Shown: in pieces, positions 1-64,000 of the stretch
How the letters are laid out: each line of letters starts with the position of its first letter
Position numbering within the stretch: the stretch's first letter is position 1
Source of the DNA: Podarcis liolepis
Lineage: Eukaryota
Strand: one strand, 5' to 3'
Length of the DNA stretch: 64,000 bases
Assembly: GCA_965112155.1 (NCBI GenBank)
Contig: OZ218106.1
Translations under genes and position numbers: made by a program
Notes under the pieces: model-generated
What the model saw: only the letters and a program-made list of their open reading frames with translations
What the model was told of the DNA's origin: nothing
The model's database searches: none

Positions 1-1679
1 CGGTGGTGAGAAAGTCCTCCCCTCCCCTGGGGAAGCCACGGGCCTGGTCTAGTCAGCCCCCCCCCCCTGCATGCCAGGCACCATCTCCTGAATGTCTGGT
101 GGGGGGGGCACTCAGGAGCCCCCTTTGCCTGGGCTGGGACTGGCCTTTGCCTGCCCGCCTCTGACTCGGTCTCTCCTCTCTTCTCTCCATTCCAGGCCTG
201 CTTTGGGCTGAGAGGCTTTTCCTTCGTGTAACAGGTAGGATGATGGGGGACTTCTGCGCACGTGGGGAAGGCAGGTTGGAGGAAAGTTTCCCCCGTCTGA
301 GGCCAAAATGGGAGCCACTGGCATGCGCGAGAAGCCCCCTTTTCCTGTGAGCAAGGCACCTCTCTCCTGGCTGACGACTCTTCTGGCAGCTGGAGGCTCC
401 ATCTACTTGCTGATTAACAAAGAAGCAGATATGCTGGGATTTGGCAGCAGCCCTTCTGCTTTGCCCCCGGGGCGCGCTACATCAGAAACAGTCAGTGTGG
501 GGCAGAGTGTGGGACCAGGAGCTGGGAGACAGGGTGCAAATGCCCACTCAGCTATGAGCCTTGGGGCAGGTACGGTCTCTTAGACTTGCCCCATCTCTCA
601 GGGTTGCTGTGAGGATCGTGTCCCAGGGGGAGAGTCATGCATGCAACCTTTGCTCTTGGGAGGAAAAGTGGTATGTAAATAGGAACAAACTGGGAGGAAG
701 AAGAAGGAAGAGAGAGAGTGAAAGTACAGCGCAAGCCCCATAAGCCAGGACAAGCGGCTTGGGCAGCCCTGGGGAACAGCCTCCCGAGGGGACCTCCCAG
801 GGGCAAGGGCTGGCACCACTTGGCTGGGGCTTTTTTCTGACCTGCTGCGGCTGTGGCCATGGCCTGGACGCCTGCTTGGCAGCAGAGGCCACAGAACTGC
901 AGCAGCCAGACAATAAGTTGGTGGGGAGCACCCCCCCCTCAAATCTTGGGCCTGGCAATCCATCTAGCGCCAGTCCCCTCCCGTGAAACTGGGCACATCT
1001 TCAGTCTGTTGAACTATTACCTTAATCTGCTGGCTTTTGCTCTGCCTTTGATGGTGAGATAAAAGGGTTGCATCTAGCAGCTTGTAAAGGCACATCCAGA
1101 ATATGTTCAGGCAGCTTTTTATTAACCTTCTCTTGGGCTAACTCCAGAATTAGGGCCTGTTGAATAACCCACTAGAAGGCAAATTAGACAGTGCTTCCCT
1201 GAGTCCTGACTAGGCCTTCCACAGAACTGGCCTTCCCGTCCACTGCAAGAGCAAGACCCTCTGGACTTGCGTGGTTGTTGGGAACATGGCCCTTGCCCGG
1301 CTGCCTCATCTTGTTTCGCTGGTCAAGGGTTTGGTCCCCAAGAGTGGCCAGTCGAATGGCCCTGCCAAGCTCACTAACAGGGTGTGAGGCCCATTTCCTA
1401 ACATCTAACCAACCCCTTCCCCCTACCTCCCAGGCCCTGTAGCTGATCCTAAGCATGTATAACTGAAACCCTGTTCCTCTCCTTCCTCTGCTTTCTCCCC
1501 TCTGTCAAGTTTTAAATCATAAGCCCCTTGGGACAGGGACCTGTACTCTGTAAAGTGTCATTCATACTGATGGCACCATATAAACAAACAATCAGAGAGT
1601 TTTAGAGTTGGAAGGGACCCCAAGGGTCATCAAGTCTGACCCTCATTTGCCGGACTCCAGTCTGCAGGAGCCTCACCTG

Positions 1680-2110
1680 TTCTCCAACAATTCCCGAAGA
1701 TTATAGGCAGAGGCTCTGATAGTACACCAGCAAGCTCCTTTCACACCCTTGTGTGCAGCTCATCAGGCCCCGGAGATCTGAATTAATTCAAAATAGCTAG
1801 GTCTTCCCTGACCACCTCTTTCCCTGTCTTAGGCAGCAGCTCCCTCCTTGCGGTGTTTATTCTGTTATCACCAGGTGGGGCTCTGCTCTCGTTTTGGGCG
1901 AAGACACAGGCAAAGTAGGTGTTGACCAGTTCTGCCTTTCCTCTGTCCCCAACAGTATTTCTCCATCTTCTCCACACAGAGGACCTACTACTTGCTTGTT
2001 CTTCCTCTTGCTTTGAACATAGCTGAAAAACCCCGTATTATTTTTAACCTCTCTCGCAGGGTTGAGTGCTCTCTGAGCTTTAAGCTGCCTGACCAGGGAG
2101 AACGGCTAAA
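1680..2110 (-). mobile_element. Decayed CR1 LINE ORF2 fragment
   Basis: Minus-strand translation KAELVNTYFACVF...VREDL..LN..SPGPDE is typical of CR1 ORF2 upstream of the RT domain; boundaries approximate. Confidence 0.7.
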
Positions 2111-2335
2111 TTGCAAAGCGGTTGACAACACAGTTTGCCCGCTGCTGCCTCTGCCCCCCAGCAGTCAAAGGCGCCACCTCTTCCTCCTGCCTCAGGATGC
2201 GCCCCTTTGCTCTTGCAGCCCTGGGTCTCCCTGGCCTGATGCGCTTTGCGTCTTCAGCCAGAGCAAAAGGCTGCAGCTTCTCAAGGCCCTTTTCTCCAGA
2301 ACCCTTTTCTGGAGGACTAAAACATTACAGACATT

Positions 2336-2470
2336 AGTTACAGGTAGGCAGCCGTGTTGGTCTGCCGCAGGTATCTGAAGAAGTGTGCATGCACACGGAA
2401 GCTCATACCAGTAACAAACTTAGTTGGTCTCTAATGTGCTACTGGAAGGGATTTTTTTATTTTGTTTCAT
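2336..2470 (+). mobile_element. Short Penelope-like retroelement terminal fragment with a minimal hammerhead motif
   Basis: Shares GTAGGYAGCCGTGTTGGTCTG, CTGAAGAAGTGTGCATGCACAC and TTAGTTGGTCT..GTGCTACTGGA blocks with the copies at ~50.0 and ~56.0 kb. Near-TSD TTACRGACATT at 2325-2335 / 2471-2481. Confidence 0.7.
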
Positions 2471-4867
2471 TTACGGACATTGTTTATCTAAGCTTTGCAC
2501 AGAGTAGACTTACTGAAAGTAATGGACCTACCTTAGTCACATTCATTAATTTCAGTGGGTCTACTTTGAGTAAAACTTTGTTGACTACCACCCTAGTATT
2601 ATAAGAATGTTATATTATTACCGCACCCTGGTAGCACATTTCTAGTGTTCTCCTAGCCCTGGCCCACTTGTTTTTCTCCCCATGCTTGCTCCCCTCCATC
2701 CCAGGAGCAGCTGCTTCCATGATTCCAGCTCAGCCTTGCCCAGCCAGCCAGGAAGTGAAGTGCTCAGGTCCAGGCCTGGAGCTCCACCCTGCTGCCACGC
2801 TGCCCCCCTCCCTGCCCCGCCACCTGTGCCCTGGAGTCCTTCTTCGTGCTCATTGGTTCGCCTGTCAGCTCAGCACCAGGTGCGCTGAGCAGGCGGTGAC
2901 TGGGTCCCCTCCTCCCTCCTGCTCCCCTCTTGTGCCTCTGACACTCCACTTTCTCTCCACTTTGCTGCTCTCCTTGCGAGGATTCCTGTGGATCCTTCCA
3001 TTTGTGCAGCTAGTGTGTTGAGTAGATGCCTTCGGTTGCCACCCTGTCACCCAGTGTCGCCCAGTCCTTGAGGCACCTCTCTGGGGTGGGGGTGCTGCAT
3101 ATTGGGGGGGGGGGGGAGTTGGTGACTCTCAGGCTCCACTCTCAATCAAGCTCCAAAGCCGCTCAGCCCACCTGCTGCTGCTGCTGCACTGGAGGAAGAG
3201 ATCTCTTTATCGCCTGTGATCTCATTTGACCAGAGTAATAAGAGTCTTCCTTTTGGGATGATGTAGCATCCCCCCCCATAGCTTTCCAGATGGAATGAAG
3301 GATATATAATTGAAGGGCAAGTCCCAGGCTGTAGCCAGGCGGGGGGGGGGGGTGTCTGCGAAGGCAGCCTGTGTTGCTCATGCAAGAGCAGCCCAGGCTG
3401 GCCGCCAGCCCTTCTCTAATGAAGCCACTTAGAATGAGCCTAATCTGGAGTCCCTGCCAAGAATGCCACTCTCTTCCTCCCCTGTCCCTGTGGGGCAGAT
3501 CTGCTCTGCCTCTGCTGCCCTGCCCTGCCTGGGGCTGCAGCCATCCCTTCTCTGCCACTTTAATCAGCCCTGGACAGAGTGACCCCCCCCCCATTTCACC
3601 TGCCTGCGCTTGCCCTGGGGGAATTGCCCTCCTGCAGCAGCGTCTGGCTGACAGGGTCACACCATGCTGCCTGCGCTGCTTTCACGGGGCATAAAGACCA
3701 CTTCTGGAAATGTAGTGGAACTTTAGCACTCAATTCAGGGCTAGTTTTTTCCAGAAAGAAACAATCTGTTTGCAACCCTGTTAATGGGGGAAATCCCGTT
3801 GCTGGGCCTGACTCAAAGTGCTGCTATCACCCTTTAAGGCCCCCAAAGGCTTGAGGCGGGGCAGCTGAAGGGTCAAGGCCCTTTTCTGGATGGGGGGGAA
3901 GGAGAAGGTTCCTTGAGCAAGACTCTCTTCAGTTTTGTGTCCCGTCCCCCCAGCGAGGCTCTCCTGAGGCCCACGCTATAGCCTTTTTCTGCACCAGCTA
4001 AAGACGTTTTCATTTCCTCAGACATGTCATTCTCTTTAGCCTCTTCGGTGCTCGTGAGATCCCACATCCTGATATTGCTCTCTCTGGCCGGCTTGGGGTT
4101 CGTTTGCTTTTAGATTTCACGTTTGTGTTTTATTATTTGGTAGTCTTTTCATTTTTACTGTAAATGGCAGAGAGCCTTTGTTATTGGGCAATGCATCAGT
4201 ATTGCAGGAGAGTAAATAAGCCTTAAGAAGAGAACTTGAGGGGCAGCATGGGGCAAGGAAGGGGTGTTCAGTGCTCCCCCCACAGACGCCTCCCAGAGAT
4301 CCCTGTCAAGCTGGTGAGAAACTGGCTGGCTAGACAAGACTCTCTGAACACAGAGATGAAGCAGAAGCGACAGCCGCCTGCTCTCCACCTTGACTCACAT
4401 TGACTCCTGCTGCCAACTGGGGGCTAGGCCTGCGGTGCCAGGATGTGGCAGCAGCATGGAGGGCCTTGGAATGTGACAGGGATGCCCCACACTCCCCGGA
4501 GTCTCCCTGGGGGCCTTGCCTCCCTAGCAGGAGGAAGGTGGGCTGCCCTCTGTCCCTGAACAAGGAAGCCACTCCCCCCCCTTTGGGGCACAGTCCTCTT
4601 TGTCCCCCACCAGCCTGCCTGCCTCCAGACCCAGAGTTGGCGTGGGCACAGGAAGAAGGCCTGGGAGCTTGGGGGAGGCAGAGAGGGGTGGGCATGGCCG
4701 CAATGGACTGCTTTGCATCTGCTGCCCTCTCCACCCCCTATTTGTTGGTGATGGGGGGTCTTTCCCAGTGGGGGGGGGGGTTTGGTGCTGGTGGGTGAGG
4801 AAAGCACATTCATTCTAGCTCTCCCCTCTTCAGAGGCAGCCGCAAACTCTGTTTCCCTTGGACCACC

Positions 4868-7800
4868 ATGAGTTCTGGACCGCGAGGAGGCAGCAGAGAT
4901 GGCGCTGGCAAAGGCCTGGCTGGAGCTGGGGCCGCCTCTCACTCCTGGCAGCCCCCTCACATCCTGGTGGTGGAGGCCCACCCCTCCCACTGGGCCCAGA
5001 CCTGCCACAAGCTCTGCGATGCCCTGGAAAACGTCTTCTCTCTGGCCTGCAGTCTGGCGGGTCCCCCCCGCATCCCTCTGCTCAGCCTCTACGTGGTCCA
5101 GAGCCAGCAGGAGTGCCTTCTGCCCTTTGTGGTGAGTGAGTGCTGCTGGGGGGCACAGTGAGCAGCTGGGGGGAGGCATCTCTCTGAAGGGGGCATCTCT
5201 GCTGGTCTGTCCATGCAGAGTCCTCGTCCTGCTCCTTGGCTTGCCATCCCAGCACACGCCAGCCATGTTAAAGGGCTCCAAACGCCCACTTTCAAGGGCC
5301 TTGTGTCATGGAGGGCTCCTTTGTGTTTTCTGGAGGGGTGAAATGGAGCAGCTTCAGGCGGCAGCACTTCTGGGCAGAAGGGGCAGCTTGGAAGAAGCTC
5401 ACCTCAGAAATGGTGCTGCAGAGCTGGAAAAGGTCCAGGAAGGGGCAGCCAAAGCGGGAACGGAGCGACTCCCCAAGAAGGAGCAATGGCAGCACTGTGT
5501 GTGTGTGTGTGTGTTAAGTTACAGAAAAGGTGCGTAAAAAGCGACAGAATAGACGTGTGTGCAATGCTGCACTTCCTGGAGAATGTGAGGAGCTTTTTCT
5601 CCCTCTCCAGTGATCCTGAATGGTGGAAGTTTCAGGACAGAGAAAGAAAGTGCTTTTCCATGCAAAGTGTCGTTAGACTATGGAACTCCTTCCCACAGGA
5701 GGCACCAATGGCTTTAAAAGCGGATTAGACAAATGCATGGAGCATAAGGCGATCTGTGGCTCTGCCTCCTCTGTCTGGCGTTGGATGCTTCCGGATGCCC
5801 GCGGCTAGGAGTGCCAGTGGGGGAGCCCTGCTGTTGCGCTCATGTCCTCTTGGGGGCTTCCCTTGCTTGGCCAGTTGGCAGCCAGTGAGAACAGGGCGCT
5901 AGGCTAGGCGGGCCTCCTTGCGCCTGATCCAGCAGCCAGGCACCTCTGAGGGCATTGCCCTGCTCTTGCTACAGACCTCCCCCTCCAGAAAACTCTTCAG
6001 CTGTCCCCAAAGCCAAGAGGACCCCTCATTTCTCTGGAGGAGCTGAGCCTCAGAGAAGCTGGCCACCTTCGTCCCGAGCAGACAAGGCAGTTGTCTCCTT
6101 GCATGGCTCCTGCAGCAGACTCCCAGAGTGCCTGGGCTGGGCTGGGCTGCAGCTCATTCCTGGCCACGCATGTCTAGACTCGGGAGTCTCCTGCCCACAG
6201 AGGGGCTCATTAACTCAGGCTAACGGGCAGCGAAACTGCGCTCAGCACCCTGGCTGTGTCTCTGCCTTGGCCCCCGGCCAGGATGCCCAGGCCAGCCCCA
6301 GCAACAGCCCAAGCAGCTGCATCTCGGGGGGGGGGGGCTTTCCACTGCCCAATGTGTCCCACTTCATGCCCATCCCAGAGACCAGGGGAGCAGGCAGAAA
6401 CTGTGGGCAGAGTGCCTGGCCAGGGCAGGGTCTTCCTCCTGGGAAAGGAGACGAGAAGCAGCTATTTGCCCCCCCCGCCCCACCCCAGGGGTGAGCACCC
6501 CTCACAGGGGAGGCATTGGGCCCTTGCTGAGGCACATCTCCTGCCCACTGTCATTGCAGCCGGTGAGAGGGAGCTTCTTTCGGCTCCAGAGCTGCCTGGC
6601 GGAGCTGCGCGCCTTGCCCTCCGAGGGGGTCTTCCACCTCAAGGAGGACGCCATCGTCCAGGCCGTGCAGGATGGGCTCCAACAGTTCAAGCAGTACACG
6701 GGGCAAGGCATGGCTGGGGCCTCCCTGAGCAGCTCTTCCCTGGAGGTAAGAGGAGGCCAGAAGGGGGAGGCCAGAGGGAGCCCCCCCCCCGTCTGCTGCA
6801 CACCAACTAGCAACTGCCCAATTAGGGAGGAGGGTCGCTGTTTCTCTCCACTTCCATCTCCCCCATCACCTTCCAGCCAGGTTGAGGGTCTTCCACTGCA
6901 GGGGGTTAGACTAGATGATTTTCGGTGTCCTTATGAGATTTCTGCCCAAACACCTTTCCCCAAGCAGAAGCTGGCACAGAGGCACTAATAATAATAAGGG
7001 TAGTGGGCAGGAGCCTCTGGTGCCCTCCAGGGCCACATCCATTCCTGAGTTGCCCCCTCTCTGCCTGCCTCTGCTGCAGCCTCCAGCAAGACGAGGAGGC
7101 CTTGCAAACCCACCTCTGCCATCCAGCAGGCAGTACAAGGAGCTCTGCAAAGCACCAGTTTGCATGGAGAGAGCAAGTTGATTCCTTGCACAGAATCCCG
7201 CATTGCAGGGGCCAGAATCCGGGGAGCGGCAGATTCCCTCTCGTGTGTCCCATTACTGCCAGGGATGTTCATGGCAGAGGGGCACTAGGAAGCCTGGGCA
7301 GGTGGTTGGTGGCACTGCCATCTGCTGCTTCAAGAAGCTCAGGGCACATGTCCATCTATCCCTCCCCAAATTTATCCACTCAGCATCCTGGTGAGGCGCG
7401 TTGAACTGGACCAAGGTCACCCAGTGAGGTTCCTGGCTGAGCAGGGATCTGAAGCGCCCCCACCCCTCCCCTCTGGGCTCCCCTCTGAGTCGCCGGCAGC
7501 CATGTGGCTTCTCTTCCAGATGACCATCCTGACTGGCCAGCCCAGCGCCAAGGTGGCCAAGCAGCTGGAGGCTGGGCTGCAGGGCATTGACCTGGTCAGC
7601 CTCCGCCAGCTGCAGGTGGTGGAGGTCTCCACAAGGGGGCTGCAGGAGGCGCCTGAGGCTGCGGCGGAGGACGGAGAGGGAGCCACCCCCAGCAGCAGCA
7701 GCGGCAGCCGTGGGGGTAAGTGCCCCCCAACCTGTGGCATTTCAAATGACGCTTCCAAGCGGCCCCTCGCCTCCTCCTCTGGTGTCTGCTCCAGAGCAAG

Positions 7801-10800
7801 CGCCATTCATGAAAGGGAACTCGCTGCTCAAGGCTTCTGCCTCTGATTGGCGGTGAATGGCTGGCAAAGTGCCCCCTAAGTGCACAGGAAGTCAGTTTCT
7901 GTTCCCTGCGGGGCAGTGGGGAAGGAGGCGTTAATTCCTTGGGTCCTCTCATGGGTTTTTACATTTTCTTCTTTGGCTTTTACAGCACATTAAAATAAAA
8001 TAAAGACAATGAAAGGATGCCACCAATTGAAGCCCACCCCGACCAGGTGGGGAGGAGAAATGAACAGAAGAGGCTTGCCAGAGACCTGCGCTGGGACCTC
8101 CCAGGCTGCTCAGTTTTAGCAGAGAGCAGCAGCTGGAGAGGAACCAGTTGAATCTGGCTGGATTAGGAGGAACTTCGGTAATTGCGCTTGAGTGTCACCT
8201 AAAAGGGTGACCCTCAGGGCAGAGACGGGCTTCCCGGGGCATCCACGGCTGCTCTTTGCTGAGACTTGGAGAGTCGGGAGATCCAGGCGCAGATCTTGGT
8301 GCTCAGTGAATAATTCATGCCTCATCCCAAGCTCAGCTGAGGAGGAAGCACTTAGAGGCGGAGGAAGCCGCTTGGCCCAAAGGGGGAAACCTCTAATTAA
8401 AGGCGCGAGAGCCCAGGAAAGCCTCTGCGGCACTTGGCCTGCCCCCTCTGGGCTGGCTGGCGCTGGCGCTGGATTTTAAGTGGGGGGAAATCACCACAAG
8501 TCAGATCTTGGGGGGAAAGGCAGGAAACTGGCGCACAGCTGTGGGTTGGCACCAGCAGCGCCTGAAAGGGAGCCGGCAGGAGCCTCGGGAGGGCAAGAGC
8601 CAGGGCAGCTCTTTCTGCCCTTTGTGCAACCATCACACTGCCGGGTGCAAAGAGATCGTGAGAGGGCCGTGGGCCAGACAGGCCCCAGCAGAGGTGACCT
8701 GACTTGATGTGGAGAGACAAACGCACTCCCCACCCCAAGTCACCCTTTGGCCAGGCCGGCTGGCGGAAGCCCTTCTCTGGGGAAAGCCAGAGAAACCGCT
8801 GGGGACTTGTTGCTTTCAGTCTCACCCCAGATGCAGAAGGGAAAGCAGTGAAAGGGGCCCAGCCTTGGTGTGTGGCTGGGCTGTGCAATGGGTCTGCTTC
8901 CTCCCCTCCCGTTCGGAGGTCTCTTGCCTTGATCCACCTGGGGCTCTTGAGGAGCTGGAGTGTGGCTCCCTGACCGGACTGGGGCAGAGCTCTGCTGGAT
9001 CAGAACCAAGGCCCGGCCAGTCTGCCCAGCCCCCCACCCTGGCCCCCCAGATGCCCCTGGGAAGCCCCACAAAGTTCAGAGTGCCCCTGGTGCTGGAGGC
9101 ACCAAGTAGCAGATTCCAGGCTAGGGCTCCTAGGAAGGGAAGGGAAAAGAGACCCTCAATATCACAATGCACAGCCTCAGGAACGCCTTGCTGCAGCCGC
9201 CAGGATTTTTAGCAATGGCCTTCTGCTGCCCCCTAGTGGGCACGGCCACCCTGTCTCTGCCCTCGCTTGGGCTGCCGGCTCTTCCCTTTGCAAGGTGGCT
9301 GCCCCCTGGCTGGGCGCTGGAGGGCTGTGTGCCCCCTGCCTCCTCAGTGGGGCTGCTGGGGAGGGACAGATGGTGGCCTCTGTTCTTCTTAATCCAGAGC
9401 CGCCTCCTTCTCAGGCGCAGATTTTGGCCCCCACCCCCTGCTGGCCTGATCCCCCTGCTCAGCCCGGATTAAGCCAGCCACCCGCCTTGAGCTGTGACTG
9501 GTCCTCTCTCTGTTGCTAACCAGGCAGGCAGGATTCCCACTTCTCCTTTCTCACAGCCACCGACTTAGGGCTCTGCTTCCAGAGAGGGACAGGCTTCCTG
9601 CAGGGAGAGACCCCAGCCCCTGCTGGGTGCCTGTTTCTGAGCAGCAGTGGCCGGATCCGTGGCCCTCGTCGTCTTGTATTCCTGCAGCAGCAGCTGGTGG
9701 GCCTCCTGCCCCCAGTGCCCAGGGGGTCTCTGCACTGGGGGACGAGGTGGGACAAGGTCACCCTGGTCCCAGAGATCACCATCACCTCTGCTGGAGACTT
9801 CCCTCCTGCAAGGAGCTTCCCCAGCAGAGAGGCGAGTCCCAGGCAGGGTCTCTGCTGGACTTGACATTGTCTTTAGATACACAGTGGTCTTAGGTGTTCT
9901 TCTTGTCATGTGAAACCACTTCAAGGTGCTTCCTAAATGTTTTGCATCTGTGCTTGGCCTACTCTGGGCAGTTCCTCTTGTCCCCCTCAGAAAAGATAGA
10001 GTAGAGCTGCAATAAGAGACAACATTTGGCCCGGAAGAGGGCAGCCACCGCGATCCATGGGCTGGAGTGACCCTCCTACGAGGAGAGGGCTGGCCAGGGC
10101 TCTGCTCTGCCTTTACCCTCGGAGACAGCCAGGCCTGTGAATGCCAGAAAGCCCAGGAGGGCAGAGTCCTGCTCTTGCGCCCAGGTCCCTTGGGGCATCC
10201 CCTTGGCCCCTGCGAGAACAGGGTGCTGGACTAGATGGGCACGGGCCTGATCCAGCGGGCTCTTCTCATGTTCGTAGGAGGAGGCGTTACAATATTCGGG
10301 GCTTTTTGTTCAGAAAAATAGTAAGGGGAGGAGGGGGACAGGATAGCGTATAGGAGGGTACCTGGTGCGGAGAAAGTGGAGCGAGAGCGTTTCACAAGGC
10401 TGGAACCTCCAAGGAAGCTGGAGGCTGGGAGGCTCAGGACACGAAGCACAGATTTGGCCCCCAGAAGAGGCGGAGACGGCAGCCACCAAGTGGGGTGACT
10501 TAGAACGCAGGCAGCTCATGCCCTGGAGGATGGGCCTCGGTTGGGTGGCACAGGGTGGGCTGGCCAGGCTGGCAGCTCCTTTCCTCCGGAGGCCTGGGAG
10601 TGGGGCACTCAAAGGACACGCTGACCCTCCAGGAGCCCCAGACTTTGCAGCTGTGGGCATCGGGGGGGGGCTGCTCTAAGGGAGCTGTCTCTTTGTTCTG
10701 GGGGGTGGCAGGAACTTGTTGGGATGCCCAGGCCGAGCCATTGTCGGGGGGGGGGATACCCAGGCATGTGCAGATGGGGCTCCCTTCCTCTCCCTGCAGA

Positions 10801-13800
10801 GAGCGCTGTGACCCTGGGCGCAGTCCTTGACCTCCAGACCGTGGAGAATGATGTGGTGGCCCTGGAGACCTTCTTCAAGGGCTGGTTCCACGACCACAGC
10901 CCAGACCAGGAGCACCTCCACCTCCTCCTGCCCGCTGGAGCGCTCTGCCCCCCTACTGCAGCCCAGAGCTGCCCAGGTAAGGGTGAGCCAATGGGATTCC
11001 TGTGTTGCTTCTTCACCCAGACCGAAAGCTTCCTCTTCAGGGAGTCTCTCCAACTTTACGATTCCCTGCTTCTGTGAGCCTGCTGACACCACACTCAGCA
11101 CCTACCCTTTGAGACCCCTTGCTGTTGTGGGAGAGAGACGGGTGCTCTCGTCTCTTGCCAGGGCAGTCTCTCCAAGGGGTTCCCATGGGGTAGCGGGGTC
11201 TTCTGCCCTGGACATCGGCCCAAAGACACAAACCTGACCTCTCCAGTCCTTGGCACAGCCCTCGCCCTCTGCCCTGAGATTCATCCTGGGCAGGCAGTGC
11301 TGCCTGCTCTGGCTGGCAGTGGCTCTGGGTCCTTGGCAGCTGGAGGGGTCCCCAGCTGCCATGGCTTGGCAGAAGCATGCCCTGCGCCCCCTTAGCCCTG
11401 CTGCCTTCTGCCCTTGCAGTGTGCGTGAAATGCGATGCCCAGGAGAGGCTCCTCAACCCCACTCTGCTTACTTCCGCCTGCGGAGATGGCCCCACCGCAC
11501 AACGGGAGGATGCCAGTGGCCCCTTCTGGATGGCAGCTGGCCCAGGCCTGGTGCCACGCAAGCTCCGCATCCTCAGGTACCTGCCCAGGAGCCACCTGAG
11601 CGGGGCGGGGGGGGGGGAGACACACTGGGAGCGCCCCCAAGGGCCCCTTTGAGAAGAGGGCCGGCCTGCCGTGCCCCTCAGCCCTTCCCCAGTTCCCAGA
11701 TTCCAATGGGAAAATTGTGCTGTGGCCACGTCAGCTGCCCTGGGAGCCCTGTCCCATGTTCAAGAGGTGTGACTGCAGTGAGAAGCACTCTGTCCATGCT
11801 TAGATGCACTCTTAACCCCAAAAGGGGCTCTTGTTAAAACTCAGGAAATCTGGCTTTGGCCCCTCACTCTCTGGGCTACAGGACCTTTTGGCCAAAGGGC
11901 CCCTCAGGTGGGGGGGGGCAGGGCAGCTGCTGTGCTGGAGCCACTGTGCTTCTCTGCCGCTGTCCTTCCCCCCCGCGCTTCCTGTTCTGGGCCGGCTGCT
12001 CCCTTCCCCTGAACCTGCTCTGGCTTGCCTGGCTCAGGGGCGCTTGAGGAGGACAAGCAGCAGCCCCCACTGGCTTCCACAATTGCAGACAGCCGGGGGG
12101 GGGGATCCTCCTCCCTTGGGAGAGCCTGAGGCAGAAGACGCAACACAAAGCCTGAAAAATAGCAACAAACAAATGGCTGCTTGGAGGAAGCCCAGCAAGG
12201 CTGTTCCTGACTGAAGGAAGGAGACCCCAACTCACCCACCCACCCACCCACCCACTTCCTGTTTTGCCTTTTTAAATGCAGCCTCTTCCCTGCTCCCCAC
12301 TTCCCATCTGCATGGGGGGAGGGGGCCAAGTGCCCCCACCAACGTGGACAGAGTGTGTCAGGAGGTGCAGCCACAGATCGCGAGGCTCTGGCAGGCCAGG
12401 AAGCCCCCCCCCCTCGCTCCCCTTGCAGGAGCACCTTAAGAGCTCTCCTTCTCCCCTCCCCCCCCCGGGCATGGGCAGGTGGACAAAGGGGGCAGAGGAG
12501 TGGGTGTCATAGAAGACCTCGGAACCACACTGGGCAAGTCTCAGGCCTATCAAGTGGCCTGGTTTTTTGTCTGCTGATGTAACCCCAGTTGGTGGCAAGC
12601 TGTGCATTGCAGGGTGGGAGGGAGTGCACTGCTTGCAAAAGTGCCATGGCAGGGCAGAGGCTGGTTGGCGCTCTGCTTGGGAACAGCCACACCCCCACTC
12701 CACCCCCAGCCGCTCAGCACAGAGCCCCCCCCCCCCCGGGAGCTGCCAGGCAGGCAAGCAGCTGACAGGCACACAAACAGCAAGACCAGCTTCCCCTTCT
12801 TGGCTGTTCTCGCACTTGCTGACAGCCAGGCTGCTGCAGGTTCCCCTTTGGCGCAGGACATCCTGCCAGGAAATGCAGACTGCTTTGCAGAAATGGTCCC
12901 TCTGAGAAGCCCTCTCCCTTCCCATTCTTCTTGCGAGCCTGCAGGGTCCAGCCAGTGGCTTCTCCAGCCCAGAATCCTGATGCCCCCAAGGGCAGCTCCC
13001 CTCCTGGGGCTCCCAGCCCCTGGGAATCAGAGGCACGGCTGCCTGGGGCCCCGGAGGCAGACCAAAGCCCTTGGGCCCAGGACTAGGCTCATCCTTTGGT
13101 TAGCCTTCCAAGCTGGTGGCCATCCCTGCCTCCTGAGGGAGGGAGTTCCACTGGTGAACTCTGCTCTGCATGAAGAAGTTCCTTTTATCTGTCCAGAGTC
13201 TTCCAACGTTCAGCTTTCTGCCATGTCCACCAACTCCATGGTTTTCAGAGAGGAAATCTTTCCTCCATCCACTCTCTCCATGCCAAGCATTGCTTTATAC
13301 ACTTTGATGCTGTCTAAAACTTGCCTTTTCTGCAAACTAAAAAGCTGCACATGCGGCAACCTTCCTCCAGTGGGGAGTCACTTGCCCCTAGATCATTCCC
13401 AGTCCTGGGGGGCCCTGGGTGCTGCCTGGGAGCTGGAGGCAGGCTCTGCCCCTCCCCCCCCGACCAAGGCCCTGCCCCCGTCTCTTGCAGGGCCCTGGAG
13501 GCCAAAGGCCTGTGCACCTCGCTGCTCTATGGGCTGCCTCTGGTCATCCGGCCCACAAGCTGCTGGCGGATGAACTGGGACGAACTGGAGGCCAACCAGC
13601 AACTCTTCCGGGCCCTCTGCCACTGTCTGTGGGTGAGTTGGGGTGGAGGGTGCAGAGTCGCAAGGACCTGAGTTATGGGGGGGGGAGGTTCCACGCCTGC
13701 AGGGCTAAGCCATAGGGACCCCCGCCATGTGACGGGGCCTGCCTTCAGGAGAGGGCACCCCCTTCTCCCTGGCACAGGGTCCCTGGGAAAGAGGAAGGAG

Positions 13801-14955
13801 AACCACACATTCCCCCCCCCCCGGGAGGGGGGTGCCTGAGACTGTAATTTCCTCTTTCAGAAGCGAAACTGGCTGCTGCTGGCCAAATATGAGAGCCCAC
13901 CAGTGGCCCCCGGTCCTGGCTGGGGTCCCCACTGCCCGAGCCCCCTCCAGGTCCTCCTGCCCTCCGAAGGGGCCGCCTCGCTGCTGCTCTGCTCCCTGGT
14001 GGGCCGGGAGCTCCTCCTGCCCTGCAGCTTCCCTCTCCTGCCAGCAGAGCCTCCCCAGGCCGCGCTCAGCCAGATGGAGGCAAGTAGCCAGGCAGCACAC
14101 CCACCAACAGCCCAGTACTGGCCCCCCACAGAGAAAACAGGAGGGGGGTCCCGGGAGAGGGTCCCAGGGGCTGGGGGGGCGGGGAGCCAGGCAGCACACC
14201 CCACCAACAGCCCAGGACGCCGGCACTGGCCCCCCCCGAGAGAAACACGAGGAGGGGGGTGGTCCCGGGAGAGGGTCCCAGGGGCTGCACCATCGTGGTC
14301 CCCCCCTCAGGCTCTGCCTGCTTTCAGCCCTCCTGCCCTGGGGGTGTGGAGATCCAGGGCTTGCACCTCATCCTTGCTGGGGGGGGGCTTTGGCGGGTGG
14401 GTGGCAGGAGGGCCTGGCTGGGCGCCAGCGGCTTGGGATGCTCCCTCTGATTCCATGATGAAACCTCCTTCCCGGCAGAACCTCCTGGACGGCCTGGAGC
14501 TGGAGCCGGCCTACAGTCCCCTGAGTGGGGGGGCCCCCCTGTACCAAGCCCTGAGGAGCAGCCTGGGGCGCCCACCCCCCTCCCGACCCGAGCGCAAGGC
14601 AGATCGGCACCTCCCCCGTCAGGTAGGTATGGCAGGCACCCTCACCCCATGGACAGGGCTGCAAAGGGCCACCCCAGTGGCTGTTGGGGGCCGGAGGTCC
14701 ACCCCACTTGTGCCAGACCACTTGAGATGCAGAGGGAACCGGTGCCCCCCCGGGAGTGGAAAGGGGGACCAGCCCTCGCCTGGGGGTCACACTGCCTCTT
14801 CCACCTCCTCCTTCTGCCCACAGCAGGGCACCCGCCCCCACCTGGGCAAGGCCAGGGCCATGGTGGCCCCCCTGCGCATGGCACCCGCTGCCCCCCGCCC
14901 ACCCGCCTTCTCCCTGTTCTCTGGAGACGAAGAAGAGTTCCTGGACGCCATGTGA
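4868..14955 (+). CDS. M1AP: Meiosis 1 arrest protein (M1AP), 9 coding exons, ~538 aa
   Basis: Coding exons 4868-5131, 6560-6745, 7520-7715, 10800-10976, 11420-11576, 13491-13632, 13861-14079 (GC donor), 14479-14622, 14824-14955; splice phases are consistent. Peptides such as LCDALENVFSLACSLAGPPRIPLLSLY, AVQDGLQQFKQY, DLQTVENDVVALETFFKGW, KCDAQERLL, YGLPLVIRPTSCW..WDELEANQQ, LDGLELEPAYSPL and ARAMVAPL match recalled human M1AP. An acceptor at 4832-4833 implies an upstream non-coding exon. Confidence 0.93.
5620..5950 (+). mobile_element. CR1 3'-end remnant (related copies ~38930-39260, ~53015-53310)
   Basis: Shared blocks TGGAACTCC.TCCCACAGGAG, ATGGCTTTAAA, GGATTAGACAAAT and CTGATCCAGCAG across copies. 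Confidence 0.6.
14086..14287 (+). repeat. Two-copy ~100-bp tandem duplication in M1AP intron 7
   Basis: AGCCAGGCAGCACACCC(C)ACCAACAGCCCAG...ACTGGCCCCCC..GAGAAA...GTCCCGGGAGAGGGTCCCAGGGGCTG occurs twice. Confidence 0.85.
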
Positions 14956-15188
14956 CACCGCAGGGGCCACTCCCTTCGCCCCATGGAGGCCCCGCTGAGC
15001 CAGAGCTCCCACAAAAAGAGGAGCCCAACCCAGACAAGCACCCTGTTGAGCACCTGGGGGGGGGCTGGAGTTGTCCCTCCCCTTCGTGTGGCAAAACTGG
15101 AGCCTCTGCAGAAATGCCTGGATCTCTGTCTGCTTGGGGGGACGAGCGTGGCTGGAAGCCCCCTCCCCAGTTTCTGGAGACCCCCTTC

Positions 15189-15194
15189 AATAAA
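15189..15194 (+). terminator. Candidate M1AP poly(A) signal AATAAA
   Basis: AATAAA ~230 nt after the M1AP stop, followed by a U/GU-rich tract (cttttgcctttgttg). Confidence 0.6.
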
Positions 15195-15769
15195 CTTTTG
15201 CCTTTGTTGCACCAAACCTTGAGCTGTGTCCTTCTGTCCCCCCCCCCCCGCAAGAGCAGGGCACTCCCCCCCCCCCCAGCTGTGGGGAAGACAGAAGAGG
15301 GAACCTGCTGGGAAGCCACAGAGGAGGAAGCAGCGCAGGAGGCGGGGGCTGCAGCCGCTCCCTGGGCCTCTTCCGCCTTGGCACCCCAGGCTGAATCTTT
15401 TGGGGGGAGGGAGTTCTGCCTGGGACTAGTGGAAGGAAGTGGGGGGGGGGCTGATCACTCTCAGGCAGTTCAGGGGCTGGGAAAGGGGCGTCTCTCCCCC
15501 CACCCAGAAAAAAGACAGTCCAATGCTCTGAAGCAGGACACCCCACATTGGAGGAGCCCTTAGGACCAGGGGGAGATGGGGGGGGACCCACCCCTGACGG
15601 TTGGCAGGAGCAGAAGGCAGGGCTCCGCTTCCCCTCTCCTGGCCTGCTCCAAACTGCGGCCTCCCAAAGCAGCTCCAAAAACCTGCTTTGCTCAGCCCCC
15701 CACCCACCCGTTGCCCCCTGGGGCACTCAGCCCCCCCCCCATGCATTCAGCTCCATTGAAACAAAATGC

Positions 15770-15778
15770 TTTAATAAA
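15770..15778. terminator. Overlapping poly(A) hexamers TTTAATAAA (ATTAAA on - for DOK1; AATAAA on +)
   Basis: TTTAAT at 15770-15775 lies ~95 nt past the DOK1 stop on the - strand; AATAAA is at 15773-15778 on +. Confidence 0.5.
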
Positions 15779-15867
15779 AATAGACATCTGTAGAAAAATA
15801 TCGCCCAAGACGGATCCTGCAAGGACCCAAGGGGATCCCCTGCCCCCCCCGACTTCCCTGGGAGCCA

Positions 15868-18800
15868 TCAGATCTCACCCAGGTCTTCGTAGACGGAGGC
15901 CGGCCGGCTCTCGTCCACCGACTGCTCCTCCCGACTGCCCCCCCCAGAGCGACCGGGGCTGGCCAGGGGCGGCTTCACCACCTTGCTGTAGAGGGGCTCC
16001 TCCCCCCCGCGGCCACTGTTGTTGTTGTTGCTGTTGCCGGGGGCCGGCCTGGGGGCTCCTGGCTGGGGGGGCTTCTTGTGGGTGCGGGGGGGCTTGGGGG
16101 CAGGGCAGGGCTTGGGGGGCTTGGAGAGGCCTTGCTTCGGGGGGAAGGCCGGCACTGAATATTCCCCCGTGCCCAGCACACAGGGCAGCTCGTAGCCAGC
16201 CGGGCTCTCCATGCCCTGCGTCCGCCAGGCCTCGCAGGGGAGGCGGGCCTCGTCGTAGATGGCAGTGGGGGTGGGGGTCGGCCACTGGGCCCGCCCCTCC
16301 GGCTCGTCGTAGATGTGCTTGTCCTGGCCGCCACCAGGCCCCACCTCCTCATACAGCAGTTTGCTCTGGAGAGGGCAACGCTCCTTGCCCCCCTCGCGCC
16401 GGCTGTCCACGGGTTCCGCATAGAGGGCGTCCGGCCGGGGGCGAGGGGCCCTGAGCGCGTCCAGAGGCTCGGAGTAGACGTTGCCCGCGTCCTCGGGGGG
16501 CAGTGCGTGTCCTGGCACCTCGGGGAGCGGGGAGCGGGGGGGAGTGCTGGGCCACTTGGCCAGAGGGTCCCTCAGGCCCAGCCCCTTGGCGGGGGCCACC
16601 GCCTCCTCTTCCTCCGCAGCAGCAGTGGCAGCGCTGAGCTTGGCCAGGGCCGGGCGCAGGCCGGGCCTCTCGGGGGCCAGAGCGGGCGCCAGGCTCTCCC
16701 CCTCCAGACTGAGCGAGCCGGCCAGGGCGCCCGGGAGCTGGCCCAGCTCGGCGTCCAGGGAGCAGGTGCTGTGGCGATGCTCAGCCACCTGTGCCTTCTG
16801 CGCCTGAATGGCCGCCTCCACCACGTGGAAGATCTCGTTGCCCTGCTTGGTCTCAAAGGTGAAGTTGCCTGGCCCAGACTCACAGCGCCGGCCGGCTTCA
16901 AAGGAGAACATCACCTGCGGGGCAGAGAGCGGGCACAGTCAGGGGCCGCAAAGGAGCGCCGGGGGCCAAGAGGACCCTTTGAGGGGTACAGGAACCTCCC
17001 CGCCCCTGCTCTGCCCACTCTGAGCACAAGCCCCGCCAGCCAGGAACCCCACAGGGCCAGCAAGAGAGCTTCTGAGCTGGCCGTAAAGCCCTTGGGCAGC
17101 ACAGAAGGCAGTGCCAGCTGGGCACCTCCTCAACCACTGAGGGAGCCCAGCCCCCATCACCAGCTCTCCCAGGGCAGCTCTTTGGCAGACAGGCAGCAAG
17201 AGCAGCTCCTCCTGTTCACAGAGTTGCAGAATTGAAAGGGCCCCTGAGGGGCATCTAGTCCCACCCCCCTGCAAAGCAGGAATCTCAACTGAATCACTCC
17301 TTGGGCTTCCATGATCCTGCCCCCATGGTCCGGCCCCCAGTAATGCAGCCTCCCACCTGCCTCTCCCTGCCACATGCACCCCTCCTCCTGGACCCACCTT
17401 GTCCCGGCCATATCTGCGGAGCAGGCGGTAGGGCCAGGTGAAGAGGGGCTGGTTGGAGTGGGGGTCCCCAAGGATGAGGCCCTCGCCGGACGCCTTGAGC
17501 ACGTAGACCCCCTGCAGCTTGCAGCGCTCAGCAGCCTCCGTCTTCTGCACCGTCACCCAGAACTCGCTGACTGTGGCCAAGGGGGAGAGTCAGAGCAGGA
17601 GACCCCCAGGGACCCTCGGGGGGGGGGCAGGCACCCGCCCAGCAGCCGTCACCCCAGAATCAGCAGCCCGGCAGCCAGAGTCCTCCCAGCCCAAGCTGCA
17701 TTTTCCAAAGCGGGGGACTCCCAGCATGCAATTCTGTCCTGCAGCAGCCGTGACTTCCTATGGCACTCCCTCTGCCCCACCACCCAAACTACGGGGGGGG
17801 GGGAACTGGCTGAAAGTCTGAGCTCTGCTCCTGAGCGCCTCCTACCTTCCTCTCGGGAGTAATAAATGGCGTTCATGGCCATCTCCAGGGGTCGCCCCCC
17901 AGTGCAGTCGGCCGCAGGCTGTGCTCCTTTGCCAGGGTTGCCCTGCCGGGAGAGAAGACCGTCAGCAGACACCCCCAGCCCTTCCCAGGAATGGCAGCTC
18001 CTCTGCTGCAGGGGGCGTCCAGGGCACCCCCGGCATGCACAGCACCCCTGCCGCCCCTGAGCACGGCCGGGGGGGGGGCAAGGAGTGAAGTGGGGGGCTC
18101 TTCCCACCAGCCAAGGCTGACCAGCCCTCCACTGTCCCTGGAACATCGGGAGCTGCCTTATGCAGAGCCAGCACAGTATTGTCTACACTGGCTGGCAGCA
18201 GCAGATGAGCAGGGTTTCAGGCAAGGGCCTCTCCCTGCAAGTCGCTGAGACCCCCCCCCAACCGCCACCCCAGGGTGGGCTCACCAGAAAGGCTGCCTCG
18301 CAGAGCCTGGCCATCCAGTCGGCCGCCTCGTGGGGCTCGGCGGCAAAGAGGTAGCTGCGCTCGCTGGTCTCCAGGCGGAAGGCGGAAAGGCCCTCCTTGG
18401 GGCTGCCGTCTGGGGCGGGGGCCACGCTCACGCAGTCCGCCAGGCGCACAATCTTCTTGTCCAGGCGCCTGGTGCCCACGCGCTCCGCCGGCACAGGACC
18501 CTCCTTGCCGTCGAAGAACTCCAGGCGCGCCACACCATGCGGGCTGGCCGGGTAGAGCACAAACCAGCTCTTCTTCCATCGCTGCAACGAGAGGCAGAGG
18601 GGAAATGGGGCCGGAGGAGCCGCAGGGACAGGCAGTCAGTGCACTTGGAGCCTGCCTTTCTGCAAGCAGGGAGTTTGCACACAACCAGGGAAGGGTCTGC
18701 CCTCCCCTCGCTGCCTTCAGCTGGCGTATGAGAGGCCCAACAGGTGCCTCCAAGTCAGGGTTCGAGGAGAGCCCAGTGCACACGCCCACAACCCCAGGTG

Positions 18801-19877
18801 GCCAACATGGAGCCCCCATCCCTGCTGAGCAGGGGCTGATGGGAAGTGCAGTCCAACCAGTCCCTGGAGGCCCCCTGGCTCCCCCTGCAGGAGCCGATCC
18901 CCTTGCGCCCCAATGGGGGCTTAAGAGGCTTTAGCTTCTTTCTCTGGGGAGGGGCTCCAGTCACGTAGGAGGAAGCCGGCCACTTCTTAATCATATTAAT
19001 GCTTTTATTTCTTTATCTGCTGCGCAGCTAGCTGGGCTGCCCTACCCGCTCTGGGCGGCTTCCATCAAAATATTAAAAAGCCATAGAGTAAAGCATCAAA
19101 GATTAAGAAAGTCCCTACACGGGGCTTCCCCTCCCTGGTTCCTGTGCTCCACTTGGGGGGAGAAGTGGTGGAAAGACCCTGAAGGAGGCTGGTCTGGGCG
19201 AAGAGCGGTCAATCCGGCCTGGTCCAGTTCTGCTCCCGGCAGCGTCCACGACGCCCCGCCCCGTCTGGGCCAAACCAGGAGGTACCCCTATTAGCACCCC
19301 GGGGCGCTGGGGGGGGGATGCGCTCGTCTGGCGCGCCTTTGTGGAAAGGGCCGGGAAGCCCCGAGAAGAGAGCAGAGCCCGTCGCCGGGACCGGACCCAG
19401 AGCTGGAAGCTGGACGGGCGGCCCCGGAGGGCGAGGCAAGGCGCCCGAGCGGCAGGAAGGAAGGCTGCTGCTGCTGCCGCCGCCACCGCTTCCTTCGCGC
19501 GCGGCTCCTCCGGCTTCGACGGGGCGTCAGAAGAAGGGAGAGCACGGGAGGTGCCCCAAGCAGCCCAGGAGCGGGTCCCGGATGGGCCTCGGGCAGGGAG
19601 GGGGCCGGGGCAGCCCACGGGGCCCCCATCCCGAAGGGGCCGCGCTTCCGGGCCGCGCCGGGTCCAGGAGAGTCGCCCCGCGCTTTCGCCCCGCGCAGAG
19701 ACCGCGCTGCCGGCAGCGCCCCATCCCGGAAGCGCCGGCGGGCGGGGGGCGTGGGGCGCTGGGAGCAGCCCCCGCCGAGGAGCCCCGGCCGCGGCAGGGC
19801 GCCCTTACCTTGGCGCCGATGCGCAGCCCCGACGGCTGCTGGAGCAGGAGCGGCCCGGCCTTGACCGGCGGGTCCAT
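15868..19877 (-). CDS. DOK1: Docking protein 1 (p62dok; PH + PTB domains and tyrosine-rich tail), 5 exons, ~560 aa
   Basis: Exons 19877-19809, 18581-18285, 17942-17846, 17570-17398, 16914-15868, all GT-AG. PH: [27 protein letters not shown]: [49 protein letters not shown]. Tail has YSEP, YAEP, YDEP, YELP, YSVP and LYSKV. Position between M1AP and LOXL3 matches human. Confidence 0.95.
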
Positions 19878-20800
19878 CCGGAAGCGTCGCCGCGGGCAGC
19901 CCAGCCGCTCCGGATCTGTCAGCGCCGCCGCCGCCGCCTCTCGGCGCGGGGAGGGGCTTCGCCGAGGGAGCGGAAGCCGCCGGGCGGGGTGGGGCGGCTC
20001 CGCCCCCAGGCCCGGGATGGGGGCGCTGGCCCGGCTCAGCCCTGCCTCGAAGGGGCGGGCCGGAGGGGGCAGGCGGCCGCGCTGGGGGCCGCCCTCTGGC
20101 CGGAAGCAGCCTCGAAGGACGGCCAGCCCGGCGGGCCCTTTCTCGGCTCGGGGGCCTCATCCCGGACGGCGTGGCCACCGCCAAGGAAAGCTTCGAAGCC
20201 AACTGGTTTCGTGATCCAAAGTTTGCCTCTGCGTTTGGGACGTTACAAGACCAGAAACCTCAAAAGTTCGACGGGACCAAAACAAGTTTGAGAAAACAGT
20301 CCACTTTCTAGAGCGGACATTCAGGCGAGAGGCCACCTGAAAGGAAAAAATAATCCCCAACCGACGCAAAAAGAAGAAGAAAGAAGCGCGTTTGTATTTT
20401 GAAGCGTGGTGGCAAGTCCCCGGGGCGGGGGGTTGGCTGCGAGGTCAGAAACGTCGTCGAAACTTTTGCTTCGTGACTCCGGAGCTCGTAGGTCTCGGGT
20501 GGGAGCGCGTGTCCGTGGGCGGGAGGAGCCCCGCGCTGCAGGTCTGTCCTGGAGCCCCGAAGAGCTGCTCGGTCGCAATGCGGAGTCGGCCCGGGCGGAG
20601 CCCCTCGGAGATGCCCGGGCGGGGAAGCCGCAGGAGAGGAGGGGGGGCTGTCGCACTCTGGACTCGCGGGCGGGTTTCTCGGGATGGGCATCTGGCTGGC
20701 AATGGGGGGGGAGCCAGGAGGCTGGACGAGCGGGGTGCCACAGGGCTCTTGGTCCCTTTCCATTCCATCATGGATGCTTTAGAGGAGGGAATACAAGTGC
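19150..20800 (-). promoter_or_regulatory. CpG island / DOK1 promoter
   Basis: Very high CpG density spanning DOK1 exon 1, with GC boxes (GGGGCGG) and CCGGAAG ETS-like sites upstream of the ATG. Boundaries approximate. Confidence 0.75.
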
Positions 20801-21039
20801 CGCCGGGGAATGACCTGCGCTTGACCACTGGACCCTCCCAGCACAGTCAACGGCCTGACCGGGGCCCTCAAGAAGGACTGGCATCCAGCTTAGGATCCCA
20901 GCAGGGCGGGGCCAAAGCCTCTCCTGCCCTTGGAGCCCAGAGGAGGCGGGCAGAGCTCCTGCAGCAGCTGCGTGGCTGAGGGGGGCTGGCAAGGGAAGAG
21001 GGCTTTGCTGAAGCCCAGGCCCTCTCAGCTGAGAGGCAT

Positions 21040-21600
21040 CTGGAGTATGGAATTTTTATTTTGTTTTGTTTGTTTGTATACCACACTTCATCCCTAGATT
21101 TTGGGGCAATCACAACATAAAATAAAAGAGAAAAACACCAAATATGCAATAAAAACCAGAAAAAAACCCAACCAACCAATAACCCCGTCCCCACCACACT
21201 TAAGAGAGTATCGTTGAAGGCCTGCTTGAAAGGGAACAAAGGGCCTCAGAAGATGATCTCAGGGTCCAAGTACCGTCATATGGAAGGAGGTGGTTCTTGA
21301 GGTATTGCGATCCTGAGCTGTTTAAGGCTTTAATAGGTCAAAACCAGTACTTTGAATTGGGCCCAGAAACTCATTGGCAGCCAGTGCCGTTAGACCAGGA
21401 TCGGTGTCCTATTCTCCAACCCTCTTGCCCTGGGGAGCAACCTGGCTGCTGAATTCTGCACCAGCTGAAGTTTCCGAACTGTCTCCAGAGGCAGCCCCAC
21501 GTACAATGCCTTGCAGTAATCTAACTAAGAGGGGGAAGAGCATAGACGATGGAAGTTAGGCTGTCCCTGTCCAGATAAGGATGCAGCTGGGTCACCAGCA
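21040..21600 (-). mobile_element. L2-like LINE fragment
   Basis: Blocks TTCTGCACCAGCTGAAGTTTCCGAAC, GGCAGCCCCAC and TTGCAGTAATCTAA are typical of the reverse strand of L2 3' regions. Confidence 0.5.
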
Positions 21601-22299
21601 AAGCTGAGGAAGGGTTTTCCCAGTTTCCACGGCACTCGGGTCACCTGAGCCTCAAAAAGTACAGTCCCCACAAGCGACGTCCCTCTCCTACAGAGGCCTC
21701 TGAAATCAGCAGCAGGCGGCAGGGCAGGGCTGTTGTTTCCCCACTAGAGGGCGCTTGCGCCCTGCTTGGTTCCAGCGCATTTAGGATGCCTAGAAACTCG
21801 GCCTCTTGGTCGTGCCCGGAACCCGCATGCAGCCCGCCTAGGTGAGCGGAGCGGAAGTCGCCCATTGCGTCCGTGCCCCTGCTTTTGGATGCTTCCTTGA
21901 TTTCATTCATCCTGTCAAGGTCTCCTTGAGCATTTGGATCAGGGGGACTATGGCATGTTTCCAGGACTGAATTACTCTGGGGCTTTCATCCCTCAATCAG
22001 TTTAAAAGCTGCCAGAAACTCCGTTTTTATTTTGGTTTCTTGGGGGGGGGGGTTTGTGGGGGAAGAAGAAAACGGGGGGATATGCTCTAGGGGAATGCAC
22101 TGCATACCAGAAAAAAAATCAAGCAGGCTTCTCCATGAATTTGCCGAATCCTCTTTTAAAGTCATCCAATTGGGGGCCATCACTGCATCCTGAGGCAGGG
22201 AGTTCCAGTGCTTAATCCGGCATCCTCTCCTGGCCCAGAGCTAGTCGAAGGCCCTAGAGGAGACGCCCCCTGTGGGGTCTGAAGCTGAGTCCCGACCAC

Positions 22300-24130
22300 A
22301 CCCCACTCCTTGGAGAGGGCTCCTTCCTTCGACTGCAAGATGCGCCTGCAAGGAGGTTTTCCGGCGGAAAGTAGGCTGCCGTGGCCCTGCCATTGGTCTC
22401 CGCTATAGGATCACCCTGCGCGCCTCCTCTTGCTGTTGCTGCTGGCTCGAGACCCCTCTCGGCTCCCGGGAGCTCCCCGTCCCGCCTTAAGTAGGGAGGG
22501 ACCTTCCAGCCAGGCTTCTCCCTCCCTGCGCCCGCCCCGTCCGAAGCGGAGCCCCCGATGCTCTTCGGTGGCGGCGCGCCTGCGCCTCTCCCGCTGCCGG
22601 GGGCTGCTGCCTGCGCCCGCCCCGCCGGCCCGAGCCAAGCGCGAGCAGGCAGGCCGGCCGGGGGCGGGGTGAAGGAGAGGCCGGCCGGGGGCGGCCCGTT
22701 AGTCGCCTGGCCTTGAACAGCGGGGCAGCGCGGCTCGGAGGCGGCGGCGGCGGAGGGGAGGCAGTGGAGGCGGCGCAGCTCAGCCGAGGTCAGCGGGGAC
22801 CCCTTGCGGGGAGCGCACCGGAGGCGCCCGCTCCTTCGGGAAGAGATGGAGCTGGGCGAGCGGGAGGGGGAACTTGGAAGACGCGACGCCGTCTCGAAGC
22901 AGGCGCCCGTGGCAGAGGCCGCCCCCGAGCCTGGCTGGCTGGCCAGCCCTGCCCAGCTCCGGGAGGACGGGGGAGCTCCGGGGTGGGCGGCTGCGTGGGA
23001 CCCCGCGGCATCCCGAGGCAGCTGGAAGGCGGGACAGGGGACGGGGGAGGAAGGGGGCCTCCAGACGCCTCCCCGCCCGGCCACTGGAGGCCAGGACTCC
23101 TCGCGGGGGCGGGCGGGCGGGCCGCGGTTCCTCTCGCAAGGCCCCGGACGGGAGAAGGTAGACGGCCTCTGCCCGTGGAGGCTCCATCTCGCTCTCCCAG
23201 CTCGCAACCACTTTCTCCTTTTAAAAGTCCCGGCTCGGCCAATGCGGGCGCCGGCTGCCTCCTCCGCCCGAAGGGCTCTCTGCCCGGCCCAGGAGGGGCC
23301 AAAGCCGCCTCCGCCTTCCTTCTCCGGGCCCTCCGCGCGTCTCAGGTTGCCCACCGGCAACCCCCCTTTTTGCGAAAGTTAAAAGCCCCTCGACAGTTCC
23401 GCAAGGTGACTCGATCCCCAAGTGGCGCCCACCTGGCCAGCGGAAGGGGCTCCTGCGGACGAGAGGCTTCTTATGCGGAGGGGGGACTTGTTCCGAGCCC
23501 TTGGGAGCAGCAGCATCCGCGCCAGTTCAGCCGGAGAAGCGGGGCGGGCGCCTCTGGTCCTGGGCAAGGGCACAGGATGGCCGCGGGGATTGGCTCTGCG
23601 CTCCCGGGTGGAGGAATGGCCTCGCTGGGGCAGGACGACCGCCAGGCTGAACTTGCAGGGCCGCGACTGCCTGCCTGGGCCCGGGCCCTGCGGGTTGTCC
23701 CCCCTCAAGCTCCCTCTCTTCCCCTCCAGGTCCAGGCAGCCAGGACGATGGGTCTTGCCCTGTGGGAGGTGCTTGGGCTGCTGTGTGGTGTCTGGCTGGG
23801 GGTGGGCGCCGCCCAGCAGAGCACCCCAGCGGCACCCCCAGTGCAGAGCACCCCGGCTGGCCCCAAGCTGCAGTTCCGGCTGGCTGGCTACCCCCGCAAG
23901 CACAACGAGGGGCGCATCGAGGTCTTCTACGGCCAGGAGTGGGGCACCATTTGCGACGACGACTTCACTCTGGCCAACGCCCACGTTCTCTGCCGCCACT
24001 TGGGCTTTGTGGCCGCCACCGGCTGGACTCACAGCGCCAAGTATGGCAAAGGCATCGGTGAGCATCGAGGGCCGAGCAAGGGGCGCTGGGATGGGGCGGG
24101 GCCGCGGCGGGGCAGCCCCTGCACTGTTTT
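22300..24130 (+). promoter_or_regulatory. CpG island / LOXL3 promoter with probable non-coding exon ending at 23405
   Basis: CpG-dense; CCAAT near 23239; donor AAG|GTGACT at 23405/23406; acceptor at 23728-23729 just before the ATG at 23748. Confidence 0.65.
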
Positions 24131-27100
24131 GTCCTTGAGAAGAGGAGACACTCATAAGCTGCAGCCTTGATCTGATCCAGGCTGCACATTTTAATTTATT
24201 AAATTTCTAGAAGATCCCAGGCTGCTTCACAATATAAAAATCACAAAATACATAACATAGTAACAAACACACCATGCAGTTTAAAAGGCCACAGATTGTT
24301 TAAATACATAATATTATGTAATTGTTTATTGCACTTAAATAAGGAGCTCACGGTGGACCACGTGCTTCTCCCACTCCTCATTTAATCTGCACAACAACCC
24401 TGTGAGGTGGGTAAGGCTGAAGGCACCGACTGGCCCATGGTCACCCAGGGAGCTGTATGGGCAAATGGAGACTTGAACCCCGGTCTCTCCTGGTTTGACA
24501 CTCTAACCACAAAACCACACTGGCTCCTCGCTTTCCACAGCTTTCTAGGCCACAATCTTGCAGAACCAGTGAAGGAATACTAAAAGATTGTGCATTTAAG
24601 CACATGCAGAGAGCATTTCTCCTCTTTGCTGGGTAAGCACAGCCAGTCCTAAGGAGCAGGCATCCAAGATTGACTAAGGAAAAGTCTCTGGCTAGAGTCG
24701 CTCTCAGGTCAGGCTGAGTGCTCTCTCCTTCTCTCTCTCTCTCTCTCTCTTTCTCCCTCTCCATCACCCACCTGACTCCTCCTGGCTATGGCTTTGCAGG
24801 GCGCATCTGGCTGGACAACGTGAACTGTGGGGGCAGTGAGAAGAGCATCACGGACTGCCGGTCGAGGGGCTGGGGCAACAGCGACTGCTCCCACGAAGAA
24901 GACGCCGGTGTCATCTGCAAAGACGAGCGCATCCCTGGCTTTGTGGACTCCAATGTGATTGAGGTGGGTGGGGGGACGTTTGCTTGGGGGCAGTGGGGGG
25001 GAGGCCGGCAGGGCTGCTGTGCCTGTGGCAGCAGAGGCAGTGGGAGCTGGGGGGACCCCCGTTCCTGCTGCAGACAACTGCTCCCTAAGCATGTGGGTCC
25101 CAACAAGGCTGCATTAGTCAGAAGTGGAAGGCTTGGGAGAGCACAGGATGTTCCCTGAAAGAGACTGGAGGAGGCCCAGGCGGGGCGGGGGGGGTGGAAG
25201 GAAAGAAGGAAGAAGGGCCCCCAGGGGGATCAGCCCTGCCTTGTGCCTGGGCCTGTTGCCTGGGGCTCAGTCCCTCTTGAGGAAGGATTCAGCTACCCTG
25301 AATCTTCCAACCTCAGCTTCATGGGCTGCCCAGGTGTGGGTGTTTATGCATCTATGGCAGGCGAAAAAGAGTAGGAAACAGCAAGCGAGAGCAAGGCAGC
25401 TCTGGCCAGATGTTCCTGCTGGCTGGGACGCGTTTCCTCCACGAAGGGAGAGCAAATGTTCAGTTGGAGGGTGATTTTCCAGGAAAAATGTCTCGTGGCT
25501 CCAGCGCACAGACACTGTTAGCACAGTCTGGGATCTAGCCCTGCGGGTGTAAGGGGGTCACTGCGGAAGCGGGGAAGGAGTGGGGGGCAAGAGGGAGCCT
25601 GGCCTGAGGTGTCCCTGGGAGACCTGGCAGGGCTGCTTTGGGGCCACATTCCTTCCATTTTTCCATTGCCAGTTTGCCCCTATTATATTCTGGAGAAATT
25701 TGAGGTGGGTGAACTCTTCCCCACCCCCAGTTTTGGGCTTCCCTGCAAGCATTTCCCAGCAGGCCTGGCCCCAGTCAGGAAGTCCTCCTGGGAAGCTACA
25801 GCAGACCCCTCACCCCACACAGACCCCCTTGGCTCTTCCGTCCTCTGCTCAGGGCTTGCTCCTCACACCGCCCTGACGGCCTCCCGTCTCCAGCTGGCGG
25901 GGGTGACGTCAGCCCTGGAACTGGGGCACCAGCTGGGCAGGAGGCCAGAGGCGTTTTACACCCACAGCATTCCGTTCTGTGACTCGTCACTCGAGGGGAA
26001 AGTGGGGGCCGCCTGGCGTCACTTGGCCACAGCAAAGCCATGCTGCTTTCTATTAAGCAGGCCCCACACCCCTGTGGCTGCATTTTTGGGTCCAGGGATT
26101 CTTTTCTCAACAGCAGGAGGTCCCACCCGAGCCCCAGCCGCCTCCTTCCTCTCAGCAAAAGAGTCTCTGCCCTCTTCTTCCTCCCCCCCCCCCCACTTTG
26201 GAGACCCTGCTGGTTTTCTGTGTGTGTTGGGGGGCGGTGTTAAAAGTTGTTTTCCCAACAGGCTCCCACCAGACAGGTCCCACCTTCCATCCTCCAACTC
26301 CTCCTCCTTGCAACCCTCTCCCAACCCCCAGCAATGTGGGAATCACAACTCAAGCATCCTTTCTCGGGGTGGAACCCAGTCCCCTGCCAGGCCATGCGGT
26401 TGGGGCAGAGGTCTCTGCCTGGGGCTGACCCTCCCTCCCTCCCTCCAGACAGAGCAGAACCAGGTGGAGGAGCTGCGCCTGCGCCCCGTGGTCTCCCACG
26501 CCAAGCGGCCCCTGCCCGTGGCAGAGGGCATTGTGGAAGTCCGCCACCGGGGCAGCTGGGCACAGATCTGTGATGAGAACTGGAGCAGCCGCAACAGCCG
26601 CGTCATCTGTGGGATGCTGGGCTTCCCTGCTGAGAAGAAGGTCAACCGCAATTTCTACAAGTGAGTGACTGCATGGAGGGGGGAGAACCGAGATGCCCCC
26701 CCCATTCAGACCCTTGGAGGACAGTCTTGCCACTGACCTCCATGGGGGAGGGGGAATGGACTGGTCACATGCTGGGAAATTGCTGGTTAACATTGTCTGT
26801 CTCTGGAGACAATGGAGGAGGGTGTCTTTGGGGGTGAAGCCAGGCTGTTGAAGAGTTCCAGCTGTGACTGGAGAGACCGATAGGGGAGAGACATGTTTTG
26901 TTGCAGCTGGGGCAGAGAAATGTGGTTAGTTGCACCATGGCATTTCTTCTCTCTGCGCTCCTACCAGTGGTCATTCCTCCTCTGGTCACTGCTATAGAAG
27001 CATGACCTCACTGTCTGTCTCCAGGCACTGCGGTCATCTGTTGGGAAATCAGGAGAGGACCTTTGGACTCTTCCCCATCCTCTGCACTTAAGTCTTGGAT

Positions 27101-30100
27101 ACTGTCGTCATCATCATAGCCATGTGTCAAAACCCCCCGAGTGCAAATTCCTGTCAAGGATTACACCAAACTGGGAGGTGTCACAAATGACACAGAAGTC
27201 AGAATCTGGATTCAAGATGACCTTTAACAGATTGGGAAACTGGGCTAAAACTGTCAAAATGGATTTTAATAGGGACAAATTTCAGTTTCTACACTTAGGC
27301 AGGGATAACCAGCTTTGTATATAGAATGGGGGACACTTGACTTGACAGCAGGTCATGTGAAAAGGATCTCAGGGTCTTCTTCGATCACAAGCTTGACATG
27401 AGTCCACGGTGTGATGCAGCAGCAAAAAAGGCTAATGCAATTCTAGGCTGCATCAACAGAAGTCTAGTGTCCTGATCAAGGGAAGTCAGAGTCCTGCTCT
27501 AGTCTGTCTTGGTCAGCCTCCACCTGGAGTCCCATGTCCAGTTCTGGGCACCAAAATTTATAGGTTTGGACTGCTGTAAATGACACCCCCACCCTGGAGC
27601 TGAGCTATCCTCCAGCTCCCGTCTAGCAATGTCTATCTTGCCTTGCAAGGAGCCAGGGTCTTTGGAGGAGGTTGCTGTCTTGCCTTGGACCTTCCTGTCT
27701 TGCCAGCTAAGCTGCTTTGAATTCAGACGGTTAGATTTGGGGAGGCTGTCTGGGTGGGAGGTGGGAAGCTGCTCAGTGGAAGCAGCTCCAGCTCTTGCAG
27801 CTAGAGAACGGGAGGATTGGGGACCAACTTGGCCAGATGTTGCCCTGGGGGCTCCCCCCCCCCCGCCTGGCCCCTCGCCTGTCTTCCTGAAGAGGCCCTG
27901 TTGACTTTCCTCCCGCAGGCGGGCCAAGCGAGCTGCCAAGGGCCGGAGGAAGCCAGGCCCCCGGAAGAGGTAACGGAGCCAGGAGGCCCCTGCTTCTGTG
28001 CAGCAGGCGGCCCCTGGCCCCCCCACCCCTGAGTCCTGCCCTACCCCCCACCTGACAGGGGGCCATGCCGTCCTGCTCAGTCCGGATTCACTGGCTGTGG
28101 ATCCAGAAGGGGAGGTGGTGAACCTCCTCCCCAAACCGAGTGCCCCTTTCCGCAATGCTTCCCCTCCAGGTTTGAGGGCAGGAGGTTCACCAGGGACTCA
28201 GAGGCGCTGCTGGAGGGCTGAGCTCTCTGCTTTCTGCCTCCTCTGCCTCTCAGTGGGGCAGCACCTCTCTCTGGGGCATTCCCCAGGGGCGGATGACATT
28301 TCTTGTCTTGCCAGGGGCATGAGTGTCTCATGGCCTTAGGCTGCCCTGGAGCTGAGCCATTTCTGCTGTGCGGATGGGGGCTGGCACTGAGGAGCATGGA
28401 GAGTTGGGGGGGCAGCATTTGTCTTGATAGGACCCTTTGGAGCCCTCCCCCTATGCAGAGTTGGAATCATAGCATTATAGAGTTGGAAGGGACCTGAGGG
28501 TCATTTGACAGACAGACAGGAGAGAAGCCCTCTGGCCTTGCGATGGATCCTTGCCCGTCTCCATCACCCTGACTTGGCCTGGGGAGCTGGTGTGTCAACG
28601 GCACGGGAAGATGCCGGAATGTTTCCGAGGAAAGGAGCGGGCAGGGTGGGGGGAGAGGAGAGTGGGGCAGCACCTGAGCCATGTGAATGGGCGTCTGGCC
28701 GCGGAGGACTTTGGACAAAGGCACCAGTGTGTGCTCTGTCTGGTCCAGGGATGTCTGAGCGGTGACTCACTGCTGGGCTGAGGGCACCTCTGTGTGCCTT
28801 CAGCTGGGAAGAAAGAGGCGTCTTTGCAGGCAGGCAAGCAAAGGGGCGCTGGGAGGGAGCTGAGCACCCAGGTCCCGCCGCAACACAGGCACCGTGTAAC
28901 CTGGGTCCACTGTGTGGCATCATCAGTTTCCTCTCTGAGTCTTCCCTAAAAGGGCAAATTCTGGGAGGCTCTTCAGCTCAGCCTGAGGGCAAAAGGAGGT
29001 ATAGGAGGAAGGTTTATAAAAGCACTCAGAAAGTGCTTCTTTTGGGGGGGGGGCTCCTCTCTCTTTCATAATTCCAGGACTCAGGAAGTGATCCAATGTT
29101 GGGAGAGTTCCAGTGGGCAAAAAGGCAGTTCTTCATTGCAGAACCCGCTGGAATCCGCTGCCACAAGTCAGATGGGGGCCTCTTTAGAAGGGAATTAGGC
29201 AAATTCCTGAAGGCCAGAGGAAGTGGGTTTGCCCGGCCTCATTCCCTGGCCCAGCCTGTCCTGAGCTCTCTGTTATGACTCCCCAAAGGTCCCACCAGGT
29301 GGAAAAAAAGATCTTTCCCAGCCTTTTGAGTGTGTGCGAGAGATTTTTTTTTGGGGGGGGTATCCTGGGCTCTTCTGCATTCATAGCACCATGTCCTCTG
29401 CTGCTGAGCTAGGATCCCTCCTGGCTAAATGGAGCCTCCTTTTACAGAAGCACTCTACCATCCTACATGTGCCAGCTGCTGGGGAGAAAATGGGGACTGC
29501 AATCAGCTTTGAGGTTTCTCTCAGCACTTTGCGTGGTGCTGTGGGGCACAGTGGGGTGGGCTAGAGGGAGGCTTTGGATGCCCAGCGAGGGCGGGAGGGG
29601 GCATTCTCCTGAGTCCCAAGGCAGAAATGAGACATTGAGCCACAGAACTGCAGAGCTGGAAGAGACCTCCCCCCTGCAATGCTTGACTGCTGGTGTGGGG
29701 CTGCATGGCTTCTCTGCGTGGGGCTGGGGCTGCTGGCATGAGTCCTAGGGGAGTGGATGCCAGGCTTGCTTCTGACAAGCCTGGGCTGGCCTGTGCGGCC
29801 TGATCCATCCCGGAGCAGTGCAAATGAGCAGAGAGTTTGCAAGGATCCGGCCCCAGGGAGGGAGGGGTTCATGGTGGGCTCCGTCACTCACCTTGTCTGT
29901 CTGTCTTCCAGGCCGGTCTCCAGGTCTCGCCCCAAACATAGACGCAGGGAGGACTTTAGGGGCACCAAGAGGTAATGGGGCCTTGTGAGTCCCTGGGAGT
30001 CTGAGGGCAGGACTGGCACCCGGCTGCTGCCCTTCCAGGTCCAGAGAAGCCGAGGGCCCTGCTTGGTATGGGAGTGCAGGGGACAGCGGAAGGGGGCCAG

Positions 30101-33100
30101 ATGCTACGATGCACACCTGCCCCACAGGTGCCCCACCTGTGTGCTCCTTCCAGCCCTGCCCTCTGACCCCCTCCTATTCCCTGCAGGCTCTCCCTGGAGC
30201 GGCAGCCGCTCAACTACCGCCTGCACTCGGTGGCCTGCCTGGGGACGGAGGTGCACCTCTCCCTCTGCTCCTTCGAGTTCTACAAGGGCAACGCCACGGG
30301 CGCCTGCAGGGCGGGGATGCCGGCCGTGGTCAGCTGCGTCCCTGGGCCGCTGTTTGCCACTGGGAACGCCCAGAAGAAGAAGAGGCAGCGGCAGCAGACG
30401 GGGCAGGTGAGCGAGGAAGGAGGGAGCAGGGGGCACTTGCCCAGCCTGCCGGCTCTTTCACAGAATCCTAGAATTGTGGAGTTGGAAGGGACCCCCAAGG
30501 GTCATCTAGTCCAACCCCCTGGAACGCAGGACACAGCTGTTTATTATGACCTAAACATCCCTCCTTTCCTCCAAATGGAGCGCAAGTTGGCACCTCTTCC
30601 CATTTTGTCCTGCAACAACCCTGGAAGGCAGGTCAGGCTGAGAGATGGCAGCTGCCCAAAGATCGGCCCCTGAGCTCCAGGGTGGTGGAGTCTCTCCCAG
30701 GTCCCAGCTCTCAAACCACTGCACTGCACTACCTCTGAGGACTGTGGAGTGGGGCAGCCTCAGGGCACCACCTCCTGGGCGTCTCAACTGCCCTTTGCTC
30801 CCCACAGCAGCGCGTACGGCTGAAGGGAGGGGCCAAGCCCGGCGAGGGGCGGGTCGAGGTGCTGAAGAACGGCGAGTGGGGCACTGTCTGCGATGACCGG
30901 TGGAGCCTGGCATCCGCCAGTGTTGTGTGCCGGGAGCTTGGCTTTGGGAGCGCCAAGGAGGCTCTGACGGGGGCACGCATGGGCCAAGGTGAGCCGCTGG
31001 GGGGGGCCTGGGCTGCTCCTTCAGGGGTGCCCCCCAGTCCAACAGTCCCTCCACCCCCCCCACAGCCGTCTGGACTGCCACAGGTGCCAGAAAGGCCTGG
31101 CACGCCATGTTCATGGGGGGTCCGCCCACTCTGCATGTGCCCCCACCAGCAGAGATGTGCTCACTCTGGAAACAAGTATACTTCTACAGAAAAGACTAGC
31201 CTGGCAAAGGAAATGTGGGTGGTGGCTTGGGATGAAGAAAGGGGGCACAGGCCATCTCTGACTCCCCACCACCACCTTCCCCATAGACTGCCCCCCAAAA
31301 GGGGCTCTCGGCTGGCCATTCCCAGAGGCCCAGCGTTTCCTCTCCTGCCACAGGAATGGGCCAGATCCACCTGAACGAGGTGCGCTGCCTGGGCACTGAG
31401 AAGTCCCTCTGGAGCTGCCCCCACAAGAACATCACGCAGGAGGACTGCAAGCACACGGAGGATGCCGCCGTCCGCTGCAACGTCCCCTACATGGGCCACG
31501 AGACCACGGTCAGCACTGGGGCCCCAGGGAAGGGGGGCCTTGTCCTCTCTCCACCCCCCAAGTAGCAGCAGCAGCTCCTCCCAAAGGACGGGAAACTTCA
31601 CTAGGCTGCCTGCAGGCTTTTCCCAGCCCACAACTCCCCCTATGCAGACTGGGGCTGGCAACCCCCAGTGCACCTGTGGGGGGGGGCTTGGTTTGCGGCC
31701 AGGGCTGGGGAACCCTTGAGGCCACGATGACGTGCCCCCCACTCGGCTGGGGCTGAGGGGGCCACTGCCTTCCTGGCCTTGGCTGGTGGGAAGGGACAGC
31801 CGCCAGCTCATCGCTGGGCTTCCCCACAGATCCGCATCGCCGGGGGGCGAACTGCATTTGAGGGGCGCGTGGAGGTGAAGCACGCTGGCCGCTGGGGCAC
31901 CGTCTGCAGCACAGGCTGGAGCACCACCGAGGCCATGGTGGCCTGTCGCCAACTCGGCCTGGGCTATGCCATGCATGCCGTGACGGTAGGTGTGGGGCAG
32001 CCGTGGGGCTGGGAAGGAGGCAGTCAGGGGGAGGGGTTTCCTGGGAGGGCAGCTGGGTGAAGGAGAAGAGGCCCAGTGGAGAAGAAGAGGGGTGGGGGGG
32101 CTACTACTAGCCAAGAGAACTGTGGAGTTGGGAGGGACGCCAGAGGCCATCTAGTCTGACCCCCTGCAATGCAGGTATGGCAGCTGAAGCAGCCCTGGCA
32201 GATGGCCGCCTGCTCTGCTCCAACAAGGCAGGAGAGTCCATTGGATCTGGTGCTCTGGCCTCTGGTTGGACACGGCAGGAACAGGATTTGGGAACCAGCA
32301 CAACAGACTCCCTCAGGAGGTTGGTAGCAGAGGCTGGATGGCCCTCTGTCCCAGAGGCTTTAGTTGCGATTCCTGCATTTCAGGGGGCTGGACTAGATGG
32401 CCCTTGGAGGGCCCTTCTGAGACCCTTCGGTTTGGTGCCTCTGTTTGTGCTGGCCACAGAGAGGGGCGAAGGTGCCCCACTGCCCTGCCTCTTGTGCTCT
32501 GTCCCCAGGAAACCTGGTACTGGGATGCCAGCAACGTGACGGAGATGGTGCTGAGCGGAGTGAAGTGTGGCGGGCACGAGATGGCGCTCAGCCACTGCCA
32601 GCACCACAGCACCCTCAACTGCCCCAAGACGGGCACCCGATTCGCCGCTGGAGTCATCTGCTCAGAAAGTGAGGCAGGGGAGGGACTGCTGGGGGGCAGA
32701 AAGAGACCCCTGGGCCTGCTCCTGGGAGCAAGCCCACCTGGAAGCCCCTTGGGGGTCAGGGGAGGAAGGGGCTCCTTTGAGAGACATGCCCTCCCACCTT
32801 CACTGGGGGCCGGCTCTGAAGCCCCGGGTGTGGGGTCACTGAGAGGCAGAGGGGCCAGCCCCACAGCAGAGGCTGGCTGGCTCTTCAGGTGGCCCTATGC
32901 CTTGGGCTAGCCCCACAGCTGCTGGGCCCGGCCCCCTCCCCTTCTCTCTTCACAGCTGCCTCGGACTTGCTGCTACATGCCCCCCTGGTACAAGAGACGG
33001 CGTACATTGAGGACCGCCCTCTGCACATGCTCTACTGCGCTGCGGAGGAGAACTGCCTGTCCAGCAGCGCCCGCAATGCCAACTGGCCCTACGGCCACCG

Positions 33101-35217
33101 CCGCCTCCTGCGCTTCTCCTCGCAGATCCACAACAACGGCCGGGCCGACTTTCGCCCCAAGGCAGGGCGCCACTCCTGGGTCTGGCACGAATGTCACGGG
33201 TGAGGACGCTCTCCTCTGGGCTCAGGGCTGGGTCTCTCGCTCTTTCTATTCTGTTGTGTTTATATCCCACCTTTTCCTCCAAGGAACTAAAGGTGGCGAA
33301 GGCATGCTTCTCTCTCTGCCCTCTTCATTTAAATACTCCCAACACCCTGCAAGGTAGGCTAGTTGCCCAGGGAGCTTCATGGACCCTGGTCTCTCCTTGC
33401 CCAATGCTCTAACCACTGCACAACACTGCCATGTCTCACCCCAGGCACTACCACAGCATGGACGTCTTCACCCACTATGACCTCCTGACTTCCAATGGCA
33501 CCAAAGTCGCAGAGGGACACAAGGCCAGCTTCTGCCTGGAGGACACTGAATGCCACGAGGGTGGGTGAAGCTGCCAGGGTGCCTGTGGCCGTGGGGGGGG
33601 GGGGAGCAGGGGGCAGTGGCTGCCTTTGCTCTGAGGCTCAGAAGCCCAGATAGGAATGGGATCTAAAGGAGTCCAATGAGCTCAGGTTTGCCTACACTGA
33701 CTGGCAGCAGCTTCCCAGGGGTTCAGGGAGGAGTTTGCTGCCCCCTGGCAGGACTTGACCCCTCTCCCCTTCTTTGGACAGACGTGAGCAAGCGCTATGA
33801 ATGTGCCAACTTTGGGGAGCAGGGCATCACGGTGGGCTGCTGGGACCTCTATCGCCACGACATTGACTGCCAGTGGATAGACATCACCGACGTCAAGGCT
33901 GGCAACTACATCCTGCAGGTGAGACCAGAAGAGGGAGGGGAGGGGAGGGGAGGGCAGGGGAGGGGAGGGGAGGGGAGGGGCAGCAAACTCCGCAGGTGAA
34001 CTGCAGGTTGTGTGAATGGCAACTGTCAGGGATGCTATAGCTGCGCTTCCTGCACTGCAGGAGTTGGACTATATGGCCCTGAGAGTCCCTTCGGTAGGGG
34101 ATGAATTGAGGATTAAATCTGTAGATTAAACTTTAAACCACGTATCCCACGTGTGGGAGAAATGGAAAAGCTAAGTGGGCTGTGAAGCCTTTTTGGCAAA
34201 GTAAACACACTTAAGTCATTTTGCAGCTTCCTGAATTTTAGGAATGAGGCAGTTATACCTTTTTATACCTTTATTTGAGGTTCACTGACCTTCCTCTCTA
34301 CCTGCTGCAGAAAAGGTACCACACGTTTTAGTAAGACAAACATACAAAAATTGTTTACTTACATTTCAATGCAGGCAGCAAATACAGGAAAGTAGAAGCA
34401 CAATGACACTTTTAAGGTTGGTAGTCTCAGAACAGGGTGTGTTTGTCTGGAGGCCCCAGGCACATGACTGCTTGAGAGCATGGCAGACAGGGAGGGCAAG
34501 GGATTGTGTCACAGAATTCCCTCCCAGAGGAGACACACACAGGGGGGCCTTCCAACTCTCCATTTCTATTAAGGGAGTCCCTGCCAAGCCTGGTCTTATG
34601 AGAGGCAGGAAGCGATTCCCTCTCTACCCCACTTTCTGCCTAGTTTGTTGTAAATAGGGCCTGATCCAGCCCTGTGGCTGCAACTCTATAGACACTGACC
34701 TGGCAGCGAGCAAAAGGCCGTCCAAGGCTGGGCACCAAATCAGGCCCTGTTGAAATCAGTGGGGCAGGCATGGCAGTGGGCGCTGCACCTGTGGAGCTTC
34801 TGCCTTGCTCCCCGCTCCAGCCCTTCCTCAGGGCTTTGACGTCCAGCTCTCAGAGCACTCCCTGCCCCCCAGGATGGGTGCCAGGTCTTCCCAGCAGCCC
34901 GTGGGGCACAGGGCTCCCTTCAGCCTCCCTCCCTCCCTTCCTCCAGGTGGTGATTAACCCCCGGTACGAAGTGGCGGAGAGCGACTTCACCAACAACGCC
35001 ATGAAGTGCAACTGCAAGTATGACGGCCATCGCATCTGGGTGCACAGCTGCCATATAGGTACTTTCCAAGGGGTTTTTTTGGGGGGGGCTTGCTGGGGGT
35101 CCCCTCCTCTTCCTCATGCCCTCCTCTGGTCCTTCTGCTGCAGGTGATGCTCTCAGTGAGGAGGCAAACAGGCGCTTTGAACAGTACCCAGGACAGCTCA
35201 ATAACCAGATTTTGTAG
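23748..35217 (+). CDS. LOXL3: Lysyl oxidase-like 3 (signal peptide, 4 SRCR domains, LOX catalytic domain), ~746 aa (783 aa with two cassette exons)
   Basis: Core exons 23748-24057, 24800-24963, 26449-26660, 30187-30406, 30808-30988, 31354-31508, 31830-31985, 32509-32668, 32956-33199, 33445-33560, 33782-33918, 34947-35058, 35144-35217. SRCR motifs such as [15 protein letters not shown]; copper site [11 protein letters not shown]; LTQ residues in [11 protein letters not shown] and [17 protein letters not shown]; C-terminus [19 protein letters not shown]. Confidence 0.96.
24330..24525 (-). mobile_element. tRNA-derived SINE (MIR/L2-tail type); related copies ~580-680, 7350-7460, 30560-30730, 33240-33430, 63360-63580
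   Basis: Shared ACAACAACCCTGTGAGGTGGG, GGTCACCCAG and B-box-like TTGAACCC blocks. Confidence 0.6.
26770..27060 (-). mobile_element. RTE-clade LINE 3' remnant
   Basis: Minus-strand [19 protein letters not shown] zinc-finger-like end followed by a GTCTCCAGAGACAGAC-type tail. Confidence 0.5.
27140..27570 (+). mobile_element. Decayed CR1 LINE RT C-terminal fragment
   Basis: Translates to [61 protein letters not shown], with stops and frameshifts. Confidence 0.8.
27919..27969 (+). CDS. LOXL3: Putative LOXL3 cassette exon A (51 nt, [16 protein letters not shown])
   Basis: Pyrimidine tract plus cgcag acceptor, AG|GTAACG donor, phase 2-2 and frame-preserving within the SRCR2 intron. Confidence 0.65.
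29912..29971 (+). CDS. LOXL3: Putative LOXL3 cassette exon B (60 nt, [19 protein letters not shown])
   Basis: ctgtcttccag acceptor, AG|GTAATG donor, phase 2-2 and frame-preserving. Confidence 0.65.
30467..30525 (-). repeat. Short CR1-tail repeat (AGAATT..GAGTTGGAAGGGACC..GGTCATCTAGTCCAACCCC), more than 10 dispersed copies
   Basis: Copies near 1600, 28465, 30470, 32115, 38010, 48330, 49840, 56670, 61670 and, reversed, near 6900, 34060, 47400, 55670. Confidence 0.7.
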
Positions 35218-36908
35218 GCCAGACCACAAGCGCCACCGGCTGGCCTGCCCCACAGAAGGGGGGCTGAACCCTGAAAGCCCATGACAGACAGCGGCTCACC
35301 TGGCGCGGCACAGCCCTGAACGGTGCAAAGAAGCCAGTTGGCAATGGGCATAAGAAAAGAAGGCTGCTGACCCCCTGCTCCCCCATCCATAGGGGAGCTG
35401 GGACTGAACTGCAGGGCCAACCCCCCCACCTCAAAGCTGTTTTCCTTCCCACAAATGGGAGCATCTGACACGATGGAGAAATTGCGGGGGGGGGGTGTCA
35501 GGAGGAAGGCTGTCTACACCACTCCTGCCTGCCTGCCTGCTCAGGAGCTGCTCCTTCTGCCCCCCTGCACAGCCCCCCCCCCTTTCTGGTGCTGCAGGCT
35601 CCGAGGCCACTTCTTGTTTCCTATATAAAGTTCATGTCTTTTGTCCAACTTGCCTCCCAGCTGATGTGTGAGGAAGGGGCAGCTCAGCTCCAAGACAGGA
35701 AAAGCTCCACCCCCCCGCACCCCCCCAAAGGCCTTTGCATCGCCTGGCCAGAGCCAGCTGCACCTGGGAGGGGGCCAGGTCGGGCAGCCCCTCAGCGTGG
35801 TGGAGGGAAGGGTCCTGTAGCCCCCAAAGGGCCAGGATCACGCGAGATCACAAGACTCTGCAGAATCTGGCCAATGGCCCGGCATCCTGGTCTCACAGTG
35901 GCCAATCGGATGCCCAAAGGGACGCCCACTCATCGTCACGGCAAAGGAGGGCATCAATAATAATCTCCTCCATGAATCTGTCCCTTTCTTGAAAGCCATT
36001 CCAGTTGGTGGCCATCCTGCCTCCTGCGGGAGGGAGTTCCACAGATTCCACCGTGTGACGTCCTTCTACCCGTCCTGAACCTTCCAACATCCAGCTTCTT
36101 GGATGTCCACAATTTTGAGAGAGCAGGAGAAAAACTTCTCTCTCTGCTCTATTTCCCCCTATTAATCTGGGTGGGGCGTCTCAGATGGAGGCAGCCAAGA
36201 AGAAAAAGGGGCATTTAGGACACCCACCCCACCCCACGGGACCCCCCTCCCTTGGCCACTTCAGAGCTATGTGAGAAATGTCCTAATGGAGCCCTGCGGT
36301 CAGTCGGCCGGCCTGGCCTAATTCTCCTGCAAGAGCCCCCCCTCGCCCCCCCTTACTTTCCGTGTCCTGTTTTCCTTCCTGGCTGGGCTGCAGAGAAACA
36401 AATTCCACGGCTGGAGGTGAAAGAGAGGCCTGTCTGGGCAGCCGGTGGTGGCACAGAGGGACTCCCCACCCCTCCCAGTGAGACACAGCCGAGCCCCTCA
36501 AAAGCAAACAGCCCCCCACTCCACCCCCCAAAATTCCTGGGGCTTAGCAAGACCACTTCCAAGGCAAACCACCCCCGGCAGAAATCAGCCCACTTGGGAG
36601 CAAGGACAGCGGCAGAGCAGAAAGGAATCTGTGTCGCCATCGCTAAGCGCTGAGGTGGCACGTCTCTTTGGTCAGGGGGGCGGCTCTTCTGGGCCCACCT
36701 CCAGTAGCCCGCCCTCCCTCCCTCCCTCAGTGCAAGCCTTGTTTTTTGGGGGGGAAGGGAGAGTGCCCCCCCCCGTTCCTCCAGGGCGAGGCAACAGATG
36801 TGCCAGTCCTTTGAGCCGCCCGGGCAGCAGTTGTGAAGCCCCCACCTCAAATGAGGCCAGCAGGAGCCACTGCAGAGCTGCTAAATTAAACACCCTCGAG
36901 CATCCCAT

Positions 36909-36914
36909 AATAAA
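36909..36914 (+). terminator. LOXL3 poly(A) signal AATAAA
   Basis: First canonical AATAAA I found after the LOXL3 stop (~1.7 kb 3'UTR). Confidence 0.6.
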
Positions 36915-36944
36915 GACGAAGCTGCTGCCCCCTTGGCAGAACCC

Positions 36945-36950
36945 TTTATT
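36945..36950 (-). terminator. HTRA2 poly(A) signal (TTTATT on +)
   Basis: AATAAA on the - strand ~800 nt past the HTRA2 stop. Confidence 0.6.
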
Positions 36951-37748
36951 GGAGCAGAAAGGACCAAGCCACAAAGCCCGTCCCCGTCTGATACTGGAGC
37001 AACTCAGGTCACGCTGAGCAGTGGCTGGCTCTGAAGGGTTTAAAAACAACTTTCTAGTCCTTAAGAACCCTGTGGATGGCGCAACCACCAGCTCTCCCAG
37101 CCTCCATTAATTTACCCCACCCTTTATGGCACCCACTGCAGACGGACCCCTCAGGCCCCCCGCTGCCGCCTTGCAGTGGCAAGAGACCCTCCTTAAGGAT
37201 TCCTGATTCACTGCAGCACCGGCTGGGAGCAGAAGGGGCTGCGGATTGGGCCCCGCTGGGCTTGTACCACATGATTCTGAGTTGGGGGGGGGGGGGAATA
37301 GCCAAAGGGACCACCTTGCTGCCAGTTCCCCCCAGAGGGATGGCCACTTGCCCCATGGCTTGGCCTCTTGGCCCCTTTTAAACCAGCTGGGCAAGGGGCT
37401 AACCACAGCCCGCAGCTGGCCTGGCCTTCGATGCCCATTTGCGCAGCACCGCGACAAAGGAGGATGACCCTCCACAAAATGTGGGCCTGGACAGGTCAAT
37501 AGCCAACGGGGAAAGGGGAAAAGGGAAAGTGCTGCCCCCCAAAGGGCCTTTCCTGCCAAGTCAGGGAGAGCCCCAGCTGACATCACACAACCACAGAGGA
37601 GCAAGACCCACCGAAGTGCCACCCGACACCCGCTGGGCCCCCTCCTTCTGTGGGGACAGAGGGCAGGATCAGTCCTCTCCGCGCTCAAGGCAAAGTCCGT
37701 CTTCCTGCCCAGACCCCCAAACGCAGCGGCCACAGCCCCCAACCGCCC

Positions 37749-40700
37749 CTACTCTGTGACTTCAGGGACAATGTTCATCAGCAGTGCCTCGTAGCCGCGC
37801 CGGACCAGCAGCGTGAGCGTCTTCTGGCTCCGCACCGCCTCGTAGATGTCCTCTGCCCGCCGGGACGCCTGGCCGTTGATCTCCATGACCACGTCCCCCG
37901 CCTTGAGCCCCGCCCTGCGGTGAGAGCAGAGTGTGGGGGTGAAGGCAGAGAGACAGGCCAGACTCCTTGCTCTGCCCTCCCGCCAGGGGGAACTGGGAAC
38001 CCAAAGCCTAGAATTCTAGGGTGGGGAGGGACCTCAGGGGTCATCTAGTTCAACCCCCATCAAGGCAGGTGGGCGTCACACTTACTGATGTGCCGGAGAG
38101 CCAATGATGACCTTGTGGATGAGGACCCCGTAGGAGACATCGGGGAAGGCAGGATCCCTTATCTTCAACTCAGACAGGATACTGGGGAGGGAGAGGGGGC
38201 CACAAGGTTAGGATTCCAGCAGGCTGGTGGGGAGGGAAGGCTCTGTGGAGACACCCAAGGGTGTGGGGCGCTGCTTTCCTGGGGCCAGCAGAGAAGACCC
38301 TCTGCCCCAGCAGCTTAGGGAGAACCAGGGCCCACTCTGGAAGCACCCAGCCCAAGGCGGGGAGACCTGCACTGCCGCCCCCCTTGGGCCTGGAAGGATC
38401 TGGCGCTGAGCACCTACCTGGGCGTCAAGGTCAGCATCATCACCCCAATGTAGCGCCTCTTGCCCTCTGTGCTGCCAAACCAGGAGTCTGGAGGGGGGGG
38501 GGGAGGAGAGGCTGTCATTGACCCTGGGGGGAAGGAGACTCTGGGGCCCCCTCCATGCTGGAAGCCCACCCAGCCTAAGAGAGACTCAAGGCTGCCAGGA
38601 GGAACATCCCTGGGTTGTGGGGGCTCAGGTAGCCCCACCCTATAGGGGCCAGTCCCACCTCTCTCCCCTGGCAGGTTCAGCACCCATAGAAGGGGGGCAG
38701 ATCCTCACCCTTGCGCTTCTCCTCCTGCTCCAGGAAGGCTCTCAGTCGGTCGGAGGGGATGGCGAAGGAGATCCCGGGGGTCACCTTCATGGTGTTCACC
38801 CCAATCACCTCGCCGTCCTAGGAGGCAGGGAGAGGAGCCCCAGGGCAGTCACTTCAGGTTGGCTTTCGGGGGGGTGGGGAGAAAAGCTGTGCTCCCACCC
38901 TCCTAACACTCCTAGCCATCCAGCAAAGATGAACACTGGGCGATTCGGGACTGATAGAAGGAAGTCCCTTTTTACGCAATGCATAGTTAAACACTGGAAC
39001 TCCCTCCCACAGGAGACGGGGTGGCCGCCAGCCTAAATGGCTTTAAAGGAGAATGAGACTGCGTGGAGGAGGAGGCTGGCCGGGCTCTGCCCCCCCCCCC
39101 GAGACAGCCCTGCTTCTGAATGCCAGTTGCTGGCTCCTGGGCCCAGATCCTGCTTGCAGGTATCCCTTGGTGGCGTCTGGTCAGCCACTGTGAGAACAGG
39201 ATGTGGGACCAAATCCCCGCCCCCCCCCCGGCCTGATCCAGCAGCAGCAGGCTCTTAGGAGCCAAGCCCCCTGTGGCACCTGGGAAATGAAGGGCCTGTT
39301 CCCCGGCCAGTCAACGAGCAAAGACCCCCACCCTGTGCAAGCAGAAGCCCCCATTCCCCCCAGGAAATATGCAGAGGACGGGGGTCTTACCAAGTTGAGG
39401 AGGGGTCCCCCGGAGTTTCCAAACTGCAGAGCAGAAAACCAGAGAGGAAATCACTTGGAGTGACCCAGAGCTGCCCCGGTCCCTTTGGGCGCCCCCCCCC
39501 CTCACCACAAGGGACAGGGGGAGGCCCAGGAATCACCCAGGCCCCTCCCGCATGGCAGAGGCAGCACCTGCGCCACTCAGGGGACAGGCCAACAAAAAGC
39601 CCCCCCCCCACGTTGCCCCCCTCCCGGCTCTCCTGCCCAGCAGGCCTTACGTCAATGGCTGCGTCCGTCTGGATGTACTCCATGTCCGAAGCTGCCAAGC
39701 CCAGCTCCCGGCCCCCTCGCTGGGCAGAGCTGACGATGCCCGAGGTGATGGTGTTCTGCAGGGCAAAGGGGCTGCCCATGGCCACCACAAACTCCCCCTG
39801 GCGTACATCAGAGGAGCGGCCCAGGGGCAGCGTGGGCAGCGGGCGCTGGGGGGGGAGGAGGAGGAAAGAGACAGGTGTCAGTACCAGGACACAGCATGGG
39901 AGGACCCCCCCCCCAATCTGAGCTCTCCTTCCGGCCTCATCTGGACTCCTCTCTCACGGGTGAGGGGCAGAAGCCTGGCCCCACTTCTGGGGGTCAGGAA
40001 ATGATCAGAAGACTGGCGTCAGCCCAGCTTGGGAGGGGGGAGGAGTTGGTGTTGGGCAGCTGAGATGGCCGCTTGAGGCTGGTTGCCCGGCATGCCCCCA
40101 CCCAACCAGGAGCTGCTCTTGGCTTCTGGCCCACCAATCTCAACTTTCCAACAGGGTCTAGGATGATGCCACCGCTGCCCCCTCCCTGCCCAGCTCACAG
40201 AGCCAAGGGGCACTGCTGCAAATCACCCGCTGCCCCAGGGCACTCACCTTGGCATTGATCTTGATGGTGGCGATGTCGGCCACCTGGTCCACCTGCCTCA
40301 CTACGGCGTCATAGAGCTCCCCGCTGGCCAGGCGCACCCGCACCCGCTTCCGGTTGGCCACCACGTGGGCGTTGGTGACTATCAGCCCATCCGCAGACAC
40401 CACGAAGCCGGAGCCGTTGGAGATGGGCACCTCCCGGCCGGAAAATGGGTGCCTGTGGGAAGCAGGAGGGTCTGAGGGACATGGGGACCAGGCAAGGGAG
40501 ACACACAGCCAGGCACAGGTCAAGGACTCCAGCAGGGCCAGGATCAGTTCTCACAGTGGCCAACCAGGTGCCCCCATGGGAAAATGTAAACAGGACAGGG
40601 CCTTCTGGGTGGTGGCTGCTGCCAGACCACTTGGAACGCCTTCCCTAGAGAAGCCGGACTGGCTGCCTGCTTGCTGTCCCTCTACTTTTGGAAATGCACT

Positions 40701-41731
40701 GCTTTGAGTGGAAAAGCTGGTGTGGTGGTGTTTCTACGGTTGGGATCTTCCTTCTCTCCTCCTTCTTGCATCCGGCAGTGGCCACATCACACTGGTCCTG
40801 AGAGATCTGCATTGGCTCTCAGCACGTTCAAAGTGTTGCTGCTGACCTTGAAAGCCCTAAACGGCCCAGTATACCTGAAGGAGCGTCTCCACCCCCATCA
40901 TTCTGCCCGGACACTGAAGTCCAGCACCGGGGGCCTTCTGGCGGTTCCCTCATTGTGAGTAGACAGAGGGCCTTCTCTGTGGTGGCGCCCGCCCTGTGGA
41001 GCACCCTCCCTTCAGATGTGAAGGAAATAAGCAGCTATCCTATCTAAAGGCAGCCCTGTTTAGGGAAGCTTTTAGTATGTAATGCTGTATTGTTTTTAAC
41101 ACTCGATTGGAAGCCGCCCAGAGTGGCTGGGGAAACTCAGCCAGATGGGCGGGGGAGAAATAATAAATCATCATCATCATCACCATCTTCATTCTACCCC
41201 TTTCCCCCGCTTCTCCACTCTTGCTTCCTCGCCCCGATGCTTGGCGCGCTGCCCATGGGAGCCGTCAGCCGCCCGGGCCGGAGTCTCTGCCGGGGGAAAG
41301 GCGACCCCCCCGTTCCCGCCGGCTGCCCGGGCGCCCCGTACCTGCCCAGGATCTCGATGTAGACCAGCGCCGGCGCCGTCCGCTCCACCACGTCGGCGAT
41401 GAAGTTGTAGGTGGCGCGCGGGGAGCCCGGCGGGGGCGGCGAGGGCGAGGAGGGCGAGGGGGGCGGCGAGGGCACGGCGGCCAGCAGCCGAGGGAGGCCC
41501 GGCCAGAGGGAGGCCCGCCCCGCCCCGCCGCCCTCGCCCTCGCCCCGGCCCCGCAGCAGCCACCAGCCCCCCAGCAGCGCCCCCGCCCCCGCCGCCCCTG
41601 CCCAGCGCCACCTCCGAGGAGAAGGAGGGCGCCGCCTCTGCCCGCCGCCGCCGCCGCCCGGCCCCGCCGCCGCCCAGGCGCCCCGGACCCCGCTCCGCAG
41701 CCCCGCCGCCGCCCAGCGCCGCGCCCCCCGA

Positions 41732-41764
<33 letters not shown>

Positions 41765-41766
41765 AT
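37749..41766 (-). CDS. HTRA2: Mitochondrial serine protease HTRA2/Omi, 8 exons, ~432 aa
   Basis: Exons 41766-41342, 40452-40248, 39845-39651, 39423-39391, 38817-38709, 38487-38418, 38181-38086, 37914-37749. IAP-binding AVPS (41478-41467), trimer motif YNFIADVVE, catalytic TNAHVV / DIATIKI / [21 protein letters not shown]. Confidence 0.97.
40790..41185 (+). mobile_element. L2-like LINE 3' end
   Basis: Translates to [27 protein letters not shown]; GCCTTCTCTGTGGTGGCGCCC..GTGGA block; short-repeat (CAT)n tail. A related fragment lies at ~43045-43320. Confidence 0.65.
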
Positions 41767-42620
41767 GCTGCTGGGCCGCCTCGCGGGGCACGCCGGGAAA
41801 CGGAGTCCGGGCGAGCGGGCGGGCGTCGGCGGAAGGGGCGGGGCGTCGGCGTCGGGCGCGGTGACGCACTTCCCCCCGGAGCGGGCGCGACCAAGATGGC
41901 AGCGGCGGCCCGTCAGGCCTCGGCCTTGTCCCGCTGAGCGGCGCCTCCGGACCGCGGGCAGCATGGACGCCTCCGCCGCCTCCGCCGCCCCCGTGGCGCC
42001 CGACCGGCTCTTCGACGCGCACCGGTGAGGGAGGGGGCCCTCCGGGGCGGGGGGCGGGGCGGGGGGGTGCCGGGCCTCCCTGCCTCCCTCTTCCCGGCTC
42101 ACCGGCCTCCTCCTCCTCCTTCTCCCCCCCTCCCCTTCCCTTGCAGGCTCCCCGGCGGCGAGGGCCCTCGCGTGCTGCTCTCGCTGCTGCTCTACGCGCC
42201 GGTGGGGCTGGCGCTGCTGCTGCTGCGCCTCTTCCTGGGGCTGCACGTCTTCCTGGTCAGCTGCGCGCTCCCGGACAGCGCCCCGCGCCGCTTCATCGTG
42301 CGCGTGATGTGCTCGGTGCTGGGCGTGCTCGTGCGCCAGGGAGACCCCCGCCAGCCCAGCCTCCGCGCCCGCGTCTTCGTCGCCAACCACGTCACCCACT
42401 TCGACCACAACGTCCTCAACCTGCTCACCTCCTGCAACGCGGTGAGCCGGGCGGGCCGGGGGGCGGAGGAGGGGGGGCGGCGGGCCGGGGAGCAGCGCCG
42501 GGGGCCGGAGGAGGCACAGCACGCTCCTGGAGCCCGAGGAAGGTGCAGAGGCATCGGTCCGGCCTGCTCAGCCGCCTCCGGGCCTCGCGCAATTCCTCCC
42601 CTTGCTCCAGAGAGAGGCAG
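41200..42620. promoter_or_regulatory. CpG-island bidirectional promoter for HTRA2/AUP1
   Basis: Divergent start codons only ~200 bp apart (41766 on -, 41963 on +). GC box GGGGCGGGG, CRE half-site GTGACG (41861), ETS-like CGGAA and YY1-like CAAGATGGC (41892-41900). Confidence 0.85.
41736..41763 (-). repeat. (GCG)n tract encoding the N-terminal polyalanine of HTRA2
   Basis: CGC/GCC repeat directly after the HTRA2 ATG ([10 protein letters not shown]). Confidence 0.85.
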
Positions 42621-45600
42621 GTCTTGTTAGCGCAGCCTTTGGCAAGGTAGGAAGCACCCGCTGGATCAGCCCCCCCCCCGTGTTCTCCCGGGCACCCACC
42701 AGGTGCCCAAAGCAGGATTTCGGCACCAGAGCCCTGGCCCCTCCTCTGGTTTCTGCCATCCAGAAGTGTTCTTGCATCTGATTGTGAAAGCAGAGCAGAG
42801 CCCTTGTGGTTGGCACAGTGCAGTTCTCTCCTTCTCTTTAAAAACCATCCGGGTTGGTAGCCAGCCCTGGCTCCTGCAGGAGGGAGTTCCATAGTTTAAC
42901 TATGCACTGCATGAAGAACAACTTTATTTTATTCATCCTGATTTTTCCAACTCTCAGCCTTGAATGTGCACCTTTGGGAGTTCACCTTAACGTAATAATC
43001 ACTGCCATTTGTGCGTGTGTGTGATTGTGCGTGTGTTCATGTACACAAGAACAGGCCTTTTCTGTGGTGGCTCCCCATTTGTGAAATGCTCTCTCTAGGG
43101 GTGTTCTGCTGGAACCTTCATTATACACCTTTAGGCGCCAGGTGAAAATGTTCCTCTTCAACCGGGTCTTGGGCTGACTGACCTTTTAAATGTTGTGGAA
43201 TGGGGGGTTATTGGGTTGTCTTTGTTTATGTTTTTATTGTGTGTTTTGTGATTTTTATGTTGTGAACTGCTACAGATATAGGGCAGAATGAAATTTTAAG
43301 AAATAATAATAAATAGTAATGGATACAGTTTCATGCAGCACATCATTTAAACAATGGATTCAGCTCCCACAAGAGTTTGTGCTGGCCACCACCTTGGATG
43401 GCTTTAAAAGTGGATGAGACAACTTCACAGCAGAGGAGCGGGCTCTAGCCCTGATGGCTGCCCCCTGCCTCTGGGGCAGAAGGCAGCACATGCCCTTGAA
43501 TGCTCATGTCCTTGTGGTCCCTGGGGGCTGGCTTCCCCAGGGCTGCAGGTCCCAATCCCCACCAGTGGAGAGCCAGGCAGGCCCTGACGGATTCTCTTCC
43601 CAACAGCCCGTGCTGAACGGCACCTCCGGCTTCATCTGCTGGTCCCGGGGCTTCCTGGAGGTGGGGGGTGCGGAGAGCCGAGCCGAGCTGCTGGAGTCCC
43701 TGAAGGCCTACTCCTCCCAGGGGGGCAACCCGCCCCTGCTGCTCTTCCCCGAGGAGACGACCACCAACGGCCGCGTGGGTCTCCTGCGCTTCAGGTGGGC
43801 AGAGCCTCTGGCCTGGCGCCAGGCACCAGAGAAGATCCCCCGGGATCAGGCCAAGGGCCATCCAGCCCGCAATCTGGTTCTGATTTTGGCTGACCAAGTG
43901 TCTCAGGGGGAAGCCAGCAAACAGCGGGGTGGGGGGAGTCTCCTGCTGAGCGTTGCCCCACTGACTGCACCCTTCCCTCTCCAGCTCATGGCCCTTCTCC
44001 ATCTTGGACAGCGTCCAGCCAGTGGCTCTGCAAGTCCAGAGGCCTTTTGTCGCTGTGGTGAGTGGGGGGGGGGCTGTCTATTTGCTGCTGTAAAGCAGAG
44101 CCCAAAGGAACACCCCCCCAGCAATGGGTGTTTGTGATGGGTGCTTCCTCCCCCATCCCAAGGGCCAGGGCTTGCACTTGCAGCAGCCCCCACCCCTCTT
44201 GGCGTTTTACTCTTTTCTTTCTCCCCCCCCCCCAAGAGTGTGGCTGACGCCTCCTGGGTGACGGAGCTGCTCTGGACGTTCTTTGTGCCCTTCACTGTTT
44301 ATCAAGTAAGGTACTAACAGTCTCTGCTACTTCCTTGCATGGGGGAGGAGGGGGGGGCCTGGACGGAAGGAGAGGAGAGGGGCTCTCAGAGCGGAAGGGA
44401 AGGCAGCCTCTGCTCTTGAGCCCCTCTCTCTGCCAAAGGGGGGAAGTTTGGTCCCTGTTTTGGGGAAGGGGGAGGCAGGTCACCTGGGTAGCCCAGGGCT
44501 TGTCCTCCCCTCTTCCCTTCCTTCCTCCCCAGGTGGCTTCCGCCCATCGGCAGACGAGTTGAAGAAACCCGCGAGGAGTTTGCGCTGCGGGTTCAGGAGG
44601 TAGGAGCAGAGGGCTTGGGGGGGGCGGCATGAAAGACTGACTGGCACGGCCGTGGTCTTGCATGTCCCTCAGTGGTGGGGGGGGGTGTGATGCCCGTGTG
44701 AGACGCTGCCTCTGTCCGCTCAGGCTGTGTCAGAGCCTGGACTGGGGAGCTTCCCAGCTGAGCCCCGGCCTGCGTCTCTCCTCCCTGCAGCTCCTGGCCC
44801 TGGAGCTGGGTGTGGTGTCGACTCGACTCACTGCTGCTGACAAAGCCGAGCACCTGAAGCGATTGCGTCACAGCCCCTCAGCCCCCTACAGCCCCCCAGG
44901 TGAGTGGGGCGGAAGCAGTTCGTCTCCCCTGCCTCCATAGGTCTGCTTGCTGGCAGAGCTCCAAGCCCTGGCTGGCTCCTGCCTGGGCTCTGCCTGCTCC
45001 CAGCTCTCTCCTGGGGGGTGGCGAGGGTCTTGCCCACTCTGCTTAGCAGTGGCTGGCAGGAAGGCAGGGAGGATCCAGGCCACCATGGGGGCTGTGTTCC
45101 CCCCCCCCAGGCCTCTGTGCCTGAGCCGCCCCCTTTCCCCTTGCCTTCCTTTCAGCTCCAAGCCAGCCTTCGGGGTCCCACGACCGAGCTTTCCCCAGTG
45201 TCGCCTCTGCAGAGGATGTCCGCTGGAGTGGCATGGCTCAGCGTGTCAAAGAAGTCCTGCCCCACGTGCCCCTGGCAGTCATCCGCAAGGATCTAGGTGC
45301 GTGGTGGGGGGGGGAGAGAGACTCCCGGGCGGGGGGAGCATTTGGGTAAGAGCTTGAGGGCGGATTCTCATACCCAGGAGGGTTGGGGAGGGCAGTAGAA
45401 ACACAGAATTGCAGCCCTAGGGCAGCCCCCTGCAGTGCAGGCCTTCCAACTGAAGCGCTCCTGAGAGAGGATCAGCCAGCCTGTGGTCAGTGATCTGGTC
45501 TCCTCCTCTCTCTCTTCCAGCTCGGACGAACTGTGTGGATGCGACCATTGCCAATCTCCTGGAGGGGCGGGTTCCCTTCATCCCCAGTGAGGCGGAGGCA

Positions 45601-46086
45601 GAGGATTCCTCGGCTGCCCCGTCCATCTCTGGCGCTCACTACCTCGCCTCTGCTCCCCTGACCCCGGTATCCAACACCCCCCACCCCAAGGAGGAGGGAG
45701 GGAACAGGCGCTGGGGGGCCATGTGGGGGGCTGAAGAGGTGCTGGGGCTTCTCAGGGCTTAGCTCCTGCCCCCTTCCTCCTCCCTCTCTCTGCAGGCCCC
45801 CATGAAGCTCTTTGCCCGGTCCCCAGAGGCAAGGCACATGTCCCTCCAGGAGCGGAAGCGGCTGCTGTACGACTACGCCAGGAGGTGAGGCCGGGACCCT
45901 TTACCTGTTGCAGAGGGAGCAAGGGGTGGACCCCCCCAGCAGTCTCTCTCTGACCCCCCCCCCAGCCCACCCACGCTTGCTCTGGCTGAGCAGCTCTGTG
46001 CCGCCATGTGCTGACGAGGCTCCTCTTGCCTTCGCAGGAGATTCATGGAGAAGCATGGGATGGCGCCAAAGGAGGGGAGCCACTGA
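41963..46086 (+). CDS. AUP1: Lipid droplet / ERAD factor AUP1 (hairpin TM, acyltransferase-like, CUE, G2BR), 11 coding exons, ~430 aa
   Basis: Exons 41963-42024, 42147-42441, 43607-43794, 43985-44057, 44237-44310, 44533-44599, 44791-44899, 45156-45296, 45521-45666, 45796-45884, 46038-46086. Motifs [25 protein letters not shown] (HX4D), [38 protein letters not shown]2[19 protein letters not shown]. Confidence 0.96.
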
Positions 46087-46378
46087 CCGGCTGGTGTTTT
46101 CTTGAGGACTGCTGGCTTGATCAACTCTGGATCTTTGCGGAGGGTGCTGCAGACACTGCCACCCCGCTGGAGCCACGTGGGGTTGGCAGTGTGTCCGTGG
46201 CTGCCCTTGAGTGGTGTGTGCCCATCCCGCCTGACGTTTCCGCAGGGCAAGAGGGAGGCTCCCAGCCCCCACCCTGCCCGCTGCAAGGCCCGGACTCCAC
46301 ATCGCCCTGCCCCACAGCCGGGGCCACCGACGGCCTGCCTCAGAGTGTGGGTGGGAGGGGGCAAGCTTTCACTATCAA

Positions 46379-46384
46379 AATAAA
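46379..46384 (+). terminator. AUP1 poly(A) signal AATAAA
   Basis: AATAAA ~290 nt after the stop. Confidence 0.65.
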
Positions 46385-48675
46385 CGTTACTCTAATTCTC
46401 ATCCTCTCGGACGCGCCTTCCTTCGCTGCTGTGGACTCTGCTTGAGAGGCAGCAGAAGCCCCGCCAAGGGAGACACAACGGGTCCTTGTTCCGCCACCGC
46501 AGCTGCTGCTAGGACGGGCTGGGGGTGGGGCAGGCTGCCTTCCCTCTGGCTCTCCCCTCTGTGCCCTGGCTCCGGAGGGGGTGGCCCCTGAGTCACTCAG
46601 CTGGCGGGCTGAGCTGTCTCCTGCCTCCAGCCAGGTCCTCCTGTCCTGACCCAGCCTGAGCCACACGAAGCTCCACCCCAAGTGCTTTGGAGTGGCTGGT
46701 TTTTGTGTCCTCATCGTCTTGCGTCTCTAATTTCTGTTTCTGTGTGGTGAGAGTCTGCTTTAGCTTTGCGCGCTTTACAGTGGAGGGGCTGCTGGATAGT
46801 GGGGTTGGGGGTGATAGTAGTGTTGGGGGTGATTCTTGCATTGTGAGGGGTGGACTAGATGACTCATGGGCTCCCTTCCCATGCCTGGCGGCCTTTCATA
46901 GCTGCTCTTCGCTTAGCCGGATGGCGGCTTCTTTCCTTTGGTCTCCTTGGGGCGGCAGTCTTGCCGCAAAATTCAGGCACAGCCAGAATGCAGAGCAGGT
47001 GCCCCAAAGGGGACGCCTTTGGATCCTGGAGGAGGGTTGTGGGGCCGCCCTTCTGCTCCCCCCAGAAAAGAAAGCCCAGCCACTGCGTGCTGTTTTCCTT
47101 GAGAGGGGGACCCATTACAGGCAACCTGAGCCTTGAAAATCACATAGGAGTTGAAAGTGGGCGGTTGTCACTCTGTCCAATTGGCTGCCTGTGCTTTGGA
47201 CAAAGGGAACCATCCTGACCACCTGGGGAGGTGGCAGTTCCTGGGGGGGGGGGTCTTAGGCGACCCTGAGGAGGCAAGGGGGCTGCTCCCCACACCTGCC
47301 AGAAACCAGTGGCTGCGAGTGTGGCAGGAGGAACTGCATCCTTGCTGCCTGTATTCTGGGCATCCTTTCGATGAGCGCTTCCTGCATGGGGGGGGGGCGC
47401 TAGACTAGATGTCCCTTGTGGGGGGTCCCCTTCCAGGTCTCTGAATCAGTGGGGCAGCCTAAATTGTTCAGTCGTGAGCAGATGATGCTGCGAGGAGGAG
47501 AGGGGCGAGGAAGGCTGCCCGGGAGACGGGGGCGCGCGGCGCGCTCCGGAGGATGCCGGGCGGGGGCGGGCAGCTGCTCCCTTCTGCTCGGCTGGCGGGG
47601 TCGGCCCAGGTCAGCCTCCTCCTCCCGGGCGGGAGATGCGTGCAGCTCGGCATGTCTGGCTGCGCCCCTCCCGGGCGCGCATTCATTCATGGAGCACGTA
47701 GCCGGCTACTCTTAAAGGGGCGACAGGAGGCGGCGGCCCGGAGTTGCCTCCCTGGCTCCCTCCTTCCGTGGCTCGTGGAAATACCGGCGGGCAGCAGCGC
47801 GAGGCCGAAAGAAACAGCCGGACTAGGACTTCTCTTGATGCAGCCCGGAATAGCATTCGCCCTTTTGGCTGCTGCATCACACCGTGGACTCGCGTGAAGC
47901 TTGTGGTCCGGCCAGACCCCGAGATCCTTTTCACATGCCTGCTAGTAAGCCCGGCGTCCCCCGCCTCGGGGCCGGATTGCGGTTGGATGAGACCCTCAGC
48001 TCCTTCCCTTTATGTGCCCAGCTGTCCGTTGTCAACAACAAATTGTCGTTGTTTTTTGTGTTGAATGCAGTATATGCTGCATGGTAACTTGGGGGGGCCC
48101 AAGAGAGCGGGACCCTAAGCTAGAGCTTCTTTAGCTTATACTTAAATCCGGCGCTGCCCGCCCTATCTTTGTGCGCCTGGTTCTTCCTGCCTAAGCGCAG
48201 AACCTGGCATTTGTCCCTAATGAAATTCATTTTCTTAGCTTGTGCGCAGTTCTCCAATCTGTTCCGGTCATTTTGAATTCTGATTCTGACTCGACGGTGT
48301 GATGTTCAGGAAGCCTTCCCCTCAGAGCCCTAGAATTGCAGAGATGGAAGCACCCAGGGGTCATCTAGTCCAACCCCTGCCAAAGCATCCCTCCTACGAG
48401 GGAGAGACTCCGCTGCTCTTCCTGTCGAAAGACAGAATTTCGTTCCTCAGCCTTTGGATCCAATGGTTCGGGACGGGTTCTCCCTTCCGGAGCAGCTGGA
48501 AATGAGCCGGCTCGGTCTTCCTGGGGCAGCAGCAGCCCGTCCGATATTGGCCTACGGAGCGGCGCCCCTTCCCCTGTCCCTTGCCGGTTGGGGTCCCCAC
48601 CCCTCCCCGGAGCAGGCTGGCGTCGCCCTTTTAAGGTGCCCGGCGCTTCTGTTTACAGAAGGGAGCCGGCTGGGC

Positions 48676-48684
48676 GTCACGTGG
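48676..48684 (+). promoter_or_regulatory. GTCACGTGG E-box / HRE / CLEAR-like element upstream of the BNIP3-like ATG
   Basis: CACGTG at 48678-48683, ~80 nt upstream of the ATG, inside a CpG island. Confidence 0.5.
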
Positions 48685-48759
48685 CCTCCAGCTGGCCGGC
48701 TGGCTAATGGGACGGGCACCTGCCTGGCAGCACCGGGAGGGAGCCCAGGCAGCGGAGCG

Positions 48760-51750
48760 ATGGAGGCGCCCCGGGAAGACGCCCTGCAGAGTGAGTGGCC
48801 CTGGGCGGGCGGGCGGGGGGAGGAGAAGCGCGCTCCCGCGCCGGGTCCCTTGAGGGGCCAGACTGGGGTAGGGGCTCTGGGACTCCCCCCCCCCAGCAGC
48901 TGCAGCAGCAGCAGCAGCATCCCCCAGGCGGTGGGGGGATCCAGTTCGGTCCCTCTAACTGCGACTTCCTGCCTGCCTGCCCGCTTCCTAGGCTCCTGGG
49001 TGGAGGTGCCCCCACTTGACCTGGAGGAGCCCCCTACGCCGGCCTGTGCGCCCCACCGCGACATGGAACGGATCCTGCTGGAAGCGCAGCTGGAGGTGGA
49101 GCCGCCGCGGGCCGAGGGGTAGGTGGTCGTGGGCGGGTGACTCCTACGTGGGCAGCGGGGTCGGCGGAACTCCTTGCAACTGGCTGTGAGCGCAGCAGGC
49201 GAAAGGGAGGCTCTGCGGTGGACAAGCGAGCGGCGGCGGCTACCTCCGAAGGGCCGGGAAGCGACGACACCGGGGGGCGGCGGGAGACCAAGCTGGGACT
49301 GCCGGGTCTCGGGTGAGGGGACGGCAGATCAGCCCCTCGGAGTCAGACAGGCGCTACTGGGCATCCCTGGCTCTTCGCCCCTTCCTTGACCCCTGCTCAG
49401 GGCTGCGTACCCAGGGGGCGGCCCACTGCCTGGGGGAGGCCAGCTCTTCCTTCCAAGTCCTCCCGTGAGCCTGACTCGACTCCCCCCCCCCCCGCTATGG
49501 GGCTGCATGTGGGGCTCCTTAGGCTTTCACTGGAGTTGGCATAACTGCGCTCCTAAGCAAATTCCGGTCAGCTCCCGGAATTTAATGCTAGGTAATTATT
49601 GCACAGATGTTCCCTCAGGACTCGCGGTTCTGTTCCCTTCCCTTTGGGGATGCTCTGAAACGTCAAAGTTTGAACCAAATCGCCTCTCCTCTTTGAGATT
49701 TGTATTTCTGAACTTCTCACTGAGAAATTGGAACGTCTGGCTGATTTTCTTTGGGCTCCACCTTGCCACACGAACCTGAGGATGTGAACCCCACATCCTG
49801 ACATTATAAATGCACCAGAGCTGGAAGAATCATGGAATCACAGAATTGTAGAGTTAGAAGGGACCTCCAAGGCCCATCTAGTCCAACCCCCTGAAATGCA
49901 GGAACTCAACAACATGACAGACGCCATCCAATCTCCAAGGAAGGAGACTCCACCGCCTCCCTAGAGAGTCTGTTCCACTGTCAGTTACAGATAGGTAGCC
50001 GTGTTGGTCTGCCATAGTCAAAATAAAAAAAATTCCTTCCAGTAGCACCTCAAAGACCAACTAAGTTAGTTCTTGGTATGAGCTTTTGTGTGCATGCACA
50101 CTTCTTCAGATACACATGTTCCACTGTCCGACAGCTCAGAAAGTTCTTCCTGGGGTTTAGTCACAGGGAGCCTTTGCTGTGTGGGCTCTGGCTTCTACAG
50201 CTGCTCCCCCAGAAAGACCGGCCTGGGAGTGGCCACCAGACGTCTTCCAGGGACTGCCACAGTCAGGACACACAACAGCCCCTGCAAGGATGACCTGGGC
50301 TTCTTCTGTGGGGGGCAAGTCGGCTCCCTTCTCCTGTCTGAGGCAGGGCTCCATTGGCCGGCCTCTTCACCTGCCCAGGAGGCTCCTGCCTTCTGAAGGC
50401 TCACCTGAGCATCCTCACGGGCTGTGGACAGGTCTTGCCTGGTAGAGATTTAGGTCCAGTGAGGGCATCAGCCTCTAAAGGGCTTCACAGCAGCTTCTGA
50501 GCATGCTCACAAACAGCATGGCAGCGAAATCTCTCTTGTGCATGAACACACGGACAGCGAGAGCAATTTCTCACCAGCAGATTCCATTTCTTGTGTTTCC
50601 AGCTCCTTCCTTGCACTGAAGGCGCCTGGTGTGGAGGACCTGAGCCCAGGGCAGGTGAGTGTCAACGCTGAGGTGTGCAAAGGAGCCACCTGGGCCATGG
50701 GCTGTGGTCTTGTAGCCTCAGATTGAGAAGGCGCCAACCAAACTGGGGTCTTGAAAGGTTTCATCTCAGGGGTCATTGTGGTGACTGACCCATGAAGCAC
50801 CTCAAGTTCCATAGACAGGTGTGTTCACACCCACCCACAAGACATGCCCAGATGGTTGCCCAGGTGATATGCCCCCCTTCATCCTTAAAAAAAATTATGG
50901 GATGCTGCACTTTCTCTTTGCAGAGGGAAGACGCTGAAGGGTCTGCCCAGCTGGGGACCCTGCCCTGGTCGTGGCCCAGCCCCCCTGAGCACCAAAAGTA
51001 AGGATGGCTCTTCACTGGCTTTCCCCGGGGGTCCTGGCTTCAGGCAGCCCCCCCCCCAAGACTCTGGCCCCACTGCTTGCTCCACTTTGGACTGACTGTC
51101 TGTCTGTCTCTCTGCAGGGAGCTGGCCTGCCTGCCCCCTGCGTGTGCCCCCCTGCTCAGCCCAGTTCTACACAGGAGGAGGGGGTTGCGGGACCCCCAGC
51201 TGCTGCTTCTGGTCATCCCCTCTCTGCTGCTCAGCCACGTCTTGGCCTTTGGCCTTGGGTGAGTGGGGGGGGGCAACGAACCAGGCACAGTTAGCGCCTG
51301 TCTCACACACAGCAGTGGCCCATCAGCTGAGGAGAAATGGGATCGTGGCAAAACATGGGGACGGGGGTTGATTTTTCTCTCCCTTTACGGAAACACCCTT
51401 AATTCTGCCCAGTGCAGCCAGCCCCCTATAGTGCCTGTCTCCTACCCCCTCCCCTCCAAAACGTCTTGAGACCTGCGGTGAAGTCTCTGAGCACCTGGCT
51501 GGCTGCTGCAGAAGCGGATGCTGGATTAGATGGGTCTCCTCTGGCCTGATCCAGCAGCCTCCTCTCATGTTCTTCTGCTGCTCAGAGCCTTCCCTTGCCT
51601 CTCCCACTTGCCTGGAGGAGCGTAGCAAGAGAGGGGGCTTCTGGCCTGGCCTCTCCTGACCAAGCCCCTCACTCACTGCCCTCTTCCTCTCCTCTCTCCA
51701 GCATTTGCATTGGGAAGCGTCTGGCTGCCTCTCCATCAAGCAGCCTGTGA
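48760..51750 (+). CDS. BNIP3/BNIP3L(NIX)-family paralogue (possibly bnip4-like), 6 exons, 157 aa
   Basis: Exons 48760-48790, 48992-49118, 50603-50654, 50924-50997, 51118-51258, 51702-51750; all GT-AG, phases 1,2,0,2,2, 474 nt in total. Protein: MEAPREDALQSSWVEVPP...DMERILLEAQLE...PWSWPSPPEHQK...VIPSLLLSHVLAFGLGICIGKRLAASPSSSL. This matches BNIP3 SWVEL, DMEKILLDAQHE and [21 protein letters not shown]. Confidence 0.9.
49983..50116 (-). mobile_element. Short Penelope-like element with a minimal hammerhead motif, inserted into a CR1 remnant
   Basis: Perfect 12-bp direct repeat TGTTCCACTGTC at 49971-49982 and 50117-50128; hammerhead-like motif at 50076-50113 (-). Confidence 0.75.
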
Positions 51751-52206
51751 GAAGCCACGAGGGGCCTCCTGGGACACCCCACCCCAGCTCCCCACCAAAC
51801 TGCTGCACGGCCTCATCTTGCCCAAGACCACCTGAGAAGCAGTGCAGAGCCCCTCACCCACCCACTTCCGTGTACACAACCTTCCTTGCCTCCGCTGTGG
51901 GGCCCAGCCTTCATAAAGAGTGTCATGGACTTAGCCCCAAAGCCCCCTCTCCACTTTCCCTGCTGCAGTGGGGCAGAGGGGATTGGGTTGCTGGACTCCA
52001 GTGGCGGCGGCAGCAGCTCCCTTCCTCCCCCTCCTCTCCTGTGGGCCCTGCTAGCAGCTGGGAGTTAGAGCCTGGACACATCTGGAAGGCCACATCTGGA
52101 GGTTGCGCTACCCCCCCCCCACATGCCAATCCAAGGAGCTTTGGAAAGACAATCTGCAGCAAAGCATGGCAGCTGATCTACTGGAACATGCCGTTGCTTC
52201 ATTCAA

Positions 52207-52212
52207 AATAAA
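52207..52212 (+). terminator. Poly(A) signal of the BNIP3-like gene
   Basis: AATAAA ~460 nt after the stop, followed by U-rich sequence. Confidence 0.6.
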
Positions 52213-53460
52213 TCCTGTTTTTCAAAATCCTAAAAAAGTCTACCAGGCATTTATTTTTAATGTATGGGGGAGAGTAGTTGCGCTTTGGGTGTGGAGTGAG
52301 GGGCACCATGTCCTGGCAATGCCATGGGGTAAGAAGCCCCCTCAAATATGTTATTGGTGGAGCCAAAGGGACTTCAGACCCTAGGAGTTGGCTCCTGTGC
52401 ACCCGTAGAAGCGTGGGCTGCCTTGGATTGAGGCCTCCTCCGTCGCTGGGGGGAGCTGCTGCTCTCAGCCTGGCTGGGGGCACCTCTCTTTTCTCCAGTC
52501 CCTGGCTGGACCCCACACTGCTCTTATTTTTGTCTATTTAGTTTTCAAAAGTTTACATACTTTAACATCTAATTTATCCAGTGTTTGTTTTCTGGGGGGA
52601 CGCAGGGGTACGATTTGAACTATAAAATTGTGATTTTCTTGAGTCAAAATGAGAGTACCCCTCAACATTTTTTTTATAGAAAAAAAGCATTTATTCACTG
52701 ACTTCCCCTTCCCCTTCCATGATGTTCTATATTCAACTTTTAACACTCCATATGGAGCCCGCACTTCTCCTCGCCACCAGCAGAGGGTGCTGCAGACCAG
52801 CATTTGGCCTTCTCCTGGCGCCTCCATGCTGGTCTGCAAGCCAAGGTTTCCTAATCCTGACCTTGTTGCACAAGGCAAAACCAAGGGAAGGTTCCACTTG
52901 CCTCGGTGAGCCCAGCATAGCCCACTCTGACCGGCAGCTCCTCCCTTCCTTGGTCTTGCAACTAGAGCTGCTTATCTGGACATGCATCCTTGGAAGCTGA
53001 AATCATAGCCAGAGATTTGGAACAGGCAGAAGAATGGACTTCACACAGCCCCTCGATAGACCTGTGGAACTCACTGCCACAAGAGGGGAAAGCCCACTTG
53101 GATGGCTTTAAACGAGGTTGTGGAAAAGGCGGCTAGGAATGGTCACTAGCTACAATGGCCGTATCCTGCTTCCAGAATCAGAGGCAGAGGCCTCTCAATA
53201 CCAGTTGCTGGGAATCACAAGGAATCAGAGTTTGACTCTTGAGCTTTGGTCCTGCTTGTGGACTTCTTCCCATTGGCTGGCCACTGGCCTCATCCAGCCG
53301 GCTCTTCCTGTGCTCCGATTACTGGGCGCCCCCCAGCACCTTCCATAGCCCCCCCTCTGGGACCGCGGGGGCTGACAGCCTCCCTGGCAAGCAGCTCAGT
53401 CTCTTCCTCACTGGATCCCTCCATGGGGGGCAAAGGGGCAGGCAGGACGCAAGCTCCCTT

Positions 53461-53484
53461 TGCTGCTGCTGCTGCTGCTGCTGC
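53461..53484. repeat. (CTG)n trinucleotide tract
   Basis: About 7-8 TGC units seen directly. Confidence 0.9.
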
Positions 53485-54668
53485 AGCCACTGCCTGGGAA
53501 AGGCCCAGGCCCCTGAGATGCCCATGGGGGATGCCAAGCCAGAGGTCAGAAGCCCACGTGGGCCGCGTTCCCTGCCAAGCCCAGGCCAAGCCAAGAGCTC
53601 CAGCAGCCTCACTCTGTTGGGCAAGGAAGAAGTTGGAGGTTCGCGCTCACCCTGAGGGCCTTGCGGGTGCAGAAAGGGACCCTCCCCGATCAAGACTGGC
53701 CATGGCAGATGAGGGCAAGGGGGTTGCCCCCTCCCCTTTAGTTCCTCGGGGCCACCAGAAAGTGTCTCCTCACCCAGGCACTTGCCTCTGGCCCACAGAA
53801 GGACTTGATCCTCGGGCCTATCAACTTCACTGGGTGACGACACCCCATTTTTTTCTAGCAGATGAGACAGAAGGGGAGGAATCTCCCCACTCCAGCTACA
53901 ATTTTAAAAACTGCTGGTTAAATTCCCATGTGGGTCTTTGATTTTACACACTTTGCATCAGTTGTGGCCAAAATATTTCAGAGCTTGAAACAATAAACCC
54001 AAATGTGGGGGGGGTCACTTCCCCAACAGTCAGTATCCTATAATAGAGATCATTGGTTGAACTTTACTGGTGCCCCAATCCGGGTCCTGCGGTGCCCCCT
54101 CCTCTGCCAGGGGACTTGGAACAGCAGCATAGCTAGCCACTCGGGTGGTGGGCACGCCCTGCAGCCAGGGGCAGAGCAGGCCGCCCACGGGGATGGGGCG
54201 AGCTAAGACGGGGCGCGCTGCGCGAACCCTCTCCACAGCCTCCTCTCAACTGTAGGCTGGCTGAGGCGGTGGGCAAACGCAAGCCCTCGAAAAAGCAGCG
54301 TGGAGCTTGCAGGCAGTCCGCCCGCCGCCTCGCCCTCAGGAGAGACGCGTGGCTCAGGCAGGCTGCAGGCCCCCTGGTGTGGCGCCCAGTGCCCCCCACC
54401 TCACCCAGCTATCTGGGCTTCTGCAGTGGCGTAGGAAAGGGCGTGTGGTGGGTGCGGGAGTTATTTTTTGTCACCCCCCTCAGTGATGACACCCGGGGCG
54501 GACCACACCCCCTGCACCCCCCTTCCTAAGCCACAGACTAGGAAGTTACATTGCTGCCAGGGGTGGGGAGGGGCTTGTCCTGATTCTGGGATAAAGCAGC
54601 CTTCCCCCCCCCCCCCCGAAGAAAGACTCTGAAGGAGAAGCAGTTTGAAAACAGGCGCCTCGCAGGAG

Positions 54669-54674
54669 TTTATT
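54669..54674 (-). terminator. Poly(A) signal of the INSYN2-like gene
   Basis: TTTATT on + ~245 nt beyond the stop at 54919. Confidence 0.6.
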
Positions 54675-54918
54675 GAGACCTCCTCAATACAGTGTGTGTC
54701 TTCCCTTCTCTCCTGCCATCTTCATCGAGGGTGGGGGGCTCTGCAAGTTAAACTGGACAGATTTGAACAATAAAAAGGCTGGTGCAATCCCTCCACTCTG
54801 TGGCTCTGTGGCAGGTTGACTGGTGTGGACTGATGGGGGGAGGCAGCCCCCTCACCCCATGGCTCCTTTTCCTCTCCTTGGGGAGGGAGACCCCCGGACC
54901 CTTCTGAGCACGGCACCA

Positions 54919-57900
54919 TCACAGGAACCAGAAACACTTTCGCCGGGACTTCTTGGGCTCCGCTTTCACCACGGGCAGATTCAGCGCTGGCGACGGCTCC
55001 TGGTGGCTCGGCGTGGCAGCTCGCGTGGCCACCGGGGGGCTGTGGCTCAGCTCAGGCTCAATGGTGCTCAGCACCTGCTGCAAACGCCCCTCCTGCTCCC
55101 GGAAATCATGTTCCACGCTGTGGGGAGGCGGGGAGCAAGTCAGAGGGAGGCGTCTCCCAAGGAACCCCACTCAGCCAACGCTAGTGATTGGGGGCAGAGA
55201 TGGGGGTCTGGCTGGGCTGCCCCCATCCCTCCTGGGGGGCCGTGGGAGCTGGTGCAGAGGAGGCAGGTCAGCTGGCAGGAGCCTGGGGAGGCCGCCAATG
55301 GGAGCCCGCCTGCCTCCGCCGACCCTGGCATGTCTCACCCGTCGCCGCAGCGGCAGAGACAGACCCGTCAATCCCAATTAGCACTGAGGCCTTGTGCGAA
55401 CCACACAGGCAGGAGGCCAGAAGGAGCCGGCGGGCGGGCGGGCAGGGAGGGAGAGGAAGGGGGCCCAGTCCTGCCAGGGAGGCTCTGCACAGCCAGCCAG
55501 CCAGACCCCCACCCCCGAAACAGCCTCCGAAGGTCAATGGAAACGTGGGGGGGGGGGGGGACAGACCCAGAGAAAAGGCTCCAAGGAGCAGAGGCTGCCG
55601 GTCTCTCCTTCCTTGGAGGTTTTTAAGCAGAGGTCGGGAGGCCGTCTGCCAGGGATGCTTGCGGGGGGCTGGTCTAGAAGACCCTCAGGGGTCCCTTCCA
55701 ACTCTGCAAGTCTAGGATTCTTTGGTCTGTGGAAGATGTCTTCCTTGTGCCAAACAGCCAGGGCTGGGAGCAAGAGCCCTCTAGGACTCTGATTCTATGG
55801 AACCCAGAGCTCAGCCCCCCTCTGCCCCCGGCAAGGAACTGGCAGAGACACCCGCCTCTCCCTGGGCATGGAGGCCCTTTCACCATCCTGGCTCACAGCC
55901 CTCCTCTAACCCCTCCTTAACAAATGGTCCAGTAGCACCTTAGAGACCAAGTCGGTTTGTTCTGGACAGAAGCTTCTGTGTGCATTCACACTTCTTCAGG
56001 TAGTAGAAAACTTAGACCCAGGACAAACTGAGTTGGTCTCGAAGGTGCTACTGGACAATTCTTTAATTTTTTAATTTATTTTGACTGTGTCAGACCAACA
56101 TGGTTACCTACCCTCCTTAACACCCGCTGAAGCAAGGGGCACCATAGATAGATTGGTGCCCAGGGCTGGGGGGGGGGGCATCCTGGCATCCCTCCCCAGC
56201 TTCAAGGCAGTGGGAGTCATTGGCTGACTCAGAGTCCCAGGACTAAAGCGAGGGAGGGGCAGGGCCAGAGACGCAGCCTCCGTTCTCGTGCCACTGCAGG
56301 GACTCTGTCCTCCTGAGAATCTCCGGCAGGAGGAGACAGGCTGTGGCGGCCTGTCATTCTTCACAGGCATCCTTCATATCACATCTGCAGAAATGCTTGC
56401 CTCCGCTTCCCTCAAGAACTTGATTGGGGCAGGCGGGGGGGCAGGCAGGCATGGGAGCCCTTGCCAGCTCCCTTGGGACTTCTCCAGCACCCAAGACCTC
56501 TGGCAGCCCCCAGGGCACCCTGAACCCAGCCCACCAGCATCCGGCGGGCCACTGCGAGAGCACGATGATGGACTAGGTGGTTCACTGGCCTGATCCAACA
56601 GCCAGACTCTTCTTGTGCCACCCAACTCTATGAATGTATGAAATGTCAGTGTCAAGAACACTGAATCATAGAATTGGGAGTTGGAGGGAGGGGACCTCAG
56701 GGGTCATCTAGTCCAGCCCCCTGCAATGCAGGAATCTCGGCTAAAGCATGCAAGACAGGGGGCCATCCAAGCAAGGGCCCAGGTGTCTCTCAGCCGGACT
56801 TGGGGGGCAGCCTCATCGTCTGCCCCTGTATCTGGTGTTCAGAGGCAGAACACAGCCAATGGGGCTGGTAGCCATTTGCGGCTGTCAGCTCCATGGGTCA
56901 GGACCCTGTGGGGCTGCCCCAGCCTTGCAGTCGTTTCTGGGATATGGTCCAAGCTCCCCACAGGCCCTGCAGAGTCTGCTTCTGCCCCATTGCACCCCCA
57001 TCAAAATCCACTGCCCCTGCAGTGCCAGGGAGCCCCAGGATCAGGCCCAGGGCTCCCTTAGTCCAGCCTCCTGTTCTCCCAGTGACCAGCCACAAGCAGG
57101 ATCCGGGCTCAAGAGCAGCCCTTCCTCCTCCCGCAACTGGCCCTCTGAAGCCTGGCCACCTCCAGCTCTTCAGCCAGAGCCCAAAGCAGAGGCCAAAGCA
57201 GGGAAGGGGCTCTGCTGGAGAAGTGGGTGGTCTGGGGGGGGGGGGGAGAAGGCGAGAGGAAAATCTGCTGGGCAGGGAGGAGAGTGGCTGCCTGAGACCC
57301 AGCAGGACCCCCAGACTGGAAAGCAGCCAAAAGACGAAGGAGCTGGGTGGGCTTAGCCTAAAAGTGGGTTGATGGAGGTGGGGAGATGCTGGCCCTTTGG
57401 GGAGGGGGTCCTCTTCACCCCAGGCCAACGATAGAGCCTTCCCCTCTCTCCAGAGTCCCCTTAGCAGAGTCCCCTTAGCAGAAAGGGGGACCTCCTCAGC
57501 AGAAAACGCAGGATCATCACCTCCATCATACTGAAGAGGCGTACATTTTATGTTGATGTGAAATGTGGAGGTCAGGAGCCGATGTCTGGGCTGCCAGTGG
57601 ATCTGTGGCCGGCAGCCGAGAGCAGACGAGGTGGGGGAAGCCAGGGGGCACCCCCACCCCACCCCCGCTCCCAGGCCCCTCCTACCTGTAGATGATGCAG
57701 GCGCAGTCCCGGCACGTCCCGCAGTTGGTGGTGTCCTGCCCTGTCCGGTAGGACTGCCGCCTGAAACAGAGCAGAAGGAGCCCATGAGCAGAAGGCCCAG
57801 AAGCCGCCTCCCTGCCTGGTCCCAGGGGCCCCCTTTGGTGCCGGGGGGCACAAGCAGCAATGCCCAGAGGGCATCTGGTCAAGCAGCAGGGACCAGGGGG

Positions 57901-60900
57901 AGGGGAAGCATCAGGGCTGGCTTGGGGGGCCAGGAGACCCCCGGGAGGTCTCAGGGAGGGAAGTGCAAGGCAGGCAGCCAGGCAAGGACTCCCTCGGGCC
58001 TCACAGTGCAGAGGCCGCCCCAGGGCAAGGGGGCTGGCCCCACAGTGGCACTGCTTCAGCTTCCAAAGTGAGCAGGCACAGTGCCAGGCGATGCCAAGGC
58101 TGGCTTGTGGCCCGCAGAACCCGCTGCTGCCACCATAAAAACACTCCATCATTTAAAGCGCAGTCAAACCTAAAAGTCGTGTTTTGCTGGACAGCTGAAG
58201 CTCCCAGCATTTCCCTGTGCGTTTGCTGGAGAGAACTCTGTGAGAGACAGTCCCCCGGTGCCCAGGCGGGCAGAGGGCACAGCCATAGATCTCTTCTCCT
58301 TGCCTGCCTGGGCACATGCTCTCGTTTTTGTCTCTTCATCCCCAAGCCAGAAATGGGAGAACACCTGCGAAGTCTGAGCTCTAATGTTCAGACACCATTT
58401 TAAGCTAAGCTGAAGTCTGCCTCTCAGATTGGCTCATTTGGTTGGAGCCTGGTGCTGAAAACAAAGGTCACAGGTTTGATTCCCATGTGGGATAGCTGCA
58501 TATTCCTCCATTGCAGGGGGTTGGACTAGATGACCCTCAGGGTCCCTAGAGGCTCGACAAATTTTGTCTCTGTAACTGAATTACCATTTTAAGCTGCTGT
58601 TATTCTGCCTCAGAAACTCTGAGTAGAACAGGACAGGAAAGTCGGTTTCCAGGTGGAAAAATCAAAATTAGAAACTGAACTGTTAGAACCCAACACTAAG
58701 AATTTATCTAGAATGTACAACTTGTTGTTGAAATGGAACACACAGGATGAAACAGTTAAATCGGCAATGATTAAGTGGGCTCAGGATGTTGGACACAATA
58801 TTATGTCAGCTGACTGGGAATGGTTATGGAACACCGGTATAAAATTTACGGCATGTAATGCCTTAAAGGAAAATATTATGAAAATGGTATACAGGTGGTA
58901 CATGACCCCAGTCAAGCTGGCAAAAATCTATCATTTGCCCGATAACAAATGTTGGAAGTGTAAAGAGACTGAAGGTACCTTTTATCACCTTTGGTGGACA
59001 TGCCCGAAGATTAAGGCCTTCTGGGAAACGATCTATAATGAAATGAAAAAGGTACTTAAATGTACCTTTCCTAAAAAACCAGAGGCCTTTCTCTTGGGCA
59101 TTGTCGGCCAACTGGTGACAAAGAAAGATAGAGCTTTTTTCATGTATGCCACAACAGCAGCAAGAATACTCATCGCAAAGTATTGGAAGACACAAGATTT
59201 ACCCACTTTGGAAGAATGGCAGATGAAAGTGATGGACTATATGACACTGGCCGAGATGACAGGCAGAATCCGTGACCAACGAAAAGAGACGGTGGAAGAA
59301 GAATGGAGAAAATTTAAAAGCTACCTTAAGGACTACTATAAACTTAATGAATGCTAAAATGTCGTGGTTTTCAGAGACAAAGGGGTACAGGGATATAAGG
59401 TTAGACTATAAAAGAGGACTAAGATGATTGAGATTGGAAAGTAACAATTGGGAGTTGCTAGTTGAACTACGGACATTGGGATGCAGAGAGGGGGGGTATG
59501 GGGAAGTCCAAGAAAAGAGGTTTATGAAAATATGTTTGAAACTATACGTGTATGTTTGTCATTTTTAATGTTTGTTTGTTTTTCTTAAAAATGTTGCAAA
59601 ACCAATAAAAATTTTATAAAAAAAAAAAAAAACAGAAACTCTGAGTAGATGTTATTTTTATCTCTTACAAGACTGTTTGTGTGATTATTGTTTTAAAAGG
59701 GGGGAATATCAGGAGAATCCAATCTGCCTTAAAACATCCTAGATTACTTAAACGGAAAGGCTGAAACTAGCCCATCTAAGCAGCAAAAGGGATATCACTC
59801 TGCAGAACTCACAAGTGTGAGGACGAAGAATATCGAATAAATCTAGCCTCTCCTGGCATCTATTCAACACCCCTGGCTCCAAAGGGTCATGGCGGCTCTA
59901 GGCCTGGCCAGTGGGGGCTCCTTGGGCAACCCAGACCCCCCCCAGACCCGCCTCACCCATCTCGCTGCGCCTCCTTCTTCTCCAGATCCTGAATGACATC
60001 CAGTAGCACCTTGATGGTTCGTTGGCTGGTCTCCAGCACCCCCTCGAGGGACTGCAGTTGGGAGTGGATGTCACCCCCCCGCCCGGGGAGGTCCTGAGAG
60101 GCTGGCGGGGGCTCCCTCTGGGCGGCAGCCACAGACACCAGCTGCAGAAGGTGGTCCTGCCCGCGGGGAAACGTCTCCCCGGGTCCGGCGGAGAGACAGG
60201 TCTCAGGGGGGCAGCTGCGACCGGAGGAGGGCAGAAGGGGGTCCGGAGGCTTCTGGGAAGGCGTGGGGGCTGGGGGGTGGGCCTGAGTGGTGCTGAGGCT
60301 CTCTGGGGAGGCCGCAGGCGCTGCTGGTTTTCCTGACTTAGGGGGCCCTGCTGTGGGAAGCAGGAAGGCAGAGGTGGGGTCTTCGGTGGGGGGGCCCTGA
60401 GCAAGGGGGCAGGGGGCAGGGATGCCCCTCTGGGGGGCACAGGGAGGGGCTCTTGAGGCCTGCTCAGAGGGGGGTGGGCACAGCCAGGGGGCGCCAGAGC
60501 TGCTGCAGCTGCTTGGTGTGCCATGGGGCTGCGTGGAGGAGGGGGCACAGTGCTTGCGCTGGGAAGAGCAGCTGGCCGAGAGGCACGGGGCCCCCCGCCC
60601 CGGGTACGGGGGGCATGACCCCCGGGGAGCTGGCAGCCCGGGGCACAGGGTGGCAGGAAGTCTGGGGCACTGCTGGGCATGGGGTAAGGCGAGGGAGCAA
60701 CCAAGGGCAGGAAGGCTGGCGGTGCCCCCCAGGGGCGGATCCTGGCTGCAGCCCACTGCACAGGGCGCCCCCTCCTGGGCGAGGTCGCAGGAGCTCTTGC
60801 TGCGGGGGGGCCGCTGCAGGCTGGGTGACGTCTGGCTGGCGGTGCTGATGCCAGTCGCCCCGTGGGGATCCGGCAGGGCGAGCAGCAGGCGGGGCCCGGA

Positions 60901-61134
60901 TTGGGGCCAGCTCCGCCTGGCGCAGTTTGCGGCAGAGGCACGTGGGGGGTGGCTGCCCGGGGGCTCCTCTTCGCCCTCCTCCAGGTCCTTGAAGCGCACC
61001 TGCTGGGCGCGGTGGCGGCGGCGGCGCTGCAGGCGGTCCTCAGCACCCGGCGAGTCGCGCTTGAGCAGCACGGAGCGGACCCCGGCGACAGCCTTCTCTT
61101 GCCCGGCCTCCGGGGCTGCCTCCTGGCTGGCCAT
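54919..61134 (-). CDS. INSYN2 (FAM196)-family protein, probable third paralogue, 3 coding exons, ~483 aa
   Basis: Exons 61134-59957, 57760-57686, 55117-54919 (phases 2,2); strong Kozak gctgccATGG. Family motifs VRSVLLKRDS, RAQQVRFKD, QTSPSL, coiled coil [65 protein letters not shown] and C-terminal KKSRRKCFWFL. Acceptor at 61556-61555 indicates an upstream non-coding exon. Confidence 0.9.
55923..56110. mobile_element. Penelope-like fragment with internal inversion
   Basis: 12-bp direct repeat CCCTCCTTAACA at 55911-55922 / 56111-56122; 23-bp inverted repeat at 55928-55950 / 56033-56055 (22/23 match). Confidence 0.7.
58428..58548 (+). mobile_element. SINE with tRNA-like head and CR1 tail
   Basis: A-box-like TTGGCTCATTTGGTTGGAGC and B-box-like GGTTTGATTCCC, followed by CR1 tail GGGTTGGACTAGATGACCCTCAGGGTCCC. 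Confidence 0.6.
58628..59632 (+). mobile_element. 5'-truncated L1-clade LINE (ORF2 C-terminus with CCHC finger, 3'UTR, poly(A) tail) with 17-bp TSD
   Basis: Uninterrupted ORF 58653-59357 with CWKC-x8-H-x4-C; AATAAA 59604-59609; A15 at 59618-59632; identical flanking CAGAAACTCTGAGTAGA at 58611-58627 and 59633-59649; AT-rich against the GC-rich host. Confidence 0.93.
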
Positions 61135-62601
61135 GGCAGCCCCTTTGCCCCTCCAGGGGGGCGTCACAGCCTCCTGCCCCGCATGACCGCAAGCCGTTCC
61201 CCAGAAAGCGTCGATTCGGCTGCCCCCTCCGCCGGGGCGCAAAGCATCTCTCCCGTGGGTGCTGCTGCCTGGGGCTGAGCCTCAGCAACTCCCAGGGGGG
61301 CAGCCGGCGCCTCATGGCTGGAGGAGGCCTGGCCTTTGCCCCCCAGCCGGCAGGAACCCCATGGCCTGCTCTCCCCCCTCCCCCCTCTCTAGGGTCCGTC
61401 CCTGGCCTCTGAGGGCCCCTCTCTGGGCCGGGAGAAGGGAGGGGGGAGAAGGGAGCCCATCCTGCTCACAGCTGCTGCTTCCGCTTCCCGAGGGTTGGTC
61501 ACTTGTGGGGCCGGCAGGCACAGCGCCAGCCCATAGCCTCCCAGGGCAACGGACCTGCAGAGAGAAGAGAGGAGATGAATGGGTGGAAACCTGTTCCGGC
61601 TATATTCCACACCACAACCAGGGCTAAGAAAAACAGTGCAAAAGTAAGACAGGAGTCATGGAAATAAGAGAAGTGTAGAGCTGCAAGGGACCCTCAAAGG
61701 GCATCCAGTCCAACCCCCTGCAATGCAGTGCAGGAATCCCTGACTTGTCCTATAAACCGGCCTGAACGCTACGCAGAGCAGAGCAGATGGGGAGTCAGAA
61801 GAAGCAGCCTTGCTAGCCCAGGCTCAGATCAAGTGGCCCAGGAGCCGAGGAGAGTCTGCAGCCGGATGAGGCTACCAGGGTGGGGCCTCCTAGTCCAGCA
61901 CCCTGTTCCCCTCTGGCCAGCCAGATGCCCTCAAAGGGACCTGAGAGCAGCAGCCCTCTTCCACTCTTGTTCTCCACCTTTCTAAGATAGACTGATGCTA
62001 TCCATGGAGGCTCCACTTAGGAATTACAAGAACCTAAAGGGAGCTCTGTAGCAGCTGGATCAGGCCACTAAAGGGGCTGACCATTAAAGAGCAGCTGTGG
62101 GGGGGGGGGTTGCATCAGAGCAGGGCTGAGGGGGGAGGGCTTAACCCTTTCCTTTCCATTCACTTTTCTTCTGAAATAACTCCCCAAGCCTGTCACCCAC
62201 CCATCTCACCCAAGGTCTGGTGAAACAGACATTCGTGGAGGACGAGAGGGCGATCGATTGAGGGCCACTGGCCAGGATGCCCCGCTCTGCCTCCACAGTC
62301 GGAATCTGCAAGGCTTCTGAATCCCCATGGCAGGAGGGGGGCGCTGCCATGTGCTCTGCTCCTGCTTGGGGGGTTCCCACAGGTCGGCCCCTGTGAGGAC
62401 AGGATGCTGGACTCGAGGGCCCCCGGCCTGACCCAGCAGGCTCTTCTGGTGTTCTTAAAGCCCCTCCCAAACGTGCCCAGTTTCCTTCCAGAGGCTCCCA
62501 CAACCCCCTCTGCCACGTGGCCCCCTCCAGTCTCAGGCAGGATCACAAAACACAAAGCGACAAGCTCTGGTCTTTGGTGCTGCTGCTGCTGCCTCTGTTT
62601 G

Positions 62602-62602
62602 A

Positions 62603-62686
<84 letters not shown>
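62602..62686. repeat. (GA)n microsatellite with GGGA interruptions
   Basis: Seen directly in the sequence. Confidence 0.95.
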
Positions 62687-62687
<1 letters not shown>

Positions 62688-64000
62688 AGGGGGGGGGAGA
62701 AGGGGCCCTTCAGCGTAAACAGGCCAGGAACGCCAGCCAGGCAGAAGCCACAGCTAAGAATAGCAGCCTGGCCTTCATGGGGAGCAGGAAGAGGAGGAGG
62801 AGGAGAAGCCGTCCCACCGCCTGTGTCGGCCTCCAAGAGGAGCATCGGGGGGACACCCCCCAAGAGCCCTTGCTGTGCCCCCTCAAACCGACCAGGGGGT
62901 CCATCTCCCAGCCCAGAGGCAGGAGGGGCCACAGCCTCTTTGCCACAGAGAGCATTCCCCGGCTGGCGTCCCTCCCCCCCCCGCCACTCAGTTTCCCAGC
63001 TGACCTCCAAGTGGCTGTGTCGGGGGGGGGCACCTTTGGGAACTGGGGGGAGAAAGCAAAAGGTAGCAAGCCTGTGAACATTTAACATGGTTGCCATTAT
63101 TATCAATGGCTCTTGGTTTTCTTGCCTGCCCACCACCGGAAGGTCCCAGGATACAGAATGACAGAAAGGTCATCCAGACCAGCCCCCCCCCCCGCAGGAA
63201 TCACAACTGATTCCATGATTCTGACAAATGTCCTTCTGACCTCTGCTTAAAAACTGACAACAAAGGAAAGGAAGGTTACAGCCACTTAAAAATGCAGTAT
63301 TAAAAACAGTTTAAGATGAATTACTGTGGGATCTAGGGATCTATCTTCAACAGAGAGCCAGTGGTCAGTGCTGGACCGGGACCTGGGAGAGACTAGGGTT
63401 TGAATCCCTCCTCAGCCAGGAAACTCCTTGGGGGATCTTAGGGGTCCGTCCTGCTCCTCTCAGCCTGACCCACCTCACAGGGTTGTTGTGGGGATTAAAT
63501 GAGGAGGAAGGGAGAAGCATGCACCTGCCCTCCTGAGCTCCTTGTAGAAAAAGGTGGGGTGGAAATTCAATCAAGAAATAAAACCCCAGGTGTCATCGAG
63601 GGTAGAGTGCAATGGAACCTGTTCCACAGGACTGTCAGGGGCCATGAGAACAGGATGGCGGACTCGATGGGCCCCTGGCCTGATCCAGCAGAGCTCTAAG
63701 AAGGCCTAAAGAAGGTGCCAGGAGCCCCCTCTGTAAGGTGGGAATTCCCAGAGAGCCAAAGGAGAGCCCTTTAGCCGGGTGGGAGCCCCCAAAGCCGTGC
63801 CCTGTGCCCAGCACTCTCCCCTCCTGCAGCCGACTTGGCAGAGAGGAGGGAGAATGAAGGGCAGAGGCCTCCTGGTTGCGCAGGAGGGGCGTCCCAGGCA
63901 GGCCAATGCCTCCTGGCAAGAGGGCCAGGCCAGAAGAGCCCCCTTCTGCCCAGCTGCAGTGCCTCCCCCCCCCCCACTGTGCCATCGCTTCTCCCCAGCA

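Follow-up and report, generated by a model that had tools for sequence, protein, structure and literature searches.

A Third INSYN2/FAM196 Paralogue, Probably Ancient, Standing Free of a DOCK Host in the Lizard Podarcis liolepis

Introduction

The two named members of the INSYN2 (FAM196) family lie with DOCK genes, INSYN2A (InSyn2, FAM196A) in the DOCK1 region at 10q26 (PMC11840842) and INSYN2B (FAM196B) at the DOCK2 locus, in the TLX3 paralogon (PMC2446394). A 64-kb stretch of Podarcis liolepis DNA (referred to throughout as the window) contains a minus-strand gene of the same family in which the initial annotation saw a free-standing third paralogue that had outlived its DOCK host and was lost in mammals. 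The locus therefore raises the question of whether this gene is a separate member of the family or a displaced INSYN2B, and of how it came to stand where it does. We propose that the lizard gene is the orthologue of an ancient third INSYN2/FAM196 paralogue, here termed INSYN2C, and as the best explanation overall we give this reading a probability of about 0.8. That the gene is a distinct and expressed third INSYN2 paralogue is a conclusion in which we have great confidence.

Results

Gene Structure and Transcript

Read directly from the sequence, the gene has three coding exons that run from a start ATG at 61134 to a stop at 54919 (Table 1), such that the span 54919-61134 is the coding sequence from stop to start. 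Exon 1, which runs on upstream as 5' UTR, codes for the N-terminal family blocks, then for a disordered middle rich in Pro, Ser and Cys, and lastly for the beginning of the C-terminal helix. The codon tally (392 + 1 split + 24 + 1 split + 65) gives 483 aa with no internal stops, and the intact 483-aa gene of the initial annotation is borne out by an open frame over all three exons, each with a match to PF15265, and by spliced RNA. Spliced RNA contigs came from three runs in three studies, and their joints, which have CT..AC ends, or GT..AG when read along the minus strand, fall exactly on the predicted exon borders. One of the contigs is mRNA-like and 2142 nt long, the contigs end 20-30 nt past the AATAAA, and among the pieces that lie on exons the highest contig depth belongs to the spliced form. 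The lizard gene is an intact, three-exon, protein-coding gene that is transcribed, correctly spliced and polyadenylated.

Table 1. Features of the INSYN2C locus, in order of position in the 64-kb window.
Feature	Position	Strand	PF15265 match (profile of 489 positions)	Details
DOK1(-) / LOXL3(+) / HTRA2(-) / AUP1(+) block	15868..47000	as given for each gene		domain, motif and structure matches
BNIP3-like gene	48900..51300	+		ORFs; motifs GSWVEV...DMERILLEAQLE and transmembrane exon ...LLLLVIPSLLLSHVLAFGLG
INSYN2C 3' UTR	54640..54918	-		AATAAA at 54674-54669; RNA contigs stop at about 54640-54700 (X1 record 1, X5 record 16, X10 record 9)
INSYN2C exon 3, coding part	54919..55117	-	38 bits, 1.8e-9; 431-489 (profile end)	ends KKSRRKCFWFL; stop TGA 54921-54919
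INSYN2C intron 2	55118..57685	-		2568 nt, GT..AG; joint 55117|57686 (X1, X5, X10)
INSYN2C exon 2	57686..57760	-	36 bits, 7.4e-9; 407-428	75 nt, AG acceptor, GT donor; Cys-rich block between split codons (G) and (S)
INSYN2C intron 1	57761..59956	-		2196 nt, GT..AG; joint 57759/60|59956 (X1, X5, X10)
INSYN2C exon 1, coding part	59957..61134	-	59.5 bits, 5.6e-16; 366-403	ATG 61134, 392 codons + 2 nt; donor GT 59956-59955
INSYN2C exon 1, RNA contigs	59956-60599 and ~1 kb beyond, upstream	-		X5 record 16

A retrocopy is ruled out because the introns are retained. Intron 1 holds a LINE ORF2-like fragment together with other high-copy repeats, and in the depth table intron 2 also shows high-copy repeats, around 55.6-56.2 kb and again around 56.6-56.8 kb. 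Intron sequence is retained in some of the RNA contigs (X1 records 2 and 7), and the window itself contains no N.

Family Membership and Protein Architecture

All three exons exceed the 27-bit gathering cut-off of Pfam PF15265 (FAM196) and match the profile in colinear order, and the family is shared with both INSYN2A and INSYN2B. The exons were searched singly, and a Podarcis muralis protein (P0001, 97% identical) stood in for the lizard protein in the alignments, trees and structure model. The N-terminal blocks VRSVLLKRDSP..QQVRFKDL and TSPSLQ are present in the exon 1 translation and, by way of this orthologue, align with 22 family members, and those of INSYN2A (MVSK..., QVRFKD and TSP.L.K) are the same as in the lizard gene, as are its C-terminal helix, its Cys-rich block ending in.DF and its exon border after ...ACIIY. 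The Cys-rich segment and the aromatic C-terminus listed with the family blocks in the initial annotation are present in the translation, the tail reading KKSRRKCFWFL. The gene structure points the same way. A 75-nt penultimate coding exon that ends in ...ACIIY and has split codons on both sides is the structure of the INSYN2 family and is found here, the intron positions are common to the lizard gene, INSYN2A and INSYN2B, and the coding sequence of INSYN2B is likewise in three parts, one of them an exon of 25 codons that can be skipped. Isoforms of lungfish and Callorhinchus INSYN2B and of Denticeps INSYN2A-like part directly after ACIIY, and the axolotl INSYN2B isoform X2 omits exactly 25 residues.

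The structure predicted for the P. muralis proxy has pLDDT below 50 in 300 of its 482 residues and a helix at 351-390 (pLDDT 77-81), and disorder is accordingly predicted for most of the protein, which is rich in Pro, Ser and Cys. A protein atlas confirmed the match at the level of the family and not of the taxon, and the INSYN2B models there are likewise disordered (pTM 0.20). Three parts are conserved, namely a short basic block at the N-terminus, the TSPSLQ block and a C-terminal module of ~135 aa, in which the long helix (~351-390) is followed by a Cys-rich turn, a second helix and a polybasic-Cys-aromatic tail. Over the C-terminal 138 aa identity is 91-93% among lacertids, 76% to turtle and bird and 64-66% to sharks, while the N-terminal two thirds are fast-evolving (35-48% identical to those of turtle, bird and other lizards), so that the protein may have diverged in function from INSYN2A. 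The tail itself distinguishes the family members, as mammalian INSYN2A ends in ...RWRLWFL and lacks the Cys of the lizard ...RKCFWFL, whereas the INSYN2B tail (KKKCFWW[IL]) is similar to that of the lizard. The Cys-rich block of INSYN2B reads NCSTCQ.TAC...SVEYDF and that of the lizard gene ends in ...SVEHDF.

A Third Clade of INSYN2 Genes

In the careful tree, which is unrooted, INSYN2A, INSYN2B, a third group (clade C) and the cyclostome genes each form one branch, with UFboot/SH-aLRT support of 100/99, 100/99, 100/99 and 100/96, respectively, and the lizard gene falls in clade C, within which the order of branches is species-tree-like. Clade C contains sharks, rays, Callorhinchus, gar, paddlefish, teleosts, lungfish, salamanders, caecilians, turtles, birds and squamates, so the phylogeny called for by the initial annotation finds gar, lungfish, amphibians and sauropsids together with the lizard gene. 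The INSYN2A clade, with koala, wombat, platypus, ostrich and teleosts, is a separate branch, and placing squamate C together with INSYN2B is rejected by the AU test (p = 0.0006). The paralogues also occur side by side: INSYN2B and a C-type gene are found in kiwi, pigeons, pelican, loon, crane, the turtle Emydura, axolotl, lungfish, Callorhinchus and stingray, and ostrich carries both INSYN2A and C. The proposal of a third paralogue, as opposed to a translocated INSYN2B, is upheld by these results.

Searches with the individual exons agree with the tree, since each exon of the window is closest to C-type proteins ahead of any A or B protein, and for all three the C proteins of shark or lungfish are closer than the B proteins of tuatara or bird. 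With the C-terminal query there is a gap in score between about 100 C-type clusters at 150-304 bits and the true teleost INSYN2B at 133 bits or less. The nearest proteins are Podarcis muralis LOC114604513 (97%) and the 'INSYN2B protein-like' entries of Zootoca and Lacerta. Squamate C branches are long (0.35-0.73) whereas INSYN2B is slow in sauropsids (0.05-0.15), and the unrooted topology is ((A, cyclostome),(B,C)).

No mammalian C-type protein was found in any search of the predicted-protein databases, among the 150 clusters listed of the 236 retrieved by the exhaustive profile search, and within the same scope none was found in frogs, crocodilians or coelacanth. From this absence in protein searches, INSYN2C was probably lost in mammals, as the initial annotation proposed.

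Locus and Synteny

The neighbours of the gene place it in the LBX2/TLX2 paralogon, which corresponds to human 2p13.1. An IRS-type PTB exon and four SRCR exons were matched in the block, in which LOX, HtrA and AUP1 motifs were also found, and the best solved-structure matches were DOK1 for one gene and HTRA2 for another. Exon-level Pfam matches were absent for AUP1, the BNIP3-like exons, the first HTRA2 exon and the LINE-like ORF, and AUP1 and the BNIP3-like gene were named by their motifs instead; no solved-structure relative of AUP1 was found. With DOK1, LOXL3, HTRA2 and AUP1 identified, and the human gene order of the 2p13.1 block published (PMC2446394), the 2p13 synteny suggested at the outset is confirmed. 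INSYN2C and the BNIP3-like gene, which had been described as abutting, are indeed neighbours and are convergent (tail to tail), and DOK1, LOXL3, HTRA2 and AUP1 take up the remainder of the window.

That the LBX2/TLX2 block and the DOCK2/TLX3 region are paralogons of each other has been published (PMC2446394). The lizard block is paralogous to the regions that contain DOCK1/INSYN2A and DOCK2/INSYN2B, and the lizard gene lies outside the DOCK2 locus and the TLX3 paralogon, beside AUP1 and the BNIP3-like gene. In the 64-kb window no DOCK exon was recognised, as the initial annotation had noted and as its reading demands of the flanks, and no Pfam match was obtained among the ORFs in the 2.9 kb upstream of INSYN2C. 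Within the window INSYN2C is free-standing, in that no enclosing intron of the DOCK1/2/5 type was recognised.

Discussion

Origin of the Third Paralogue

The distribution of clade C across cartilaginous and bony vertebrates, its coexistence with the other paralogues and, for the lizard window, its position in a paralogous chromosomal block are the properties of an ohnologue. We propose that the ancestral INSYN2 gene may have lain antisense within an ancestral DOCK-A gene and passed with this host through the two vertebrate genome duplications. Host and guest would both have been retained at 10q26 (DOCK1/INSYN2A) and 5q35 (DOCK2/INSYN2B), the host alone would have been retained at 8p21 (DOCK5), where the guest was lost, and in the LBX2/TLX2 paralogon the DOCK host would have been lost and the guest INSYN2C alone retained. 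INSYN2C would then have been without a host for ~450 million years before its loss in mammals. To say that the gene outlived its DOCK host presumes that the nesting is older than the duplications, and we consider the chances of such a DOCK-host history to be about even.

The alternative that survives best accepts clade C as real but supposes that in an early jawed vertebrate INSYN2A or INSYN2B was duplicated or transposed on a small scale, in which case the gene was never hosted by a DOCK gene. That no DOCK remnant was seen at the locus and that the tree is unrooted are both in keeping with such an event, and a fourth DOCK-A gene is not known from any vertebrate. However, the gene sits in the one paralogon of the LBX/TLX tetrad that is otherwise without a known INSYN2, next to a third BNIP3-family gene and to paralogues of DOK, LOXL and HTRA, and its introns have been kept, so that it is no retrocopy. 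Moreover, the topology of the tree agrees with published work in which the Lbx2 and Lbx3 paralogons are sisters (PMC2446394). On balance, a small-scale origin appears improbable, if not negligibly so.

A second alternative is that the lizard gene is a decaying copy, still transcribed and freed from protein-level constraint in lizards. In clade C the lacertid proteins are the shortest (482-510 aa, as opposed to about 600-640 aa in turtles and birds) and have a middle region that is GC/Pro-rich and strongly divergent, and the intron sequence retained in some contigs might be read in the same way. Against this, the N-terminal blocks are preserved and the spliced form is the deepest in contigs on exons, and three things lead us to reject a pseudogene: a frame of 483 codons that stays open over three exons joined at canonical splice sites, a spliced transcript, and a C-terminus conserved from lacertids to sharks over 138 aa. 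Decay is therefore very unlikely. Finally, the naming of the Anolis carolinensis C-type gene as 'INSYN2B protein isoform X2' by NCBI, the many 'INSYN2B protein-like' entries and the absence of squamates from the best 120 of 1021 INSYN2B-profile matches, which comprise mammals, birds, turtles, gharial and tuatara, might suggest an INSYN2B orthologue relocated out of the DOCK2 intron, but this is rejected on phylogeny (separate 100/99 clades and the AU test) and scarcely merits consideration given the coexistence of B and C in birds, turtle, axolotl, lungfish, chimaera and ray, the C affinity of three of three exons and the LBX2/TLX2 rather than TLX3/DOCK2 setting.

Possible Function and Significance

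If INSYN2C is an ancient paralogue, as we favor, its role may be sought by analogy with INSYN2A, the one member, in mammals, for which a synaptic role has been shown. InSyn2 may, according to one paper, act as a scaffold in the inhibitory postsynaptic density (PMC10913824), and INSYN2A is stated to regulate postsynaptic inhibition (PMC11840842, citing Uezu 2016). INSYN2C might work similarly at the inhibitory postsynaptic density, where as a disordered scaffold or adaptor it would oligomerise or bind partners through its conserved C-terminal helical module and may associate with membranes through its basic-Cys-aromatic tail. Such a synaptic role is conceivable, with the odds somewhat against it, and the same caution applies to the joint reading, in which four host-guest copies would have been dismantled in complementary ways to leave INSYN2C as an inhibitory-synapse scaffold that is absent from mammals; we put it forward tentatively.

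The lizard gene is already predicted in public annotations as 'INSYN2B protein-like'. The NCBI and UniProt entries for birds, turtles, lizards, sharks and fishes named 'INSYN2B protein-like' or 'inhibitory synaptic factor 2A-like', or given as uncharacterized LOC genes, are its orthologues; these C-type entries are automatic predictions with inconsistent names that also include 'basic proline-rich protein-like', 'formin-like protein 20' and 'mucin-2'. A literature search found no paper that names a third INSYN2 paralogue or unites the C-type genes as one lineage. The gene-family finding is sound and involves no new kind of biology; INSYN2C would be one more mammal-lost ohnologue, and many such are known. 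Its practical importance is that studies of the inhibitory synapse in zebrafish, chicken, axolotl or lizards must count a family member with no known mammalian counterpart, and redundancy in knock-outs is therefore possible, while the 'INSYN2B' label on the Anolis gene misleads any transfer of function by orthology. The locus is also a clean case for studying how a nested gene and its host fare once a whole genome has been duplicated. The neighbouring BNIP3-like gene, known here by motifs alone and from a protein family unrelated to INSYN2, has the same pattern, that of an extra ohnologue of a 10q26/8p21 family kept in non-mammals on the 2p13-like paralogon.

Gene model and expression

The gene that we call INSYN2C is read directly from the window sequence as three coding exons on the minus strand (table), and its frame runs without interruption to give a protein of 483 aa: the exons contribute 392, 24 and 65 complete codons, with a split Gly at the first junction and a split Ser at the second. 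In each of the three exons the Pfam FAM196 profile (PF15265) has a match that exceeds the gathering score, and the matches are colinear along the profile. This bears out the initial annotation of an intact 483-aa INSYN2/FAM196 gene, and the family blocks quoted there are all present.

Coding exons of INSYN2C, neighbouring genes and minor features of the window
Feature	Position	Strand	Characteristics
DOK1-type PTB exons	15.9-17.6 kb	minus	Pfam IRS
LOXL gene	23.9-33.9 kb	plus	four SRCR exons and lysyl-oxidase motif
HTRA2	~42.0 kb, head to head with AUP1	minus	AVPS IAP-binding motif retained in exon 1; TNAHV and GNSGGPL exons
AUP1	~42.0 kb, head to head with HTRA2	plus	motifs
BNIP3-like gene	48.9-51.3 kb (48900-51300)	plus	motifs GSWVEV…DMERILLEAQLE and BNIP3-type transmembrane exon
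INSYN2C AATAAA	54674-54669	minus	
INSYN2C exon 3	55117-54919	minus	preceded by CCCCACAG; TGA at end
INSYN2C exon 2	57760-57686 (75 nt)	minus	preceded by pyrimidine tract ending CAG; followed by GTAGGA
Open frame in intron 1	58653-59357	plus	234 aa; AT-rich patch, GC 0.44
INSYN2C exon 1, coding part	61134 (ATG)-59957	minus	followed by GTGAGG
Splice-acceptor context	61555-61560	minus	ctctcttctctctgcag/gt, good; 420 nt upstream of ATG
Microsatellite, (GA)n type	~62560-62700		upstream of INSYN2C; reads RERERE/SLSLSL in ORF list

RNA contigs of a close relative, from three runs and three studies, were compared with window positions 54600-60599, and one contig per run (3/3) carries the joints 55117-57686 and 57759/60-59956 with CT..AC ends, corresponding on the minus strand to GT..AG introns of 2568 and 2196 nt. 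INSYN2C is expressed and its splicing matches the predicted exon borders. A contig of 2142 nt takes in 3' UTR sequence and all three exons and reaches about 1 kb past 60599, the contigs end ~20-50 nt beyond the AATAAA, and single-cell RNA reads from another relative pile up at the 3' end of the gene only. Intron sequence is kept in some contigs; those that run from exon 2 (57732-58523) and from exon 1 (59645-59985) into intron 1 (run X1, records 2 and 7; depth 11-32) represent either pre-mRNA or isoforms with a retained intron. Reading on past exon 2 would terminate the protein at ...CACIIYR*, similar to the annotated 'X2' isoforms of lungfish and Callorhinchus INSYN2B. The leader contains several upstream ATGs, and a non-coding exon may lie 5' of the first coding exon.

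A third INSYN2 paralogue

Homologue searches used the INSYN2C exons singly, and the Podarcis muralis orthologue LOC114604513 (P0001), which is 97, 100, and 95% identical to INSYN2C over exons 1, 2, and 3, took the place of INSYN2C in the alignments, the trees and the structural model. It and the Zootoca and Lacerta predictions named 'INSYN2B protein-like' are the nearest proteins, and beyond the lacertids the matches come from other lizards, birds, turtles, sharks and fishes. With the 138 conserved C-terminal residues as the query, approximately 100 clusters score 150-304 bits (lizards, ~55 birds, turtles, caecilians, salamanders, lungfish, gar, paddlefish, chimaera, sharks and rays, and teleosts), below which scores drop to true teleost INSYN2B at no more than 133 bits. 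Searched exhaustively with a profile, a set of 1.84 billion representative proteins yielded only 236 clusters. Cluster representatives were named by cluster look-ups and an INSYN2B-profile search, and the unnamed C-type representatives are nearest to birds, sharks, teleosts, gar-like fishes or iguanian-like lizards.

A careful IQ-TREE analysis of 58 full-length proteins (485 columns, unrooted) resolves four groups, each recovered as one branch in every bootstrap tree (100%): A, or INSYN2A (koala, wombat, platypus, ostrich, teleosts); B, or INSYN2B (placentals, a marsupial, platypus, tuatara, gharial, turtles, birds, frog, axolotl, lungfish, coelacanth, chimaera, ray, and ray-finned fishes); C, containing the lizard INSYN2C and its relatives; and the cyclostome genes. 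The branching order within C mirrors the species tree, with cartilaginous fishes splitting off first, followed by lungfish and ray-finned fishes, amphibians, turtles, birds and squamates. INSYN2C is a third paralogue whose age equals that of the jawed vertebrates.

That INSYN2C is instead a displaced INSYN2B is ruled out by the separation of clades B and C, by the cost of placing the six squamate C genes with B (46 log-likelihood units; rejected, AU p = 0.0006), and by the coexistence of a C gene and a true B gene in kiwi, Patagioenas, pelican, loon, crane, Emydura, axolotl, lungfish, Callorhinchus, and Hemitrygon. The initial proposal of a third paralogue rather than a translocated INSYN2B orthologue is thereby upheld. 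Ostrich has both C and A genes, and each INSYN2C exon taken alone has its closer relatives among the C proteins of shark, lungfish or axolotl, ahead of tuatara and bird B and of every A protein. A retrocopy is likewise ruled out, since INSYN2C keeps the intron positions of the INSYN2A/INSYN2B family: lungfish and Callorhinchus INSYN2B, as well as a Denticeps INSYN2A-like gene, have read-through isoforms that diverge exactly after ...ACIIY, and an axolotl INSYN2B isoform omits precisely the 25-codon exon.

Annotations of many genomes already include the C-type gene as a prediction, under names that do not agree; the Anolis carolinensis gene carries the NCBI name 'INSYN2B' (P0113). The names INSYN2C and FAM196C were not found in the literature search, and the papers using INSYN2 or FAM196 names, among the matches listed, do not treat a third paralogue.

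Locus and origin

INSYN2A and INSYN2B are both nested antisense within DOCK introns, and INSYN2B sits at the DOCK2 locus. In line with the initial annotation, no DOCK exon was recognised in the 64-kb window, which other genes fill, and Pfam matches nothing in ten ORFs taken from the 2.9 kb upstream and the spacer between INSYN2C and the BNIP3-like gene. That neighbour does abut INSYN2C as described, tail to tail with ~3.4 kb between the coding ends; its exons taken singly have no match to the Pfam BNIP3 model. Across window positions 15868-47000 the order DOK1(-), LOXL3(+), HTRA2(-), AUP1(+) is that of human 2p13.1. Docking protein 1 is the best solved-structure match of the DOK1-type exons, ahead of DOK2, and HTRA2 scores 106 bits versus 81 for HTRA1.

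The human LBX2/TLX2 locus (TLX2-DQX1-AUP1-HTRA-LOXL3-DOK1) is one of four paralogons, the others being LBX1/TLX1 on chromosome 10q with LOXL4, TLX3 on 5q35 with DOK3 and DOCK2, and the former LBX4 locus on 8p21 with LOXL2 and DOK2 (Wotton et al., 2008, PMC2446394). INSYN2A lies together with DOCK1 within a 500-kb interval of 10q26 (PMC11840842). INSYN2C is thus on the one paralogon of the tetrad without a known INSYN2 and without a DOCK gene, as would be expected of an ohnologue. The unrooted topology ((A, cyclostomes),(B,C)), with 87/74 support for the inner branch, is compatible with the sisterhood of the Lbx2 and Lbx3 paralogons (PMC2446394). The most interesting reading of the locus remains a putative host-and-guest history, in which the DOCK host would have been lost at INSYN2C and the INSYN2 guest at DOCK5.

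Protein structure and proposed function

In the AlphaFold2 model of P0001 (23-sequence alignment), 300 of the 482 residues are disordered, and the Atlas model of tuatara INSYN2B is disordered as well. The ordered part comprises a confident long helix (351-390, pLDDT 77-81), a second helix (406-440) after a Cys-rich turn, and the KKSRRKCFWFL tail as a short terminal helix. Over the C-terminal module the lizard protein shares 76% identity with turtle or bird and 64-66% with sharks. The protein middle is hardly alignable. InSyn2/INSYN2A, discovered by BioID, is highly enriched in the inhibitory postsynaptic density and has been considered a possible scaffold (PMC10913824; PMC11840842 citing Uezu 2016). 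By homology with it, we tentatively suggest that INSYN2C might be a disordered scaffold or adaptor acting through its helical C-terminal module, with a basic-Cys-aromatic tail suited to membrane association, a role we consider slightly less likely than not.

Fate in other lineages

No mammal, frog, crocodilian or coelacanth is represented among the C-type clusters of three protein searches (best 150 of 236 clusters in the exhaustive one). Loss of INSYN2C in mammals is supported, not proven, since this absence holds for the best 150 of 236 clusters and for predicted proteomes that are not complete. Among the best 120 of 1021 INSYN2B-profile hits there is no squamate INSYN2B, and tuatara, turtles, a gharial and birds are present there; the squamate gene is either fast-evolving or missing. 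A teleost-only set of ~24 clusters (P0197-P0266) comprises long proteins of up to 1331 aa named 'mucin-like' with a FAM196 C-terminal module; they form a long branch beside ray-finned-fish INSYN2B in the C-terminal tree and probably represent a teleost duplicate of insyn2b that evolves fast. A divergent second lineage is also present within teleost C (P0162, P0175, P0196).

Repeats in the introns

The open frame in intron 1 resembles the C-terminal portion of a LINE ORF2, with no Pfam match. At 58.4-59.6 kb, RNA contigs and single-cell reads are very deep and rich in variants, the mark of a high-copy transcribed repeat, and further high-copy repeats with contig depth in the thousands occupy 55600-56200 and 56600-56800 in intron 2. 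Many false joints link 55.63 kb and 58.5 kb, and therefore one repeat family has copies in both introns.
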